From positions 277,822,001 to 277,886,000 of the forward strand of contig OZ024741.1 of NCBI GenBank assembly GCA_964016885.1: DNA of 64,000 bases, written 5' to 3'. Positions 1-64,000 of this stretch are shown in pieces. The stretch's first letter is position 1; each line of letters opens with the position of its first letter. The position numbers and the translations under genes are program-made. A model generated the notes under the pieces. That model was given only the letters and a program-made list of their open reading frames with translations. It had not been told where the DNA came from and made no database searches. This DNA comes from Eledone cirrhosa. Taxonomy: Eukaryota.

Positions 1-948
1 ATGTTAAGCTGGTGTTTGGATCATAACAAAATGTTCTTACATAAAATGCTGAGATATTTAAATATAAACACTTCAAAAGAAACAATTTTGTATTGAAGAA
101 CCAGAGCCGGTTTGAGGCAGCTTGGTATCTTGAGTTATACAGGTTTGAAATATAATTTTAACATAGATATATCATCATCACCGTTTAACGTCCACTTTTC
201 CACGCTGGCATGGGTTAGACAAGTTATCCTATTGTTAGCAATGCCAGATCACGTGACCATGTCTTGCTCATACAGAACTTAATTTGGCTTGGTTTCTATA
301 GCTGGATTCCCTTCCTAGCGCCATCTTCATTTACAGTGAGTACTAGGTGCTTTTTGTTGTGATGCCTACACGACCATTTTACAGTATGGACTGGGTGCTT
401 TTTGTCATGACGCCTACACGCCACACTTTACAGAGTGGGCTGGGCGTGTTTTTGCCATGTCGCCATCACGACCACTTTACAGTATAATATAAATATAATA
501 TAAACATAATACAATTGTAACATAAACATGACTAGTATGCAGACTCTTGGCTTCTGTGGGAGCAGCACAAAGAGTAAAGAATCATTAATAAGGTCACAAA
601 CTGTAATGAAAGGACTTTGATGATTAATTGATAAACTGATTAACCAGTGATGACTGGATTAATTACCTGATTAATAATAAAATCCAAAGTGAAAGTCAAC
701 TGGTGCATGTGTTTTTATTGACAGCATGACCCTCCCAACATACAACAACTGCTTCAACACATGATTTCACATCCAGAACATTTGCAAAAACAAATACGAC
801 AATATGAAGTACCACATCCATTATACTATAAAGAAACTGTAAAGTCCTATCTCAGAATATTCTATTTCTTCTTCGTTTTCTTTGGTTTAGTTTAATTGGA
901 AGAATAACTGGCTGTGTCTTGTTTCTTAGCAGAAGTTAGGAATCGACA

Positions 949-1176
949 ATGGATGCAGCGTCTGACTTTGAGAATTTGTCTGAAGAAGAAATCAGGTCTC
1001 TGATCTTGAAAGCGACTCAGTCAGTCGAAAAATGTCCTGATGTTAAAAGGAAGCATTCAACTAGGAAAAGTAAAATTAATTTTGTCGAAGTAATCACTGA
1101 AATATCTCGAAGAGTAGAAGGGATTTGCCAGAAAGATATTCTCATTGACAAGTTATTTGTTCCAAAACCTTCTTAA
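949..1176 (+). CDS. Candidate 75-aa ORF or terminal exon of unknown function
   Basis: Non-repetitive, protein-like ORF (MDAASDFENLSEEEIRSLILKA...) after a pyrimidine-rich acceptor region near 930-939 and followed by U-rich sequence. No family recognised. Confidence 0.35.
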   Translation: MDAASDFENLSEEEIRSLILKATQSVEKCPDVKRKHSTRKSKINFVEVITEISRRVEGICQKDILIDKLFVPKPS

Positions 1177-4100
1177 TATTTTTATTTTTTACCTTTATTT
1201 ATTTATTCACTTTTTGTTATTTTGTTGATTTATTATTAAGTTTGGTGGATGGGCAAGAATCAGTAGAGTGACTGATATCAAGTGCCTTGTTCTGTATTTA
1301 ACTATGCCTTATTTTTATTTTTTACATATTTGACTTTTTAATACAGTCGAGGTGTCGACTTTGTCTTTCATCCTTTCGGGAGGGTTTGAGGGGGACAGGT
1401 TGATTAAATAAGTACCAATTTAGTACTTGGGTCAATATAATTGACTGTCCCCCTTCTTGCCACTCCTCCTGAAATTTGTGGCTCCATTGCCTAATTTACA
1501 AGTTATTATTATTATTTAAATGTTATCATGACTGTTGTTACTGTTATGAAATATATTTAAAACATATGAGACAACAACAAGCATTTTCTGGCCACTTTCT
1601 GAGACAATGTTTTACAGCTGGCTGCCCTTCTTGTTGCAAACATTTTTAGTCATCATTTGATATGGCGTCCCTATTCTAAATCCGATACGCATAAGAGTAC
1701 ATGTATAGTACTGGTGGTGTTGAGACAATCATCTGTCCTCCCCACCACAAAATTTGTTGCTGGTGGATTGGTAGCTTGGGTTAGAGTGTCAGTCAACATG
1801 ATTTGCAGCATACATTTACGTTCCTTTGTATTCTGAGTTCAAATCCTGCTAAGGATAGCTTTGCCTTTCATCTTTACAGGGTCAATAAAACCACTAACGC
1901 ACTGGAGTCAATTTAATCAACTTGCCCCTCCCCAAAATTATTGGCCTGGTAGTTGATTGGCAGAATTGGTAGAGCATTGGATAAAATACTTTGCAATATA
2001 TGTTCTGGCCTTTTTCATTCTGAGTTCAAATCCTGCCATGGTCAACTTTGCCTTCCAGGGTCAATTTATATTGACTTTTCCTTGTCTCCAAAATTGCTGG
2101 CCTTGTACCTAAATTAGAAACAGTTATTATTATTCTAAAATGTTTCATGTCTGTTACTGTTTATGTTATATATTTAGAATATATATGAGAGGAATTAACC
2201 AAAACGGGTTGGAAAAGATTCCAAAGTTGAAAATTCTAAACATCTGTGATATGTTTTTGTTGTTTAAAATGTTATAATTTTTCAAATTGTTAACCTCCTT
2301 TTTATAGCATATGTATATATATTTGTATTCTGTAAAAAATGTGGCTTGGTGATTAGTGTGTTGAGTACATGGTCAGGAGTTTGAATCCCAGATCGGGTGG
2401 TACATTGTGTCCTTGAACAAAACACTTTATTTTGTTGTTCCAGTTTACTTAGCTGATGCTAAGCTGTAACAGCCTTTGTCTTGGAAAGAGGAGGTTTGCC
2501 TGCATAAAGATATTTTGATCTTCCACAAAAACACCCTGCCTAGGCATCTGCCATAGAGAGGAACTTTCCTGCTGCAAACACATGGCCAGTCAAAATAAAC
2601 AGGACCTGTGTTTATATACATATTCTGTATATATTTTTCCTTAGTTCTGGAGCAATATTCTTTTTTATATTTTTGTTTAACCCTTTATACACTAGTCTTT
2701 CTGTGATACAAAGCTATCCTTCTTTAATGTATTATTTAAATTAATATTAAAAACATGAGCTGCATAGTTCATAATATGATCACTAAAGTGCTAAAATGAA
2801 TACAAGTCAAAACACAACCAACACATTCATTTAGCATAGATCTTTTTTGTTTTAACCACCACTCCCACAAACTTTTTTTCTTTCTTTTTCGTTTGGTTTA
2901 AGCATCAGAGATTCGAAATGAGTGAAACTAAATTTTTTTTTTTTTCAATCAGAAACTAATTAGGGTTACGGGGTGTTTATGGCTGCAGTACTTTTTGGTG
3001 TATAAATGTGTTTTGTTTGCATTTGAAGGGTGAATGTATGTATGTAATATATATATATTTAGTAGTTGAAACTTGGTAAAAAAATATCCAAAGTTGACAG
3101 CACTCAGTCCCTAGGACAAGTTGTGATATAAAATTAAATTAATTCACTACAACAATTAGAAATTAATTCAATTGTGTGTGTGTTTGTATGTATGTATATA
3201 TATATATATATATATGTAGTCACCTCAGTTCATTCAGCCTGTCATATGACGGGCTGAATTACCCAACGGAACTTATGTACCACTGTAACTAATTCTACTT
3301 AACTTTCCTAGGGACTGAGTGCTCTAACCCTTGGATATTTATACCAAATTTGTACTACAGTGTATATAAATAAATATATATATGTATAAATAGAGAGAGA
3401 GATGTATTTATGTGTATCATATGTATATATAATAGTACAACTACTGCAAAACTCCAGTCCTAATTAATACCTGATTTAACCCTTTTTATACCAAACAGCC
3501 TGAGATTACCCTCAGTTCTCTAATACAAAACTGCCTGTTTTAAAGTCTTTACATATAAATCTATGCTTTTTATCCTAATTTTATGTAAGAACATTACAAA
3601 ATGTTCCACACAGCAGTTTAACAATGATAAATCAAGTTATTTTACTAAAGCACACGTATTGCCTCTAAAATATAGTCACAAAGGGACTTTTTTTAATTTC
3701 ATTTTTGTAGTTTCTGAATCCCTGATGTTCAAGACATAAAAATCTGAAGACTGTTTAACCCTTTTGATACCAACCCAGCCAAAACGATTCTGGTTCTATG
3801 GTTCTTGGGTAAAAGGGTTTCTGTTTAAATTTAAATCTTCCAACATAATTTTATATAAGAACTATGTTATGAAATAATTGATAATTTTAGTTAATGCCTA
3901 AGCCTAAAAATTCTTCAGTAATTAATTGAAATGGAGTATATATCTTTAAACAGCCAACAAATCAGCAAAGTCATTAGAACCTTTGATAGAATGTTTTGCA
4001 GTATTCATTCTGACTCTGGCTTTAAATTCTGCCACGGTCAACTTTGCTTTTTATCTTTTGGTGGTCAATAAAAATGTACCAGTTTAGTTTTGGGTTTGAA

Positions 4101-5607
4101 TCTTCCTTAATATCTCTTTCTATCTTTCTCTGGAAGAAAGTTGCTATATTCAGACCTGTTGAGGAGATGGACTCCGTCAGGTTTTAAAAATGCCTTAGAA
4201 ATTCTGTATACGGCACTCCTGCTACTCCCTTAGGAGTTACGGTATCATGCATACATATATCATTAAAATGGTGTAACTAAAAATAGGTGTAATGTTAGAG
4301 GAGGGTTAAAATGAATAAGTGCCAAGCAACTGACTGTAGTTAAGTTTAGTCTGTTACTAACCTAGAAGTCCCTGAAAAAGATAATGAGCACTGCTTTTCC
4401 TTTCCTGACTAAACAGTTTTTTAAAAAAAGAACCTGATACTCTTGTTATGATGAGGAAAGAAAAAGCAATGAATAGTTACTTTTTCATAATTTGACAGGA
4501 AGGTAATTTTTGTTAGTTTGTCTTTTCATATTTTCTAGCAAAGGTATTGTCATTAAAAACCATTTCATGTAGATATGGTAGAACCAGGGCATCTACTATT
4601 AAAACACCAAAGAAACCTATGAGATGCAGCCTCGTATGAAGCCAGCTAAATGTACTTAGATGTGAGCTGTAGGAACACTGTGCCTCTTATCATTAAAATA
4701 CCCAAGAAGCGTGAGATGCAACCTTGTATGAGGCCAGCCAAACCTACATGTAACTGTAACTCCCAACATTGAAATACTCAAAAAACCTACGGAATTGCAT
4801 CTCATAGGAGGCCAAATATCATTCGTCTGATCGTTAGGCGATAAACTTGAGACCCTGAAACCCAACTAAAACTACATTAGTGTGAACTGTAAATTTTGTT
4901 TTTTCATTTTATTTCACAATGATAAAATTAGTTATATAATTAGACCCTTGACATTCTTGGTTTTTTTATTTTTTTTATTGAAACAGGCAGTGTATTTCAT
5001 TAGAAACGAGCACAAAAAAGGTTTTAAAGGATGTTTTAGATTTCTTTATTTTTTGAACTAGGTAATCTTTGCTTTTCTCTGATTTTTTTTTTTTTTTTTT
5101 TTCAAATTTTCTCAACACTGTTGTCAACAGCAATAGATAAGAGTTTACATTTGGGAGGTCTTTTTTTTCTACTGAGTTTCCAATGTGTCTCGCAGTGAGG
5201 CTGAACCCAAACCCACATAATTAAAAATCAAATTCCTTATATTCCACACTGCCATGCCAAGGTATTTTTTTCCAGAAAGTTTGAGTTTGTTTCTCTTCCC
5301 TTTTCCTTAGTTTATTCAGCTTGGAGTGTTGAGTTAAACCCTTTGTTACTGTATTTCTAATGAAATATACTGTATTTCAATTAATTACTGAAGAATTTGG
5401 AAGGATTTCCTCAAATTATTATTCTAATCTAAGATAGTATTTGTAGTAACAAAAGTTTTTTTTTATGCTTTCTGAGTTCAAGTCCCACCGGGGTTAACTT
5501 TGCCTTTCATCCTTTCGCGGTCGATAAAAAAAAAAGTACCAGTCTAGTACTGGGGTTTATTCTTTTTCTATATCTCTTTCTCATTTCTTCTTTCTCACTC
5601 TATCTCT

Positions 5608-5656
<49 letters not shown>

Positions 5657-7447
5657 ATATTAATAAATGGAAACTATATTTATAAAACCATATTTATAAA
5701 ACCATATTTATTTTATTATACATATATGTTGAAAGGCTCTAATTTAAATAGGATGGGTGATATGTTTTGTTTCATTGAGCCATCACCAGGTTGATATCAA
5801 AAGGGTTAATTTAAAAACAGTTTTATTTTTATATTTCATATACTAAAACTACTTGGTGGTCAAAGAAATAGGAAATTGAAATTCAGTTTTAAAAAATGAA
5901 GTTTATTTTTCTATTGTTGAATATTTCTTCTCATTTATGTTAATTATATTTTTGATAAAAAACAAACAAATTTAAATGAAATAAATCATTCCATCACAAT
6001 ATTGGAGTTGTCTGTAATTTTCGTTATTTATAATCTCAAACTTTCTGTATTGGAATTTATTAATGAAGAATTTGGATGGGTTTCACCAAAATTATTTCAT
6101 AATTGCGATGGTATTTGTAAGATGACAAAAAGTTCTTGTATAAAATTATATTGGAGGATTTTAATTTAAATTGGAGCCCTTTAAAAAGGGTGGTTTTGTT
6201 CCTTAGAACCATAGGTAGTTTTCAGCAAGTAGGTATCAAAAGGGTTAGATTTCTGTGTTAAAATCCATGAGATCAATGAGTACCAGTAATATACTTAGTT
6301 GATTTAATAATCTATAGTCTCTCACCTATATATTTGTGGTTTGGTGTTGGTGTAGAAATTCCCTATTCTTCAAATCTTATGTGTATCCAGTTTAGATTAG
6401 ATACACCATATCTCTGCATGTCATAAGGGACAACTAGAAGGGCATCCATCCATAAAAGATTGCCTCAAAAAGGCCCACATGAGTATGAAGCCTGTCGTGG
6501 GACCTGAAAAGCTAACTCCTTCTTTAGCTCGGAAAGTGATCTTAAACTGCTTGTATTGTTAGTAGTAAAGGCAGTGGGTTGGTAGAGCATTAGGCAATGT
6601 GCTTTGCAGCATATAGTTACAGCCCTTTATGTTCTGAGTCAAATTCCACCAAGGTTAGCTTTGCCTTTCATCTTTACGGGATCAATCGAGTATAGTACCA
6701 GTATCGTACTGGGGCCAATTTAATTGACTTTTCCCCACCCCCAAAATTGTTGACCTTATGCCTAAATTAGAAACCATTATTAGTATTAAGGGCAGTGGAA
6801 TAGCAGTATCGGTAAAGCATCGGATAATATGCTTTACGTTCCGAGTTCAAATCCCATCACAGTTAGCTTTGCTTTTCATCTTTATGGGGTCAATAAAATA
6901 TAGTACCAGTAAGTTGTAGTCAATTTAATCGACTTTCCTCTTCCTTTCAAGTTGCTGGTCTTGTGCCAAAAGCAGAAACAATTATTAGTATTGGGGGCAG
7001 TGGATTGGCAGTATTTGTAGAATGTTAGACCAAATGCTTTGCCGTATTAAGTTACTATCTTCGATATTCTGAGTTCAAACCCTGCCACGGTCAACTTTGC
7101 TTTTCATCCTTCCAGAATTGATCAAATATAGTAGTTTTGTATCATAGTGCCAAGAGCAGTATGGTATCAAAAGCATTCATTACCTCGCTGAAAATTACCA
7201 CTTGTCTTTCAGATGCCACTATGTTGTAAGCATTTAGATCAGATCTCTGATCTGAGGGTACCTTCCTCCCTCCAGTCTTGGAGGCCCTAACTGGTACATG
7301 TTTAGTTGTATTCTGAATTTTGGGTTACTTCATTTTAAAACCTACTCTTGAAGGGGTATTAGTGATGTTAAGAGAAATTGAAAGTAGATCTGTTGTTATA
7401 GCACCTCTCACAAACCTACAGGGGGATTTGAGACAAGCCTTACAATC

Positions 7448-7697
7448 TTAACCCTTTCATTACCATGTTTCTAATGAAGGATCTACCTATAATTTTGAAA
7501 ATAATCAAGGATTTGGAGAGCTTTAGTAATATAACTAAATCTATCATTAAGCTGGGTTTTGTTGGAGCATAATTTAACAAAGGATCTTACATAAATTTAT
7601 GATGGACAGCTTTTAGATAAAATAGAAACACTTGGAAATAAACAGCTTTATATAGAAACTTGGACAGTGTCAGGTGGTTTGGTACCAAAAGGGTTAA
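7448..7697. mobile_element. Second TTAA-CCCTTT MITE family (representative copy, many others in the window)
   Basis: TTAACCCTTT...AAAGGGTTAA termini with an internal sequence that recurs at about 14935, 25830, 45328 and 47807. Confidence 0.7.
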
Positions 7698-9636
7698 AAA
7701 ATGGTTGTTAATTTCAGACTTGTTACAGCTATCAGTATATGAAAATTGGAATTTACAGTTCACACTCATACAAAGCTACAGCTCATAGGAAGTTTCTCTG
7801 GTATTTTAATGATGGGACCAATCATATGTTACAGTTCATACCTATGTAGTTTAAGCTGACCTACAAGGCATAGGAGGTTTCTCTGGTGTTTTAAATGCCA
7901 CAGTCATTATAATTCGCACCTATATAGGTTTAGCTGGCCTCCTTCAAGGATGCACCTCATAGGTTTGTTACATGTTTTAATGATAGTGGCTCCAGTGTTG
8001 TTACAGCTCACACCTATGCAGATTTAGCTGGCCTTGTACAAAAATTTGCATTTCAGATGTTCTAATGGTAGGGGTCTCAGTCTTACCATGAAAAACATGA
8101 AATGAAATGTCTTGCTCAACACAACACACCATCCAGTCCAGCACTCGAACCCACAACCTTATGATCGTGAGTCCAGCATACTAACCACTAGGCTACTCAT
8201 CGACACTATCACTATATAACTATGGTAGATACTTAGTGTAACATGGACCTGGCTAGTGACAGTTATATGTTACAGCCTTAGATAGTGTAGCATTAGTGAA
8301 TGATGATCCTATCCTATCCTTGGTCATCCAGTGGGAAACCCCCACTGGTTTCACACATAGCTTCCATTCGCCACAGTTGTTCATGATGGTCTTGAGCTCC
8401 TCTGCTGTCTCCATCTCTGTGTCTTCTAGCAGAGTGTCCACATAGGTGATTTTTTTCTCCTTCCTCTACAGGTTCTACCCTCAGTAGTTTGCCAGAGCAT
8501 TAACTTGTTTGATACCACATCATCGTCTCCTATACAGTGACTGCAAATCGCATCGTTCTTTGAACTTTTAAGAAAACGTTTTGATGATCATCATAAAATT
8601 CTACATGTTGCATGGCTTCTCCATGACATCAATCCATACTACATATGGTTAAACTGAACGTTTAACTCATGAGTCTGACAGGGCCATGAAAAATAGCAGG
8701 CCCTGTCACTCACCATCATCATTGTTTTTATGTCCATTTTTTTTCACATTTGCATGGGTTGGACAGGTCCTTCTCAGCACAGCATCTCTCCACCAGCCAT
8801 GTTTCTTCATCATTTCTGTGAGTTTCAGCAATTTGAGGTCAGCTCTCACCACTTCTGCCCAGGTCTTTCTCGGTCCTCCAAGAAATAAAGGTTACCAACA
8901 TAAACAACATAAGACCATCATTTTCAGGGTAAACCATATTCTACCAATTCTGTTATTCCACAGTAATAATGGTTTCTAATTTAAGCACAAAACCAGCCAA
9001 ACAAGAAGTCAGGAGGACTCTTGAGCTGTGTCAAAGACATGACAACTTTTCTAGTACTGTTATCATGATAAAATACAATTGGTAGTGCATGTGATCATAT
9101 GTAAGCAAGTTGTGTGTTGTCGGCCTATCTGAGCACTTAGTATGATGCAGGAACGGAAACAAGATAGAGGCTCCCATCCCATCATGGAGTCAGTACCTTC
9201 ACGTGAGTATGAGCCCGGTCTGTTGACCCATCCAACTCGTTGCCAGCAGGGAAGATGAATGTTAAATGATGTGGTGAACAAATAAGAAGTAGTTGAATAG
9301 GGTGACAACTAGCTGTTAAAACAATTCCAAAAGAGAGTTGAGAGGACTCTTCAGTTATGTCAAGAGCATAACAACCTCTCTGGTGTTGGTGACATAAAAT
9401 GCATCCAGTGCACTCTGTAAAGTGGTTGGTGATAAGAAAAGTCTCCAGCCAAAAAAAGTGTTGCGGGGATTCTTTGACTCTTCAGTTGTGTTAAGGACAC
9501 AACAACCTTTTTTGTGTTTGTATTTCTAGTTTGTAACCACAGAAAACCTCCAATGACACAATGGAACTTGACAATATCATTCATGTGATATATTTTGTTT
9601 GTTTTTCTTTACAGTGTCCTGTTGAGTATTTGATGT

Positions 9637-9714
9637 ATGCTGAAGAGAATCGCATCCAGATTAGTTGTTGCTTTGAAGCCAAGAAAGATGCTGGAAGTAT
9701 TAACAACCAGCGAG
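9637..9714 (+). CDS. PUS1: PUS1 first coding exon (exon starts 9615): MLKRIASRLVVALKPRKMLEVLTTSE
   Basis: Acceptor tttacag at 9614, donor GAG|gtaaga, phase 0 and in frame with the next exon. Second in-frame ATG at 9688. Confidence 0.75.
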
Positions 9715-11009
9715 GTAAGAAAACAACAATATTTTATTTTATGCCAACTCATTTCATTTGAACACTTATCTGTTTTAGATTTTTTAACTACCTTATATAC
9801 TTGATTATAAGCCGACTCCTATTTTATGTCTAAGAAATAGCCCAAATTCCAAACCCCATTTATAAGCCAAGGCAGCTAATCAACAAATTATGTTTAGATG
9901 GTGCAGTTTTGAAATTCTCATGAATGGAGGATATATTTATGAAGTTTTAATGTTTTGATATTTAAAATGTTGTAAGTGTCATTTAGAGTATAGTTTTTGT
10001 CTTACAACTCCATTACGTAATTATTCTTTACCAATTTCTGACTGTTTTGAAGGCCATGTTCATTCAAAGCATCAAAAACAATAGGAGATACTAATTTCAT
10101 GTTAAAAGTGAAATAGTATATTCACCTCTAAATTGAAAATATTTTAGCACCTCATTTATGTAGAATTTTGAAATTGGGGAAAATTGGCAAAAATTGACCC
10201 CGAATATAAGCCACCCCAAGCCCTTCCATTTTACCGTTGATTTTTTTTTTTATTGTCACATATTTCTCTGCTTATATACAAGTAAATATGGTAACTAATC
10301 ACTGAACCAATGGTAGAGCCTGTATATAGTCTCTTGATATGCTTAATAGAAGTAATAATCATGTTTCTCACAAATCGCACCCTACAGTTAAAATAAAGGA
10401 CATACTGGATAATGTAATCCTAGATAGACTATGTCTGAATAAAAGATGTAGAGCTAAGACTTGACTGATTTTTGATCATAGGTGCTTGTCAAGCAACTCC
10501 ATTTTACCCTATCCTCCATATCCCCCTGCCACCATTTCTTCTTCCATCATATTTAGCCACATTTTTCTTGATCTTCCTCTTCATCTACTTCCTTCCACAC
10601 TCGTTTCCATCATTCCTCTTTCATACCCTGTCACTTTCATCCTTCCTCAACACATGACCCAACCATCTCATTTTATTTCTCTTCACAATATTCACTAGCT
10701 CTATTCCTCTTACCCAGTCACTTTCCTTCTTCAATACATGACCCAAACATCTCATTCCATTTCTCTACACAACATTCATCATGAGCTCTATTCCTTTCAC
10801 CCAGTCACTTTCATCCTTCCTCAACACATGACCCAACCATCCCATTCCATTTCTTTTCACATCATTCATTAGTGACTCTATACCCATCACCCTCTGCAAT
10901 CCATTATTTATCTTCCTCTCTCGCATTGATATTCCCCATAATAAATCATGACCCTTTCATTAATCTTTGTTATTTTATTTATTACCAAATATGTTTCTTG
11001 TATGTACAG

Positions 11010-11117
11010 ACTGCTGCTGCTGTGAAACCAGAAACTGATGACAAATCAGCAGTGAAGAGACAACACGATGATAACAACAGTGATGACAGTAACAAAACTC
11101 CTTCAAAGCTTCTTAAA
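11010..11117 (+). CDS. PUS1: PUS1 coding exon 2: TAAAVKPETDDKSAVKRQHDD...SKLLK
   Basis: cag| and |gtaagt boundaries, 108 nt, keeps frame. Confidence 0.8.
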
Positions 11118-11654
11118 GTAAGTATAGTCCAAGGTTAACACCTGCCACCCTGAGTTACCCCACCCCACTCCTCAGAACCACTTCCTTACTCAGTTGGATC
11201 AAGATGAAGATGGCCATCTGCAAGAATGAACCCCCACTAACTTGACTGGCTTTTTCAGCACATCTTTCCTTGTAGTACTAGGAATTCTTTTGTTTGAATC
11301 CTGGGCTAGATTTAAAAAATTATACACACATGCACACATGTATGTGTATGTATATACATATATATATCCCCCCCCCCCCCCACACACACACATATTTGTG
11401 TTTGTGTATATGGCTAACTGAATACACATGCTTTTTCTCAATTTTTTTTTTTCCGTTCTTTCCTCTTACTCTCTATCTTTCTATTTCCTCTTTTATTTCT
11501 CATTCTATCTTTTGATGAAGGACTAGTGTCTGAAACGTTAAGAATCTTTTCTTACTATATCAAGTGTTAAACTGATATATTTCTTCATAGTACTATGTTG
11601 TTTGCTTTGTTGTTTCTGTTTACTTTTTGCATACATATTTCTCTCTATCACCAG

Positions 11655-11749
11655 AAATCTGAGACTAACATTCCTATCCGAACTGATCGGAAGCGTAAAG
11701 TGGCGTTGTTAATGGCGTACTCTGGAGAAGGTTACTATGGCATCCAAGT
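11655..11749 (+). CDS. PUS1: PUS1 coding exon 3: KSETNIPIRTDRKRKVALLMAYSGEGYYGIQ
   Basis: Matches the TruA/Pus1 N-terminal motif KRKxxLLMAYSGxGYxGxQ. AG/GT boundaries. Confidence 0.93.
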
Positions 11750-12050
11750 GTGAGTAGACAGGCTAATAACTCTTTCTTATACATAACAATTTCCATTTCT
11801 TAGAGGGTTCTAAACCCCACTATGAGGTTAAAATTTCTTTAGTCAAAAAATACGGCGAAAGCTTCTATTTCTACTTCTTGTGTTGTTATGACTCAACCAT
11901 CTCATGTTGTTGTTGTTGTTGTGGTTGTGCCGATTGTGATTGTGGAATAAGTGGGCAAAGATAAGATATATTTTGAGATTTATATTATTAATTTTTGTTG
12001 ATTGTTTTCAAATGAAATCTTTACTTTTCTTTCTCCCAAACAACTTTTAG

Positions 12051-12144
12051 TAATTCTGATTTTCCAACAATTGAGAGTGAACTGTTTAAGGCATTAGTTG
12101 CAGTTGGACTGGTACCACAGGATCATGTAGATAACCCTTATAAG
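12051..12144 (+). CDS. PUS1: PUS1 coding exon 4: NSDFPTIESELFKALVAVGLVPQDHVDNPYK
   Basis: TIE..L..AL motif, and the phase matches both flanking exons. Confidence 0.92.
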
Positions 12145-12204
12145 GTAAATGTGTGTTTTTATATATATGTACGTGTATGGCACTCGCTCACTGAAGGGTG
12201 ACGC

Positions 12205-12530
12205 TCTCTCACCACTCAACATCTCCCTGAGCTAAGTCTCACTCTGATCAGGTCACTGCAACATTTCCTTGAGCTGTCTAAGTCTCACTCTGACCAGGTC
12301 ACCGTGTATAGATTCAGGCCATCTCTTACCACTCAGCAGAGACAGGCCTTCTCTTACCACTCAACATTTCCCTGAGCTGTCTAAGTCTCACTCTGATCAG
12401 CTCACTGCAATCAGGGACAGACCCTCTCTTATAGCTCAACATTTCTTTGAGCTAAGTGTTGCTCTGACCAGATCACTGACCAGGCACAGGCACTTTCTTA
12501 CTGCTAAATATCTTCCTGGGTTGTCTCTTA
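12205..12530. repeat. Degenerate tandem repeat
   Basis: Recurring CAACATTTCCCTGAGCT..AAGTCTCACTCTGATCAG.TCACTG. Confidence 0.75.
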
Positions 12531-12868
12531 GTTAATAGTAAATTGGACACAAACTGTGAACAGAGAAGTACACCATTTAAAATCCACATGTGCTTTACCC
12601 ACCCATTTCTCCTCACTTAAACCCGTTTGATAGCAAACTACCTGAAACCACCGTTCCATCATAAATTTGTGAAGAAATGTTTTAAATATCAGCTTACTAG
12701 TGAAAAAATAAGTTATTTTATTTTAAATTCCCCCAAATACTTGATTATTTTCAAAATTAATTACACATAAGTAGTGTATTTCATTAAAAATACAGTAATG
12801 AAAGGGTTAGCTACCCTTATGTTGTTAAACACTAACATCACGTTTTTTTTGTTTGTTTGCTTTCTCAG

Positions 12869-12937
12869 ATGTCATTCCAAAGAGCTGCCCGTACAGACAA
12901 GGGTGTTTCTGCAATGGGACAGGTTGTTTCATTAAAG
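12869..12937 (+). CDS. PUS1: PUS1 coding exon 5 with catalytic motif: MSFQRAARTDKGVSAMGQVVSLK
   Basis: RTDKGVSA motif containing the catalytic Asp of the TruA family. Followed by a non-canonical ATAAGT donor. Confidence 0.95.
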
Positions 12938-14065
12938 ATAAGTATCAGAAACGTCTTATCTTTATTTGTTGTTATTCTTTCCATCATCATTGTTTAACGT
13001 CTGTTTTTCCCCTACTAAGCAAGGGTTTGACGTGTTGTCATAGACCTGCCACCTGTCTGTACTCACATGAAGCCATTGAGCTCCAGGTGTGCTGGGGGAC
13101 ATACATCCCACATACATATATTCCCACGCTCTATCAATTGCTCCAACAGGCCGGGGGCCCGACATATGATCCCACACTTTACAGAGTACATTTTATCGTG
13201 GCATCAACACTAGTGAGGTTGTCATGTCCTTAACACAGCTGAAGACTTGGCATTTTGTTTGATTTTATAGCTTTTATTGTTATTTATTGTTTTACAGTAA
13301 TACTGTAATGAAGGTGTGCAATCTAGTATTTAGTGTTGAACTCAGTATCATAAAGTCGTATGTTCAATTCCTGGACCAAGCTGTGCATTCTGTGCTTGAG
13401 CAGATACTTCATTTCACATTACTTTCCATCATAGAACCGGCACCTCTATCATTAAAAGGCGTGAGAAACCTCCTATGAGATACAACCTCATGAAAGGCCA
13501 GTTAAACCTGCATAAGGTGTGGGCTGTAAATTTAATTTCATTTTGATACTGTTGATGCATGGCTTCTGTAGTTAAGAAGTTTGCTAACCATAAAAAACTT
13601 GCCAAATAGAGGTTTGAGAGCACTTTTCATTTGTGCCAAGAACATGACAACCCTTCCTAGTGTTGGTGACATAATAAAATGCACCTAGTACACTCTGTAA
13701 AGAGGTTGGTGATCGGAAGCACATCCAGATGTAGAAACCTTACAAAACTGGAACCTATGTAAGTGAGGTGTATTTACACTGTAAAGATGTAAGCAGTGGT
13801 TATCTTTCTTCTGAGGATTAAAAAACAATGAAATTTTCGGAAATTTCTAATTAAATTTTAGATGAAATTTTGGTGGAATTTTATATAAAAAATTGTTTTG
13901 AATTTTTCAACGGAATTTTTGGATTGAAGTTTTGAGAAAATTTTTTATGACATTTTTATAAATGTTTTGATGAAATGTTCTGAAAAATTTGAGAAAATTA
14001 ATTTAAGAACTGAATATTTTTTATGAAAACTTGCTTTATTGTTTAATGTTCTTTTTTTTTTCTAC
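12938..14065 (+). other. AT-AC intron with U2-type signals
   Basis: AAG|ATAAGT ... T-tract CTAC|ATG is the only join I found that keeps the frame and the SLK-xxx-L.IDRLN.LP..IRILG sequence. Confidence 0.8.
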
Positions 14066-14135
14066 ATGTTGTTAAATGTTGAGAATTTGATTGATCGACT
14101 CAATGAGACACTTCCAAAACAGATCAGAATCCTTG
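14066..14135 (+). CDS. PUS1: PUS1 coding exon 6: MLLNVENLIDRLNETLPKQIRIL(G)
   Basis: TruA LN..LP..IR motif, donor gtgagt, acceptor AC. Confidence 0.9.
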
Positions 14136-14456
14136 GTGAGTTGTTCTAGTTTTTTTTCTATCCTTGTAATTCTTTTAGGTTATCTTAAATCTATTATCCA
14201 ATAATTCCCCCCCTCTCTCTCTCTCTCCCCTCCTGACCCTTTGTTTGGCAAGCTTTCTACAACTTGGTGACCTCCCTTCACCAATCACTTTACAGAGTGT
14301 ATTGGGTGATTGTTTATCAAGTACATACCATCTACCATATGAAGTGTCACCAATCATTGTATCATCTGATTATACGCAGAGTTGTCATGGAAAATAGATA
14401 TGAAACAAAGATGATGATGATGATGAAAATTTGAGCTGGTAGTGAGTTAACTAATG

Positions 14457-14708
14457 AAGGCACATTGACCTAGTGGTAAGGGTATTGGACTTATGATCAT
14501 AATGTTCAATTCCTTGACTGAGCTGTGTGTGTTGTTCTTAAATAAAACACATCATTTCATGTTGCTCCAGTATACTCAGCTAAAAATGAGTACCAGCAAT
14601 AGCTGAGGATTTAGGCCTGCGATGGACTGGTATCCTGTCCAGAGGGAAGACTTGTTCTCTCAATCACTTCAGGAACCAAGATGAACCTCCAGGCTTGAAA
14701 CGGACTTT
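14457..14708 (+). mobile_element. tRNA-derived SINE family 2 (also at about 17568 and 39990)
   Basis: A-box-like TAGTGGT and B-box-like GTTCAATTCC, with a recurring body GTTGCTCCAGTATACTCAGCT...CCTGCGATGGACTGG. Confidence 0.75.
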
Positions 14709-14769
14709 AGTGAGTCAACTAGTATATCATATTAACCCTAATTAACTCTTATGTATTTCATCTTTGTAG

Positions 14770-14870
14770 GTCTGACACGTACGACAAATTCTTTCAACAG
14801 TAAGAATCATTGTTCCCATCGTACATACATCTATGTTATGCCAACATTTGCTCTGACTCCAGTAGAAGAG
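14770..14870 (+). CDS. PUS1: PUS1 coding exon 7: LTRTTNSFNSKNHCSHRTYIYVMPTFALTPVEE
   Basis: FNSKN.C..RTY.Y motif, AG/GT boundaries. Confidence 0.95.
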
Positions 14871-15734
14871 GTATGTATCTTGATAATTGCTTCTACAATA
14901 ACTTCTCTTTTTCTGTTTCAATAGTTGTTAGTTAAAACCTTTATCACTTCATTACTCTATCTCTAATGAAAGACACAGCCTATGATTTTCAAATAATTTT
15001 TAAAATAATCAAGAATTTGGAAAGATTTAGTAATATAACTAATTTTCTCATTATTTATCTAGTGTTTAGCAGGGTAGTCCTCGATATTTGATGAGATACA
15101 GAGAGCTGTTCATGAAAAAAAATCATCAGGAAAGTCAACTGTCAATACAACCATTTTACAATGGCAGTTGGCTTTCCTGATGATTTCTTTTGAATCAAAT
15201 AGTTGTAGTCCTATAGAAGCCATTTCTATATTACACATGATGTTTACACTCTACTAATGTAGATTACTCACAATTGAACCCGAGACTCACACACACACAT
15301 ATATATAGAGAGTACTCAATACTGAAGTAGAGTTTAAATATTCATTTATTGTGGCCAAGTAGTGAGTCTTGTTACTCCGGAGTTTCACCTGTGCACTCAT
15401 AGGATAGGTGAAACTCCAGAGTAACAAGACTCACTACTTAGCCATAATAAATGAATATATAAATATGCTAGCATGGAAAAATAGACATTAAACGTTGATG
15501 ATATATATATATATTGCTATCAAAGTAAGTGGACATTAAACGATGATGATGATGATATATATATATCATCGTTTAACATCCGTTTTCCCTGCTAACAAGG
15601 GTCAGTCTCCAATATATATATATATATATACATATGTATATATATATGTGTGTGTGTGTGTGTTGTTTTTATCTTGTATGTTTTATTTTTATGTCTAAAT
15701 TCTAATATATTTTGGTTCCTTTCTTCTATTCCAG

Positions 15735-15762
15735 AATGTTGTCTTAGATTATAGAATAGATG
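15735..15762 (+). CDS. PUS1: PUS1 28-nt micro-exon: NVVLDYRID
   Basis: ttccag| and |gtaagt boundaries. It is needed to convert phase 0 to phase 1 and supplies the YR motif. Confidence 0.85.
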
Positions 15763-16040
15763 GTAAGTTACCTGGGTATGTTACCCGTATATCTTTGAAT
15801 TGGAAGTCGGTAATGGTTGTTGTAGTGATAGTAATGATGATGGTGATGATAATGATATTGATTGTATGTTGGTGCAAATGGTGATGATGATGATAATGGC
15901 TGTGGTGCTAGTGATAGGGATGATAGTGAGTGTAGGTAGTGATGGTGATGGTGACGATAGTGGTGGTGGAGGGGTGATAGTAGTGCTGATGTTGATGTTG
16001 ATGATGCCTATCAAAGAATTCCAATTTTTCTATATTTCAG

Positions 16041-16119
16041 AAAGTAGGCTGGAACAACTGAATAAAGTTTTAAGTTTATTTAAAGGAACACATAATTTTC
16101 ATAATTTTACCTCTGGACG
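16041..16119 (+). CDS. PUS1: PUS1 coding exon 9: SRLEQLNKVLSLFKGTHNFHNFTSG
   Basis: GTHNFHNFT signature of Pus1. Confidence 0.96.
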
Positions 16120-16537
16120 GTAAGAAACTCTTTGTCTTCTTTCTTTTTTTCCCATCCTCTCACCCTTTCTCTTCTCATCTCTCTCTCACTTGTCTATCTC
16201 CTCTTACTCTCATTACTTTCGCCCTTTCTCTTCTCTTTCTCACTTGTCTATCTCCTCACAGCCACACAACTTTCACCTTTTCTCCTGTCCCTTCACCTCA
16301 ATCTATTGTTTCTCTTGTCCCTCTCTCTATCTCTTCTCTCTCACTTTCTTTCCTCTCACTTCCCCTTCACATTCAACCACTTTCTCTGCCATTTTTTCTT
16401 TATAAGTTTCTTACTACTACTACTAGTACCATTATCACATGTTGCTACTAATTGTTACTGTATAGTTGATAACATTACTGTTTGTTGCTATTTTCACCTC
16501 TCTTTTCTTTTCTCTCTCTCTCTTCCAATGTATTTAG

Positions 16538-16583
16538 GAAATTTTCTGACCCAAGTGCCAACCGCTACATCATGGAATTTAAG
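16538..16583 (+). CDS. PUS1: PUS1 coding exon 10: KFSDPSANRYIMEFK
   Basis: DPSA.RYI motif, phases fit. Confidence 0.92.
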
Positions 16584-16781
16584 GTAGGTTTCTTTCTCTA
16601 TTGATCTATCGATCTATCTCTATCTACCTTTCTCTCTCTCTCTCTTCAGTAACTGCAAGGAGAAGTATTTCCTCATTGATTATATACCAGTAATATACAT
16701 GGGTTGATTAAATTAATTATACATTCCTCCTCCCTTCCCTCCAAATGATTCACTTTGTGTGTCTCTATATATCTATGCATG

Positions 16782-16942
<161 letters not shown>

Positions 16943-17427
16943 TCATCATCACCATTTTACATCCATTCTTCCACGCTAGCATGGGTTAGACGGGTTGTCC
17001 TGTTGTGGGCAGTGTACAATCGGCTGCCCTTGTCTTGCTCATACTGGAACTGATTCTGGCTTGATTACTACAGCTGGATGCCCTTCCTAACACCAACCTC
17101 ATTTACAGTGAGTGCTGGCTGCTTTTTTGTCGTGGCACCTCCACGTCCACTTTGCAGTGGGAGGGTGTGGGGTCATATTGTCTATATGCTTCAGCTTTGG
17201 CTTGTACCCATGGGGGGGGGGGTCTTCTGTATTACTGCGTGATGCCAGAGGTCATGGTCGTGTATCATCACCTTTGAGAGGTGTAATATAATGTGTGTGT
17301 CTCTCACTCACTCACTCTCTATCTATCCATCCATCTCTATCTCTCTAATTCTATTTACCTACCTATCTATGTATATCTTGCTATCTATATATCTATGTTT
17401 CTCTATCTGTCTACCTATCTATCACAG

Positions 17428-17521
17428 GCAGGTAAACCAGTGGTCATTGATGGTCTGGAGTTGGTCACTATCAAGATTCAGGGTCAAAGTTTCATGTTGC
17501 ATCACATTCGTAAAATGATAG
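17428..17521 (+). CDS. PUS1: PUS1 coding exon 11: AGKPVVIDGLELVTIKIQGQSFMLHHIRKMI
   Basis: GQSFMLHxIRKM motif. Confidence 0.96.
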
Positions 17522-18487
17522 GTATGTCAAATACTATATAATTACATGTAATATAAATACAAATGTGGAGGCATATGGCTTAGTGGTAAGGGTGTTGGAC
17601 TTATGATAATGACGTTGGCTTTATTCCTGGACTGGGTTGTGTGTTGTGTTCATTTCATTTCACAGTGTTCCACTGTACTCTGCTGAAAATGAGTACCTTC
17701 AATACCTGGGATTTACTCCTGCCGTGGACCAGTGTTCTGTCCAGGGGAAAGTCTTGTATTCTCAGTCACTTAACACCACAGAAACAAGGATAAGCACAAG
17801 GCTGATGAGCCTCCGGGCTCAAGACAGACTTTACATTTTAGAATATAAATACAAAGTAAATGTGGTGAAAAACTGGAGACTACAGTGTTTGGCACATGGT
17901 TAATGTAAGGTCTGAGAAGACTCTTCAATTTGGCCTAGCATCTAACAACTTCCCTAGTGCCAGTGCCATGAAATAACACACCCAATAAGTACATCCTGTA
18001 CAGTGTTAGTGTTGGTACCATGAAAACTTGTACTTAGTATATCCTGTAAAGTGTTGATATTGGTGCCATGAAAAAATGTACTCAGTACACTCTGTAAAGT
18101 GGTAGCATAGTTCCATGATAAAAATGCATCATATAAGGTGGTTGGCATTAGGAAGGACATCCAGCCATAGAAACCATGCCAAATATGGAACATATGAGCA
18201 AGACAGGTTAATCCAGCCAAACATGGTAACAAAAGTGTTCAAGTGTTTATATTTATGTAAAAACCTTCCATGTAAGAACCTTCGATAATTCCAAACACCA
18301 ACTTAATAGTGAGAAAGTTAGTTATATTACTGAATCCTAAATTCTTGATTATTTTCATGATTTATTGAAATATATCAAGTGTATTTCATTAGACATATAG
18401 CAATGAAAAGGTTAATTTGCCACTCCAGAATTTTGAACACTCCATCACCATATTGACTTAACATTGATTTCCTCTTGTATTATCCAG

Positions 18488-18558
18488 GTTTATCAATCGC
18501 CATTGTTCGAGGATTTTGTGGAACAGATGTCATTGATCTATCATGGAAAGCTGAGAAA
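18488..18558 (+). CDS. PUS1: PUS1 coding exon 12: LSIAIVRGFCGTDVIDLSWKAEK
   Basis: AG/GT boundaries, in frame, Pus1-like AIVRG...SW. Confidence 0.9.
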
Positions 18559-20003
18559 GTAAGTTATGCTTGTTGTTGTTGTTGTTTAGACTCAAGTCAG
18601 CCCCTTGATTGAGCAGATATCTCATCAAAGGTGTTCCAACCATGACCATCCCATTATTTTTGTATATCAGGGACTACACTGTTCATTGTAGCTGTCCTTT
18701 CTATTTATTTGTTTATAAAAATGCACCCGGCCTACCCTGTAAAGTGATAGTGCTGGTGCTATGATAAAAATGCACCCAGCCCACAGTATCTTTACTAGTG
18801 GACAAATCATGAAAATTAACAATATTAGAGTAAAGATTTTTATTTTTAATACAATGTAGTCATAGTGCCTGTTCTGTAATTTTAAAGAATGTTTTGCTAA
18901 TGTGGTACAGAACAGCCTACTTGCTATATTAAAATGTATTTGGCTGAGTATACCATGGACATGTTTACATACTTTTAAAGTCATTCTTGGGAAAATTAGT
19001 CCTTTGAATCACAGGTACAGTCCATCTGGCAGGCTTCCACATAGTTTCTGTCTACACAATTTCAGTCACAAGACTCTGACAAAAGATGCCACATGATGGG
19101 GTCAAACCCATTACCTCATAATTCCAAAGCATACTTCTTAACCATTTGATCATGCTGCATCTATGGGTATGGGAGGAAAATGCATAGAAATAAAGGAGAA
19201 CATTTTTTTTAGTGAAATTTTGTATATTTGAATGTTAGTGTTGGATTAAATACTTTGGTATTTATTTAGGTTTTCTATGCTCAGTGCTCTATTCCCTCTG
19301 AGGTTAACTTTGCTTTTCATCCTTTTGTGATTGATAAATGAAAGCAGCAGTCCAGAGGATGGTGGATTGGTAGAATTGCTAAAGAGACAGATGTGATGCT
19401 TTGCAATCTCTTCCAGTCCTGTGTGTGTTCTGAGTTCAAATCTTACTGCCTGTCACCAGAAAAGTGGTGACACTTTTGCCAGTGATTGCCACTGACAGAT
19501 AGTATCAGCAATGAAAAGACAAATGGAAACACTATTTCATTGGTTTGATCTGACAATCGGCTCCTATCTTCTTTCATTTTCCATGCTAGCATGGGTTAGA
19601 CGATGTGCGTGTACAAAAAGTAAACAGAAATAACAAAGCAAACAACACAGTACAATGAAGAAATATATTAGTTGAATGCTTGATATTATAGGAAAAGATT
19701 CTTTACGGTTCAGACACTAGTCCTTCATCAGAAGATAGAATGAGAAATAAAAGATACAATAGAAAGATAGAGTGAGAAGAGAAACTTTTTTTTTTTTAAA
19801 CCCTGTGTATTTAGTCAGCCATTTCATGTGTTTGTGTGTCTGTACATATGAACATAGCTTCCTATAGGACTTACCACTGGCAGATAGTATTAGCAATGGA
19901 AAGACAAATGGAAACATTGTTTCCTTAGTCTGATCTGACAATGTTCTTTTCCTTGCCTTTCTTTGATTGAATTGTTAAAATATTTTCTAATTTTCCTTTA
20001 CAG

Positions 20004-20048
20004 GTGGATGTTCCCAAAGCACCTGGACTGGGCCTTGTTTTAGAGAGG
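20004..20048 (+). CDS. PUS1: PUS1 coding exon 13: VDVPKAPGLGLVLER
   Basis: PKAPGLGL.L motif. Confidence 0.95.
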
Positions 20049-20967
20049 GTACAGTAAAGATTTTATTGGATATTTTTATATTTCTTGCTTGTTTCTTTCC
20101 AGTTATTTTGTGGAAGTGTGTACATTAGGAAAAAATATCAATAAAACAATAGTAATATATTTCACTATAAATATTAATTGAGAAAATCAGGTAAAATACA
20201 CCTGGTGACAGAAGTGATTGACTTATATTATGGTCATTTGTCTTGGGATACACACATTTCAAATTTTCCCAATGCTCCTGGATCCTTTAGCGTTTACATT
20301 ACTCTATATTTACTATTGAATTTTCACAGTAAACACTTTATCTCACATAATATCGAATCTACGAGATTTTGATATTATTTATTTTGAGAACAATACTTTC
20401 ACATAAGTATGAGCAACCAGTTTGAACAGAAAGAGGTGAGAGAATTCTGGCTGGATATGGCCAGTTTAAATGTTAAAGGGTTAAGTCAGCCGCTTTGTAA
20501 ATAAAAATAACCATGGTTTTTAATGTAAATAGAAGACAAACATTTTAGAGAGTCAGGTGTAATTGATGATACTTTGGTGTTTGGATGTATAACATTGGTC
20601 AGTGAATTTAGGGACCTCATGTGATGCGTGTACACAGTGTATGGCTGTGTAACATTGGTCATTGAATTTAGGGGACTACGTGGGATGTGTGTGTAACATG
20701 GTGTGGCTCAGCTACACAGTCAGTAAATGTAGATGATTACATGTAATGTATGTGACTGTTACACAGGCAGTAAATGTAGGGGACTACATATAATGTGTGT
20801 ACACAGTGATAGTATGTTGTGTTACATAGTCATATATTGAGATGTGAACCACTGGAGTTGAATGTCTGATGAAACAATGAAGAGTGTAATGTCTGAAACA
20901 CTGATGTGATGTAATGTTTGATGAAACTGGTATAATTTAATATCCTGTCTTGTCATCTTTCTTTCAG

Positions 20968-21042
20968 TTACATTATAATGGTTACAATAAACGGTTTGGT
21001 AATGATGGCATCCATGAACCTTTAGTGTGGGATAAATATGAT
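20968..21042 (+). CDS. PUS1: PUS1 coding exon 14: LHYNGYNKRFGNDGIHEPLVWDKYD
   Basis: YN.RFGNDG.HEPL.W motif of animal PUS1. Confidence 0.95.
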
Positions 21043-21739
21043 GTAAGTATGACCTTAATGTAATGTTATTGACCCTTGTAATTATTATAACATCAGCTTA
21101 ATAATGAGACAGTTATGTCATCATCATCATCATCATCATACATCCACTTTCCTCACTGGCATGGGTTGGAAAGGTGGCCCCAGTCCAAAGCCAGATGGGT
21201 TGGAACAACCTTATCTCACTCGTACATTCCAGGATGCCCTTCCTAATACCAACCACCCTGCAGGGTCTACAGGATGCTTTTTTTTCATGATACCACCACT
21301 GACTGTTACTTTACAAAGTGTAGTGGGAGGATTGGCTGCATTTTATTGTGGCACCATCTCTAGAGTAGTGTTATGGGATTGGATCCAAGGCCTCACAACC
21401 CTCTCCAACACCTTATAGCCAGCAGCATTGACCCTTTGGAAGAAGTGGAGAAGCATAACCATTGGAACATCATTAGGGTCTCTACATAACCATCTGTCAT
21501 ATGTTTGTCTAGATTGAAGAGTCCTGTCAAACTCTGTATTGTCTCTATTCAATTGTATTCAATGCAGTAGAAATATATAAAGGGCAAAGGATGACAAATA
21601 AAACAAAACAAAGCAATGTTTTTCTTACCCAGTATAGTTTCCTTGGTCCAATCTGACAATCTCACCCACCACCACACACACACACCTTTTTTTTTTTTTG
21701 TAATATTTTGTTGTTTATATTCCCTGTGTTGTGTTTCAG

Positions 21740-21810
21740 GAGCAAATGGAGAAGTTTAAAGAAGAATATATCATGAAAAACATTGTGGAAAAGGAGAAGG
21801 AGGAGAAATC
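21740..21810 (+). CDS. PUS1: PUS1 coding exon 15: EQMEKFKEEYIMKNIVEKEKEEK(S)
   Basis: FKEE.I motif. Ends in phase 2 at a U12-type donor. Confidence 0.92.
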
Positions 21811-21819
21811 GTATCCTTT
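21811..21819 (+). promoter_or_regulatory. U12-type (minor spliceosome) 5' splice site GTATCCTTT
   Basis: Exact match to the RTATCCTTT consensus at the exon end. Confidence 0.92.
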
Positions 21820-22751
21820 GACATCTTTGGTTTGAATGGTGACTAAAATATAGGCATCATCATTGAGTTGAATAAGTCGTTACAGGCCAGGTCACTATGT
21901 AATCAGTCACTGTCCTCTTAGATGAGCCAGTGGCTATGTTTGAGTTGAGGGTTACATCTGAGCTAGGGGGCTCATATCTCACATACATTACCAACTACTT
22001 TACAGAGTGTACTGGGTGTAATTTTTGTGACACCAGCACTAAGGAGGTTGCCAAGTCTTTGATACAAATGAAAACCCATGCTAGCGTGGAAGATGGACGT
22101 TAAACGAAGATGATGATGAAGTCCTCTTAACTCTTTGTTTGATATGGTTTCTACATCTAGATGCCCTTACTAGTGCCAATTCCTTTACAGAGTGTACTGG
22201 GTGCATTTTAATTAGGTACCAGCACTAGAAAAACCTCTCATTAAAATGTTATAATGATGATGATGATATAAAGTAGTTGATGAAAAAGAGTGTCCCTAGT
22301 GGTTGTTGTTCAATCTAATTGAACCTTTACTAGGAAGCTGACTTATTAATTACATTCCAGTAAAATATCTAGAACTTCATTGTTCTTTCTGACACATGAC
22401 CTGTGAGGAATAACAGTTAAGTCTCCCTCATATCACACCTTACTGTCTTAAAATATCAGATGCCACCTCAGTTTTTTTTGCAGGATGATTTTTTGGGTGT
22501 AGTTCATTGTGTATAGTGGGTGAGTAAGGGAGATAACTCTACTGGCAGCATGTCCAATAATCATATTGAGCAAATCCTTTTGTATTTTTCTTAACAACAC
22601 TTGGAAAGAAAATTTTTCACAAATTACTGAGAAATATTTGACAGAAAAATCAATAGTATAATGGGTGACAGCTTATATTCGAGGTCAATATTTTGCCGAT
22701 TTTCACCGACTTCAAATTCTGTATAAATAAGTTGCTAAAATATTTTCGCTT

Positions 22752-24236
22752 TGGAGGTGAATATTACACTAGTTTCACTTTGTTTATGAATATTACACTG
22801 GTTTTACTTTGTGGTGAATATTACACCAGTTTCACTTTGGTGGTGAATATTACACTGGTTTCACTTTGGTGGTGAATATTACACAGGTTTTACTTTGGAG
22901 GTGAATATTACACTGGTTTCATTTTATAGGTGAATATTACACTGGTTTCATTTTATAGGTGAATATTACACAGGTTTTACTTTGGTGGTGAATATTACAC
23001 TGGTTTTACTTTGGAGGTGAATATTACACTGGTTTTACTTTGGAGGTGAATATTACACCAGTTTCACTTTGGTGGTGAATATTACACTGGTTTTACTTTG
23101 GTGGTGAATATTACACAGGTTTTACTTTGGAGGTGAATATTACACAGGTTTTACTTTGGTGGTGAATATTACACTGGTTTTACTTTGGTGGTGAATATTA
23201 CACAGGTTTTACTTTGGAGGTGAATATTACACTGGTTTTACTTTGGTGGTGAATATTACACAGGTTTCACTTTGGTGGTGAATATTACACAGGTTTCACT
23301 TTGGTGGTGAATATTACGCAGGTTTCACTTTGGTGGTGAATATTACACTGATTTCATTTTATAGGTGAATATTACACTGGTTTCATTTTATAGGTGAATA
23401 TTACACAGGTTTTACTTTGGAGGTGAATATTACACAGGTTTTACTTTGGAGGTGAATATTACACTGGTTTTACTTTGGAAGTGAATATTACACTGGTTTT
23501 ACTTTGGAAGTGAATATTACACTGGTTTTACTTTGGAAGTGAATATTACACCAGTTTCACTTTGGTGGTGACTATTACACTGGTTTTACTTCGGTGGTGA
23601 ATATTACACGGGTTTTACTTTGGAGGTAAATATTACACTGGTTTTACTTTGGAAGTGAATATTACACTGGTTTTACTTTGGAAGTGAATATTACACCAGT
23701 TTCACTTTGGAGGTGAATATTACACTGGTTTTACTTCGGTGGTGAATATTACACGGGTTTTACTTTGGAGGTAAATATTACACTGGTTTTACTTTGGAAG
23801 TGAATATTACACTGGTTTTACTTTGGAAGTGACTATACACAGGTTTTACTTTGGAGGTAAATATTACACTGGTTTTACTTTGGAAGTGAATATTACACTA
23901 GTTTCACTTCGGTGGTGAATATTACACAGGTTTCACTTTGGAAGTGAATATTACACTGGTTTTACTTTGGAAGTGAATATTACACTGGTTTTACTTTGGA
24001 AGTGACTATACACAGGTTTTACTTTGGAAGTGAATATTACACTGGTTTTACTTTGGAGGTAAATATTACACTAGTTTCACTTCGGTGGTGAATATTACAC
24101 TGATTTCATTTTATAGGTGAATATACACAGGTTTTACTTTGGAGGTGAATATTACACTGATTTTATTTTGGTGGTGAATATTACACCGGTTTCACTTTGG
24201 AGGTGAATATTACACTGGATTCAGTTTGGTGGTGAA
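22752..24236. repeat. 29-bp minisatellite, about 50 copies (GGWGGTGAATATTACACTGGTTTTACTTT)
   Basis: Directly visible tandem array with point variants and no spacers. Confidence 0.97.
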
Positions 24237-24519
24237 ATTTGTTTTTCATATTGTTTTTGATGTTTTGAGTGAATATGGCCTTCGAAACGACCAGAAATCA
24301 ACAAAAAAATCATTACATAATGAAGTTGTGAAACAAAAACTATACTCTAAACCAGGGGTTCTCAACCTTTTTTTTGCTGTGGACCACCAAAATAAGTAAT
24401 TTTTGCCTGTGGACCACCTAAATTTTAAATCTTTTGTAATAGAACTGCTAGAGACATTCTAACCACATGCCCATAGTATCAGAGCTGTGAACTCGAAATT
24501 TTCAAATATAATGGACACG

Positions 24520-24880
24520 TAGATTAGAGAGAAACGAAGCCTGCATGCTCCGATGGATGTGTAACAGTAATATACGTGAACGACAAAGCATAAAGGAATT
24601 GAGAGAGAGACTGAGCATAAGAGGAATCAAATGCTGCGTGCAGGAGAGGCGGTTACGCTGGTATGGACATGTGATGCGTATGAAGGATGACAGCTGCATA
24701 AAAAGGTGCAGAGCACTAGAAGTTGATGGAAACTGCGGAGTGGGGAGACCCAAGATGACTTGGGATGAGGTGATAAAAGCCGACCTTACCCAACTACACC
24801 TCTCAAAGTCAATGACACACGACCGTGACTTCTGGCGTCACGCAGTAATACAGGGTACCCGACCTCCCATGGGTACATGC
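24520..24880 (+). mobile_element. RTE-clade LINE 3' fragment
   Basis: RRLRWYGHVMRM...GRPKMTW C-terminal motif typical of RTE ORFs. Confidence 0.9.
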
Positions 24881-25452
24881 TGAAGCATATAAACAATATC
24901 TTCTTAAATATGTTCTCCACTCATGAGAATTTCAAAACTGCATCATCTAAACATAATTTGTTGATTAGCTTCCTCAGCTTATACACAGGGTTTGGATTTT
25001 TGCCTATTTCTCAGACATATAAGGGAGGGGGTGATTATATTCAAGTATATATGGTAATTTCTGTATTTGCTGGCATTGTGGTGTGTCTCAATTTTGAGTT
25101 GCTAAATTGTGAAAATTTAAGTTTAGGCTTATGAATAAACTAATGTTCGGCCTTCAAGACACAAGGTAAATCTTCCAAGCTTTTTTTTTTTCAAGTGGTG
25201 GGGGGGGGGGGGGGGGTACTGTCTTCCTCACTGGGAAATATGGTGGGTTTTGTTAGCAACACAAAACTAATAAATATACAATCAACCCTAACATAGAACC
25301 TTCCTCATAACTGACTCACATGTGTGTCGGTATGTATGTGTCTGTATATCTGTGCCTCAATATGTGTGTGTATCTGCCTGAATGTACGTGTGTCTGTGGT
25401 GCAATGTTTAGTTACTGAATTAGTCCATCTTTTCTCCTATTAGTATATTATA

Positions 25453-25461
25453 TTCCTTAAC
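25453..25461 (+). promoter_or_regulatory. U12 branch point A (TTCCTTAAC)
   Basis: Perfect consensus, with the AG ending at 25476. Confidence 0.88.
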
Positions 25462-25476
25462 TCTATATTCTCTCAG

Positions 25477-25621
25477 CCTCTTCAAGTGGTTGCCCTGCCT
25501 CCACCACAATGTATACAAGGCCCACCCAGGGCCCATAGCTCGCACATCTCGACTACATTACACCATGCGGAAACTGAAAAAGATAGAACAAGCAGAATTA
25601 GATGTTGCACAGCCAGCTTAG
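25477..25621 (+). CDS. PUS1: PUS1 alternative terminal exon A: LFKWLPCLHHNVYKAHPGPIARTSRLHYTMRKLKKIEQAELDVAQPA*
   Basis: Phase-2 compatible open frame with a WL..LH motif. AATAAA at about 25763. Confidence 0.78.
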
Positions 25622-26651
25622 ATAGAGGCAGAGAGAAGGGGAGAGGTAGATAGAAGGGTTTAACATTACCCCCACCTGGTTTAGCACTATCCTCACCTTC
25701 TCTCCTCCCAACTGTCTCTCAGGAGCCCTGGATAGGGTCAAAAGCATTCTTTTTCCCTCCTGAATAAACAAAAAAAAAAAAACATGAGTGATGCCCCCTA
25801 AGATAGATATATGTTGTTTTTGTCATCACTATATTCCTAATGATAGACACTGCCTGTGTTTTTTAAATAATTTTGAAAATAATCAAGATTTTGGAGGGAT
25901 TTAATAATATAACTTTCTCGTTATCAGGCTTGTGTTTGGAGCATAACGTAACAGGTTCTTAGATATATATATAACAGTTTAAAACAAATAGTGTTGGATC
26001 ATAGAATTGGGCTGTGTTAGGTGGCTTGTTGTGAAAAGTGTTAAGATCGAATGGAGAGAGAAATGACCAGCAAACACAACTATAACAAAATCAATCAGAA
26101 CTAGACTTAACAATCAACCGGACAAAATTTTGTGTTGTTAATAAATATTGATTGTTTTATTTTTATATACTTTTTCTTAGTATCTTATTTTTATTATTGT
26201 TATTACCATATCAGTATAGCATCAGACAAAATGCTTCACAGCACAAAGTTATGGCTCTTTACATTCTGAGTTCAAATCCCGCTGAGGTTAGCTTTGCCTT
26301 TCATCCTTCCAGAATTGATGAAATAATGTACCAATAATGCACTGGAGTTGATTTAATTGACTTACCCCTCCCCGAAAATTATTGGCCTTGTGCCTAAATC
26401 AGAAACCACTATTTTTACAATTATTTTAATTCAATAGTGTTTGTCTTATGAGATGTTGATATGTGACTGTTGGCAATTAACACTTAGCATTAACAAACGT
26501 GTATATGTTTCTTTGTGTGTTTGCATGCCTAAGTGCTGAAGATTAGGTCACAATTTTGATCCCTCTTACAGTCTGGTGATATGGTTAGTACTGGACCTTG
26601 AAACCTTAGGTAGTGCTTTTGTTCCATGTATGAGCATAAATAGATTATATA

Positions 26652-26797
26652 TATATTGATTTCTTTATTAGCCACAAAGGCGCAACAAGAAAGGGGACAA
26701 TACAAAGACATGCCGGGGATTTTACATACAGTCGTGTAAAAAATATAAAAACAAACAATTTCAACAATCGAAATCCCCAATAGGGGGGAGGCGCCAC
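26652..26797 (-). mobile_element. Short 3' end copy of the same Tx1-like LINE family
   Basis: The reverse complement resembles 34883-35040 (CCCCCTA.TGGGGAT ... TGTATTGTCCC ... TGTGGC.AATAAAGAAA). Confidence 0.75.
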
Positions 26798-28173
26798 AAA
26801 TATATATATTATCTATATACATGTATATGAATGTGTGTTTGTGTGTATGCATGCATATATATGTGTGTGTGTGTGCGTGTTCATGTGATTTACTCAGTAA
26901 AAGTTTGATTGTAAAAATGAAGGCAGTAAACTTGAGGATTCTAATTGTGACATTGATCATACAAGTGTAACACACTCTCTCATAATCCTCCTGGTATTTA
27001 CAAGGAACAACTGCAGCATGTTACACAATACAGCCACCACAAAACAGAGCTAGGAAAATACTAGCAGACAATACATCCATATTATAAAGAATTCCCCACA
27101 AAAATAATCAGTTAATGATGGAAGCAATACTCATATCACAATACAATGCTAAAATATACACAGAAACAACATACCATGTGTAATAAACCAAACAATTAAA
27201 CTTCAGGATCCAAATTCTGGCAATAAAAACAACATATATTCTGGCAATGGAATTTTCATAAATTACAAAGAGGTAGTAAAAGAAAAAAAAAGTTACCAAC
27301 ACTTTACATCCTGATGATGAGACTGTCAAAATCTAAAAACATTGATTTAGGAACCTTGTTGTTCCAAACAAGTTGCAAGGTAGTATCAGAAATTTGTTCG
27401 ACCAGGTTTTAAAAAATGTGCACCAGTATTCAGTTTCCAATAAATGATGAATTTTTAGATATTATTTATATTGAAGCCATATTCCTTTCAAAATAGTCTT
27501 CATTGGAACATACGCAGCATGTCTTCCACACCTCTGATGCACCACAGAAGATATTCTTTAAAAGTACAAAACAGCTCTATGATTGTATCCCATTAAAAAA
27601 TGGGTCTTTGCTACAAGGGTCTAGTCATCTTCATTATTATCACTGTTTAACGTCCATTTTTCCATTCTAGCATGGGTTAGATGAGTTGTCCTTTTGTGAG
27701 ACAAGTCAGATCTATCAAGTGACCATGTCTTGTTCATACAAAACTGTTTCTGGTTTGGTTTCTGTAGATGGATACCCTTCTTAACACCAACCCCATTTAC
27801 AGCATTGATTAGGCGCTTTTTATCATGGCACCAAAACGACCAACTGACAGGTTGGACTAGGTGATTTTTGTTGTGTCACCAACACACATGGCCACTTTAC
27901 AGAGTGGACTTGGTGCTTTTTCATCATGTCACCAACACGACCACCTTACAGAGTGGGCCAGGTGCTTTTTGGTGTGTCACCAACACCTTATAGTAGTAGA
28001 TTAGTCAAGCTTCATGCAAAATTTGATATAGAGCATGTTGCTCAAAATGTTCAGACATTGTAAAGATCACAATTTTTCTAATATGATACAAAGACTATCT
28101 GTAGCAACTGTCTTTTGAAATATTTTTCTTTCTTTCCTTTTTTTTCTTTGTTTGTTTAATTTATCATCTTAAA

Positions 28174-28182
28174 TTCCTTAAG
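28174..28182 (+). promoter_or_regulatory. U12-like branch point B (TTCCTTAAG)
   Basis: 8/9 match to the consensus, with the AG ending at 28192. Confidence 0.75.
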
Positions 28183-28192
28183 AAGCTTCTAG

Positions 28193-28325
28193 AATGCTCA
28201 ATTGGCTTGTGACATTACACAACCACACATTTGGCTATGTGGATGAGGAAGGTGAAAGACAACCTACAGGTGCCTGTGTAGCACAGATGAAGCTGAAGAA
28301 AGCAGAAAAGGAATCTCTGAATAAT
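28193..28325 (+). CDS. PUS1: PUS1 alternative exon B: MLNWLVTLHNHTFGYVDEEGERQPTGACVAQMKLKKAEKESLNN
   Basis: Phase-2 compatible. SM..WL.TL..H.F resembles the vertebrate PUS1 C-terminal helix as I recall it. Donor gtaagt at 28326. Confidence 0.85.
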
Positions 28326-28814
28326 GTAAGTTAATAATTGAAAATTTACAATCTTCAACGTATTTTTTATACTATGAAAAATAGTCCAACAAATTGAAAA
28401 AAAAGTTGACAGCATCGCAGATGTGAGTTCACATCCCACGGGTAACACTGTCAACTTTTTTCCATTCAGAGGCTTTTATGGCTAATTTGTTAAACTGCTT
28501 TTCATAGTCTAAAAAATATTTTAACCCTTTAGCATTTAAACTGGCCATGTCCGGCCAGAATTCTCTTACCTCTTTATGTTCAAACTGGCCATAACTGGCC
28601 CCACTTACCAACTTTAAGGTATTATTCTCAAAATAAATATCAAAATCTCATAGATTCCATATTATGTGAGATAAAGCCTTTACTATGAAAATACAATAGT
28701 AAATATAGAGTAGTGTAAATGCTAAAGAGTTAAAACTTCTAAATGTTCAATATATACATATCTGCTCAATGTTTCTAAAAGGTTCTTCAACTAGGCAGTA
28801 AATTAGCAGTGTTG

Positions 28815-29640
28815 TTAGAGAATAGGACAAACTGCCGGGAAATGGCCATGCTCAGTGTGTAGGAAAGGCGTAGGTAGAAACTCCATTTTATGTCCCAAAT
28901 GGAAAGTATGGGTGCATAAAAGATGTAGTGGGATCACAGGTAAGCTAACTAAGAACACAGATTTTACATGTGGCCGGTGCTCTGGTGCAATAAGTAGCAG
29001 CAAGTGCCCACAAAATACTAGCTCTTTCAACTGCGCAGAGGGTTCTATAGAAATAGTGGATAGCTTCCGTTACCTGGGTGACAAAATCAGCAGTGGGGGA
29101 GGGTGCTCCGAAAGTACAGTAGCTAGAGTCAGAACTGGATGGAAAAAGTTCAGAGAGCTTATACCACTATTAGCCGCTAAAGGGTTCTCCCTAAAAGTGA
29201 AAGGCAGGTTGTATGATGCCTGCATACGAACAGCAATGTTGCATGGCAGTGAGACCTGGGCATTGTGTGCAGAGGATATATGCAGACTAGAGAGGAATGA
29301 AGCTTGCATGCTCCGCTGGATGTGTAATAGTAATATACGTGAACGGCAAAGCATAAACGAACTAAGGAAAAAATTAGAAATAAGAGGGATCAGATGTTGT
29401 TTACTCGAGAGAAGGCTACGTTGGTATGGTCACGTGATGCGCATGAAAGACGACAGCTGTATAACAAAGTGCAGGGCAATAAAGATAGATGGTAGCCACG
29501 GAGTAGGCAGACCCAGAAAAACCTGGGACGAGCTGATAAATTCCGACCTCACACACACCTCTCCAAGACAATGTCACTGGACCGAGAGCTTTGGCGGTAC
29601 TCAGTAATAGAGAAGACCCGCGTTACCTAAATACAAAGTA
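28815..29640 (+). mobile_element. RTE-clade LINE fragment with Cys-rich insert, same family as 24520-24880
   Basis: 250-aa ORF with FRYLG, LHGSETW, RLRWYGHV and GRPRKTW motifs. Confidence 0.92.
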
Positions 29641-30899
29641 AAACCTACTACAGTCAGTAGGCATCTCTAACAAAATACACTCCCGTCCCACCACCCCCAC
29701 CCCATCCACACCGCTTCTTTCAATGTAAAGTTATGTTGGTGCCACAAAATCCAGGCCGAAACAAATGAGATCGTGTAGGTGTCACGACAAAAAAACACAC
29801 AGTCCACGCTGTAATGTGACCGTGTAGGCAACACGGTAAAAACGTCCCAGTCCCACACTGTAAATGTGGTTGGTGTTAGGAAGGGCATCCAGCTGTAGAA
29901 AACCTGCCAGACAGTCCACGCTGTAATGTGGCCGTGTAGGCAACACAGTAAAAACCTCCCAGCCCCAAACTGTAAATGTGGTTGGTGTTAGGAAGGGCAT
30001 CCAACTGTAGAAAACTCGCCAGACAGTCCTATGCGAGCAAGACAACCACTCTTGCCTCAAGTGGGAAAACTCCCGTCCAAACCCATGCAAGCATGGAACA
30101 CGGACGTTAAACGATGATGATGATGATGCCTTATTGTATTTGATCCCACTGTCTTTGATCTGAGTTTAAATCCTACAGAAGTCAACTTTGCCTCAGGGTT
30201 GAAAAAATAAAGTCCAAGGCAATATATTGAGGGAATTGTGTGATATGTTTTGTTGTATCTGTTGCAGTTATTTGCATTCTGAAGTCAAGTCCTTCTGTGG
30301 TTCATTTGGATGATAGACTTAATCTGTTGCTCAGTTTAATACTACCTCTTGGTCCTTAGTTACCCATAGCAGAATCTACTCTGCTATAAGGTAAGTATTC
30401 AGGCCAGGTGTCTAGTTTAAGGATATCTCCTTTCCTTCCTCCCACTAGTCTTGGAGGCCCTGAAAAGGGTCATAAGCACTGCCCTTCGCTCTATGACTAA
30501 ACAGTACAAACAAATCATCTTTATGATTGTCATCACTGGCCTCTATCACCTTCAAATTTGCAGCTCACATTTATCTGGTCTCCTACGAGGTTGTATCTCA
30601 TAGAATGTTTCTTGGTTGTTTTAATGATAGGGCGCCCCAGTCCTGTCACGAAAAGTAATATGAAATGAAGTGCCTTGCTTAAAAACCTGATAGTGCTGTC
30701 TGGTCCTGGAATCAAATCCTCAATCTCATGATCCCGAGTCCAACATCCTATCCATTGGGTCACTCACCTTCACTCTACCTTCACGTTTGTAAAAAGTTTG
30801 AGATGAAAGGGATGATGATATATGCTCATCATCACCCCCCCCCCCCCCCATAGAATGTCATCTTAATTACATTTTAAATATGTTGGTAATGTTCTTCAG

Positions 30900-31106
30900 G
30901 CACCAGCAGAAGCTAACGAAAATACTGTGACCAACACAACCAGCAGTGATGTAACAGATACTACTACTACTACTACAGACCATACTGCCACCTCTACTAC
31001 TACTACTACTGCAATCGCCACTGATACCATGGAAACTACTACAGCCACCACCACCACCACTGAAGATGATAAAGTTGTGGAAAAAGTTGCTACATCGGTC
31101 CAATAA
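30900..31106 (+). CDS. PUS1: PUS1 terminal exon for isoform B: Thr-rich acidic tail APAEANENTVTN...EDDKVVEKVATSVQ*
   Basis: ttcttcag| acceptor, phase 0, 69 open codons including the stop. AATAAA at about 31128. Confidence 0.7.
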   Translation, partial: APAEANENTVTNTTSSDVTDTTTTTTDHTATSTTTTTAIATDTMETTTATTTTTEDDKVVEKVATSVQ

Positions 31107-31675
31107 GGAAGCTTCCATAACAATAATAATAAATGTGTCTAACATGGGCACAAGGCCAGCAATTTTTGGAGAAGTGGGGGAAAAAATCAATCATATCAAC
31201 CTTAATACTTGATTGGTATTTTATTTCATAAACGTCAGAAGGATAAAAAAAGGTCAATAAAGTAAAGTATCAATCAAGTACTGTAATCGATTTAATTGAC
31301 CTTTCCTCCTCCTAAAACTGTTGACCGTGTACCTCAGTTAGAACCACAATTTTTAAAAAATTATCATAATAATAAAAAATAATAATAATGGTGATGATGG
31401 TGGTTTGTAAAAAGAATTACACCAAAATATCAAAACAAAAATAACAAAATTTTAAAAAATTAAAAAATTGTTTTTAAAAATTATTTTCTTTGTTAATTTT
31501 GAGAACTTTTGTGGTAAACGATGGGGCTGGTTATAGTTTGTAGTTCTATAAGAGGTTTAGTGAGATAAAAGGTGTATGACCTGTGGGGCTAGCCCCCACA
31601 TTGGTGTGGTTGATGTGTCTCAGTTTAAACAGTTATTGATCTTCAAACATCTTTCTAATTAAATACACTGCCCAT

Positions 31676-34600
31676 GATGTGGGTCCCCCTTGCCAAAAAC
31701 CCCTTAACCGTATCCTGCTAAAAGGATTCCTTCCCTCCCCAAACACCCGCAATCTGGACATGAAGATCGAACAACCCGACTTCCAGGAAACTAAAAGGTA
31801 AGTGTTCCTGCCTTTTCTCTCTCTAACTCTTCTTCACCAACATGGCGACTATACAAGCTAGATGTTTGAATGTACGTGGCCTGGGCATGCCCTGGAAACG
31901 GCCAGTTTTTAAATGACCTCAGATCACATTGTATAGATGTGATAGCCATCACCGAGTCCAGGATTCACTACAAGCAGCAGCTAACTCCCATGTTCGATGA
32001 TTTTGAGATCTACGTATCTCTGTCAACCAGGAGGTGGAGGGGGAGTTGCTGTTCTGTTTCGAAATAACCTGGATCTCAAAGTACAGACGATTCACTTGGA
32101 TCCGGAGGGCAGCCTGGTGGTCCTGGACGTGAATGGTAGTGAAGGTGAAGCTTTCAGACTGGTGGCCATATATGCCCCAACTCGGACATCGCAACCAGAA
32201 TTCTTCAAGCGTCTGGAGCCATTCCTGGGAACGTCTCGCTCTTTAGTGTTAGCGGGGGACTGGAATGGCATCTTAGACGCATGTTGGGATTATGTAGGAG
32301 CTTGTGATAATAGAGGGGGGTGTAATAGCCTCAAAAATCTCATCAGCCAATTCCAACTGGCTGATAGATATCGACTAGACTTCCCAAGTGCACCACTGTC
32401 GACCTGGAGCAACCACACTGGGTCTTCTAGATCGTATTTAGATAAATTTTTAATTAGACAGAATGATAAGGAAACATTAAGCTGTCCACAAATGCACATG
32501 GTTGCCTATTTGGACCACAAATTAGTCACCTGTATAGTCAACCTTGATAGAACACATAGACAGGGACCCGGATACTGGAAGCTAAACATGTCGCTCCCGG
32601 CACGTAAGGCCTACAGTAAACGGATTAACACCTTAGTTAAGAGCCATTGTCAACAACGGGTGGTGGAGCAATTAGAATAGAATCGATAGCATTTAACAAG
32701 GAAGTAGCTTTAGAAAAAAACAAAACTGAAAAGGAACTGGTAGCTAAAGTAGAAGCACTTAGGAATGGCAGTATAACTGACATGCTAGCAGTGAGAACGG
32801 CACTAGACCAGTTCTTCAACATGAAACACGGAGGTATTGTCAGAAGTAGAACACGTGCTCTAAGAAACGAGGGAGCCAAAGCTGTTAGCTGGGGGCAGAG
32901 GCAAAAAGTGGCAACAAATCCACAATTCGGTCTTTGCAAGACAAAGATGGACGCATTCTACTTGAATCCAAGCAGATGTGCACGGCCTTCCAGCAGCACT
33001 GCGCAACTGTTCGGGCAAAGCGGTACGTCGAGCGAGGTGATGGACTTCAGTTCCTACTGTGACTCTCGAGCACGGATGCAGAGAGCTGCGAAAGGCCGAT
33101 CACAGGTGAAATACAAGATGCCCTAGGTCGCTGCGGGAAATGCAAATCACCCGGTTTAGATGGTCTACCCTATGAGTTTTACATAGGCATGCCAGTAGGC
33201 ATCCTCCGTAGGCAGAGGCGTAGTAACGCTGATGAGGAAAGATGAGATAAGTAATTTCAGGCCCATAACTCTGCTCAACGCAGTTAAAGATTTTGGCCAA
33301 GGTGTTAGCAACGAGGCTAGCGCTTGTCGTCGAGAACCTGGTAGGGGAAGCACAAACGTGTCCATACACGACAACCTCCACTTCATATGATACATCATAG
33401 AGAGGGTAGGGTGTAAACCTGGCTTCGGTGGGGATCTGATCAATTTAGATCAGTCTAAGGCATTTGATAGGGTCGACCATCAATACTTGGAAGCGGTTCC
33501 CAAGGTGGCCGGCTTCGTTCCCATCTTCAGAGGCTGGGTCGCTGCCATGCACACCAGCATCTGCTCGGCAGTCAAGGTGAATGGCTACCTATCGGAGCCA
33601 TTCCAAATCATGCGTTCCATCCGACAGGGATGGCCTCTCTCCTCCATTCTGTATGTACTGACTCTCGAGCCATTACTGCGGAAGTTGGAGCTATTGCAGA
33701 GCATCTCGATCGAACCAGGACTGCGAAAAGCAGCTTTGGCTTATGCCGACGATGTAACCGTAATGGTATCGAAAACCTCGGACATCGGGGTAATTGGCAA
33801 CCTATTACAGGAATACAAAACGTTGACAGGAGCAAGACTAAAGTCTGTCAGTTTGCAACTCAGCACATAGAGAGGCAAACCCATGCTTTCTGACAGTGTC
33901 GTTGGACGCTGGACAGAAGGACCGGTGAAATTGCTCAGGGTCTGGCTTGGTCCAGACCTCCAGGTGGACAAGAACTGGAACGAGGTCACGGCGAAGGTGT
34001 TTGCACTCACCCAGAAGTGGGCTGAATGCAAACTCTCCTTGAAAGGTCGAGCAGAGGTGGCGAACACTTACATAGCATCCTTCATCTACTACCGCTTAAC
34101 AGTCGTGCCTTGTCCCCGAGAATACCTCACCAAAATGGAACGCCTACTCTTCAAGTTCCTATGGAAGAAACAGGCTCCATTGGTGAGGAGATCCATCTGC
34201 TGCCAACACCCTTCTAACGGAGGGCTGGTCATGCCGTGGCTGATGATGCTCAAACACGCACTGAGGCTACACCATCTCCAGGTATTCCTGACTGGCGAAC
34301 CGGTGTGGCTGTCGTTTGTGAGATGAGCTCTTCCACAACTCCTCTCACTAACACAGCTGCAGTCTTGGGTCAAGCGAAGACCGAAAATGGGCACCTGGCA
34401 CCTCGAGTGCCTTCAGGCGCTCACAGCCCTCTCCCAAGCGGAAACGGTAATCAGCGGAGACTCCACTTTGACATTCTATAGGGGATTAGTGGAGGATAAG
34501 TGCGACAACGTTCTCGGGGAAACTCTAGGCATCGAGGAAGACGAACTGACCAGCCTGTTCGGGAGGACTTTCCGTCCAGGGCCTATGGATAACTTCCAGA

Positions 34601-35045
34601 GGTCTCTGGCCTGGCAGTGCTACTGAGGAGCTCTACCAGTTCGAGGCAAAATCTACAAGCACGGACGCCCTGGCAGAGATCCTGCCAAAAGGACCTGTCC
34701 AAGATGCAAGCAGGACATCGAAAGGTGGGTGAATGTGGCGAAAATGCCCCGGGTGAATGGGCCTTCTCTGTATATAAACCTGTAGGTTGAGGAAGATAAA
34801 CAGAGGGAAGACAGGAACACCTACAAAACATGTTCCTGATGTTGAGGGTTCTTCTATCCATGGGGTGTAAAACAACCCAGTAGCGTTACCCCCGCCCCCC
34901 TAATGGGGATATTAATTGTTATATTTTTATATAGTTTATTGTTATTTATCATTGTTAAAGATTTTATATAAAACCCCCGCCGTCACGTCTTGTATTGTCC
35001 CATTTTTGTACACCCCTGTGGCAAATAAAGAAAGATATATATATA
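31676..35045 (+). mobile_element. Degraded Tx1/L1-clade LINE (APE endonuclease + reverse transcriptase)
   Basis: ORF2 starts MATIQARCLNVRGL at 31842, with GDWN, SYLD, DH, YWKLN, KAFDRV, RQG.PLS and AYADD motifs split by frameshifts and stops. Ends in AATAAA plus (TA)n. The 5' boundary is approximate. Confidence 0.92.
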
Positions 35046-36499
35046 CAAAGTGTTAAAACGATCAAATTTTAGTTTAGAACATTTATTAGCTGACAAGAGG
35101 GAAGTCTGGAATCCTCGGAGCATAAGGAATGTTGAAAACGTGTAACTAGAATCCTAGTCATTTAGAACATTTAGGGTACATAGTTGTTATTAGTGTCGAA
35201 GGCATCATGTGGAGATTCAGGAGTTAAAAAGATGTTCCGCTTGAAATAACACAATTACAGGCAGCACTGACTGTAAAACACTTGAAAATTTGCATTGAGC
35301 CTTTTGTCATACCGGTAACCGGCTAGTACTTAGTACTACCCTACATATTTATAGTTATATCAAACATATATAAATATAAATATTACTATATATATATATA
35401 TATATATATAGTGAAAGATTGAAGAATAACATGTTCGTCTGTAAAACAAGGGGTTTTATTTCAAGTATTGAAACAATTGTTTCATTGATCAGGTGAGTCT
35501 AAAGGCCGCTAATCACTCGAAGTTGCGACACTCAACCTTAAATACAGTGTTTACCTCTGATCAAATCATCGGAATATATATATATATAAATGAAGTATTT
35601 CCGTAGGAAAGGTGAAGGAAAAGAGAGTGCTCTATGTATCCGACAGATAACTTCCCCCCCCCCCCCGCCAGTTGATGGATGCGAAATCCGAAATAAAGGG
35701 ACAATTAAATCTCTTCCAATGTAACTCTATCTCGTGTTATTATATTTATTTTTTACGCTCTTTCCTACGTTCCTCTACACACTATACATCTCATTCTACA
35801 TTTCCTCTTACATCTCTCTCTTCACCACCGGATTCTGTTACCCGGAGGTTTACCCATCTGCATTGTTGAGGCTTCCAAAACGACCAAAAAAAATATATTA
35901 TTCCACAATGCTTCAAGCAAACTTCAATACTTTCTTATATATATATATATAAACATAATTTAACAAAAATAAAGCGAAACTCATTTTACCCACAAGTTTT
36001 CAGTTTTGCGATGGTTCACAATTATTGTTTATATTTAAAAAAGTTGCTGTGGTAATAAGCTTTCACAATTATCGTGGGTGTTCTACAGTTATAACCTCAG
36101 AGTTAATTATTACGCTCAGAGTTCAAATCCCATCGAGGTTATCTTTGCCTTTCATCCTTACGGGCTCGATAAAATAAAGTACAAGTAACGAAATGTAGTC
36201 GATTTAATCGACTTTCCCCTCCATCCCAAAATTGTTCGTCTTGCGCCTACATCAGAAACCACTATTATCGTGGGGTTTGATGGCAATGGATTGGCAGAAT
36301 TGTAAGAGTGTCGGAAAATAACGTGTCTGGTAGAATCCAGCGATTAATAATAGGGTCAGTGTTTCTCGAGAACGATCAGCGACATCAATAAAAAGTTATA
36401 TTTTATTGTATTATTTGAAGTATTTTCATTTCTTATACAAATGTCAGGTTTTGGAGCATAAGTTCAATCGACTAATTTAGAGTGTGGAGAACCTCTCCT

Positions 36500-36673
36500 A
36501 AACGATAGTATGACCGACAAACTTGCGTAAAGCGGACATATTTTAACTGGGCATTATTTTCGTCAACACCGTTATCAATCTAAACTTCCGGTTTTCCCTA
36601 GAAATATCCACGTGCAATTTACATATGGTTATTCTCCTGTAATTTATTTTTTTATTTTTACCAAATTTAGCAG
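36500..36673 (+). promoter_or_regulatory. Putative NOP14 promoter and non-coding first exon
   Basis: Locally CpG-enriched non-repeat DNA with ACTTCCGG (ETS-type, 36584), CACGTG (E-box, 36609) and a strong donor CAG|gtaaga at 36674. Confidence 0.55.
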
Positions 36674-38659
36674 GTAAGAACTTTAAACCATTATTTACAA
36701 AATATTCTCCTTTCCTCCTCGTCTTTACCTTTCATTAAAACAGAAACTTAGAATATAACTTCTCCTCTTCGGCAAGATATTCCACTCACTAACAAACCCC
36801 ATTGGATTGTCTTTCTCTTTTTACGATTTATTCCTTAGATTTTCGATTTTATTGACTATTGTGTTGTTGGTATGTAATTCTTCGGGATGGCAGTATCCTT
36901 TAATTATTTATAATTATGTAATTTACAGTGTTGTTTCGTAACCTACTAGTCACGAATCCTTAATAGTAACTGGGATGTTAAGGGAGTTGTTGACCCTACA
37001 ATGTGGGACTGTGTGAGACCCACATGTACACAAATACAGTCGAAAAATTTAACGTTACCGCTTTCTTTCACCTGAGAACTCCGTAACACTTGTTTTGGAG
37101 ACAGGTGTAATAAATAAAGATTTAACCCAGTCAAAATACTAGGATCGATAAACTCGATTATCACGTAAATGGTTGTGCTCCAGCCTGGCCTTGATACAGC
37201 ACAATGACTGAAGCCAATAAATGAATAACAGAATTTTTTATTTTAGATGTCTCATATTTTATTAAATTCAGCCCATGAGCATGAATTTCTGGTTTGAATA
37301 TATAATGAAGAAATTGTTATTTTAGTGGTGCCGAATACTTCTGGTCTTGACAAACAAGTTGAATGAATACCTCATGATATACTCATCGATATTCATTCTA
37401 TTCTACAATACATGGTCTGAAATTGCAGATTATTCTTTCATTACCGCATTTCAAATATAATACACTGCCTATGTGTTTCAGTTAATTTTGAAAATAACAA
37501 AAATTTAAGGAATTTAAAAAGTTTTTCACCAGAAAGCTGATATTTAGAACATGACTTTAAAATTTCTAAAATAAAATTGATGGAAGGTTTTAACCTTTCC
37601 CCATATTGCAGTTTTGGTGGTCTTATTCTCGCCAATTTGGTACTTTTCTCAGACTCGCGAAGACCAGGCTTCTTTTAGAGGCGGCCTTTACTCGCCTCAT
37701 CATAGCTACATTACTGAGTTGTGAGAGTTTTCTTTGGAGCTAAAGGTGTCACCCATTACTCCATTTCCCCTAGTAGTTTATTACTGTCGCTATCCTTCAC
37801 CTGCAACCCATTCTGTAACAGAACAGCTCTGACAACAGGAAGAAGTGTTTGAGGACTCTACCCCCACAACTCTCTCAGGATTGTGCTGTTGAATCAGGTG
37901 GTTTAGGTATAGAAATCTAATGGAAAAATGTAATTTTTTATAATAGACGTATAATAAATATACTGATCGGTAAACACTGCCAAGCTTTTTGCTGTCTGCC
38001 ATCAAAAGTTTTTAAATGAACCCCAGTCCAGTCTGTAAAACGTTAGTGCTGGTGCCATAATAAAATGCACCCAGTACACTCTGTAAGGTGGTTGGCATTA
38101 GGGAAGGCATCCAGCCATAGAAACCATGCCAAATATGAAATGTATGAGCACGATGAGATCACTCTGATCTGTTGGGTTTCGAACTGTGATAACCTGTTCA
38201 ACCCATGCTAGTGTAGAAGGTAGATGTAAAAACGATGATAATGAATGTTCTTACACAAATGCTGAGAAAGGTCCAGAACATATCCTGGAGAACACATGTA
38301 GCAAATATATCGCTCTATGGCTCATACCCATGCCTTTCTAACATAAGGCATAGGAGACTCATAGCTGGATATATAAGCATCACAATGAACCTGCTGACAG
38401 AGTTCTTTTCTGGAAACCTGATGTGTAAGACCAACCACAACGCTGAAGGATGTTCTTGAAGATGACACTGGGCTGGAAGCAGAGGAAATTCAAATGGCAA
38501 TGATGGACAGGATGAGCTGGAGGAGGAACTTCGCCATGGCACTAGTAACAGATGCAGAGAAAATAGTAGTTTTCACATCACACACACACCACTTGACACT
38601 CTTATCTGCTTACTGTGAATACATTGTAGTTATGACAACAGATACTCATGAAAATACCT

Positions 38660-38852
38660 TTAACCCTTTAGCATTTAAACTGGTCATATCCGGCCAGAAT
38701 TCTCTCACCTCTTTCTGTTCATACTGATGTTAAGATATCGTTCTCAAAATAAATAACATCAAAAGCTCACAGATTCGATATTATGTGAGGTAAAGCCTTT
38801 ACCATGAAAATATAATAGTAAATATAGACTAATGTAAATGCTAAAGGGTTAA
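38660..38852. mobile_element. TTAA-flanked MITE, piggyBac-like termini (related copies at about 20283, 28521, 46674, 49431, 49905 and 54405)
   Basis: TTAA|CCCTTTAGCATTT ... AAATGCTAAAGGG|TTAA. Confidence 0.85.
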
Positions 38853-38907
38853 GAAAAGGAATTAAGACCTAACTAAATACGTGGATAACATTATTATGAC
38901 CCTTACT

Positions 38908-39083
38908 GCGGTGGATTGGCATCGGACGCCATGCTTTCCAGCATAGTTATGTCCCTTTACGATCTGAGTTCAAATCCCGCCGAGTTTGACTTTACCTTTC
39001 ATCCTTACGGGGTCGATAAAATAAAGTACCAGTAATGCACTGGGTAATTGCTGGCCTTGTGCCTAAAGTAGAAACAATTATTA
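38908..39083 (+). mobile_element. tRNA-derived SINE family 1 (representative, with clusters at 1760-2130, 6570-7130 and 59070-59480)
   Basis: B-box-like GAGTTCAAATCCC, conserved CTTTCATCCTTACGGGGTCGATAAAATAAAGTACCAG body and an (ATT)n tail. Confidence 0.8.
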
Positions 39084-39702
39084 TGACCCTTTGACACAAG
39101 AACAAGGAGACACTCTAGTCTTGCTCAGGATAACCTCTTTAGTGTTGGTACCACAATAAAATGCACCCAGTACATTCTGTAAAGTGCTTGCTGTTAAGAA
39201 CGGCAAATCATGTCAAAAATGGAATGTATGACTAAGACACGGCCCTCTGACTAGTATAGAATGGCAGTAACTAAGCTACTTTGTTCCCTGATGACCTGTT
39301 TACCCTATCAGCTTGGAAAGCAGGCAGAAATAATGATAATGAGGGTGGATTATTATTATTTGCAAATAGTGCTCAATCCACCCTCTATGGTGATAGTGCT
39401 GGTGACATGACAAAAGCACCCAGTATATGCAGTAAAGTCTTTAAAAAGAAGATTTAGCTGTAGAAATAAAGACAAAACTCAGCATATGAGCAAGACGTGG
39501 TCACCTAACCTGTCTAGCCTCAGTACATAACTCGTCTAAGCCATGCATCTATAGATAATAGATATCAAACAGAGATGATGATGATATATTTTCTTCTGCT
39601 AAGCAAGTATTTTGGTTCATTTCTGTAATTTACCAATTTTTCATTTACAAAATATATTTTTTTTCTTTTTTATGACCATTATTCCCAAAAAAATTCACAG
39701 CA

Positions 39703-39876
39703 ATGGCCAAAAAGAAGATTGACAGATTTCAGAAAAAAATTCGAAAGTCTGAGTCTAAAAAAATAAACCCTTTTGAGATTAAAGTAAATAAGCAGAAACA
39801 TCACATTCTTGGACGGAAATTACCGAAAAATGAGGCAGGAATTCCAGGAGTGGCACGGTCAAAAGCAAACAAAAAG
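39703..39876 (+). CDS. NOP14: NOP14 first coding exon: MAKKK...NPFEIKVNKQKHHILGRK...GVARSKANKK
   Basis: NPFE.KVN.QK..ILGRK and G.PGV.RS.A motifs of the Nop14 N-terminus. Acceptor at 39700. Confidence 0.93.
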
Positions 39877-40578
39877 GTAATATTTTATTTTATTTTTGTT
39901 GTGCATTTGTTTTATTTATGTTTGAAATTTGAAATGTAGTCACGTTACTGAATAAATGACTATGATAATAGTATAGTCCTCTGTATAATGGTATGGCCAG
40001 AATCATGAAAAAATGCTCCCAATACAAAACTGGGTTGTGTGTTGTGTTCTTGAGCAAAACACTTCATTTCATGTTGCTCCAGTATACTCAACTGAAAATG
40101 AGTACCAGCAATAGCTGGGGTTTTAACCCTGCAATGGATTGGTGTCCTGTCCACTCAGGGAGGTTGTGTACTCTCAGTCACCTCATGCCAGAGAAACCGG
40201 GATAAACTCTGGCTTGATGAGCCTCTGAGCTGAAGACAGACTTTAGACCTTTTTTTTTTAGTACACATAAAGTGGTTGTTGTTAGGCAGCGCTTCCAACT
40301 GTAGAAAGCATATGTATGAGCAAGACATACTCACCTGTCCAGTCTAGCCTCAGTAAGTGGCAGCCCAACAAACCCATTAGTAAGTGTTAAGCAGTGTTGA
40401 TGATGATGGTTTATATATAATAGTTGAGGTCAGGTAAAACAGAATGGCTGGAATATAAAGTTTCTTGATGTTAATATATCTATTTTTTTGTATATATTGT
40501 ATGCCAAATTGATTGTATTTTTCTCCATCCCCCCTCTTTCTCTCTCTTCCTCTCATTCACCATTCCTGTGTATTCCAG

Positions 40579-40713
40579 CGGAAGAACACATTACTCCAAG
40601 AATATATGCAGAGATTCAAAGACAACCAGATTGTTGACAAACGTATCGGAGAGAAAGATGCAAACCTTAGCTACGAAGAAAAAATGAACAAACGGTTTGT
40701 GGCAGAGAAGAAG
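40579..40713 (+). CDS. NOP14: NOP14 exon: RKNTLLQEYMQRFKDNQIVDKRIGE...EEKMNKRFVAEKK
   Basis: R..TLL.EY...K.N...DKR.GE motif, AG/GT boundaries. Confidence 0.95.
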
Positions 40714-41897
40714 GTGAGTGTTGTTTATAACTGTTCTTTAACCCACATGTAAGGGTTCATTGAGTAGTAGAGATCTATAGTTAACACTTTACAGTCTGTA
40801 TCACATAAGACCACACTAGCAAGACATTCTTGGAAAGTACAAATCAGCACTAATTAAATTTTTTACATTAATTTACTGCAAATTTTCACAACAATCTGTC
40901 CACTAGTAAAGACACTATAAACATTTGAATTAACAAAACACATGAAGTTGCATAACATTAAAAGTTAAAGTCTTTATTTTAGTTTACTGCAAATTTTCAC
41001 AATCATCTGTCCACTAGTAAAGATACCATAAGCATTTGAATTAACAAAACACATGAAACCACATCGAGATATTCTTAAAAAGTACAAAACAGCACTATTA
41101 CCGCTTCAATTAAAAATTAGTTTTGTCTTTAGTTTACTCCAATTTTTCAGAATGACCTGCCCACTAGTAAAGATGCTATAAACATTTGAATTAACAAACT
41201 TGTTTTTAGATTTTTTTTCTGCTAAATCATTGTAGGATGTTAAGTGTTTAAGCTGTTCCAATAGTGACTCTTTTGTTTCCTTTTTTTCCAAACATGGAAG
41301 GTGGGGGTAAGATTACACCAGCCTATATGTTTTAATCCTCTTGTGACCATATTTCTATTAAAAGGCATTTAAATGTTTTTCATTGTGGAAGTTTATTGAA
41401 ACTGGTGAACTTTAACCTGCTATGGTTGGAACCAACATTTGTTGTGTTGTAGAATTCTAAGACATTTCTAGCCAGTCAGAAATGATGACAAATATCTTTT
41501 TATTTTTAATTCCTGATTCAGAATGAGCCCTGACTATTTTCTGGCATTCTCTCTTGCTTCTGTTTCTAGAATAGAACACTTCTAGGGGAAGTTTTTAATA
41601 TTCAAATTGCAAGGATAATTACAATTGATTGAAGATTTCCACTTGCTGTATATATAGATGTTCACATACATATCTCTTTCTTTCTCTCTCTCTCTCATAT
41701 ATATATATATTGTTGATGGTAAGGGAAAATTACATATATTGTATCATATCTCTGATACTATGTGGACTACGATCCACATTGAAAGGCCTCTGATACAAAG
41801 GGTTTTTCTGTTGATAAAATTGGTGCTTATTTAACTAATAGAAATTTTAATTTTAGAAAAATTATTTATATATTATATTGTATTTTTGCCTTTCTAG

Positions 41898-42036
41898 AAA
41901 TACCTTGAAAAAAGAAATATTTTCAGTTTAAATGATGAAGAGGATCTCACTCACTACGGTCAATCCCTGTCTGAAATTGAGACATTTGAGGACCCCATAA
42001 ATAGTGATGATGAAGATTATGATGGACGTATTACTG
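41898..42036 (+). CDS. NOP14: NOP14 exon: KYLEKRNIFSLNDEEDLTHYGQSLSEIE...
   Basis: LTHYGQSL motif. Confidence 0.95.
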
Positions 42037-43239
42037 GTCAGTATATTACTCTTTCTTCATTGGTCATTTCAGCCTTGGACATCTGACAGTAGACAATTTA
42101 AATGTTGTTATAATATAAGGACATTTACCTCTTTGTTTTATTTCCATGCATAGGTTTCGGTGCCACGATAAAAAGCACCCTGTCCCCACTGAAATATGGA
42201 TGATCTTAGAAGTGTATCCAGCTGTAGAAACCAAGCCAAAATACAGATCTGTATGAGCATGATATGGTCTCCAAACCTGACTTGTCTCATAACATGACAG
42301 CGCTTCTAATTCATGCAGGCATGGAAAATGGTCATTAAACGATGATGATCATGATGGATAGGACTCTTCACTTATGTCAAGAGAATGACAACCTCTTTAG
42401 TGCTGGTGTCATGATAAAATGCACCCAGTACATTCTGTAAAATGTAGGAACGTACATGAGTAAGATGTGACCCCTGGCATTTCTGTGAGGGCAGTGGCTC
42501 TGATTGATGTCGAAATGGATCTATGATGACCCATCCAACCTATACTAACATGGAAAATTGGATGATTGATGATGATGATATTTAAGACATTAACCTATGT
42601 ACTCTTGCTATTCTTTCTAACATGTCAAAGAACTACATGGTGGCTCTCATTGCCTCAAAATCGCTGTCGCTTAACACTTTAAATGAAAGACATTACTCTT
42701 TTACTCTTTTACCTGTTTCAGCAATCCGGCTGAGGCCATGCTGGGGCACCATTTGTCTAAAATTTTCAAATAATTTTTTAAATAATCAAGAATTTGAAAG
42801 GATTTAGTAATTTTAACTTTCTCATTATTAAGCTATTTTTTGGAGCATAACTTAACAAAGGTTCTTACATAAAATTATAATGGAAAATTTTTAGATAAAT
42901 AAGGAAACTGCAGGAGAGGTAGACCAAGGAAAACTTGGGCAGAGGTGGTGAGAGCTGATCTCAAATCACTGAAACCATGAAAAACAAAAAAAAAAAACAA
43001 GGTCCACCTCAGATGGTGATCTGGTGCTATACCAACAAAGCACCCATTCCATTGTACCTGTAAGATGGTCATGCTGGTCACATGATGAAAAAGCACCTCA
43101 CCTGAAAAATAGACGTTAAATGGTGATGATGATGACAACATATACATTAAGAATTCTAAACAGTTTTATATCATAGAAACAGGGTGGTTTGGTATGGAAA
43201 GGGTGAATCATCTGTTTGGTTTTCATCTTTCTTTTCCAG

Positions 43240-43373
43240 GTAAAATGATTGCTGAAGAACATTTTGGTGGTGGCTTCTTGTCTGAAAGAAAAGGTGGTAC
43301 AGATGAAGATGGTAAGAAGAAACCTTGGAAAGAGAGGATGGAGGAATTGATTACTCAGTCTCGTAAAGAAAAG
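43240..43373 (+). CDS. NOP14: NOP14 exon: KMIAEEHFGGGF...MEELITQSRKEK
   Basis: HFGGG and EELI..S..EK motifs, phase fits. Confidence 0.93.
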
Positions 43374-43754
43374 GTAATCTTCAACAAGATCCTTCTTTAT
43401 GTTTCTCTGACAACCTGTTTATCTTGGTTATTACAAATGTGTGTGTGGGCGTGTTCTATTTTTCTGATCGGTCATGAACAATGTCCCTCCTCCAGATGAA
43501 GACAGAAAAATATATTTCTTCTTCTTCATCCACTTCTTCCTGAGAAGGTCGTTGGGGCATAGTCCTCAAACACTCCTTCCTGTGAGATCCAGCTGGATCC
43601 CCAAGCGAGACCAGCCCAGCTCATGGATGTTATCCAACCGTCTTGCTCGGGATCTACCCCTGGGTCTCTTACCGGTTGGTTTTGCCTATAAAATCTGTTT
43701 AGTGATTTTTCCTGAGACATTCTAATCACATGCCCATAGTACCCGACCTCCCAT

Positions 43755-44052
43755 GAAGCATATAAACAATATGCCCCCACACCCCCCACCGCAAGGTGGT
43801 CGTGGAGGTGCCACGGCAAAAAAGCACCCAGCCCACACTGTAAAGTGGACGTGTAGGCGCCACGAAAAAGCACCCAGCACTCACTGTAAATGAGGTTGGT
43901 GTTAGGAAGGGCATCCAGCTGTAGAAATCAAGCCAGATCAGTTCCTGTATGAGCAAGGCATGGTCAGCCGACCAGACACTGCACACAACAGGACAACCCG
44001 TCTAACCCATGCTAGCGTGGAAGAACGGACGTAAAACAGTGGTGATGATGAT
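43755..44052 (+). mobile_element. Abundant non-autonomous repeat with (GAT)n tail (close inverted copy at about 16940-17190)
   Basis: GGTTGGTGTTAGGAAGGGCATCCAGCTGTAGAAA ... ACCCATGCTAGC ... (GAT)n, with dozens of copies in both orientations. Confidence 0.8.
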
Positions 44053-44869
44053 AGTATTGGAACTGTGATATCTCAATTCAGAAACGTAGCAGCTCTACAT
44101 GGAGTGAATCTCTGATCTCCAAGCTACGCACTCTACCAAGTAACGTTACTCCATTTCAGCTACTTTATTCACGATTGTATTTTTTTCTTCTTTTGGGAAA
44201 AAATATATATAATACAAACAATGGGTTGAGAGAACTCTTTAGTTGTATCAAAGACATGACAATCCTCCTGGTGTTGATGATGTACACTCTAAACACCCCC
44301 TTCACATTCTGTGAAGACCTGTCCAACCCTTGCTAGCAGGGAAAGTAGACATTAAATGATGATGATATATATCATATCCATGTTATAACTCCATTGTTTT
44401 CTCACTCTCTATATATCCATCTTTTCTCACCACTGTTTATCTAGTTATACATACACACACCACCTATTTATCCATATTATAACTTTTTTGTTTATTTTGA
44501 TATTGATATGTTCATTTTATTACACCATAAATGTATGATACTATATATATACTGTATATACACACACATGTACATGTGTGTGTGTGTGAGTGAAATTTGA
44601 AATGACCATAATAATAGTTGAGAAACCAATAAAGTAACCATGGAAATGGGGGGAAAAGTGGAGTTGCCTGGAAGGAACCAAACCCCACGTTTCTGTCTTT
44701 CCATTGTTTTCTCAGCTACTATCTATAGTAATTGACCATTATTATGGTCATTTACGTTAGGATGGTTACATTTCAAATTCTCCCAGTGCTTCTTATGTCA
44801 ACCAGATGTTTATACATACACACACATATATATATATATGTTGTAACTTAATGTTATTATCTCTCACAG

Positions 44870-44971
44870 ATGGAACAACAACAAGTGCGTGAAGAAACCA
44901 TTAGAATGACAGAAATGGTTGATTCCGAATGGAAAACAATTCGTTTCCTCATGTCTGACTCCAACAGTAAG
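44870..44971 (+). CDS. NOP14: NOP14 exon: MEQQQVREETIRMTEMVDSEWKTIRFLMSDSNSK
   Basis: AG/GT boundaries, in frame. Confidence 0.88.
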
Positions 44972-45183
44972 GTAAGGTTGTCTCCCTCTTTTGTCATGTT
45001 GCCTTGGCTTAATGGTCTAAAGCGCTTAGTCAGTATCTGGGAGATATGGGGTGGGGTTCGATTCCTCATAGCAGCTGAAGGCAACTTCTTAAAATGGCAG
45101 TGTCCCAACATGGCCTCAGCCAGTCTGCTGGAACAGGTAAATGAGTATTTCAACTATCACTTTTATTTTTATTTTTTTGTTAG

Positions 45184-45264
45184 CTTTCCCAAGATGAACC
45201 AAAGCGAAAAGTTGATGACTACGACATGAATGTCAGATCTTTGGTGTTTGAGGCTCGGGCAATG
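45184..45264 (+). CDS. NOP14: NOP14 exon: LSQDEPKRKVDDYDMNVRSLVFEARAM
   Basis: D.YD..VR.L.FE motif. Confidence 0.92.
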
Positions 45265-46213
45265 GTAAGTATGAGCCTGTTTCTCTATCAATTCCATCCC
45301 CTTTTCTGTTTTGTTTTAATGTGAAGTTTAACCCTTTCTTTAACATATTTCTAATGAGAGACAGTACCACCTGTGATTTTTAAAGGATTTTGAATGAAAA
45401 TAATCAAGAACTTGGAGAGGTTTAGAAATATAATTAACTTTCTCGTTATTTAGCTGGTGTTTGGAACATAACATAACAAAGGTTCTTATATAAAATTATG
45501 GTGGAAGGTTTTTTTAGAGAAATAAAAGCACTTTAAAATATAGTTTTGTATCATAGAACCAGTGGTGTCCTGTAACATAATATAACAAAGGTTCTTACAT
45601 AAAATGATGATGGAAGGTTTTTAGATAAATATAAACACTTTAAAAGAAACAGTTTTGTATCATAGAACCAGGGGTTATTTCAGTCAGTTTGTTATCAAAA
45701 GAATTAAAATTATGATGGTAGGTCCTGGCGTGGTTATTGCTATTCTGTATGAAATTACTTTCCTAAAAATTGTCTTCTCAGAAGAATGTGCCATATTGTT
45801 CTCTGTCTGTTTGTCTGTCTCCCCCCCCCCTTTCTCTGTTTTAAACTTGACAATAGGTGATCAGAGTTGTTTGAGCATTGAACAAAATGCTTTGCAGCAT
45901 TTAATTATGTTCCTTTATGTTCTGAGTTCAAATTCCTTCATGGTCGGCTTTGACTTACCCCCTTCCTAAATTGATAAAGTAAAATACCAGTCAACTACAG
46001 GAGTTGATTTAATTGCCTATACCTTTCCTCCAAATTTAAGGCTTTGAGCCTATGTTAGAAAGAAAATTAGTATTAATCTCATCATCAATAATAAGGATGG
46101 TGGCTTTGCCTCTCTTCCTGGGGTTGATTTAATTGACTTTCCCTTTCCCCCAAATTGTTGGTCTTGTGCCTAAATCAGAAACCATTATTGTCATCAATAA
46201 TTTTTTTCCCAAG

Positions 46214-46282
46214 GCAAGTAACAAAATGAAATCTGAGAAGGAAGTTGCTCAAGATGAAATGGAAAGACTTGAGAAACTTGAG
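46214..46282 (+). CDS. NOP14: NOP14 exon: ASNKMKSEKEVAQDEMERLEKLE
   Basis: S...K.E.E.A..E.ERL.KLE motif. Confidence 0.9.
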
Positions 46283-47170
46283 GTAAGTTTATCTTGAAGT
46301 ACATCTTTGAGAAGTTACTGTATTGTCTCTAATGTAATGGTGTGTGAGGCTATCAGTGAGTGAAAATATACGAATGTTTATAGAATAGCGTGAGGTAAGT
46401 TTTATTTGCAAAATGATGTTGATGTATGTTCTGCACTGTTAGCTAGTAACTTAACATCTTTGCTTATACAGGCTATTTAAATACTCTAGAAACCTCCTAT
46501 GAGATACAATGTTATAAACCTATATAGGAGTGAGCTGCAAAAACATGATAGGACTGGTGACCCTTTCATTAAAACACCCAAGAAACCTATGAGATACAAC
46601 CTTGTAGGGGGCCAGCTAAACCTATATAGGTTTCAGCTGCAACTAACACTGGTAGGTAGGAGCTGTGCTATCATTAACCCTTTAGCATTTACATTACTCT
46701 ATATTTACTATTGTATTTTCACGGTAAAGGCTTGACCTCACAATTATCTTGCATAGCATCAAATCTATGAGATTTTGATATTATTTATTTTGAGAACAAC
46801 ACCTTAACATTAGTATGAGTGGCTGGTTTGAACAGAAAGAGGTGAGAGAATTATGACCAGTTTAAATGCTAAAGGATTAAAATACTAGAGAAACCTGTAA
46901 GATACAACCTTGTAGGAGGTCAGCTCAGCCTACATAAGTGTGAGCTGTAGCAACAACACAAGGCCCCTATCATTAGAACACCCAAGAAACCTCCTGAGTG
47001 CAAACTCGTAGGAGAGCAACTAAGCCTGCATAGGTGTGGACTGTAACAACACAATAGGACTGGTGTTACTATCATTAAAACACCCAAGAAACCCGTGAGA
47101 TACAAACTCATTGGAGGCCATATGAGTGTGGACTGTAAATTTCATTTTCATTTATTCCATTTTTCCACAG

Positions 47171-47262
47171 AAAAACCGTCTCCTGAGGATGAAAGCTCCA
47201 TGGGAAATTGAAAAACAGAAGAAACGTCAATATATTTCAGCTGATGCTCTTGGAGATGAACA
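47171..47262 (+). CDS. NOP14: NOP14 exon: KNRLLRMKAPWEIEKQKKRQYISADALGDE
   Basis: RL.RM and SAD.L.D motifs. Confidence 0.9.
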
Positions 47263-48842
47263 GTAAGAATTGGTTTCCTATTTATATTTATCTTTCCATT
47301 GAAAATATGTTTCTTGTCAAATTGTTTTATTTAAGATGGTTGCCAATTCTCACTCGTTAACTCTTAGCATCCTGCATCGAAAAGTACAAAGCAGGATTAT
47401 GATTGCATTTCATTAAAATTTAAAGTCATTACTCGAGTTTTGGTGATATACACGATAAAAGCACCCAATACATGCTGTGAAGTTGTTGGCGTTAGGAAGG
47501 GAATCCAGCTGTAGAAAGTTTGCCAAAAGGTGGTTTGGAGGACCCTTCAGTTGGTGTCAAAAGACAACTTCTTTTGTGCACATGATAGAACGTATGACCA
47601 TATGTAAACGAGATGCTGATCCCTAGCCTGTCTGGGAGTTCAGTAGGCCCGTTCAACCCTTGCTAGCAAGGAAAGCAGACATTAAATGATAATGATGAGG
47701 ATGATCTGCCCACTAATAAATATACTACAAAAATTTGCATTAACAAACCCATTTATAGTTATATTTTATGTTAACTCATAACAGGATTTCAAGAGTTAGT
47801 ATCTTCTTAACCCATTTGATACCAAACCACCAAGAATTGTCCCTTATTCTATGAAACAAAACTGTTTATTTCAATGTGTTTATATCTAAAGGGACTGGGT
47901 AAGAGGAGTGAAGGAAATGGATGTGGAAGGAAGTAGAGGAAGCGGAAGACCAAGAAAGGCATAGCGAAAGATGATGGAGGAAATGAAATCCAACGGGGAA
48001 TGACGTTAGGGGAAAATGGCCTTAAAAGGCATTACATCCTAATGTTAGAACCTTTAGGTTATGCTCCTAACACCAGCTTAATAATGAGAAAATTAGTTAT
48101 ATTACTAAATCCCACCAAATTCTTGATTATTTTCAAAATTATTTGAAGATCATAGGCAGTGTTTACGTTAGAAATATGGTAACAAAAATATTAATATTTC
48201 TGCCAGAAAAATTATTTTCTAATTTTATCTTTGATACTAACCTATCCCAAACCAACCTTATTTAACAATGCCAACCATTTTAAATAAAAAATATTCCAAC
48301 ATAATTTTATATAGGATCATCTACACAATAAAAGCAACCAGTACACGCTGTAAAGTTGTTTGTGATAGGAAGGGCATCCAACCGTAGAAAGCTTGCCAAA
48401 CGTGGTTTTGAAGGACCCTCTAGTTTGTGTAAAAAAACATGACAACCTTTCCTGTGCACTCGATAGAATGTATTACCATACTAAGTGAGACACTGACCCT
48501 TGCTAGCATGGAAAGCAGGCATTAAACATTGATGATCCTTTTGTTATGTTATAAATAGCATCTTAATAATGAAACAATAATTTAGTGAATCCCTCTAAAT
48601 TATTAATTAATTAAAATATTGCATATTTCATTAGAAATATGATTATAAAAGGGTTAAAATATGTCCTGGCAAGAATTATTGTTTCCCTTATCATCATTGA
48701 ACACAGGTCATCTCTGCCAGGGTAATTATATAAAACCTATGTGTATGAATACCAGGTCAATATTTAATTACTTGAAACTCATAGCCAGTGTCTTTCATTA
48801 GATCCATGTTAAAAGTTGCTCAATTTTCGTTTGTTGATACAG

Positions 48843-49006
48843 GTTTCTAAATCCCATCCTAAAAGACAAATCAAAGAAAGAAAGCAAGAACAGCAAAAAG
48901 TCTGTGAAATTTAGTGATGACATTGACTCAAATGATGAAGAGGAGAAGGAGGGAGATGAGGATGATAATGACGACGATGATGATGATGATGATGAAGCAG
49001 ATTCTG
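48843..49006 (+). CDS. NOP14: NOP14 exon, Lys-rich then acidic tract
   Basis: Phase 2 to phase 1, open frame, start of the central D/E-rich region. Confidence 0.82.
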
Positions 49007-50231
49007 GTAATTTTAATGCTTTAACATTTTTTTTTCTTTTTGGTGAAGGCATATGGCCTAATGGTTAGGGTGTTGATCTTATGATCCTAAGATTTGTGGT
49101 TCAATTCCTGAGTCGGTGGATGCTTTGTGTCCTTGAGCACCCAGTCCACTCAGTAAGTGTTAATGATGGTGCCATGAAAAAACATACACAGTCCACTCAG
49201 TAAGGTGGTATTGCTGTAATAAAACTCACTCAGTGTGCCCTGTAGTGCCAGTGAGACAATAAAATTTACCAGTACATAGTGGAAAGTGGTTGGCATTAGG
49301 AACGACATCCAGCTGTAGAAAAAATGCCAAAAATGGAACATGAGCAAAGCATGCTCCACTCTGCCTCGTTCATAAAAGGATGATGATGATTTACCATTGA
49401 AGAGTTAAGGTAAAAGTCAGGATTGAGGAATTAACCCTTTAGTATTTAAACTGGCCATATCCGGCCAAAATTCTCTCACCTCTTTCTGTTCTAACTGGCT
49501 GCTCATACTGATGTTAAGGTATTGTTCTCAAAATAAATAATATCCAAATCTCATCATCATCATCATCATTTTACATCTGCTTTTCCCTGCTTGCAAGGGT
49601 GGGATATTATGCGAGGTAATAAATATAGAGTAATGTAAATGCTATTATTGGTGTAGCATAAGAACCCCAAAGACTCAGTCTTTGGCTAGTCAGCAATGCT
49701 AATGTAAAATTTTTGCTGTGTACTCTATACAAATACTCTTAATGAAATTCTCAGGGAGATTCAGCATGACATTGTGTGTGACAAGGCTTATTTGTATCTG
49801 GCTGAGTGGACTGGGAAGCAAACTCATAACTTTACAATCGCAAACCAAACACCTCTAATCACTAAGCCACACCCCATCACAGATACAAGTACCTTTAAAG
49901 AAATTAATGATTTAGCATTTAAACCGGCCATATCCGGCCAGAATTCTCTCACCTCTTTCTGTTCAAACCGGCTGCTCATACTCATGTGAAGGTATTGTTC
50001 TCAAAATAATAATATCAAAATCTCGTAGATTCAATATTGTGGGATAATTATGTGAGATAAAACCTTTACCATAAAAATACAATAGTATATATATAGTAAT
50101 GTAAATGCTAAAGGGTTAAAGTGTTCATACTTATATTAAAGTGTTCATATTTATATCAAAGTGGTCTGTATTTATATTAAAACCTTCCATCACCTAAGAA
50201 TGCTTTAAATAATGTTTTCAAACATCAGGTT

Positions 50232-50494
50232 TGTAGCGACTAGCGCCACCTTGCCCAGGGAGAAAAAACTAATTGGAGTTACTTTCCGGTGAATTCTAGA
50301 AGATTCCTTGAACTTCCGGTCTAGGGATTATAAAGGAGGGAGAAAAGAGACATCTTAGCTTATTTGGCGACGGCTCACGGACAGTTCACTCACGAGCGAG
50401 TTTGTTAACCTTATTATATCTGTATCAAATTAAATTAGTGGTTGGCCTGCAGTGGCGTTTACCAAAGTAAATAACCCTGTGACTAATTCACTAA
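50232..50494 (+). mobile_element. Solo LTR of about 263 bp with AGGTT target-site duplication
   Basis: AGGTT at 50227-50231 and 50495-50499. TGTAG...CACTAA termini, internal TATAAA and ATTAAA, CpG-rich compared with the flanks. Confidence 0.75.
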
Positions 50495-50760
50495 AGGTTC
50501 ATGAAGATGTTATTTATTTTTCTAAATTCCTCAAGATTTTGGATTATTTAAATAATCAATTGAAACACATTCACAATGTCCATTAGAAATATGGTAGCAA
50601 ATGAGTTAATCAGATAAATACATCTAAGTGGACAAAAAGAAACAATGGTGGTGATTTTATTCAGCTTTCTGTTCATACTTGTAAGTGATACTGGTGATAG
50701 TGATGGTGATAATGACAATGTTGATGATGATTGTATTCAATTTTCTGTTCAAACTTGCAG

Positions 50761-50990
50761 ATGATGGTGATAGTGACAGTGAAGGTGATGATGACAATGA
50801 TGATGGTGATAATGACGATGATGGTGATGGTGATAATGACGATGATGATGATGGTGATGAAAGTGATGATGATGTTAATGCTAAAACAAACAAGTCAAAG
50901 CTGGCAGCTGAAAAGGTTGGAAAGAATGATTCATGCAAGGATAGCACAACTGATGAAGATTCTTCAGAAGATGAAGAAGCTGATGCCAAG
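50761..50990 (+). CDS. NOP14: NOP14 exon, Asp-rich low-complexity region
   Basis: ttgcag| and AAG|gttagg boundaries, phase 1 to phase 0. Confidence 0.78.
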
Positions 50991-52159
50991 GTTAGGACTA
51001 ACACCAACAAAATGGATATGTAACTGGTTGGGTCCTTTAGTCTTTATTGTTTTGCAGCTCCTCTTTCACCCTTTGAACACGAGCAGCTGAATTATCAGCC
51101 ACATCGTTGTAGTACCTACAATACAAACAGGCTTACTAGGTTAGGATACATAACATACAAAAGGTTCTTACATAAAATTATAATTGTTTATACTTTTGGC
51201 ACAAGGCCAGCAATTATCCCAGTGTTTTACTGGTATTTTATTTTATGACCCCGTAAAGATGAAAGGCAAAGTTAACCGTTGCAGGATTTGAACTCAGACC
51301 TTCTACCGATTCTGCCATGACAAAATCCACCTAACAAACTCTGTAAAATGGTAGTGCTGGTGCAATGATAAAATGCTTCCTGTTACACCCTGTAAAGTGG
51401 TAGTGCTGGTGCCATGATAAAATGCTCCCTGTATATTCTGTAAAGTGGTAGTGCTGAGGCCATGATAAAATGCAACCAGTTCCCCATTAACTGGTAGTGT
51501 TGGTCCCAAGATAAAATGTACCTGATCCACCATGTGAAGTGGTAGTACTGGTGTCACAATAAAATGCACTCAGTCCACTGTGTAAAGTGATAGTGCTGGT
51601 GCCATTATGAAATGCACCCAGTGCACTGTAACTGTTAGTGTTGGTGCTAAAATAAAATGTCACCCAGTCCATGCTGTAAAATGGTTGGTGTTAGGGAGGG
51701 CATCTAGCCATGTTAAATATCAAAAGTAGGGACATGGCTTAGCTCCCAGACCCATCTAGTGTTGAACTGTGGCAATCCATCCAACCCTTCTCAGTTTGAA
51801 AGCAGACAGTAAAGAACAGATTATTCTTTGTTGCTGAAGTACTTAGCCTTTCTTTATAGCCCAACTGAAAATCAGGGGTTGGTAGGTCTGCCAACAACTT
51901 GGGGCTTTGCTCACATGTCATAGCCTGTGTTGTTGTTGGTTGTCCACTAAAGAGTGCTAGTGCAAGTCTTCACAATATATAACACTGTTTGTTTCATACC
52001 TTGCTGTATTTGTTCTGGATTTCTATACTCCAAGTCCAAATCCCACCAAGATCAACTTTGCTTTTCATCCTTTCGGAGTCAATAGAATGAAATAGCAGTC
52101 GAAAGCAGTAGGTGGATGTAAATATTGAGGTGGTGTGCAGAAGGTGTTCCAATTCTTTT

Positions 52160-52410
52160 CATTGGAATGAGATGGTTGAGTCATGTGTTGAGGATGAATA
52201 ACAGTGACTGCATGAGAGGAATGATGGAAATGAATGTGGAAGGAAATAGAGGAAGAGGAAGACCAAGAAAAATATGGCTAAAGATGATGATAGAAATGAA
52301 AGCCAGGTGTTGGGGGAGGTAAGGGAGAACAGACAATAGGGAAACATTAAGAGGCTTGTCAAGGGATCTACAAGGCTAACCCCTAATTTAACAACGAAAA
52401 TGACCTTAAA
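52160..52410 (+). mobile_element. RTE 3' fragment (related pieces at about 10490-10900 on minus and about 47890-48030)
   Basis: RWLSHVLRM...VEGNRGRGRPRKIW motif. Confidence 0.75.
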
Positions 52411-52462
52411 ACACTTCTTGTTGTATCCTCTCCTTCAAAGTTTTGATTTATTGATTTTTCAG

Positions 52463-52517
52463 AAATTCTCAGAAATATCAGAGAAAGCCAAGAAAGAACT
52501 ACCATTTACATTCAAAG
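52463..52517 (+). CDS. NOP14: NOP14 exon: KFSEISEKAKKELPFTFK
   Basis: ELP(F/Y)TF motif. Confidence 0.9.
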
Positions 52518-53312
52518 GTAAATTAATAAAATATATTGCATGAAATATTGTAAATGGTTTGGGTACCATTTAGTTGTATCAAAAGGTATGGCAACTCCTG
52601 TCCACTTGACAATGTATGACCATATATAAGCAAGATGCAGACTCTTCAGCCTGCCTGGGAGGTCAGTAGCCTAGCTTCAGTACTGATTGGTCTTTGTAGA
52701 CCTGTCCAACCCTTGCTAGCAGGGAAAGTGGACTTTAAATGATGGTGATGATGTATATAATATTTTTCTTTTTTCTAGAATTGTTACATCGTATCTCTGC
52801 ATGCTGCAAGAGACAACTCTAATGTTAGGTGTGAGGAAAAACATTATCTTCATCATCATTTAATGTCCATTTTACATGCTGGCACTGTCTCTAAAATGCC
52901 ATCCAATCCATGCTAGAATGGAAAAGAAAATGTAAAACAATTGTGATGATGGTGACTTTAAATATATCTCTTGAGATTTATATCATCATTATCATCGTCA
53001 TTTTACATCCTCTTTTCCGTGTTGGTTTGATGTGATTTTGGGGGCAATATACCGCTGGTAGCTCTTTTAGTTGCCCACCCTTTTAGTTGCCTCTAGCAAC
53101 ACACAACACAAATATGCTGTACCTATTGTAAAAACTGGGATCCACACAGGAATAATAATACTTTACTGCTTTCCTCTCTCCTTTTCTTCTTATGTTCTGA
53201 ATTCACCTTCCATCTTCTTGTGTGTCGGCTAACATACTTTGAAGCATGTAGTTATGACCCTTTATGTTGGAGTTCAAATCCTGCTGAGGCTAATTTTGCC
53301 TTACATCCTTAT

Positions 53313-54075
53313 CAGACTCAGACTCAGAAGCTCCCGCGTCTTGCGACGCATGAGGCAATCATAGTGTTCCACCGCATTCGGTCAGCAGCCAGTTGCACAG
53401 CGTCCCGCCATTGTCTGTTTGTCGCTCGCAGGTCCCTCTCAACTGTCTGGCGCCAGTTCATTTTGGGTCGCCCTCCCCGTCTGCTTCCCTGTGGGTTCCA
53501 TTTAAGTACTTGGTTCGCCAGTCTCTCCGGGGGAAGTCTCAAAGCGTGCCCAAACCAGCCCAGGCATCGCTTGCAGATGGCAGAAGAGACTAGCTGCTGG
53601 TTGGTGCGGTTCCTGACTTCCTGGTTTGTTACATGGTCACTCCATTTAATCCCCAGGCTCTTTCGCAGACACCTGGAATCGAATGCGTCCAACTTCTTCT
53701 CTTGGCTGGTCTTAAGGTGCCATGTTTCACTTCCGTACAAGAGTATGGACAGCACGTTGCTGTTGTAGAATCTCATCTTTGTTTTGAGGGTGAACTTCCT
53801 GCTCTTCCAGATCTTGACAAGCTGGTTAAATGCTGCTGAAGCCTTTCCCATTCTACATTGCAATTCACTGTCCATGGCGCCCCCATTGTCAATGGAGCTT
53901 CCTAGGTAGGTGAAGTTGTCCACTATCTCCACCTCCCCCTGTTCAATGAAAACACTAGTTGATGATGGGTGTGTCCCAGATAACATGCTTTTGGTCTTCT
54001 TAGCACTGAAATTGAGACCTAAGCTTCCTGCTTCGACATTGATATTGTTCATAATGATTTGCAGGTCAGCTGTGC
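53313..54075 (-). mobile_element. 5'-truncated RTE-type LINE nested in a SINE
   Basis: Open frame with FTYLGS, LLYGSETW, WFGH and GRPK motifs. (CTGAGT)n tail and TCCTTAT duplication at 53306-53312 and 54076-54082. Confidence 0.92.
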
Positions 54076-55119
54076 TCCTTATGGGGGTTGATAAATTAAA
54101 GTACCGGTAACATACTGGGGTCAATTTAATTGACATTTCCCCTCCCCCAAATTGTTGGCCTTGTGCCTAAATCAGAAACCATTATAGATTTCTAAGGTTG
54201 TCTCAGGTTGTTGTTATGTGCCTGATCGAGATCAGTGATTAGTTTGCACGGGCCACCAACTTGGGCCCCACTTCCCATTAAAGGTGATATTACTTTATAT
54301 CCTTCTGGGAATTGATAAGATAAATACCAGCCAAGTACTCCAAACAAAAATTAAATTACAACTTAAATGGTTCTTATATAAAATTGTGTTGGAAGATATA
54401 AATTTAACCCTTTAGCATTTGCGTTACTCTATACTTGCTATTGTATTTTTGTGGTAAAGGCTTTATCTTACATAATTATTTCACATAATATCGAATCTAC
54501 GAGATTTTGAGAACAATACCTTAACGTCAGTATGAACCACCAGTTACGGTCTGTTTGAACAGAAAGAGGTGAGAGAATTCTGGCTGGATACGTCTAGTTT
54601 AAATTCTAAATGGTTAAATAGAAACCCTGCTAAATTGGTGGTTCTGTTTCTTAGAACCAGTGGCAGTTTTAGCTGGGTTGGTAGCAAAAACGTTAATGAA
54701 GAATTTTGAGGATTTACTACAATCAATATTTCATGACTAAGATAATTATGTTGGTAGTTTAAACTTAAATAGAAACTTTTAAAATGTTTTGTTTCATAGA
54801 ACTAGAGCTGGTTTTGACCAAGTTGGTATCAAAGGAGTTAATCCACATTATAATGCTTATTAACTTTTAAAGTCCTGTACCACGTGAAACCACATTAGCA
54901 AGACTGCATCACATTAAAAATTGAAATTTTTCCTTTAGTTTACTGCAAATTTTTACCATGATCTGTCCATCAGTAAAGAAACTATAAACATTTGAATAAT
55001 AAAAATCAACTATTTTTTAGATATTTTCTGTTAAATCTTTACAGAATCTTATGAATTATTGTCTCTTTATGATAAATTCTCTTGCTTAGATTTGAACCAT
55101 TTGTCATTATTTATTTCAG

Positions 55120-55250
55120 CCCCTAAAACATATAATGCACTGAAAGCAGAACTGGAGGGTCAGTCTCCCAATAACCAAATGACGATCATTGAGAGAATTC
55201 AGAAGTGTAACCATCCCAGTTTAGGGGATGGTAACAAGGCCAAGCTAGAG
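55120..55250 (+). CDS. NOP14: NOP14 exon: PKTYNALKAEL...IIERIQKCNHPSLGDGNKAKLE
   Basis: ERIQKCNHPSL..GNKAKLE motif. Confidence 0.96.
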
Positions 55251-55541
55251 GTATTATACAGAATACACCCATGCATACAAACACTCTCTTTTTCTCTCCC
55301 TCTCTCTATATATATATATAGGATAATAAGGTATCATTTAAGGTAATCCAGCTAGAGGTTTTGAGTACTCTGTGTCGAGGATAGTTTTAACATATGGTGT
55401 TAAACCCTATTATACAGCCAACCATGTTATTCTTCATTCTTTTACTATATATATATGCAAAAGACAAAGAGAAAATAACAAAGCAAACAACACAGTACAA
55501 TGAATATTATTACTTTTACGCTTGCTTTAGTAAAAAAAGAG

Positions 55542-55577
55542 TCTTAACGTTTCGGATGCTAGTCCTTCATCAGCAGA
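55542..55577 (-). ncRNA. Minimal type I hammerhead ribozyme-like motif (other copies 11508-11543 on plus and 19700-19735 on minus)
   Basis: Minus strand reads TCTG CTGATGA A GGA-CTAGCA-TCC GAAA CG TT AAGA. Confidence 0.55.
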
Positions 55578-55750
55578 AAATAGAATGAACAATTAAAAAA
55601 GAAATAAAAAGATTGAGGAGACAGGCAGTGATGGAGATGAAAACAATTTTTAAAGAAAAATAGGTTCATTCATGTTACCATCTCTAATATATATGCAAGC
55701 AGGGAAAAGCGGACGTAAAATGAAATGATGATGATGATGATGATGATGAT

Positions 55751-55785
<35 letters not shown>

Positions 55786-56032
55786 CACACTGTAACATGG
55801 TTGGTGTTAGGAAGGGCATCCAGCTGTAGAAACCAGGCCAAAATACAGATCAGAATGAGTAAGGCATGGGTCACCTGACTTGACTTGTCTGATGTGATAA
55901 CCTGTCACATTGACCAGTACATACACACATATTCTCATGTTGGTCAGCACATACACACACATTCTCACATAGACCGGCCACAGACACACATATATATATA
56001 TTTGTAAATCTCTTTTCTGTCTTCTTCACTAG

Positions 56033-56230
56033 AAATTGTTCACATTTGTGTTGACCTATACCATGGAATTATGTAACCAACAAGATGTAAATCTCTGGCT
56101 TGTTGACCGACTTGTTGTTAAGCTGTTCCAATTAGCACAGTTCTCCCACCAACCTGCTGCCGTTTCTCTATTAGAAGTAATTAAAGTCCGGCAGTCAACA
56201 CTGCTGAAGATCTACCCTGGACTAGACATG
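56033..56230 (+). CDS. NOP14: NOP14 exon: KLFTFVLTY...IYPGLDM
   Basis: In frame, with PGLD motif. Confidence 0.92.
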
Positions 56231-57406
56231 GTAAGATTCCAAAATCATTGTTTTTCTTTTTATTCTTCTTTACATTATTAGGCAAAATTATAACATTCAA
56301 ATTTTTGTTGCCCCCAGTGCCCCCAGCCCTGTGAGTATGTGCCTCATCTTCAAAACTCACTGGTCTAGGGATTTAATGGGAGTTACTTCTCTGACTTATG
56401 TGGTCTGGTTGTAATTGGAGACATCGCTGTATGGTTTAGAAGTGCTTTCTTTTTTTTTTTGTTTGGTTCCAATATAGCCTCAGACCAACCAATGCCTTGT
56501 GAGGGAAATTTGGTAGATGGAAACTGTTTGGAAGCCCATTGTTTATATGTCTGAATGTATGTGTTTGTGTAGACATCTTCACATCCAAAACACTGTTAAT
56601 TCAGTGATATGTTACCATACTGAAAAGTTGGCAACTTGAAGGGCATCTAGCTGAAGAAATCTGCCATGGATAAAGCATTTATGAAGGAGAAGCTGAAATG
56701 ACTGTATAAACTACATCAGTGATTTGTCATTTAGGTAATCCATTCTGTAAGGTGGTCATATTGTTGACACAAGAAAAAGCACCCAGTCCACAGTGAGATG
56801 GTTGTACTGGTGACATGATAAAAAGCACTCAGTCCACACTATAACATGGTTGATTTTAGGAAGGGCATCCAGCTGTAAAACCCAAGCAAAATACAGATGC
56901 GTATGAGCATGAGGTGGTCTCTGTCCTGACTTGTTTCATAACATGACAACTTGTCTCACCCATACAAGCACGGAAAAAGAGACATTAAATGATCATGATG
57001 ATGTAGGAAATTGAAACCATGACGCAGTAAGATGTAGTGAAGGCATTTGGCCTGGTTGTTTGGATCTTAAGCTCATCATCGCAGGGTCATGGATTCAATT
57101 CCTGGATAGGGTGGTACATTATATTCTTGAACAATACACTTCATTTCATATTGCTTTTCTTGATAGGACTGAGGCCACGTCTATCTTTAAAACACCTAAG
57201 AAATTTCCTATGGTAGGTCAGCTAAACCTATTATAAATATGAGCTATAAAAAGCTATGTGATGCTCGTGGGAGGTCAGCTAAACCTGTATGGGTCTGAAC
57301 TGTAAAAAGACAACAAACTGTTGTGGGAGATTTGTTTGGTTCTGTTTTTCTTCATTTTCTTTGTCACTATTAAATACTACAGATCTATATTTTGGTGTTG
57401 TTCTAG

Positions 57407-57508
57407 TTGTTGCTGTTGAAGTTAGTTCCAATTCTGTATCCAGCTTCTGATTTCCGACACTTTGTTTGTACTCCAGCCATGATTTTTATGTCACAGATAC
57501 TTTCTCAG
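57407..57508 (+). CDS. NOP14: NOP14 exon: LLLLKLVPILYPASDFRHFVCTPAMIFMSQILSQ
   Basis: P.SDF.H.V.TPA motif. Confidence 0.95.
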
Positions 57509-58453
57509 GTAAATATATTTTATTTTATTGAATATCAAGCACCAGATCAGATCATGGTTGTGTGTACCCCCATAACTCTGTATGTCAACTAGGTCAGCCT
57601 TATCGAGCAAATCTATGATCAAAGACATTCCAGTTGTGACCATCTATACTGACCAGTTCAGAATAGGTTGCCCATAACTCTGTATGTCGACTAGATATTG
57701 CAGTTTAGACCCAGGTCAGCTTTGATCAATCAAACCTATGATCAAAGACTTTCCATCTGAGATCAGAAGAGATGTGGACTCAAAGCCATAAAGAAGACAG
57801 CTTGTCTAAGATGGATGTAACTCTGAATAAAAGCTGATACATAACAGTAGATCCATCAAATCTCATGTTGAAGTGGACGAAGTCACAACATAAGATTAAC
57901 CAAAGACTGTGCTGTTGTGCAGGAGTTTCATTGCCTATATTGATAAGTGACCCCAAGTAGCTCTGGTGTCATTGACGAAGGGCCCGAAATACCTAGAGAA
58001 TTACTTCATTTGGAGATGGAGTACAATAGCACCCTCAGCACAGATCTGAGTTTACCAAGCAGCAGTGTAGACTGAAGATTTTAGTCCTGACAGGCAACCT
58101 TTCTAGTGCTGGAGGCATGATAAAACACATCTTGTCTAACCAGTAAAACAATGCCAAAATAATGGTTTCTAAATTAGGCACAAGGCCAGCAATTTTGATG
58201 GGAAGGGAAGTCAATTGTATTAACACCAGTACATTACTGGTACTTTATTTTATCAACCCATAAAAGCAAACTTGGCCTTGGAACAGTACCAAAATAATAT
58301 AAGACACAAATATAATGGAAACAATTTCAGGCATAGTTTATCTAGGACTATATTATCGGATGTATCCTTTTTTTAAGATGATAGAGTATGATATGAGGGA
58401 AATTTTGCTGCTATTTCTTGGAGGTTGAATATCCACATAGAGGCTTCTTTAAT

Positions 58454-58735
58454 GGCCAGTGGTATGACTGGTAAACTGGCCAGATCAGGTGTCAATATAG
58501 ATGTTTATTGACCAGTGGTATGATTAGTATACTGGGCAGATCAGGTGTCAATATAGATGGTTATTGACAAGTGGTATGACAAGTACACAGGGTAGATCAG
58601 GTGCCAATATAGATGTTTCTTTTTTGGCCAGTGGTATGACTGGTAAACTGGACTGATGAGGTGATAATATAGAGATTTGTTTGCCAGTGGTATGACTGGT
58701 AAACTGGGTAGATCAGACAACTGTATAGATGTTTC
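58454..58735. repeat. Degenerate tandem repeat of about 55-60 bp, about 5 copies
   Basis: Repeated CCAGTGGTATGACTGGTAAACTGG..AGATCAGGTGTCAATATAGATG. Confidence 0.85.
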
Positions 58736-58991
58736 TTTATAGGTTCATTGTAACTGTTACCTTATTGTGTTTTTTAATTCCAAATGTTTTTACCTTTAAC
58801 CAGACCCAACAGATTCCATCATAGGCAGCCTCCTTTCAGACCCAATAGATTCCATCATAGGCAGCCCCCTTTTCACCTCTTTCAGACCCAACAGATTTAA
58901 TCATAGGCAGTCCCCTTCCATTTCTTCCATTTTTACATGTTTTATATGACTTCCTCCATATTTATAAATAAATCCTCTTGTATATTTTCAG

Positions 58992-59054
58992 TGTATGATA
59001 TCATGTGAGAGAGATGTAGCTGCTGGTTTATTTATCAGTACAATACTGTTGCAG
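58992..59054 (+). CDS. NOP14: NOP14 exon: CMISCERDVAAGLFISTILLQ
   Basis: DV..GLF motif, AG/GT boundaries. Confidence 0.9.
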
Positions 59055-60019
59055 GTAAGCAGGGATCAGGGATTTCTTTCTAACAATGACACAAAGCCAG
59101 CAATTTAGGGGGCAGGGGGAAAATCAATTATATCAACTCCAGTTTTTAACTGGTACTCTATTTTATCAACCGCTGAAGCAGGATTTGAACTCAGTACATA
59201 AAGAGTTTGAGCAAACACCCCCAAAGCATTTGTCTAATAATTCTGCCAATACATTGGCCCCTTAGAAATCTATAATGGTTTCTGATTTAGGCACAGGGCC
59301 AACAATTTGGGGGAAGGGAAAAGTTGATTAAATCAACCTATTTATGTTACTGGTACTTTATCAACCCCATAAGGATAAAAGGCAAAACTAACCTCAGCAG
59401 GATTTGAACTCCAACATAAAGGGTCGTGACGATATGCCGCAAAGTATGTTGACCGGCTCTACCGATACTGCCAATCTATTGTATTCATGGAGCTTTTTTA
59501 TTGAGAAACATAATTGATATATATTTTATATGTATAGATTAAACCTAAATTTAGTATATATCATGAGATTGTGAGTTCGATTCCCAGACCTGGCAATGCG
59601 TTATGTCCTTGAGCAAGACACTGCATTTCATGTTGCTCCTTCTACCTGGAGTTGCGACCGATAGGTTGTATTAGCAATTGGAAAGACCAATGGAAACATT
59701 GTTTCCTCAGTTCAATTTGATGAAAGTCGATCGTTCCTAGTATATATATATATATATGAAAATCTTAATTAATTAATTAACTATGTTAATTAGTCTAATT
59801 TCCTAATTATGATGAAACCACAGTCTGGACAAAATGCAGGTAAAATTATATATTTTTCTTTGAATATATTTTTTGTTTACTATGTACTTAATAGTATTGT
59901 ACCTAAATATAATTTTGTATAAATAATGCTCTGTAAAATACAGATTCAAGCCTCTACAAAGCATATTTGAGCTGTTTTATGGTATAATATGATTGAAATA
60001 ATTTTATTTTAATCCACTT

Positions 60020-60068
<49 letters not shown>

Positions 60069-60238
60069 GGATTTTGTGTAGGAACAGAGTAAAATACAGT
60101 AATCTATATATTAAGTAGAGAGAGACATTCCTGTGATTTTGACCAAATAAAACAGTGCTAGTCCTGTAGAAAGGATTTCTATCTGAAATAAATTATATAA
60201 ATATATATATATGTGTGTGTGTGTGTGTGTTCTTTCAG

Positions 60239-60329
60239 TGTGTCTCCATATCCAAAAGATATATACCAGAAGTAATGAACTTCCTCTATGCTGTCCTCAC
60301 TTTAGCCACAGTTGAACGTTGCAGTATCA
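60239..60329 (+). CDS. NOP14: NOP14 exon: CVSISKRYIPEVMNFLYAVLTLATVERCSI
   Basis: SKR..PE..NFL motif. Confidence 0.93.
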
Positions 60330-60385
60330 GTAAGTCTCTATTTCTCTCTTTCTCTCTCATACACACACACACACATATATATATA

Positions 60386-60474
60386 TAGGGTGTCCCAAAA
60401 ATGTATACACAGCTGGATTACTTGTACAGGCAATATTTATGGTGTATGGTGTATACATTTTTTGGGACACCCTG
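60386..60474. mobile_element. About 89-bp TA-flanked MITE, Tc1/mariner-like termini
   Basis: AGGGTGTCCCAAAAATGTATACAC inverted repeats flanked by TA. Confidence 0.8.
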
Positions 60475-61430
60475 TATCATCATCATCATTTTACGTCCGC
60501 TTTTCCCTGCTTGCAAGGGTGGGACGGGAACTGATTCTGACTTGATTTCTATAACTGGATGCCCTTCCTAACACCAACCTCATTTACAGTGAGTGCTGGG
60601 TGCTTTTTTGCAGTGGAATGATATGGACCCCAGTCCCTCATCTCATTTCTACAGCTGAATAAACTGAAGCAATGTGAAATAAAGTGTCTTGCTCATGGAA
60701 ACAACATCACCCGGTCTGAGAATTGAACTCACAACCTTTCGATTGCAAGGCCAATGCTCTAACCATTAAGACATGCGCCTCCATATATGTGTGTGTGTGT
60801 GTGTATTATAGTAGTATAGTTAATATGTAATAAATGACTAATAAGTATTTCAAAAAGCCAGTATAATGCAGTAGAAATATATAAAGGGAAAAGGGTGACA
60901 AATAAAACAAAACAAAGTAATGTTTTTCTTACCCAGTATATTTCAACATAATATTTCAAGGTTATTATAAACAAATGATATGTTCTTCCCTAACAGAAGA
61001 ACACATTGTTTGTTTTCGTTTTTGCATTTGAAAAGAGAGTACCAACCCTACAATATACTGGGTAAAAAAAACACTATTTTGTTTTGTTTTATTTGTCATC
61101 CTTTGCCCTTTATATATTTCTATTGCATTGTACTGACTTTCTGAAATACTTATCAGTCATGTATATATATGTATATGTGCATGTGTGTAGTTCTATTGCT
61201 ACAATAGAATGTACTCAGCTCACACAGTAAAATACAACTGCTAGTGTCATGTAAAATGCACCCAGTTCACCCTGTAAGCTGATTGGTGTTAGAAAGGACA
61301 TTGAGCCTTAGAAACATATGGAATGTAATGAGCAAGATGCAATGCCTCTTCACAAATTTTTCAACATGACAAAGACCATAGTAATAATAATAATAATGAT
61401 AATTGTTTCTCTATCTGTCTCTTCTCAAAG

Positions 61431-61509
61431 AATCTTTAGTATTCTTGCCACCTTTCCAAATATCTAACTGTCGACCAGGGCTTCTACGAATCACAGATCA
61501 GATGCACAG
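61431..61509 (+). CDS. NOP14: NOP14 exon: SLVFLPPFQISNCRPGLLRITDQMH
   Basis: Phase 1 to phase 2, open frame, PF motif. Confidence 0.82.
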
Positions 61510-62831
61510 GTAAATATTCTTTTGATCTTTTATTTTTTTTTTTTACCATGAGTCATGGGGGCAGGGTCCTCCAGCACACATTTCAGCAGGTCCTGTTAGA
61601 AGCAACTCCCCCAATTGATCTGGCTGGACCCCCAAGCGAGACCAGACGAACTCATGGATGTTATCCAACCATCTTGCTTATGGTAACCCCTGGGTCACCT
61701 GCCAGTTGGTTTTGCCCGTAAAATTTGTCCAGAGATTCTTTCCTGAGACATTCCAACCACAAGTCCATAATATCAGAGCTGTGATCTCTCAATTTAGAGA
61801 AGTAGCAGCTCTACCTTCCCCAGCAGGTTGGTCTCCCATGAAGTAATTGGCCATACAAAAAAAACTGTCATTACCTTTTTCCTGACATCATGGTCTCTCA
61901 TAGGAAGTAATTGACTTGAAAAAAAATAATCATGAACATTCTCAAATGATTATCATCATCATCATATACCACCCATTTTCCACGCTTGCATGGGTTAGAT
62001 TAGTTGTCGTGTTATGAGACAAGTCAGGCCAGGACACTATGTCTTGCTCATACAGATCTAAAATACTAACTGAAATATTTTCATGAAGTTTCATACCCTG
62101 CTGTAAGCAAAAATATGAATTAGGAGAAAATATAATCAACTCCAGAGTTTATATAGTCATATCTGGTACATATTTCATCAATCTCATTTTGTTGAACTGC
62201 TAAGTTACAAGATGTAAACAAAGAGTAAACATAAATACACACACAAGTGGTACACATGTACCAAGTCAAGTCTGCACTCAATCAGACGAGGAGGAGTCAC
62301 ATTCCTACACTTGACAGAGTGTACTGGGTGTATTTGTGGCACCACCACTAGAAGCGTTGTCATGCCTTTGACACAACTGGAGAGTCCTCTCAATACTTTT
62401 GGGCATGGTTTTTATAGCAGGATGCCATTGTAAACACCAACCTATTTAGAGAATGTCCTGCATGCATTCTATTGTGGTACCAGCACTAGATGGGTTGGTA
62501 TGTCCTTTACACAACTGGAGAATCCTCTCAACATTTTTGGCATCGTTTCTACAGTTGGATGCCATTTTTAACACCAGCCACTTTACAGAGTGTTCTGGAT
62601 GCATTTTATTGTGGCAACAGCATTAGAAAGATTGTCATGCTCTTGACATAATTGGAGAATCCTCTCAACACTTTTGGCATGGTTTCTATTGTGGATTGCC
62701 CTTCTTAACATCAACCACTTTACATTTTATCATGGCACTAGCACTAAGGAGATTGTCATGTTTGTAAAGGTTTAACATTTTTGTTTGTCTTGTTTAGTAA
62801 TATTTTTCTCGTTTTCTTTTTTTTTTTTCAG

Positions 62832-63047
62832 TGAAAGTGTTAAACCAATAAAGCTAAGCTGGCTTGTGGTCAGGGACGGCTGTAAAACGGCGAAGACGAA
62901 GAAGACTAATGACAGTGATAAGGATATTGTTAATAATGAGAACAACTGCAGTAGTAACAATAATAATGATATAGATAAAGATGATAATGAGGATGACATC
63001 AATAACCAAGAAAAAGACACAGTGTCATTAGATAGTAATGAATTTAG
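62832..63047 (+). CDS. NOP14: NOP14 exon with N/D-rich stretch (gene continues past the window)
   Basis: T-tract cag| and AG|gtaagt boundaries, phase 2 to phase 2. Confidence 0.8.
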
Positions 63048-63714
63048 GTAAGTCCTCAATTATTTCTTTTTAACATCCATTCTCTCAACATCATCATCAT
63101 CCTTTTAATAAATGTAATTCCTGTTTTAGCTTTCTCTTTATTTTTCTCTCACACACACAGACTCTTACCATCTTCTTTCCATAAAAACTTGTTACACTGT
63201 AGGTTTTAAAAATATATATTTTGGTAATACCACTGCTGCTTCTCTCTTTCTCTGATACACACTCTTACCATCCCCTTTCCATAAAGACATCAAATTAAAA
63301 GAATAATGTTTCAGTGTGGCTGTCACCATATATATACACACGAAGGCATGCCATTAGTTACTATTGCTAAAACAAACTTGAGAACATGTATTTGTGATGA
63401 TGTGTATGTGTGTACATTCATATATAAATATATATATATCTCACAAGATCAATATATCTATATGCTGTATATATAATTTCTACGCAGATTAAGTGCCATA
63501 CATGTAGCTGTAGGTTTACTGCGGGAGTTTTGTACATTATACTCAAGCCTACCAAGTTTTACACCAATTTTCCAACCAATTGTCTCTCAGCTTAATAATC
63601 TACCTACAAATAAATACCCACAGGTAATTCAGGTGAGTGCATTTTTATTCCTCCTTCCCTCCCTTTCTTCCTTCCTTTCTTTTCTTACTTGTCTCTCCTC
63701 AGTCTTCTTAACAA

Positions 63715-64000
63715 CAACAACAGCTACTAATGACCAGATCAGCAAAGCTTTGGACAATCTGGGAAGTAAGTAAATCTTGACTTTCTGGGGCTGGACCTAC
63801 CAAACTTGCTATCTTCAATTCAATATTCGTGCCAACCATTACCTATGGTCATGAATCTTGGGTAATGACCGAAAGAATACGTTTGCGAATACAAGCAGCC
63901 GAAATGGAGTTCCTCCAAAAGATCTTTGGAGTAACATTACTCAATAGAGAGTGTGTAGCTCGGAGATCAGAGAGCTGCTCAAAGTAGAGTCACTACATTT
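63715..64000 (+). mobile_element. RTE-clade LINE fragment
   Basis: Translates to ...IFNSIFVPTITYGHESWVMTERIRLRIQAAEMEFL... Confidence 0.85.

Follow-up and report, generated by a model that had tools for sequence, protein, structure and literature searches.

An AT-AC intron with U2-type splice signals beside the catalytic exon of PUS1, in Eledone cirrhosa and other animals

Does PUS1 contain, right next to its active-site exon, an intron that opens with AT and closes with AC, and if so, which spliceosome removes it and since when? The question was raised by a stretch of 64,000 nucleotides of the Eledone cirrhosa genome (GenBank assembly GCA_964016885.1, contig OZ024741.1; hereafter the window, whose positions are used below for this species). 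AT-AC introns with major-type signals (type II AT-AC introns) are very rare and come mostly from one gene family: five genomes, with some 610,000 introns in total, yielded 24 of them (Sheth et al. 2006, PMC1557818). The original prediction described the class as known from the voltage-gated sodium channel genes. Its view of the class and of its rarity stands, but the attribution was too narrow, as Sheth et al. also list TAF2, whose intron is conserved between human and fly.

Gene model of PUS1 and the ends of intron 5

The gene, its intron 5, and the two adjoining exons are placed as follows.

9637 to 25621, forward strand: coding sequence of PUS1 (tRNA pseudouridine synthase 1), 16 exons, 422 aa with the terminal exon 16a
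12869 to 12937, forward strand: exon 5, 69 nt, with the catalytic RTD motif and the final Lys codon AAG
12938 to 14065, forward strand: intron 5, AT-AC, 1128 nt, phase 0, U2-type signals
14066 to 14135, forward strand: exon 6, 70 nt, first codon ATG

With AT-AC ends for intron 5, the 16 coding exons yield a single frame of 422 aa, with an identity of 89% to PUS1 of Octopus sinensis and 91% to that of O. bimaculoides, and with no gap at the intron-5 junction in either alignment. The protein is orthologous to PUS1 (TruA family) and carries the catalytic motif; exon 5, which contains it, matches human PUS1 chains in PDB. Across the junction, the spacing of residues is that of most mollusc and annelid homologues (122 proteins compared). 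The intron ends are GT-AG in 14 of the 15 introns, intron 5 being the exception. The ends originally predicted, AAG/ATAAGT after exon 5 (which ends at 12937) and CTAC/ATG before exon 6 (which starts at 14066), are exact to the base. Elsewhere in the gene, the donor of intron 13 (20049-20058) is weak, with 4/11 matches to the U1 consensus, and a second GT lies six bases further on, followed by a stop.

Such ends could also result from an assembly error, or the true splice path could use a nearby GT-AG pair or a hidden micro-exon. Open frames are indeed obtained when the GTs at 12923, 12926, or 12953 are joined to the AG at 14082-14083, an in-frame AG inside exon 6 that gene finders can misuse. 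The claim that this exon has no usable AG therefore needs rewording: the AG exists, but the spliced contig described below rules out its use. For the GT at 12942, none of the three AGs in the vicinity restores the frame, as predicted, and it comes into frame only when exon 6 is skipped. Against these paths, the GT-AG pairs in question delete or replace residues whose normal spacing is preserved by nearly all 122 homologues.

We compared four of eight listed sequencing runs (X1, X2, X4, and X5) over positions 11600-15000. X1 and X2 share a sample, and the assembly may have been built from them, which leaves some room for an error common to both. The genomic reads nevertheless bear out the two ends: 0 other letters are carried by the X1 DNA contig that spans the donor (12780-13244) and by the DNA contigs of X1 and X2 that span the acceptor (13677-14258). 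A contig of the related-species run X5 spans the donor, with no difference at 12938 among the matches listed, in which no acceptor contig appears.

Indirect evidence for the splice junction comes from X4, a run with the same species label from a different sample, whose library type is not on record. Its contig 17 (1185 nt, depth 39.1) skips introns 3, 4, and 6; exons 3, 4, and 7 are the pieces listed for this contig, and it covers exon 5 at 12889-12919 with the same depth of 39.1. Between exons 4 and 7 it has 140 unlisted letters, which is the number expected from AT-AC splicing and is given by no single GT-AG or GC-AG pair. The depth of X4 in the bin 13994-14107 is 14.4, equivalent to 42 bases at 39.1, which puts the first base of exon 6 at 14066; applied to exon 7, this calculation returns its known 79 bases. 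GT-AG pairs ending at 14083 were tried and rejected, since they predict 107-137 nt and a depth of 8.2 where 140 nt and 14.4 are observed. Intron 5 is excised at its AT and AC ends, a result that is exact but indirect and comes from one contig of one run. The depth of X4 is 0 in the unique parts of the intron, a value obtained on contigs, which cannot measure retention. As the length and depth of the RNA contig exclude the GT-AG pairs, and as miscalls would be needed at both ends in dozens of independent assemblies, we give next to no credence to an assembly error or a concealed canonical path.

Splice signals of intron 5 and the U12 intron of the same gene

The signals of intron 5 are the following.

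12935 to 12945, forward strand: 5' splice site AAG/ATAAGTAT, 9/11 matches to the U1-pairing consensus and 4/9 to the U12 donor
12942 to 12943, forward strand: GT at +5/+6 of intron 5, the start position of the arthropod-type intron
14043 to 14047, forward strand: candidate U2-type branch site TTAAT, with its putative A at -20
14048 to 14065, forward strand: pyrimidine tract and YAC acceptor, 0.88 pyrimidine in -20 to -4

Donors were scored against an 11-nt U1-pairing string. The U12 and U2 consensus motifs were those of a figure legend in PMC6259924. With 9/11 matches, the donor of intron 5 is level with the best GT donors of PUS1; apart from +1 it fits the U2 consensus and has the +5 G, in terms of a match count and not of a SpliceRack matrix score. 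The 3' end is free of AG for the last 58 nt, the last AG lying 60 nt upstream of the acceptor.

Most AT-AC introns are of U12 type (353 versus 24 in five genomes, Table 1 of PMC1557818), and minor introns exist in E. cirrhosa, one of them in PUS1 itself, which speaks for the minor (U12) spliceosome removing intron 5 even though the consensus has diverged. The intron does resemble U12-type AT-AC introns in its terminal dinucleotides and YAC acceptor. Unlike them, it has neither the ATATCCTTT donor nor the TTCCTTRAC branch point, and it has a long pyrimidine tract and an AG at the end of the exon. The U12 donor and branch point are absent, in agreement with the original prediction: the donor matches at 4/9 positions and the best branch-point match in the last 45 nt at only 6/9, as opposed to 9/9 and 9/9 in intron 15. 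Considering also that none of the 28 groups of orthologous introns described below has a U12 donor, and that -1 G and +5 G are invariant among them, removal by the minor spliceosome is very unlikely.

The features of the U12 intron and of its second acceptor are given below.

21811 to 25476, forward strand: intron 15, GT-AG, U12-type, donor 9/9, branch point 9/9 at 25453-25461
28193 to 28325, forward strand: alternative exon 16b, with a second U12-type acceptor, branch point 8/9 at 28174-28182

PUS1 carries, as anticipated, both a GT-AG U12 intron (21811-25476) and an AT-AC intron with U2-type signals. Intron 15 is an internal control, showing that U12 signals are not diverged in the E. cirrhosa genome. 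Its single donor (21811) serves two U12-type acceptors, 25476 leading to exon 16a and 28192 leading to exon 16b. More precisely, exon 16a matches isoform X2 of O. sinensis and exon 16b matches isoform X1 (P0121). The two exons are weakly alike, with a score reached by 4 of 2000 shuffles, which suggests that an exon, and the U12 3' splice site belonging to it, may have been duplicated. Exon 16b runs on to a further exon at 30900. The U12 intron contains, at 22749-24236, a tandem array of some 51 copies of a 29-nt unit.

Orthologous introns and their variants across animals

Vertebrate PUS1 is not known to have an intron at the exon 5/6 boundary. We scanned metagenome contigs for the codons of exon 5, ending in Lys (AAR), followed by RTRWS, a pattern open to U2-type and U12-type donors alike, whether they start with GT or with AT; it loosely fixes positions -3 to +5 (AAR, RTRWS), so that weak GT donors are invisible to it. 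The scan returned 64 loci. Both intron ends were found in 41 of them: 38 are AT-AC, 3 are AT-AA, and none is GT-AG. The other 23 comprise 11 loci with an AT donor and no next exon, 2 with a shifted intron, the locus L003, and 9 that are read through in frame or are unresolved. The 41 complete introns, among which one annelid clade dominates, correspond to 28 distinct junction peptides (hereafter groups). Twenty-eight distinct junction sequences thus share these ends and this codon boundary, more than expected by chance, and the comparison of orthologues supports the prediction.

The signals of these introns are those of intron 5. GT at +1 was found in 0 of the 64 loci, although the scan pattern permitted it. 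Position +5, which the pattern left free, is G in 52/52 AT donors and never the U12-type C. In front of the donor, Lys is encoded by AAG in 52/52 loci with an AT donor versus 2/11 loci lacking the intron, AAA being allowed; a preference for G at -1 marks U1 pairing (Moyer et al., PMC7367187). Matches to the U12 donor range from 3 to 6 out of 9, and those to the branch point reach at most 7/9, across all 28 groups. No orthologue with U12 signals occurs among the 64 loci, though the pattern admitted RTATC.

We placed 25 loci together with 39 reference proteins in a FastTree tree, based on partial sequences of one gene. Two AT-AC loci (L017 and L033) group with bivalves (support 0.999), eight with Helobdella (0.976), and one (L053) with octocorals (1.0). 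Six more, with introns of 59-220 nt, fall in an unnamed clade outside Bilateria, which may be sponge-like. In this clade, two contigs each carry two tandem PUS1 copies, both AT-AC (L019/L020 and L051/L052). Reading frames that run from the intron into exon 6 tell the same story for the acceptor, with His or Tyr before exon 6 in 8/8 informative non-arthropod ORFs, as a YAC acceptor gives; 9 further ones start at Met and are uninformative in this respect. In L053 and L039/L050, the AC acceptor is preceded by an AG three bases upstream, which forms a tandem AG/AC choice; this AG is apparently used by one Paramuricea gene model.

The locus L003 (minus strand, near 567-619) lies outside animals in the tree and is presumably fungal-like. 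An AT donor stands at the corresponding codon boundary of this locus; the exon after it is disrupted in all frames, and no acceptor was located. If this donor is real, the intron would be older than animals. In scans of viral contigs and prokaryotic genomes, all hits were either TruA-like genes of archaea or bacteria or matches due to chance. The loci seen at the DNA level include no deuterostome, nematode, ctenophore, or resolved non-animal intron. Within this sample, and as far as sequences can tell, intron 5 is an old animal feature with two variants and not an octopus oddity.

The first variant has AT-AA ends and a U2-type donor, and is found in L013 (2849-3555), L029 (563-770), and L061, the first two of which are placed with Acropora (0.959). 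All three have TAA directly before the ATG of exon 6 and a putative branch site, CTAAC, at -27/-28; their last AG is located 38-41 nt upstream. With TAA at the end of the intron, an upstream in-frame acceptor would meet a stop. The junction is intact in the Acropora RefSeq protein and in three coral-like proteins, which indirectly indicates that the AT-AA introns are spliced in coral-like PUS1. Sheth et al. (PMC1557818) list AT-AA ends only among U12 introns, and Larue and Roy (PMC10639083) give them as the commonest non-canonical ends of minor introns; the former point counts in favour of the minor spliceosome, discussed above.

RNA editing is heavy in cephalopods, and A-to-I editing would make the donor A resemble G, so that the intron would be read as canonical. 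The editing of splice sites has been documented for human AT-AG and GT-AA introns (PMC4176328), and both ends of the coral-like AT-AA introns are editable in principle. For AT-AA introns, and for these only, double A-to-I editing may be an alternative. An AC acceptor, however, is not editable to AG, and AT-AC ends are common to 38 loci that include non-cephalopods, which makes editing an extremely improbable explanation of intron 5.

The second variant is a GT-AG intron in phase 1, located 4 nt downstream of the AT-AC site, in L004 (469-1795, 1327 nt) and L011 (2127-2188, 62 nt). Both loci group with a crustacean-like protein inside arthropods (0.993). The two positions are mutually exclusive: the intron is in phase 0 in 41 loci and shifted by 4 nt in L004 and L011. 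The position of the new donor is that of +5/+6 of the AT donor, which is GT in 25 of the 28 groups and GC in the other 3. At the other end, exon 6 starts with ATGN in 28/28 groups, and 9 of them are one substitution away from an AG at +3/+4, the matching acceptor; none of the 28 groups has a cryptic acceptor AG at this position.

A further 29 arthropod-like ORFs read from the intron into exon 6, 5 of them too short to be informative. Ala is found in 10/10 insect-like ORFs of this kind, against Pro in 9/9 spliced relatives with the same spacing, and Val in 5/5 copepod-like ones, against Leu in the 2 spliced relatives. Such changes from Pro to Ala and from Leu to Val are expected if codon 2 has its first base replaced by the G of the acceptor. 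The remaining 9 agree with the spacing of L011, to which they were assigned after the fact.

The simplest reading of these sequences is that the intron slid by 4 nt onto the GT hidden in the AT donor, which would be an escape from the AT-AC state. Alternatively, the intron may have been lost and another one gained nearby; L022, which belongs to the arthropod clade, has no intron at the exon 5/6 site. Intron sliding is at most very rare according to PMC10639083; Lehmann et al. (2010, PMC2891723) describe it as more common and mostly in steps of three. Since 4 nt is not a multiple of three, both ends of the intron must move together. As in the near intron pairs of the latter study, the two PUS1 positions are less than 32 nt apart, never occur together in the loci seen, and have a cryptic splice site exactly at the new donor; unlike in those pairs, as described there, the PUS1 move also switches the class of ends from AT-AC to GT-AG. 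At such an age, no sequence similarity is expectable between the AT-AC introns and those at +4.

Origin, persistence, and annotation

Taken as a whole, the data make it very probable that intron 5 is a constitutive type II AT-AC intron, removed by the major spliceosome and present since an early animal ancestor, at least that of cnidarians and bilaterians. We infer all three of its removal by the major spliceosome, its age, and the reason for its persistence. It is an unusually old new case within a known rare class. In line with the SCN4A/SCN5A and TAF2 introns (PMC1557818), it has AT-AC ends, a major-type donor, and a +5 G, and is kept in orthologues; PUS1 also hosts a U12 intron, as the sodium channel genes do. 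Unlike these introns, that of PUS1 reaches cnidarians and the unnamed non-bilaterian clade, and has an AT-AA variant. The dependence on U2 was tested for SCN4A/SCN5A, while for PUS1 intron 5 it is suggested by the signals. A search of titles and of the first lines of abstracts, subscription journals and supplements being outside its scope, found no publication on an AT-AC intron in PUS1, and the name PUS1 is absent from the main text of the papers on splice sites and intron evolution that we checked; intron databases may nevertheless include this intron without comment.

In the mechanism that we propose, U1 and U6 would recognise the donor by its match to the major consensus, near-perfect apart from +1 (-1 G, +3 A/G, +4 A, +5 G, +6 T), and U2 would use an ordinary branch site. 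The A at the first position and the C at the last would form a compatible pair in place of the customary two Gs; the strong context of the donor would offset the A at +1, with which the terminal C would pair. A rescue by such A/C ends in yeast and human is cited by Sheth et al. (PMC1557818). The intron would then persist because a change limited to one end breaks the A/C pair, and does so next to the exon with the catalytic motif. This corresponds to the "trap" described by Lin et al. (2010, PMC2831892), according to whom AT-AC U2 introns derive from U12 AT-AC introns and are then trapped. Such a trap fits the conservation of the PUS1 intron, whose donor has the +4 A, +5 G, and +6 T predicted for trapped introns. 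Two aspects depart from the model as laid out by Lin et al.: an orthologue with U12 signals occurs in 0/28 PUS1 groups, which speaks neither for nor against a U12 origin, and an exit by a 4-nt move to an internal GT, the arthropod state, is not considered there.

A trap accounts for persistence with no need for a function. The intron could instead be a weak regulatory one under selection, which would limit, as the original prediction supposed, or tune the output of PUS1, possibly by feedback, and would be compatible with the major-spliceosome explanation. Apart from the long persistence of an AT-AC intron in PUS1, this idea draws on the lower efficiency of A/C rescue relative to GT-AG (PMC1557818) and on the activity of Pus1, which makes pseudouridine 44 of U2 snRNA in yeast and can make pseudouridine 43 in human (PMC7960923). 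The U2 sites modified by Pus1 are near the branch-site helix, and the GT at +5 permits an in-frame skip of exon 6. Yet arthropod-like PUS1 genes manage without an AT-AC intron, and we regard selection for regulation as unlikely. A wider account is possible, although we lean slightly against it: the AT-AC U2 intron would have stood beside the active-site exon of PUS1 since the origin of animals, the AT-AA ends of stony corals and the 4-nt slide to GT-AG of arthropods would be two exits from the trap, and elsewhere the intron might act as a feedback sensor of U2 snRNA modification. A single PUS1 site offers a natural series across animals, with AT-AC, AT-AA, and GT-AG four bases away. This makes two questions testable: do AT-AC introns serve a purpose that keeps them, or are they only trapped, and can introns slide by distances that are not multiples of three?

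The original prediction that automated annotation is likely wrong at this intron was only partly borne out: RefSeq PUS1 is intact in two Octopus species, while five other models are broken at the junction or lack the preceding exon (P0019, P0044, P0125, P0140, and P0146). The Sinanodonta model misses 10 residues across it; the models of Plakobranchus, Stylophora, and one Paramuricea lack the catalytic stretch up to or just past it; and that of Oculina begins at the Met of exon 6. Broken models make up 2 of the 122 proteins of the homologue set and 3 of the 9 named cnidarian proteins. Intron 5 is the probable cause of these errors, which recur and leave PUS1 with a missing or truncated catalytic motif in the gene sets of some invertebrates. 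The Nematostella model P0193, left out of this count, has Ile-Ser after the Lys, as given by reading through the AT donor.

Follow-up and report, generated by a model that had tools for sequence, protein, structure and literature searches.

For U12-type introns, alternative splicing has been described as almost absent, and alternative U12 acceptors have been doubted to be more than errors (2012 review, PMC3584512). Among the described systems closest to the locus analysed here, the JNK genes (MAPK8/9, exons 6a/6b) and TMEM87a/b (exons 11/11a) carry, in the passages that describe them (PMC8329584, PMC1874599, PMC6717393), an alternative exon pair beside a U12 intron, only one exon of which is included; a pair of U12 donors interlocks with a pair of U2 acceptors, a minor-class splice site is present twice, and both exons are internal. 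A different solution is found in the nested intron of SRSF10 (poly(A) exon 3) and in the prospero twintron, where, according to the relevant part of PMC8329584, a U12 intron encloses an exon that carries a poly(A) signal and yields a shorter protein, the short form being made by the major spliceosome, so that the two spliceosomes compete. Duplicated human exons can also be kept apart by splice-site class: U2/U12 incompatibility accounts for 5 of 629 clusters of mutually exclusive exons in the portion of PMC5740500 that treats them, which covers internal human exons and sets terminal ones aside.

The PUS1 gene of Eledone cirrhosa, which lies in a 64,000-nucleotide stretch of contig OZ024741.1 (hereafter the window), is the mirror image of the JNK and TMEM87 arrangement. 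Here too a minor-class splice site occurs twice and an alternative exon pair stands beside a U12 intron; in contrast to those genes, a single U12 donor is followed by two acceptors of U12 type, and the upstream exon of the pair (exon A) is terminal, with its own stop codon and poly(A) signal. PUS1 thus works similarly to that group without being a member of it. As in SRSF10 and prospero, an exon with a poly(A) signal sits within a U12 intron and shortens the protein, but both PUS1 forms appear to depend on the U12 donor, and inner and outer exon (exon B) are homologous, the inner one being conserved. The likeness to the human U2/U12 clusters lies in the separation of duplicated exons by splice-site class, although exon A, being terminal, falls outside the kind of exon they cover. 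Judged from sequence, the arrangement does not look like a U12-versus-U2 switch, because both routes likely need U11/U12; the cephalopod pair is an alternative last exon within a minor intron. The initial annotation had proposed mutually exclusive isoforms, and this holds insofar as both exons are used and conserved, but not in the sense of a classical internal exclusive pair. Our literature search returned no description of a two-exon PUS1 arrangement, and the five human pairs, as presented in the part of PMC5740500 concerned, might include a case in which the U12 donor lies upstream of the pair. NALCN and exon 37 of CaV2 were considered as precedents and set aside, the passages retrieved on them giving no tie to a duplicated U12 acceptor. 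Human and mouse PUS1 had no match in minor-intron gene tables (eight files), in which the MAPK9 control was present.

Table 1. Features of the PUS1 locus, in window coordinates.
Feature	Position	Strand	Description
PUS1 shared coding exons 1-15	9637..21810	+	ATG 9637; TruA-type catalytic domain; last codon split at TC
Intron 5	12938..14065	+	AT-AC ends, major-type donor AAG|ATAAGT; frame depends on it
U12-type donor GTATCCTTT	21811..21819	+	start of PUS1 intron 15; phase 2; matches RTATCCTT
29-bp tandem array, 51 copies	22749..24236	+	within minor intron; no role shown
Acceptor A	25453..25476	+	U12 branch site TTCCTTAAC at 25453, 9/9; AG ends 25476
Exon A, coding part	25477..25621	+	47 aa, stop TAG; terminal, without downstream donor; orthologues P0004, P0006, P0131
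Exon A, 3' UTR	25622..26145	+	AATAAA at 25763 (then 13 genomic A) and at 26140
Acceptor B	28174..28192	+	U12 branch site TTCCTTAAG at 28174, 8/9; AG ends 28192
Exon B	28193..28325	+	44 aa, internal; then major donor GTAAGT; ancestral-type sequence kept; orthologues P0005, P0007, P0127
Last exon of isoform B	30900..31353	+	Thr-rich acidic tail, stop ends 31106; 3' UTR

The shared exons encode a recognizable PUS1, with 93.7% core identity to the Octopus sinensis protein, an intact RTDK motif, a PseudoU_synth_1 domain and the PUS1 fold (domain and fold tested on O. sinensis orthologues); Pfam PF01416 was likewise detected on orthologues. An O. sinensis orthologue matches PUS1 of the TruA family (PDB 4iqm, 4nz6, 9h51) at a sequence E of 8e-110, and fold comparison with these structures gives a Z of 42.5 and an rmsd of 1.5 Å over 312 aligned residues. 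No second PUS1 locus or stray exon copy was found in the genome, where one PUS1 exon used as query had a single match. Gene models of 16 and 17 exons, each with a single stop, give 422 and 487 aa, the sizes first proposed for a basic and an acidic isoform, but only if intron 5 is taken as AT-AC, which appears the best reading among 26 in-frame canonical options when set against three orthologues. The tail charges agree, with 8 K/R and 3 D/E in the 47-residue tail of isoform A, and 7 K/R and 17 D/E in the 112 residues of exon B plus the last exon.

Among the 16 donors of the gene, that of intron 15, annotated from the outset as a perfect U12 site and found as such, pairs most strongly with the 5' end of the genome's U11, at -6.6 kcal/mol against -5.0 for the runner-up; it pairs with U6atac as well. 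Genes for minor-spliceosome snRNAs are present in the genome: U12 (128 bits), U11 in two copies, and U6atac with 15 matches. No exon was linked to the window's remaining RTATCCTT sites.

Both acceptors carry the U12-like branch points proposed for them, of the TCCTTRAC kind, and the frame left open at the phase-2 codon TC| runs on into each exon. At acceptor A the branch adenosine lies 16-17 nt from the intron end, beyond the 11-13 nt optimum for U12 branch-to-acceptor spacing (PMC3584512), with the AG being the first after the branch site; the branch site forms a -10.0 kcal/mol duplex with the genome's own U12 RNA. [quoted passage not shown] The corresponding adenosine of acceptor B is 11-12 nt from the intron end, behind a mixed spacer, and the duplex is -7.4 kcal/mol. 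A search of 21811-28192 for TTCCTTRAN followed by 8-18 nt and AG returned exactly two matches, both at the starts of exons A and B; among 1000 first-order simulations, 14 had two matches anywhere and 850 had none. Exon A also has the stop and AATAAA attributed to it, together with a second AATAAA.

Spliced assemblies enter both exons. In sequencing run X1, contig 1 begins exactly at 25477 and contig 4 exactly at 28193, each preceded by 30 letters from outside the stretch, the pattern that two routes out of a common upstream exon would produce; we infer the donor-side junctions 21810>25477 and 21810>28193. Contig 4 further contains the joint 28325>30900 with GT..AG ends, bearing out the predicted splice from exon B to the Thr-rich last exon. 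On the exon A side, one contig ends at 25782, inside a genomic A-run and hence at no more than a candidate cleavage site, and a second reaches 26137. X1 is a single run from the same study as DNA-like runs, and is taken as RNA because of its exact GT-AG joint and intron-free contigs; run X2 passes both acceptors without a break. Contig depth in X1 is lower for exon A (6.6 versus 55.7), a poor gauge of expression. A search of sequencing runs with exon A found no holder recorded as RNA, and a word search with exon B gave no match, though protein P0005 carries exon B, so that such blanks weigh little.

Both tails are conserved. O. sinensis RefSeq holds the two forms as computed models (isoform X2, 420 aa, with A; isoform X1, 487 aa, with B), and the sole Octopus bimaculoides member of the cluster carries the A tail, so A need not be minor everywhere. 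In a more distant lineage, which shows 78% identity in the core and is probably squid or cuttlefish, B is carried by 8 of the 9 cluster members and A by one; the A protein (P0131) and B protein (P0127) of this lineage share an identical N-terminus. Between the window and this lineage A is conserved like B (20/35 versus 17/35), and the four A tails available, from three octopod species and the distant lineage, have 16 of 47 columns invariant; in each the frame is open and the length much alike. Rather than a single junction beside an unconserved or frame-broken exon, we thus find both acceptors entered in X1 and both tails conserved.

The proposal that the U12 acceptor was copied along in an ancient tandem duplication is supported as well. 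Direct similarity between exons A and B is weak (32% identity, E 0.004); in the peptide alignment first drawn, W4, L5, L8, H9 and R22 do match gap-free, but KLKK is offset by one residue (32 versus 33), and R22 is absent from Octopus A tails. Among exon peptides, A clusters with A and B lies nearer to B. A profile built from 115 of 118 non-cephalopod tails (training range 31.5-49.3 bits) scores exon B at 38.0 bits and exon A at 8.4, ranks 1 and 2 among the window's 7645 AG sites, with the next at -4.3. By this measure of their sequences, exons A and B both descend from a single ancestral PUS1 exon. One animal metagenome locus (L026) has a U12 donor, GTATCCTT, at the same split Ser, with one acceptor and one exon; it alone has an intron at that codon among 80 loci kept from 530 relatives, and most loci gave one unbroken match. 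Of the 16 non-cephalopod clusters that were inspected, 15 showed a single tail version (P0035 and P0060 clusters left out, the oyster cluster covered by 15 of 96 members), and isoforms from Branchiostoma, Ylistrum, Haliotis, Aplysia and others showed no difference at the duplicated exon. Mytilus appears to have duplicated the same exon independently, and its pair may be of the human U2/U12-incompatible kind; as the exon-peptide tree has no starred branch, it is from pairwise identity that the Mytilus duplication is judged independent. An A-tail profile run against 1.84 billion representatives, a search that A forms within B-represented clusters would escape, matched only P0004 and two repeat proteins, P0157 (ten matched stretches) and P0158 (TPR-rich), rejected as chance matches.

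Taking the single U12 donor and its two duplicated acceptor exons together, we consider it reasonably probable that the choice is set mainly by RNA cleavage at the exon A poly(A) site before exon B becomes usable. Before octopods and the distant lineage parted, a tandem duplication of the exon behind an ancient U12 intron would have taken the branch site along, and the upstream copy would then have lost its donor to become a last exon. On uncut RNA exon B would be preferred, because its branch spacing is optimal and the downstream GTAAGT permits exon definition; flanking U2 introns are known to enhance U12 splicing (PMC3584512). Exon A combines the stronger branch site with a longer spacing and lacks a donor; it would prevail chiefly on transcripts cleaved at 25763 or 26140, where cutting removes exon B. 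Were exon A spliced without cleavage, its stop would lie 2.7 kb ahead of a later junction and the product would likely be an NMD target.

Alternatively, the two branch sites might compete directly for U11/U12 under the guidance of splicing factors, in the manner of JNK exon 6a/6b, with polyadenylation at A following the splicing choice; this is possible though on balance unlikely. For MAPK8/9 and TMEM87, the part of PMC8329584 concerned reports a tissue-specific choice near minor introns, and exon A has the stronger U12 duplex and is transcribed first, yet it is apparently the rarer form; nor is docker/selector RNA pairing convincing, the inverted repeats being short and 70-92% complementary. 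The A/B ratio might instead sense minor-spliceosome activity, with slow U12 splicing allowing more time for the poly(A) site of exon A, which lies within the 6.4-kb U12 intron of isoform B; low U11, U12 or U6atac would then favour the short basic PUS1 and alter pseudouridylation. [quoted passage not shown] Least probable is that exon A is a tolerated remnant of the duplication, spliced at a low rate and with no role of its own: its depth in X1, its presence in one of nine distant-cluster members and a profile score far below the training range fit such a remnant, but the invariant columns, open frame and similar length of the four A tails, and an identity to the distant lineage at least equal to that of exon B, argue against it.

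The pair offers a natural test of acceptor selection by U11/U12 and of its competition with polyadenylation. Two U12-type acceptors kilobases apart, both with conserved coding exons, contrast with the view of the 2012 review (PMC3584512). An exon behind a U12 intron could be primed for lasting duplication, because splicing of a U12 acceptor copy to a major donor would not be easy, and with the second duplication in Mytilus one can test whether exons are more readily duplicated at minor introns. A joint reading, which we offer as speculation and think improbable, would have the PUS1 exon duplicated and kept twice independently in molluscs for this reason, as a last-exon pair in cephalopods and an internal pair in mussels, with the speed of the cephalopod minor spliceosome setting which C-terminal helix PUS1 carries, which would couple the pseudouridylation of tRNA and mRNA to minor splicing.

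At the protein level, the catalytic core is predicted to remain in both isoforms, along with the last helix of PUS1 and one extra helix; isoform A would end short and basic, and isoform B would add a long acidic tail, for which disorder is predicted in an orthologue. The switch point coincides with the last of the PUS1 C-terminal helices, which passages of PMC3983220 and PMC12710931 associate with the monomeric state and with how the RNA is oriented, and two natural tails at this position could reveal the role of the region. The predicted difference likely tunes RNA affinity, turnover or location rather than catalysis. The extra helix, predicted at 399-416, lies outside the part aligned to human structures.

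The gene at this locus is PUS1, whose 15 common exons run from an ATG at 9637 to a split codon ending at 21810, with the U12-type donor GTATCCTTT directly after it. All coordinates of the initial annotation were confirmed in the sequence, and the frames of the exon models reproduce the isoform sizes of about 422 and 487 aa that it had put forward. Elsewhere in the gene, the frame stays open only if intron 5 has AT-AC ends and a major-type donor, a reading that came top of 26 in-frame canonical options scored against three orthologues; a U12 branch site is absent from this intron, which is possibly a converted minor intron. Two in-frame ATGs enclose a basic leader, with and without which many relatives are found. 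Human PUS1 yields mitochondrial and nuclear forms from alternative start ATGs; if the starts work likewise here, two starts and two tails would give up to four forms.

Features of the PUS1 locus and its surroundings (window coordinates)
Feature	Position	Strand	Description
In-frame ATGs M1, M18	9637-9714		basic leader between
PUS1 intron 5	12938-14065		AT-AC ends, major-type donor AAG/ATAAGT, T-rich tract
Exon A	25477-25621		exons 1-15 + A in frame, 422 aa
Exon B + last exon	28193-28325 + 30900-31106		exons 1-15 + both in frame, 487 aa
Broken non-LTR retrotransposon-like stretch	about 31840-34900		downstream of PUS1; judged by eye
NOP14	39703 onward	+	next gene on this strand after PUS1; Pfam Nop14

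Across the 6.4 kb from donor to exon B, a branch site coupled to an AG is present at exons A and B only, and two such matches anywhere in this span arose in 14 of 1000 simulations. The best U11 pairing among the gene's 16 donors belongs to the U12-type donor before A and B, and the genome encodes U11, U12 and U6atac genes (15 U6atac-like matches, most of them probably pseudogenes, vs one for U12 and two for U11). Predicted pairing with U12 is -10.0 kcal/mol at the branch site of A and -7.4 kcal/mol at that of B; the spacing from branch point to acceptor is 16-17 nt for A and 11-12 nt for B.

Exon usage was sought in four sequencing runs, all from one study and none recorded as RNA, two of which (X1 and X2) were compared with positions 25000-31400. 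X2 behaves as DNA, its contigs continuing across both acceptors. X1 behaves as spliced RNA: the window match of one contig (depth 55.7) begins exactly at 28193 and joins 28325 to 30900 at GT..AG, and that of a second (depth 6.6) begins exactly at 25477. Both carry 30 leading letters from off this stretch, as expected of a 31-mer graph at a fork from one common upstream exon. Of the junctions proposed initially, the acceptors at 25477 and 28193 and the 28325-30900 joint are thus seen, and we infer the donor side, the exon ending at 21810 having lain outside the compared stretch. The A contig ends at 25782, within 13 consecutive genomic A shortly past an AATAAA at 25763, and a thin X1 contig extends to 26137, just short of an AATAAA at 26140. 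The lower contig depth of A is no more than a hint that it is the minor form. We regard it as highly probable that both exons are genuine and in use.

Both exons are also conserved in Octopus and in a more distant lineage. Octopus sinensis RefSeq includes both isoforms as unremarked models, tail A in the 420-aa XP_029645099 and tail B in the 487-aa XP_029645097; the sole O. bimaculoides member of the cluster has tail A. Nine assembly proteins with 78% core identity to the window form a fully supported sister to octopods, a tree position from which we take them to be squid or cuttlefish; eight carry tail B and one tail A, and the A-form P0131 and B-form P0127 have a common N-terminus. Identity to this lineage is 20/35 residues for tail A and 17/35 for tail B, so that A is no less conserved than B, and 16 columns are invariant across four A tails. 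This argues against exon A being debris, and its survival as a neutral remnant is very improbable.

How A or B is chosen is a separate matter. Both routes most likely use U11/U12, so that the choice is probably not one between spliceosomes. PMC3584512 gives 11-13 nt as the optimal branch-to-acceptor spacing and reports that flanking U2 introns enhance U12 splicing; B combines optimal spacing with a strong downstream donor. Exon A has no downstream donor and so cannot be spliced to B. Were A used uncleaved, 2704 nt would separate its stop from the next junction, and by the standard rule for such stops the RNA would be a likely NMD target. Together these points favor cleavage at exon A's poly(A) site, which we consider the probable main determinant. 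Factor-driven competition between branch sites is an unlikelier way of setting the ratio. More doubtful still is that the ratio serves as a sensor of minor-spliceosome activity.

The PUS1 fold is present in predicted models of both O. sinensis forms (Z 42.5 to 4iqm), and in each the alternative part is predicted to form one helix starting at residue 373 and a second at 399-416 (pLDDT near 74), beyond which tail B has about 65 further, disordered residues. By sequence and structure mapping, the switch point corresponds to about human residue 386, and so falls in the C-terminal helices that the available portions of PMC3983220 and PMC12710931 tie to the monomeric state and RNA orientation. According to the former, fragment 83-394, which had both ends removed and not the C-terminus alone, kept RNA binding and was less active on tRNA (0.08 vs 0.46 mol/mol). 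We predict that basic tail A and acidic tail B may differ in affinity, turnover or location.

The tandem duplication proposed initially is borne out. With a tail profile built on 115 of 118 non-cephalopod tails, B comes first and A second among 7645 AG sites, indicating that both derive from the ancestral exon; the window's A has diverged, scoring 8.4 bits where the training tails span 31.5-49.3, and distant-lineage A scores 33.1. Among 80 metagenome loci examined for an intron at the split codon, one on an animal-like contig (L026:2017-2223), with a compact PUS1 gene, has a 207-nt phase 2 intron that interrupts the same serine codon and combines GTATCCTT with a U12-like branch site and a single acceptor, indicating that the U12 intron predates the duplication. 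The minor-intron tables searched list neither human nor mouse PUS1. Three assembly proteins (P0057, P0073, P0082) end exactly at the split codon, suggesting that another group of animals may have the same intron, perhaps with a GTAA-type donor, and retain it.

Of the 16 multi-member non-cephalopod clusters inspected, one has two versions of the switch exon, that of Mytilus californianus, whose X1 and X2 proteins (P0050 and P0146, each of 493 aa) show 13 differences, all in residues 370-400; the segment starts just past the split point and the sequences rejoin downstream. The two match each other at 25/38 residues and cephalopod A or B at 10-15, suggesting an independent duplication, likely an internal exon pair of equal lengths; no branch of the exon tree is starred. 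Two further mussel proteins, P0144 and P0147, bear on this two-version exon.

Minor-intron alternatives in the available text of PMC8329584, PMC1874599 and PMC6717393 are JNK, TMEM87, prospero and SRSF10. JNK and TMEM87 combine two U12 donors with two U2 acceptors; in prospero and SRSF10, U2 and U12 introns are nested. The PUS1 locus is the mirror image of these cases, to which it adds an alternative last exon. A human precedent is possible among the five exon clusters described as U2/U12-incompatible in the accessible part of PMC5740500. The literature compared, mostly as titles and abstract openings, with subscription papers largely outside its scope, includes excerpts of PMC6259924, PMC3557258, PMC10639083 and PMC12149502, and in it no report of cephalopod PUS1 isoforms or duplicated U12 acceptors was found. 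We regard the locus as a real and conserved variant of minor-intron alternative splicing, new against this literature.

Fragments akin to the non-LTR-like stretch are found around 24550-24900 and 28800-29620, and those in the second interval are high-copy in the runs. In the window, GTATCCTTT also occurs at 54297 and 58362, neither tied to an exon, and at 36893, upstream of NOP14, where it could be a minor donor in the 5' UTR of that gene.
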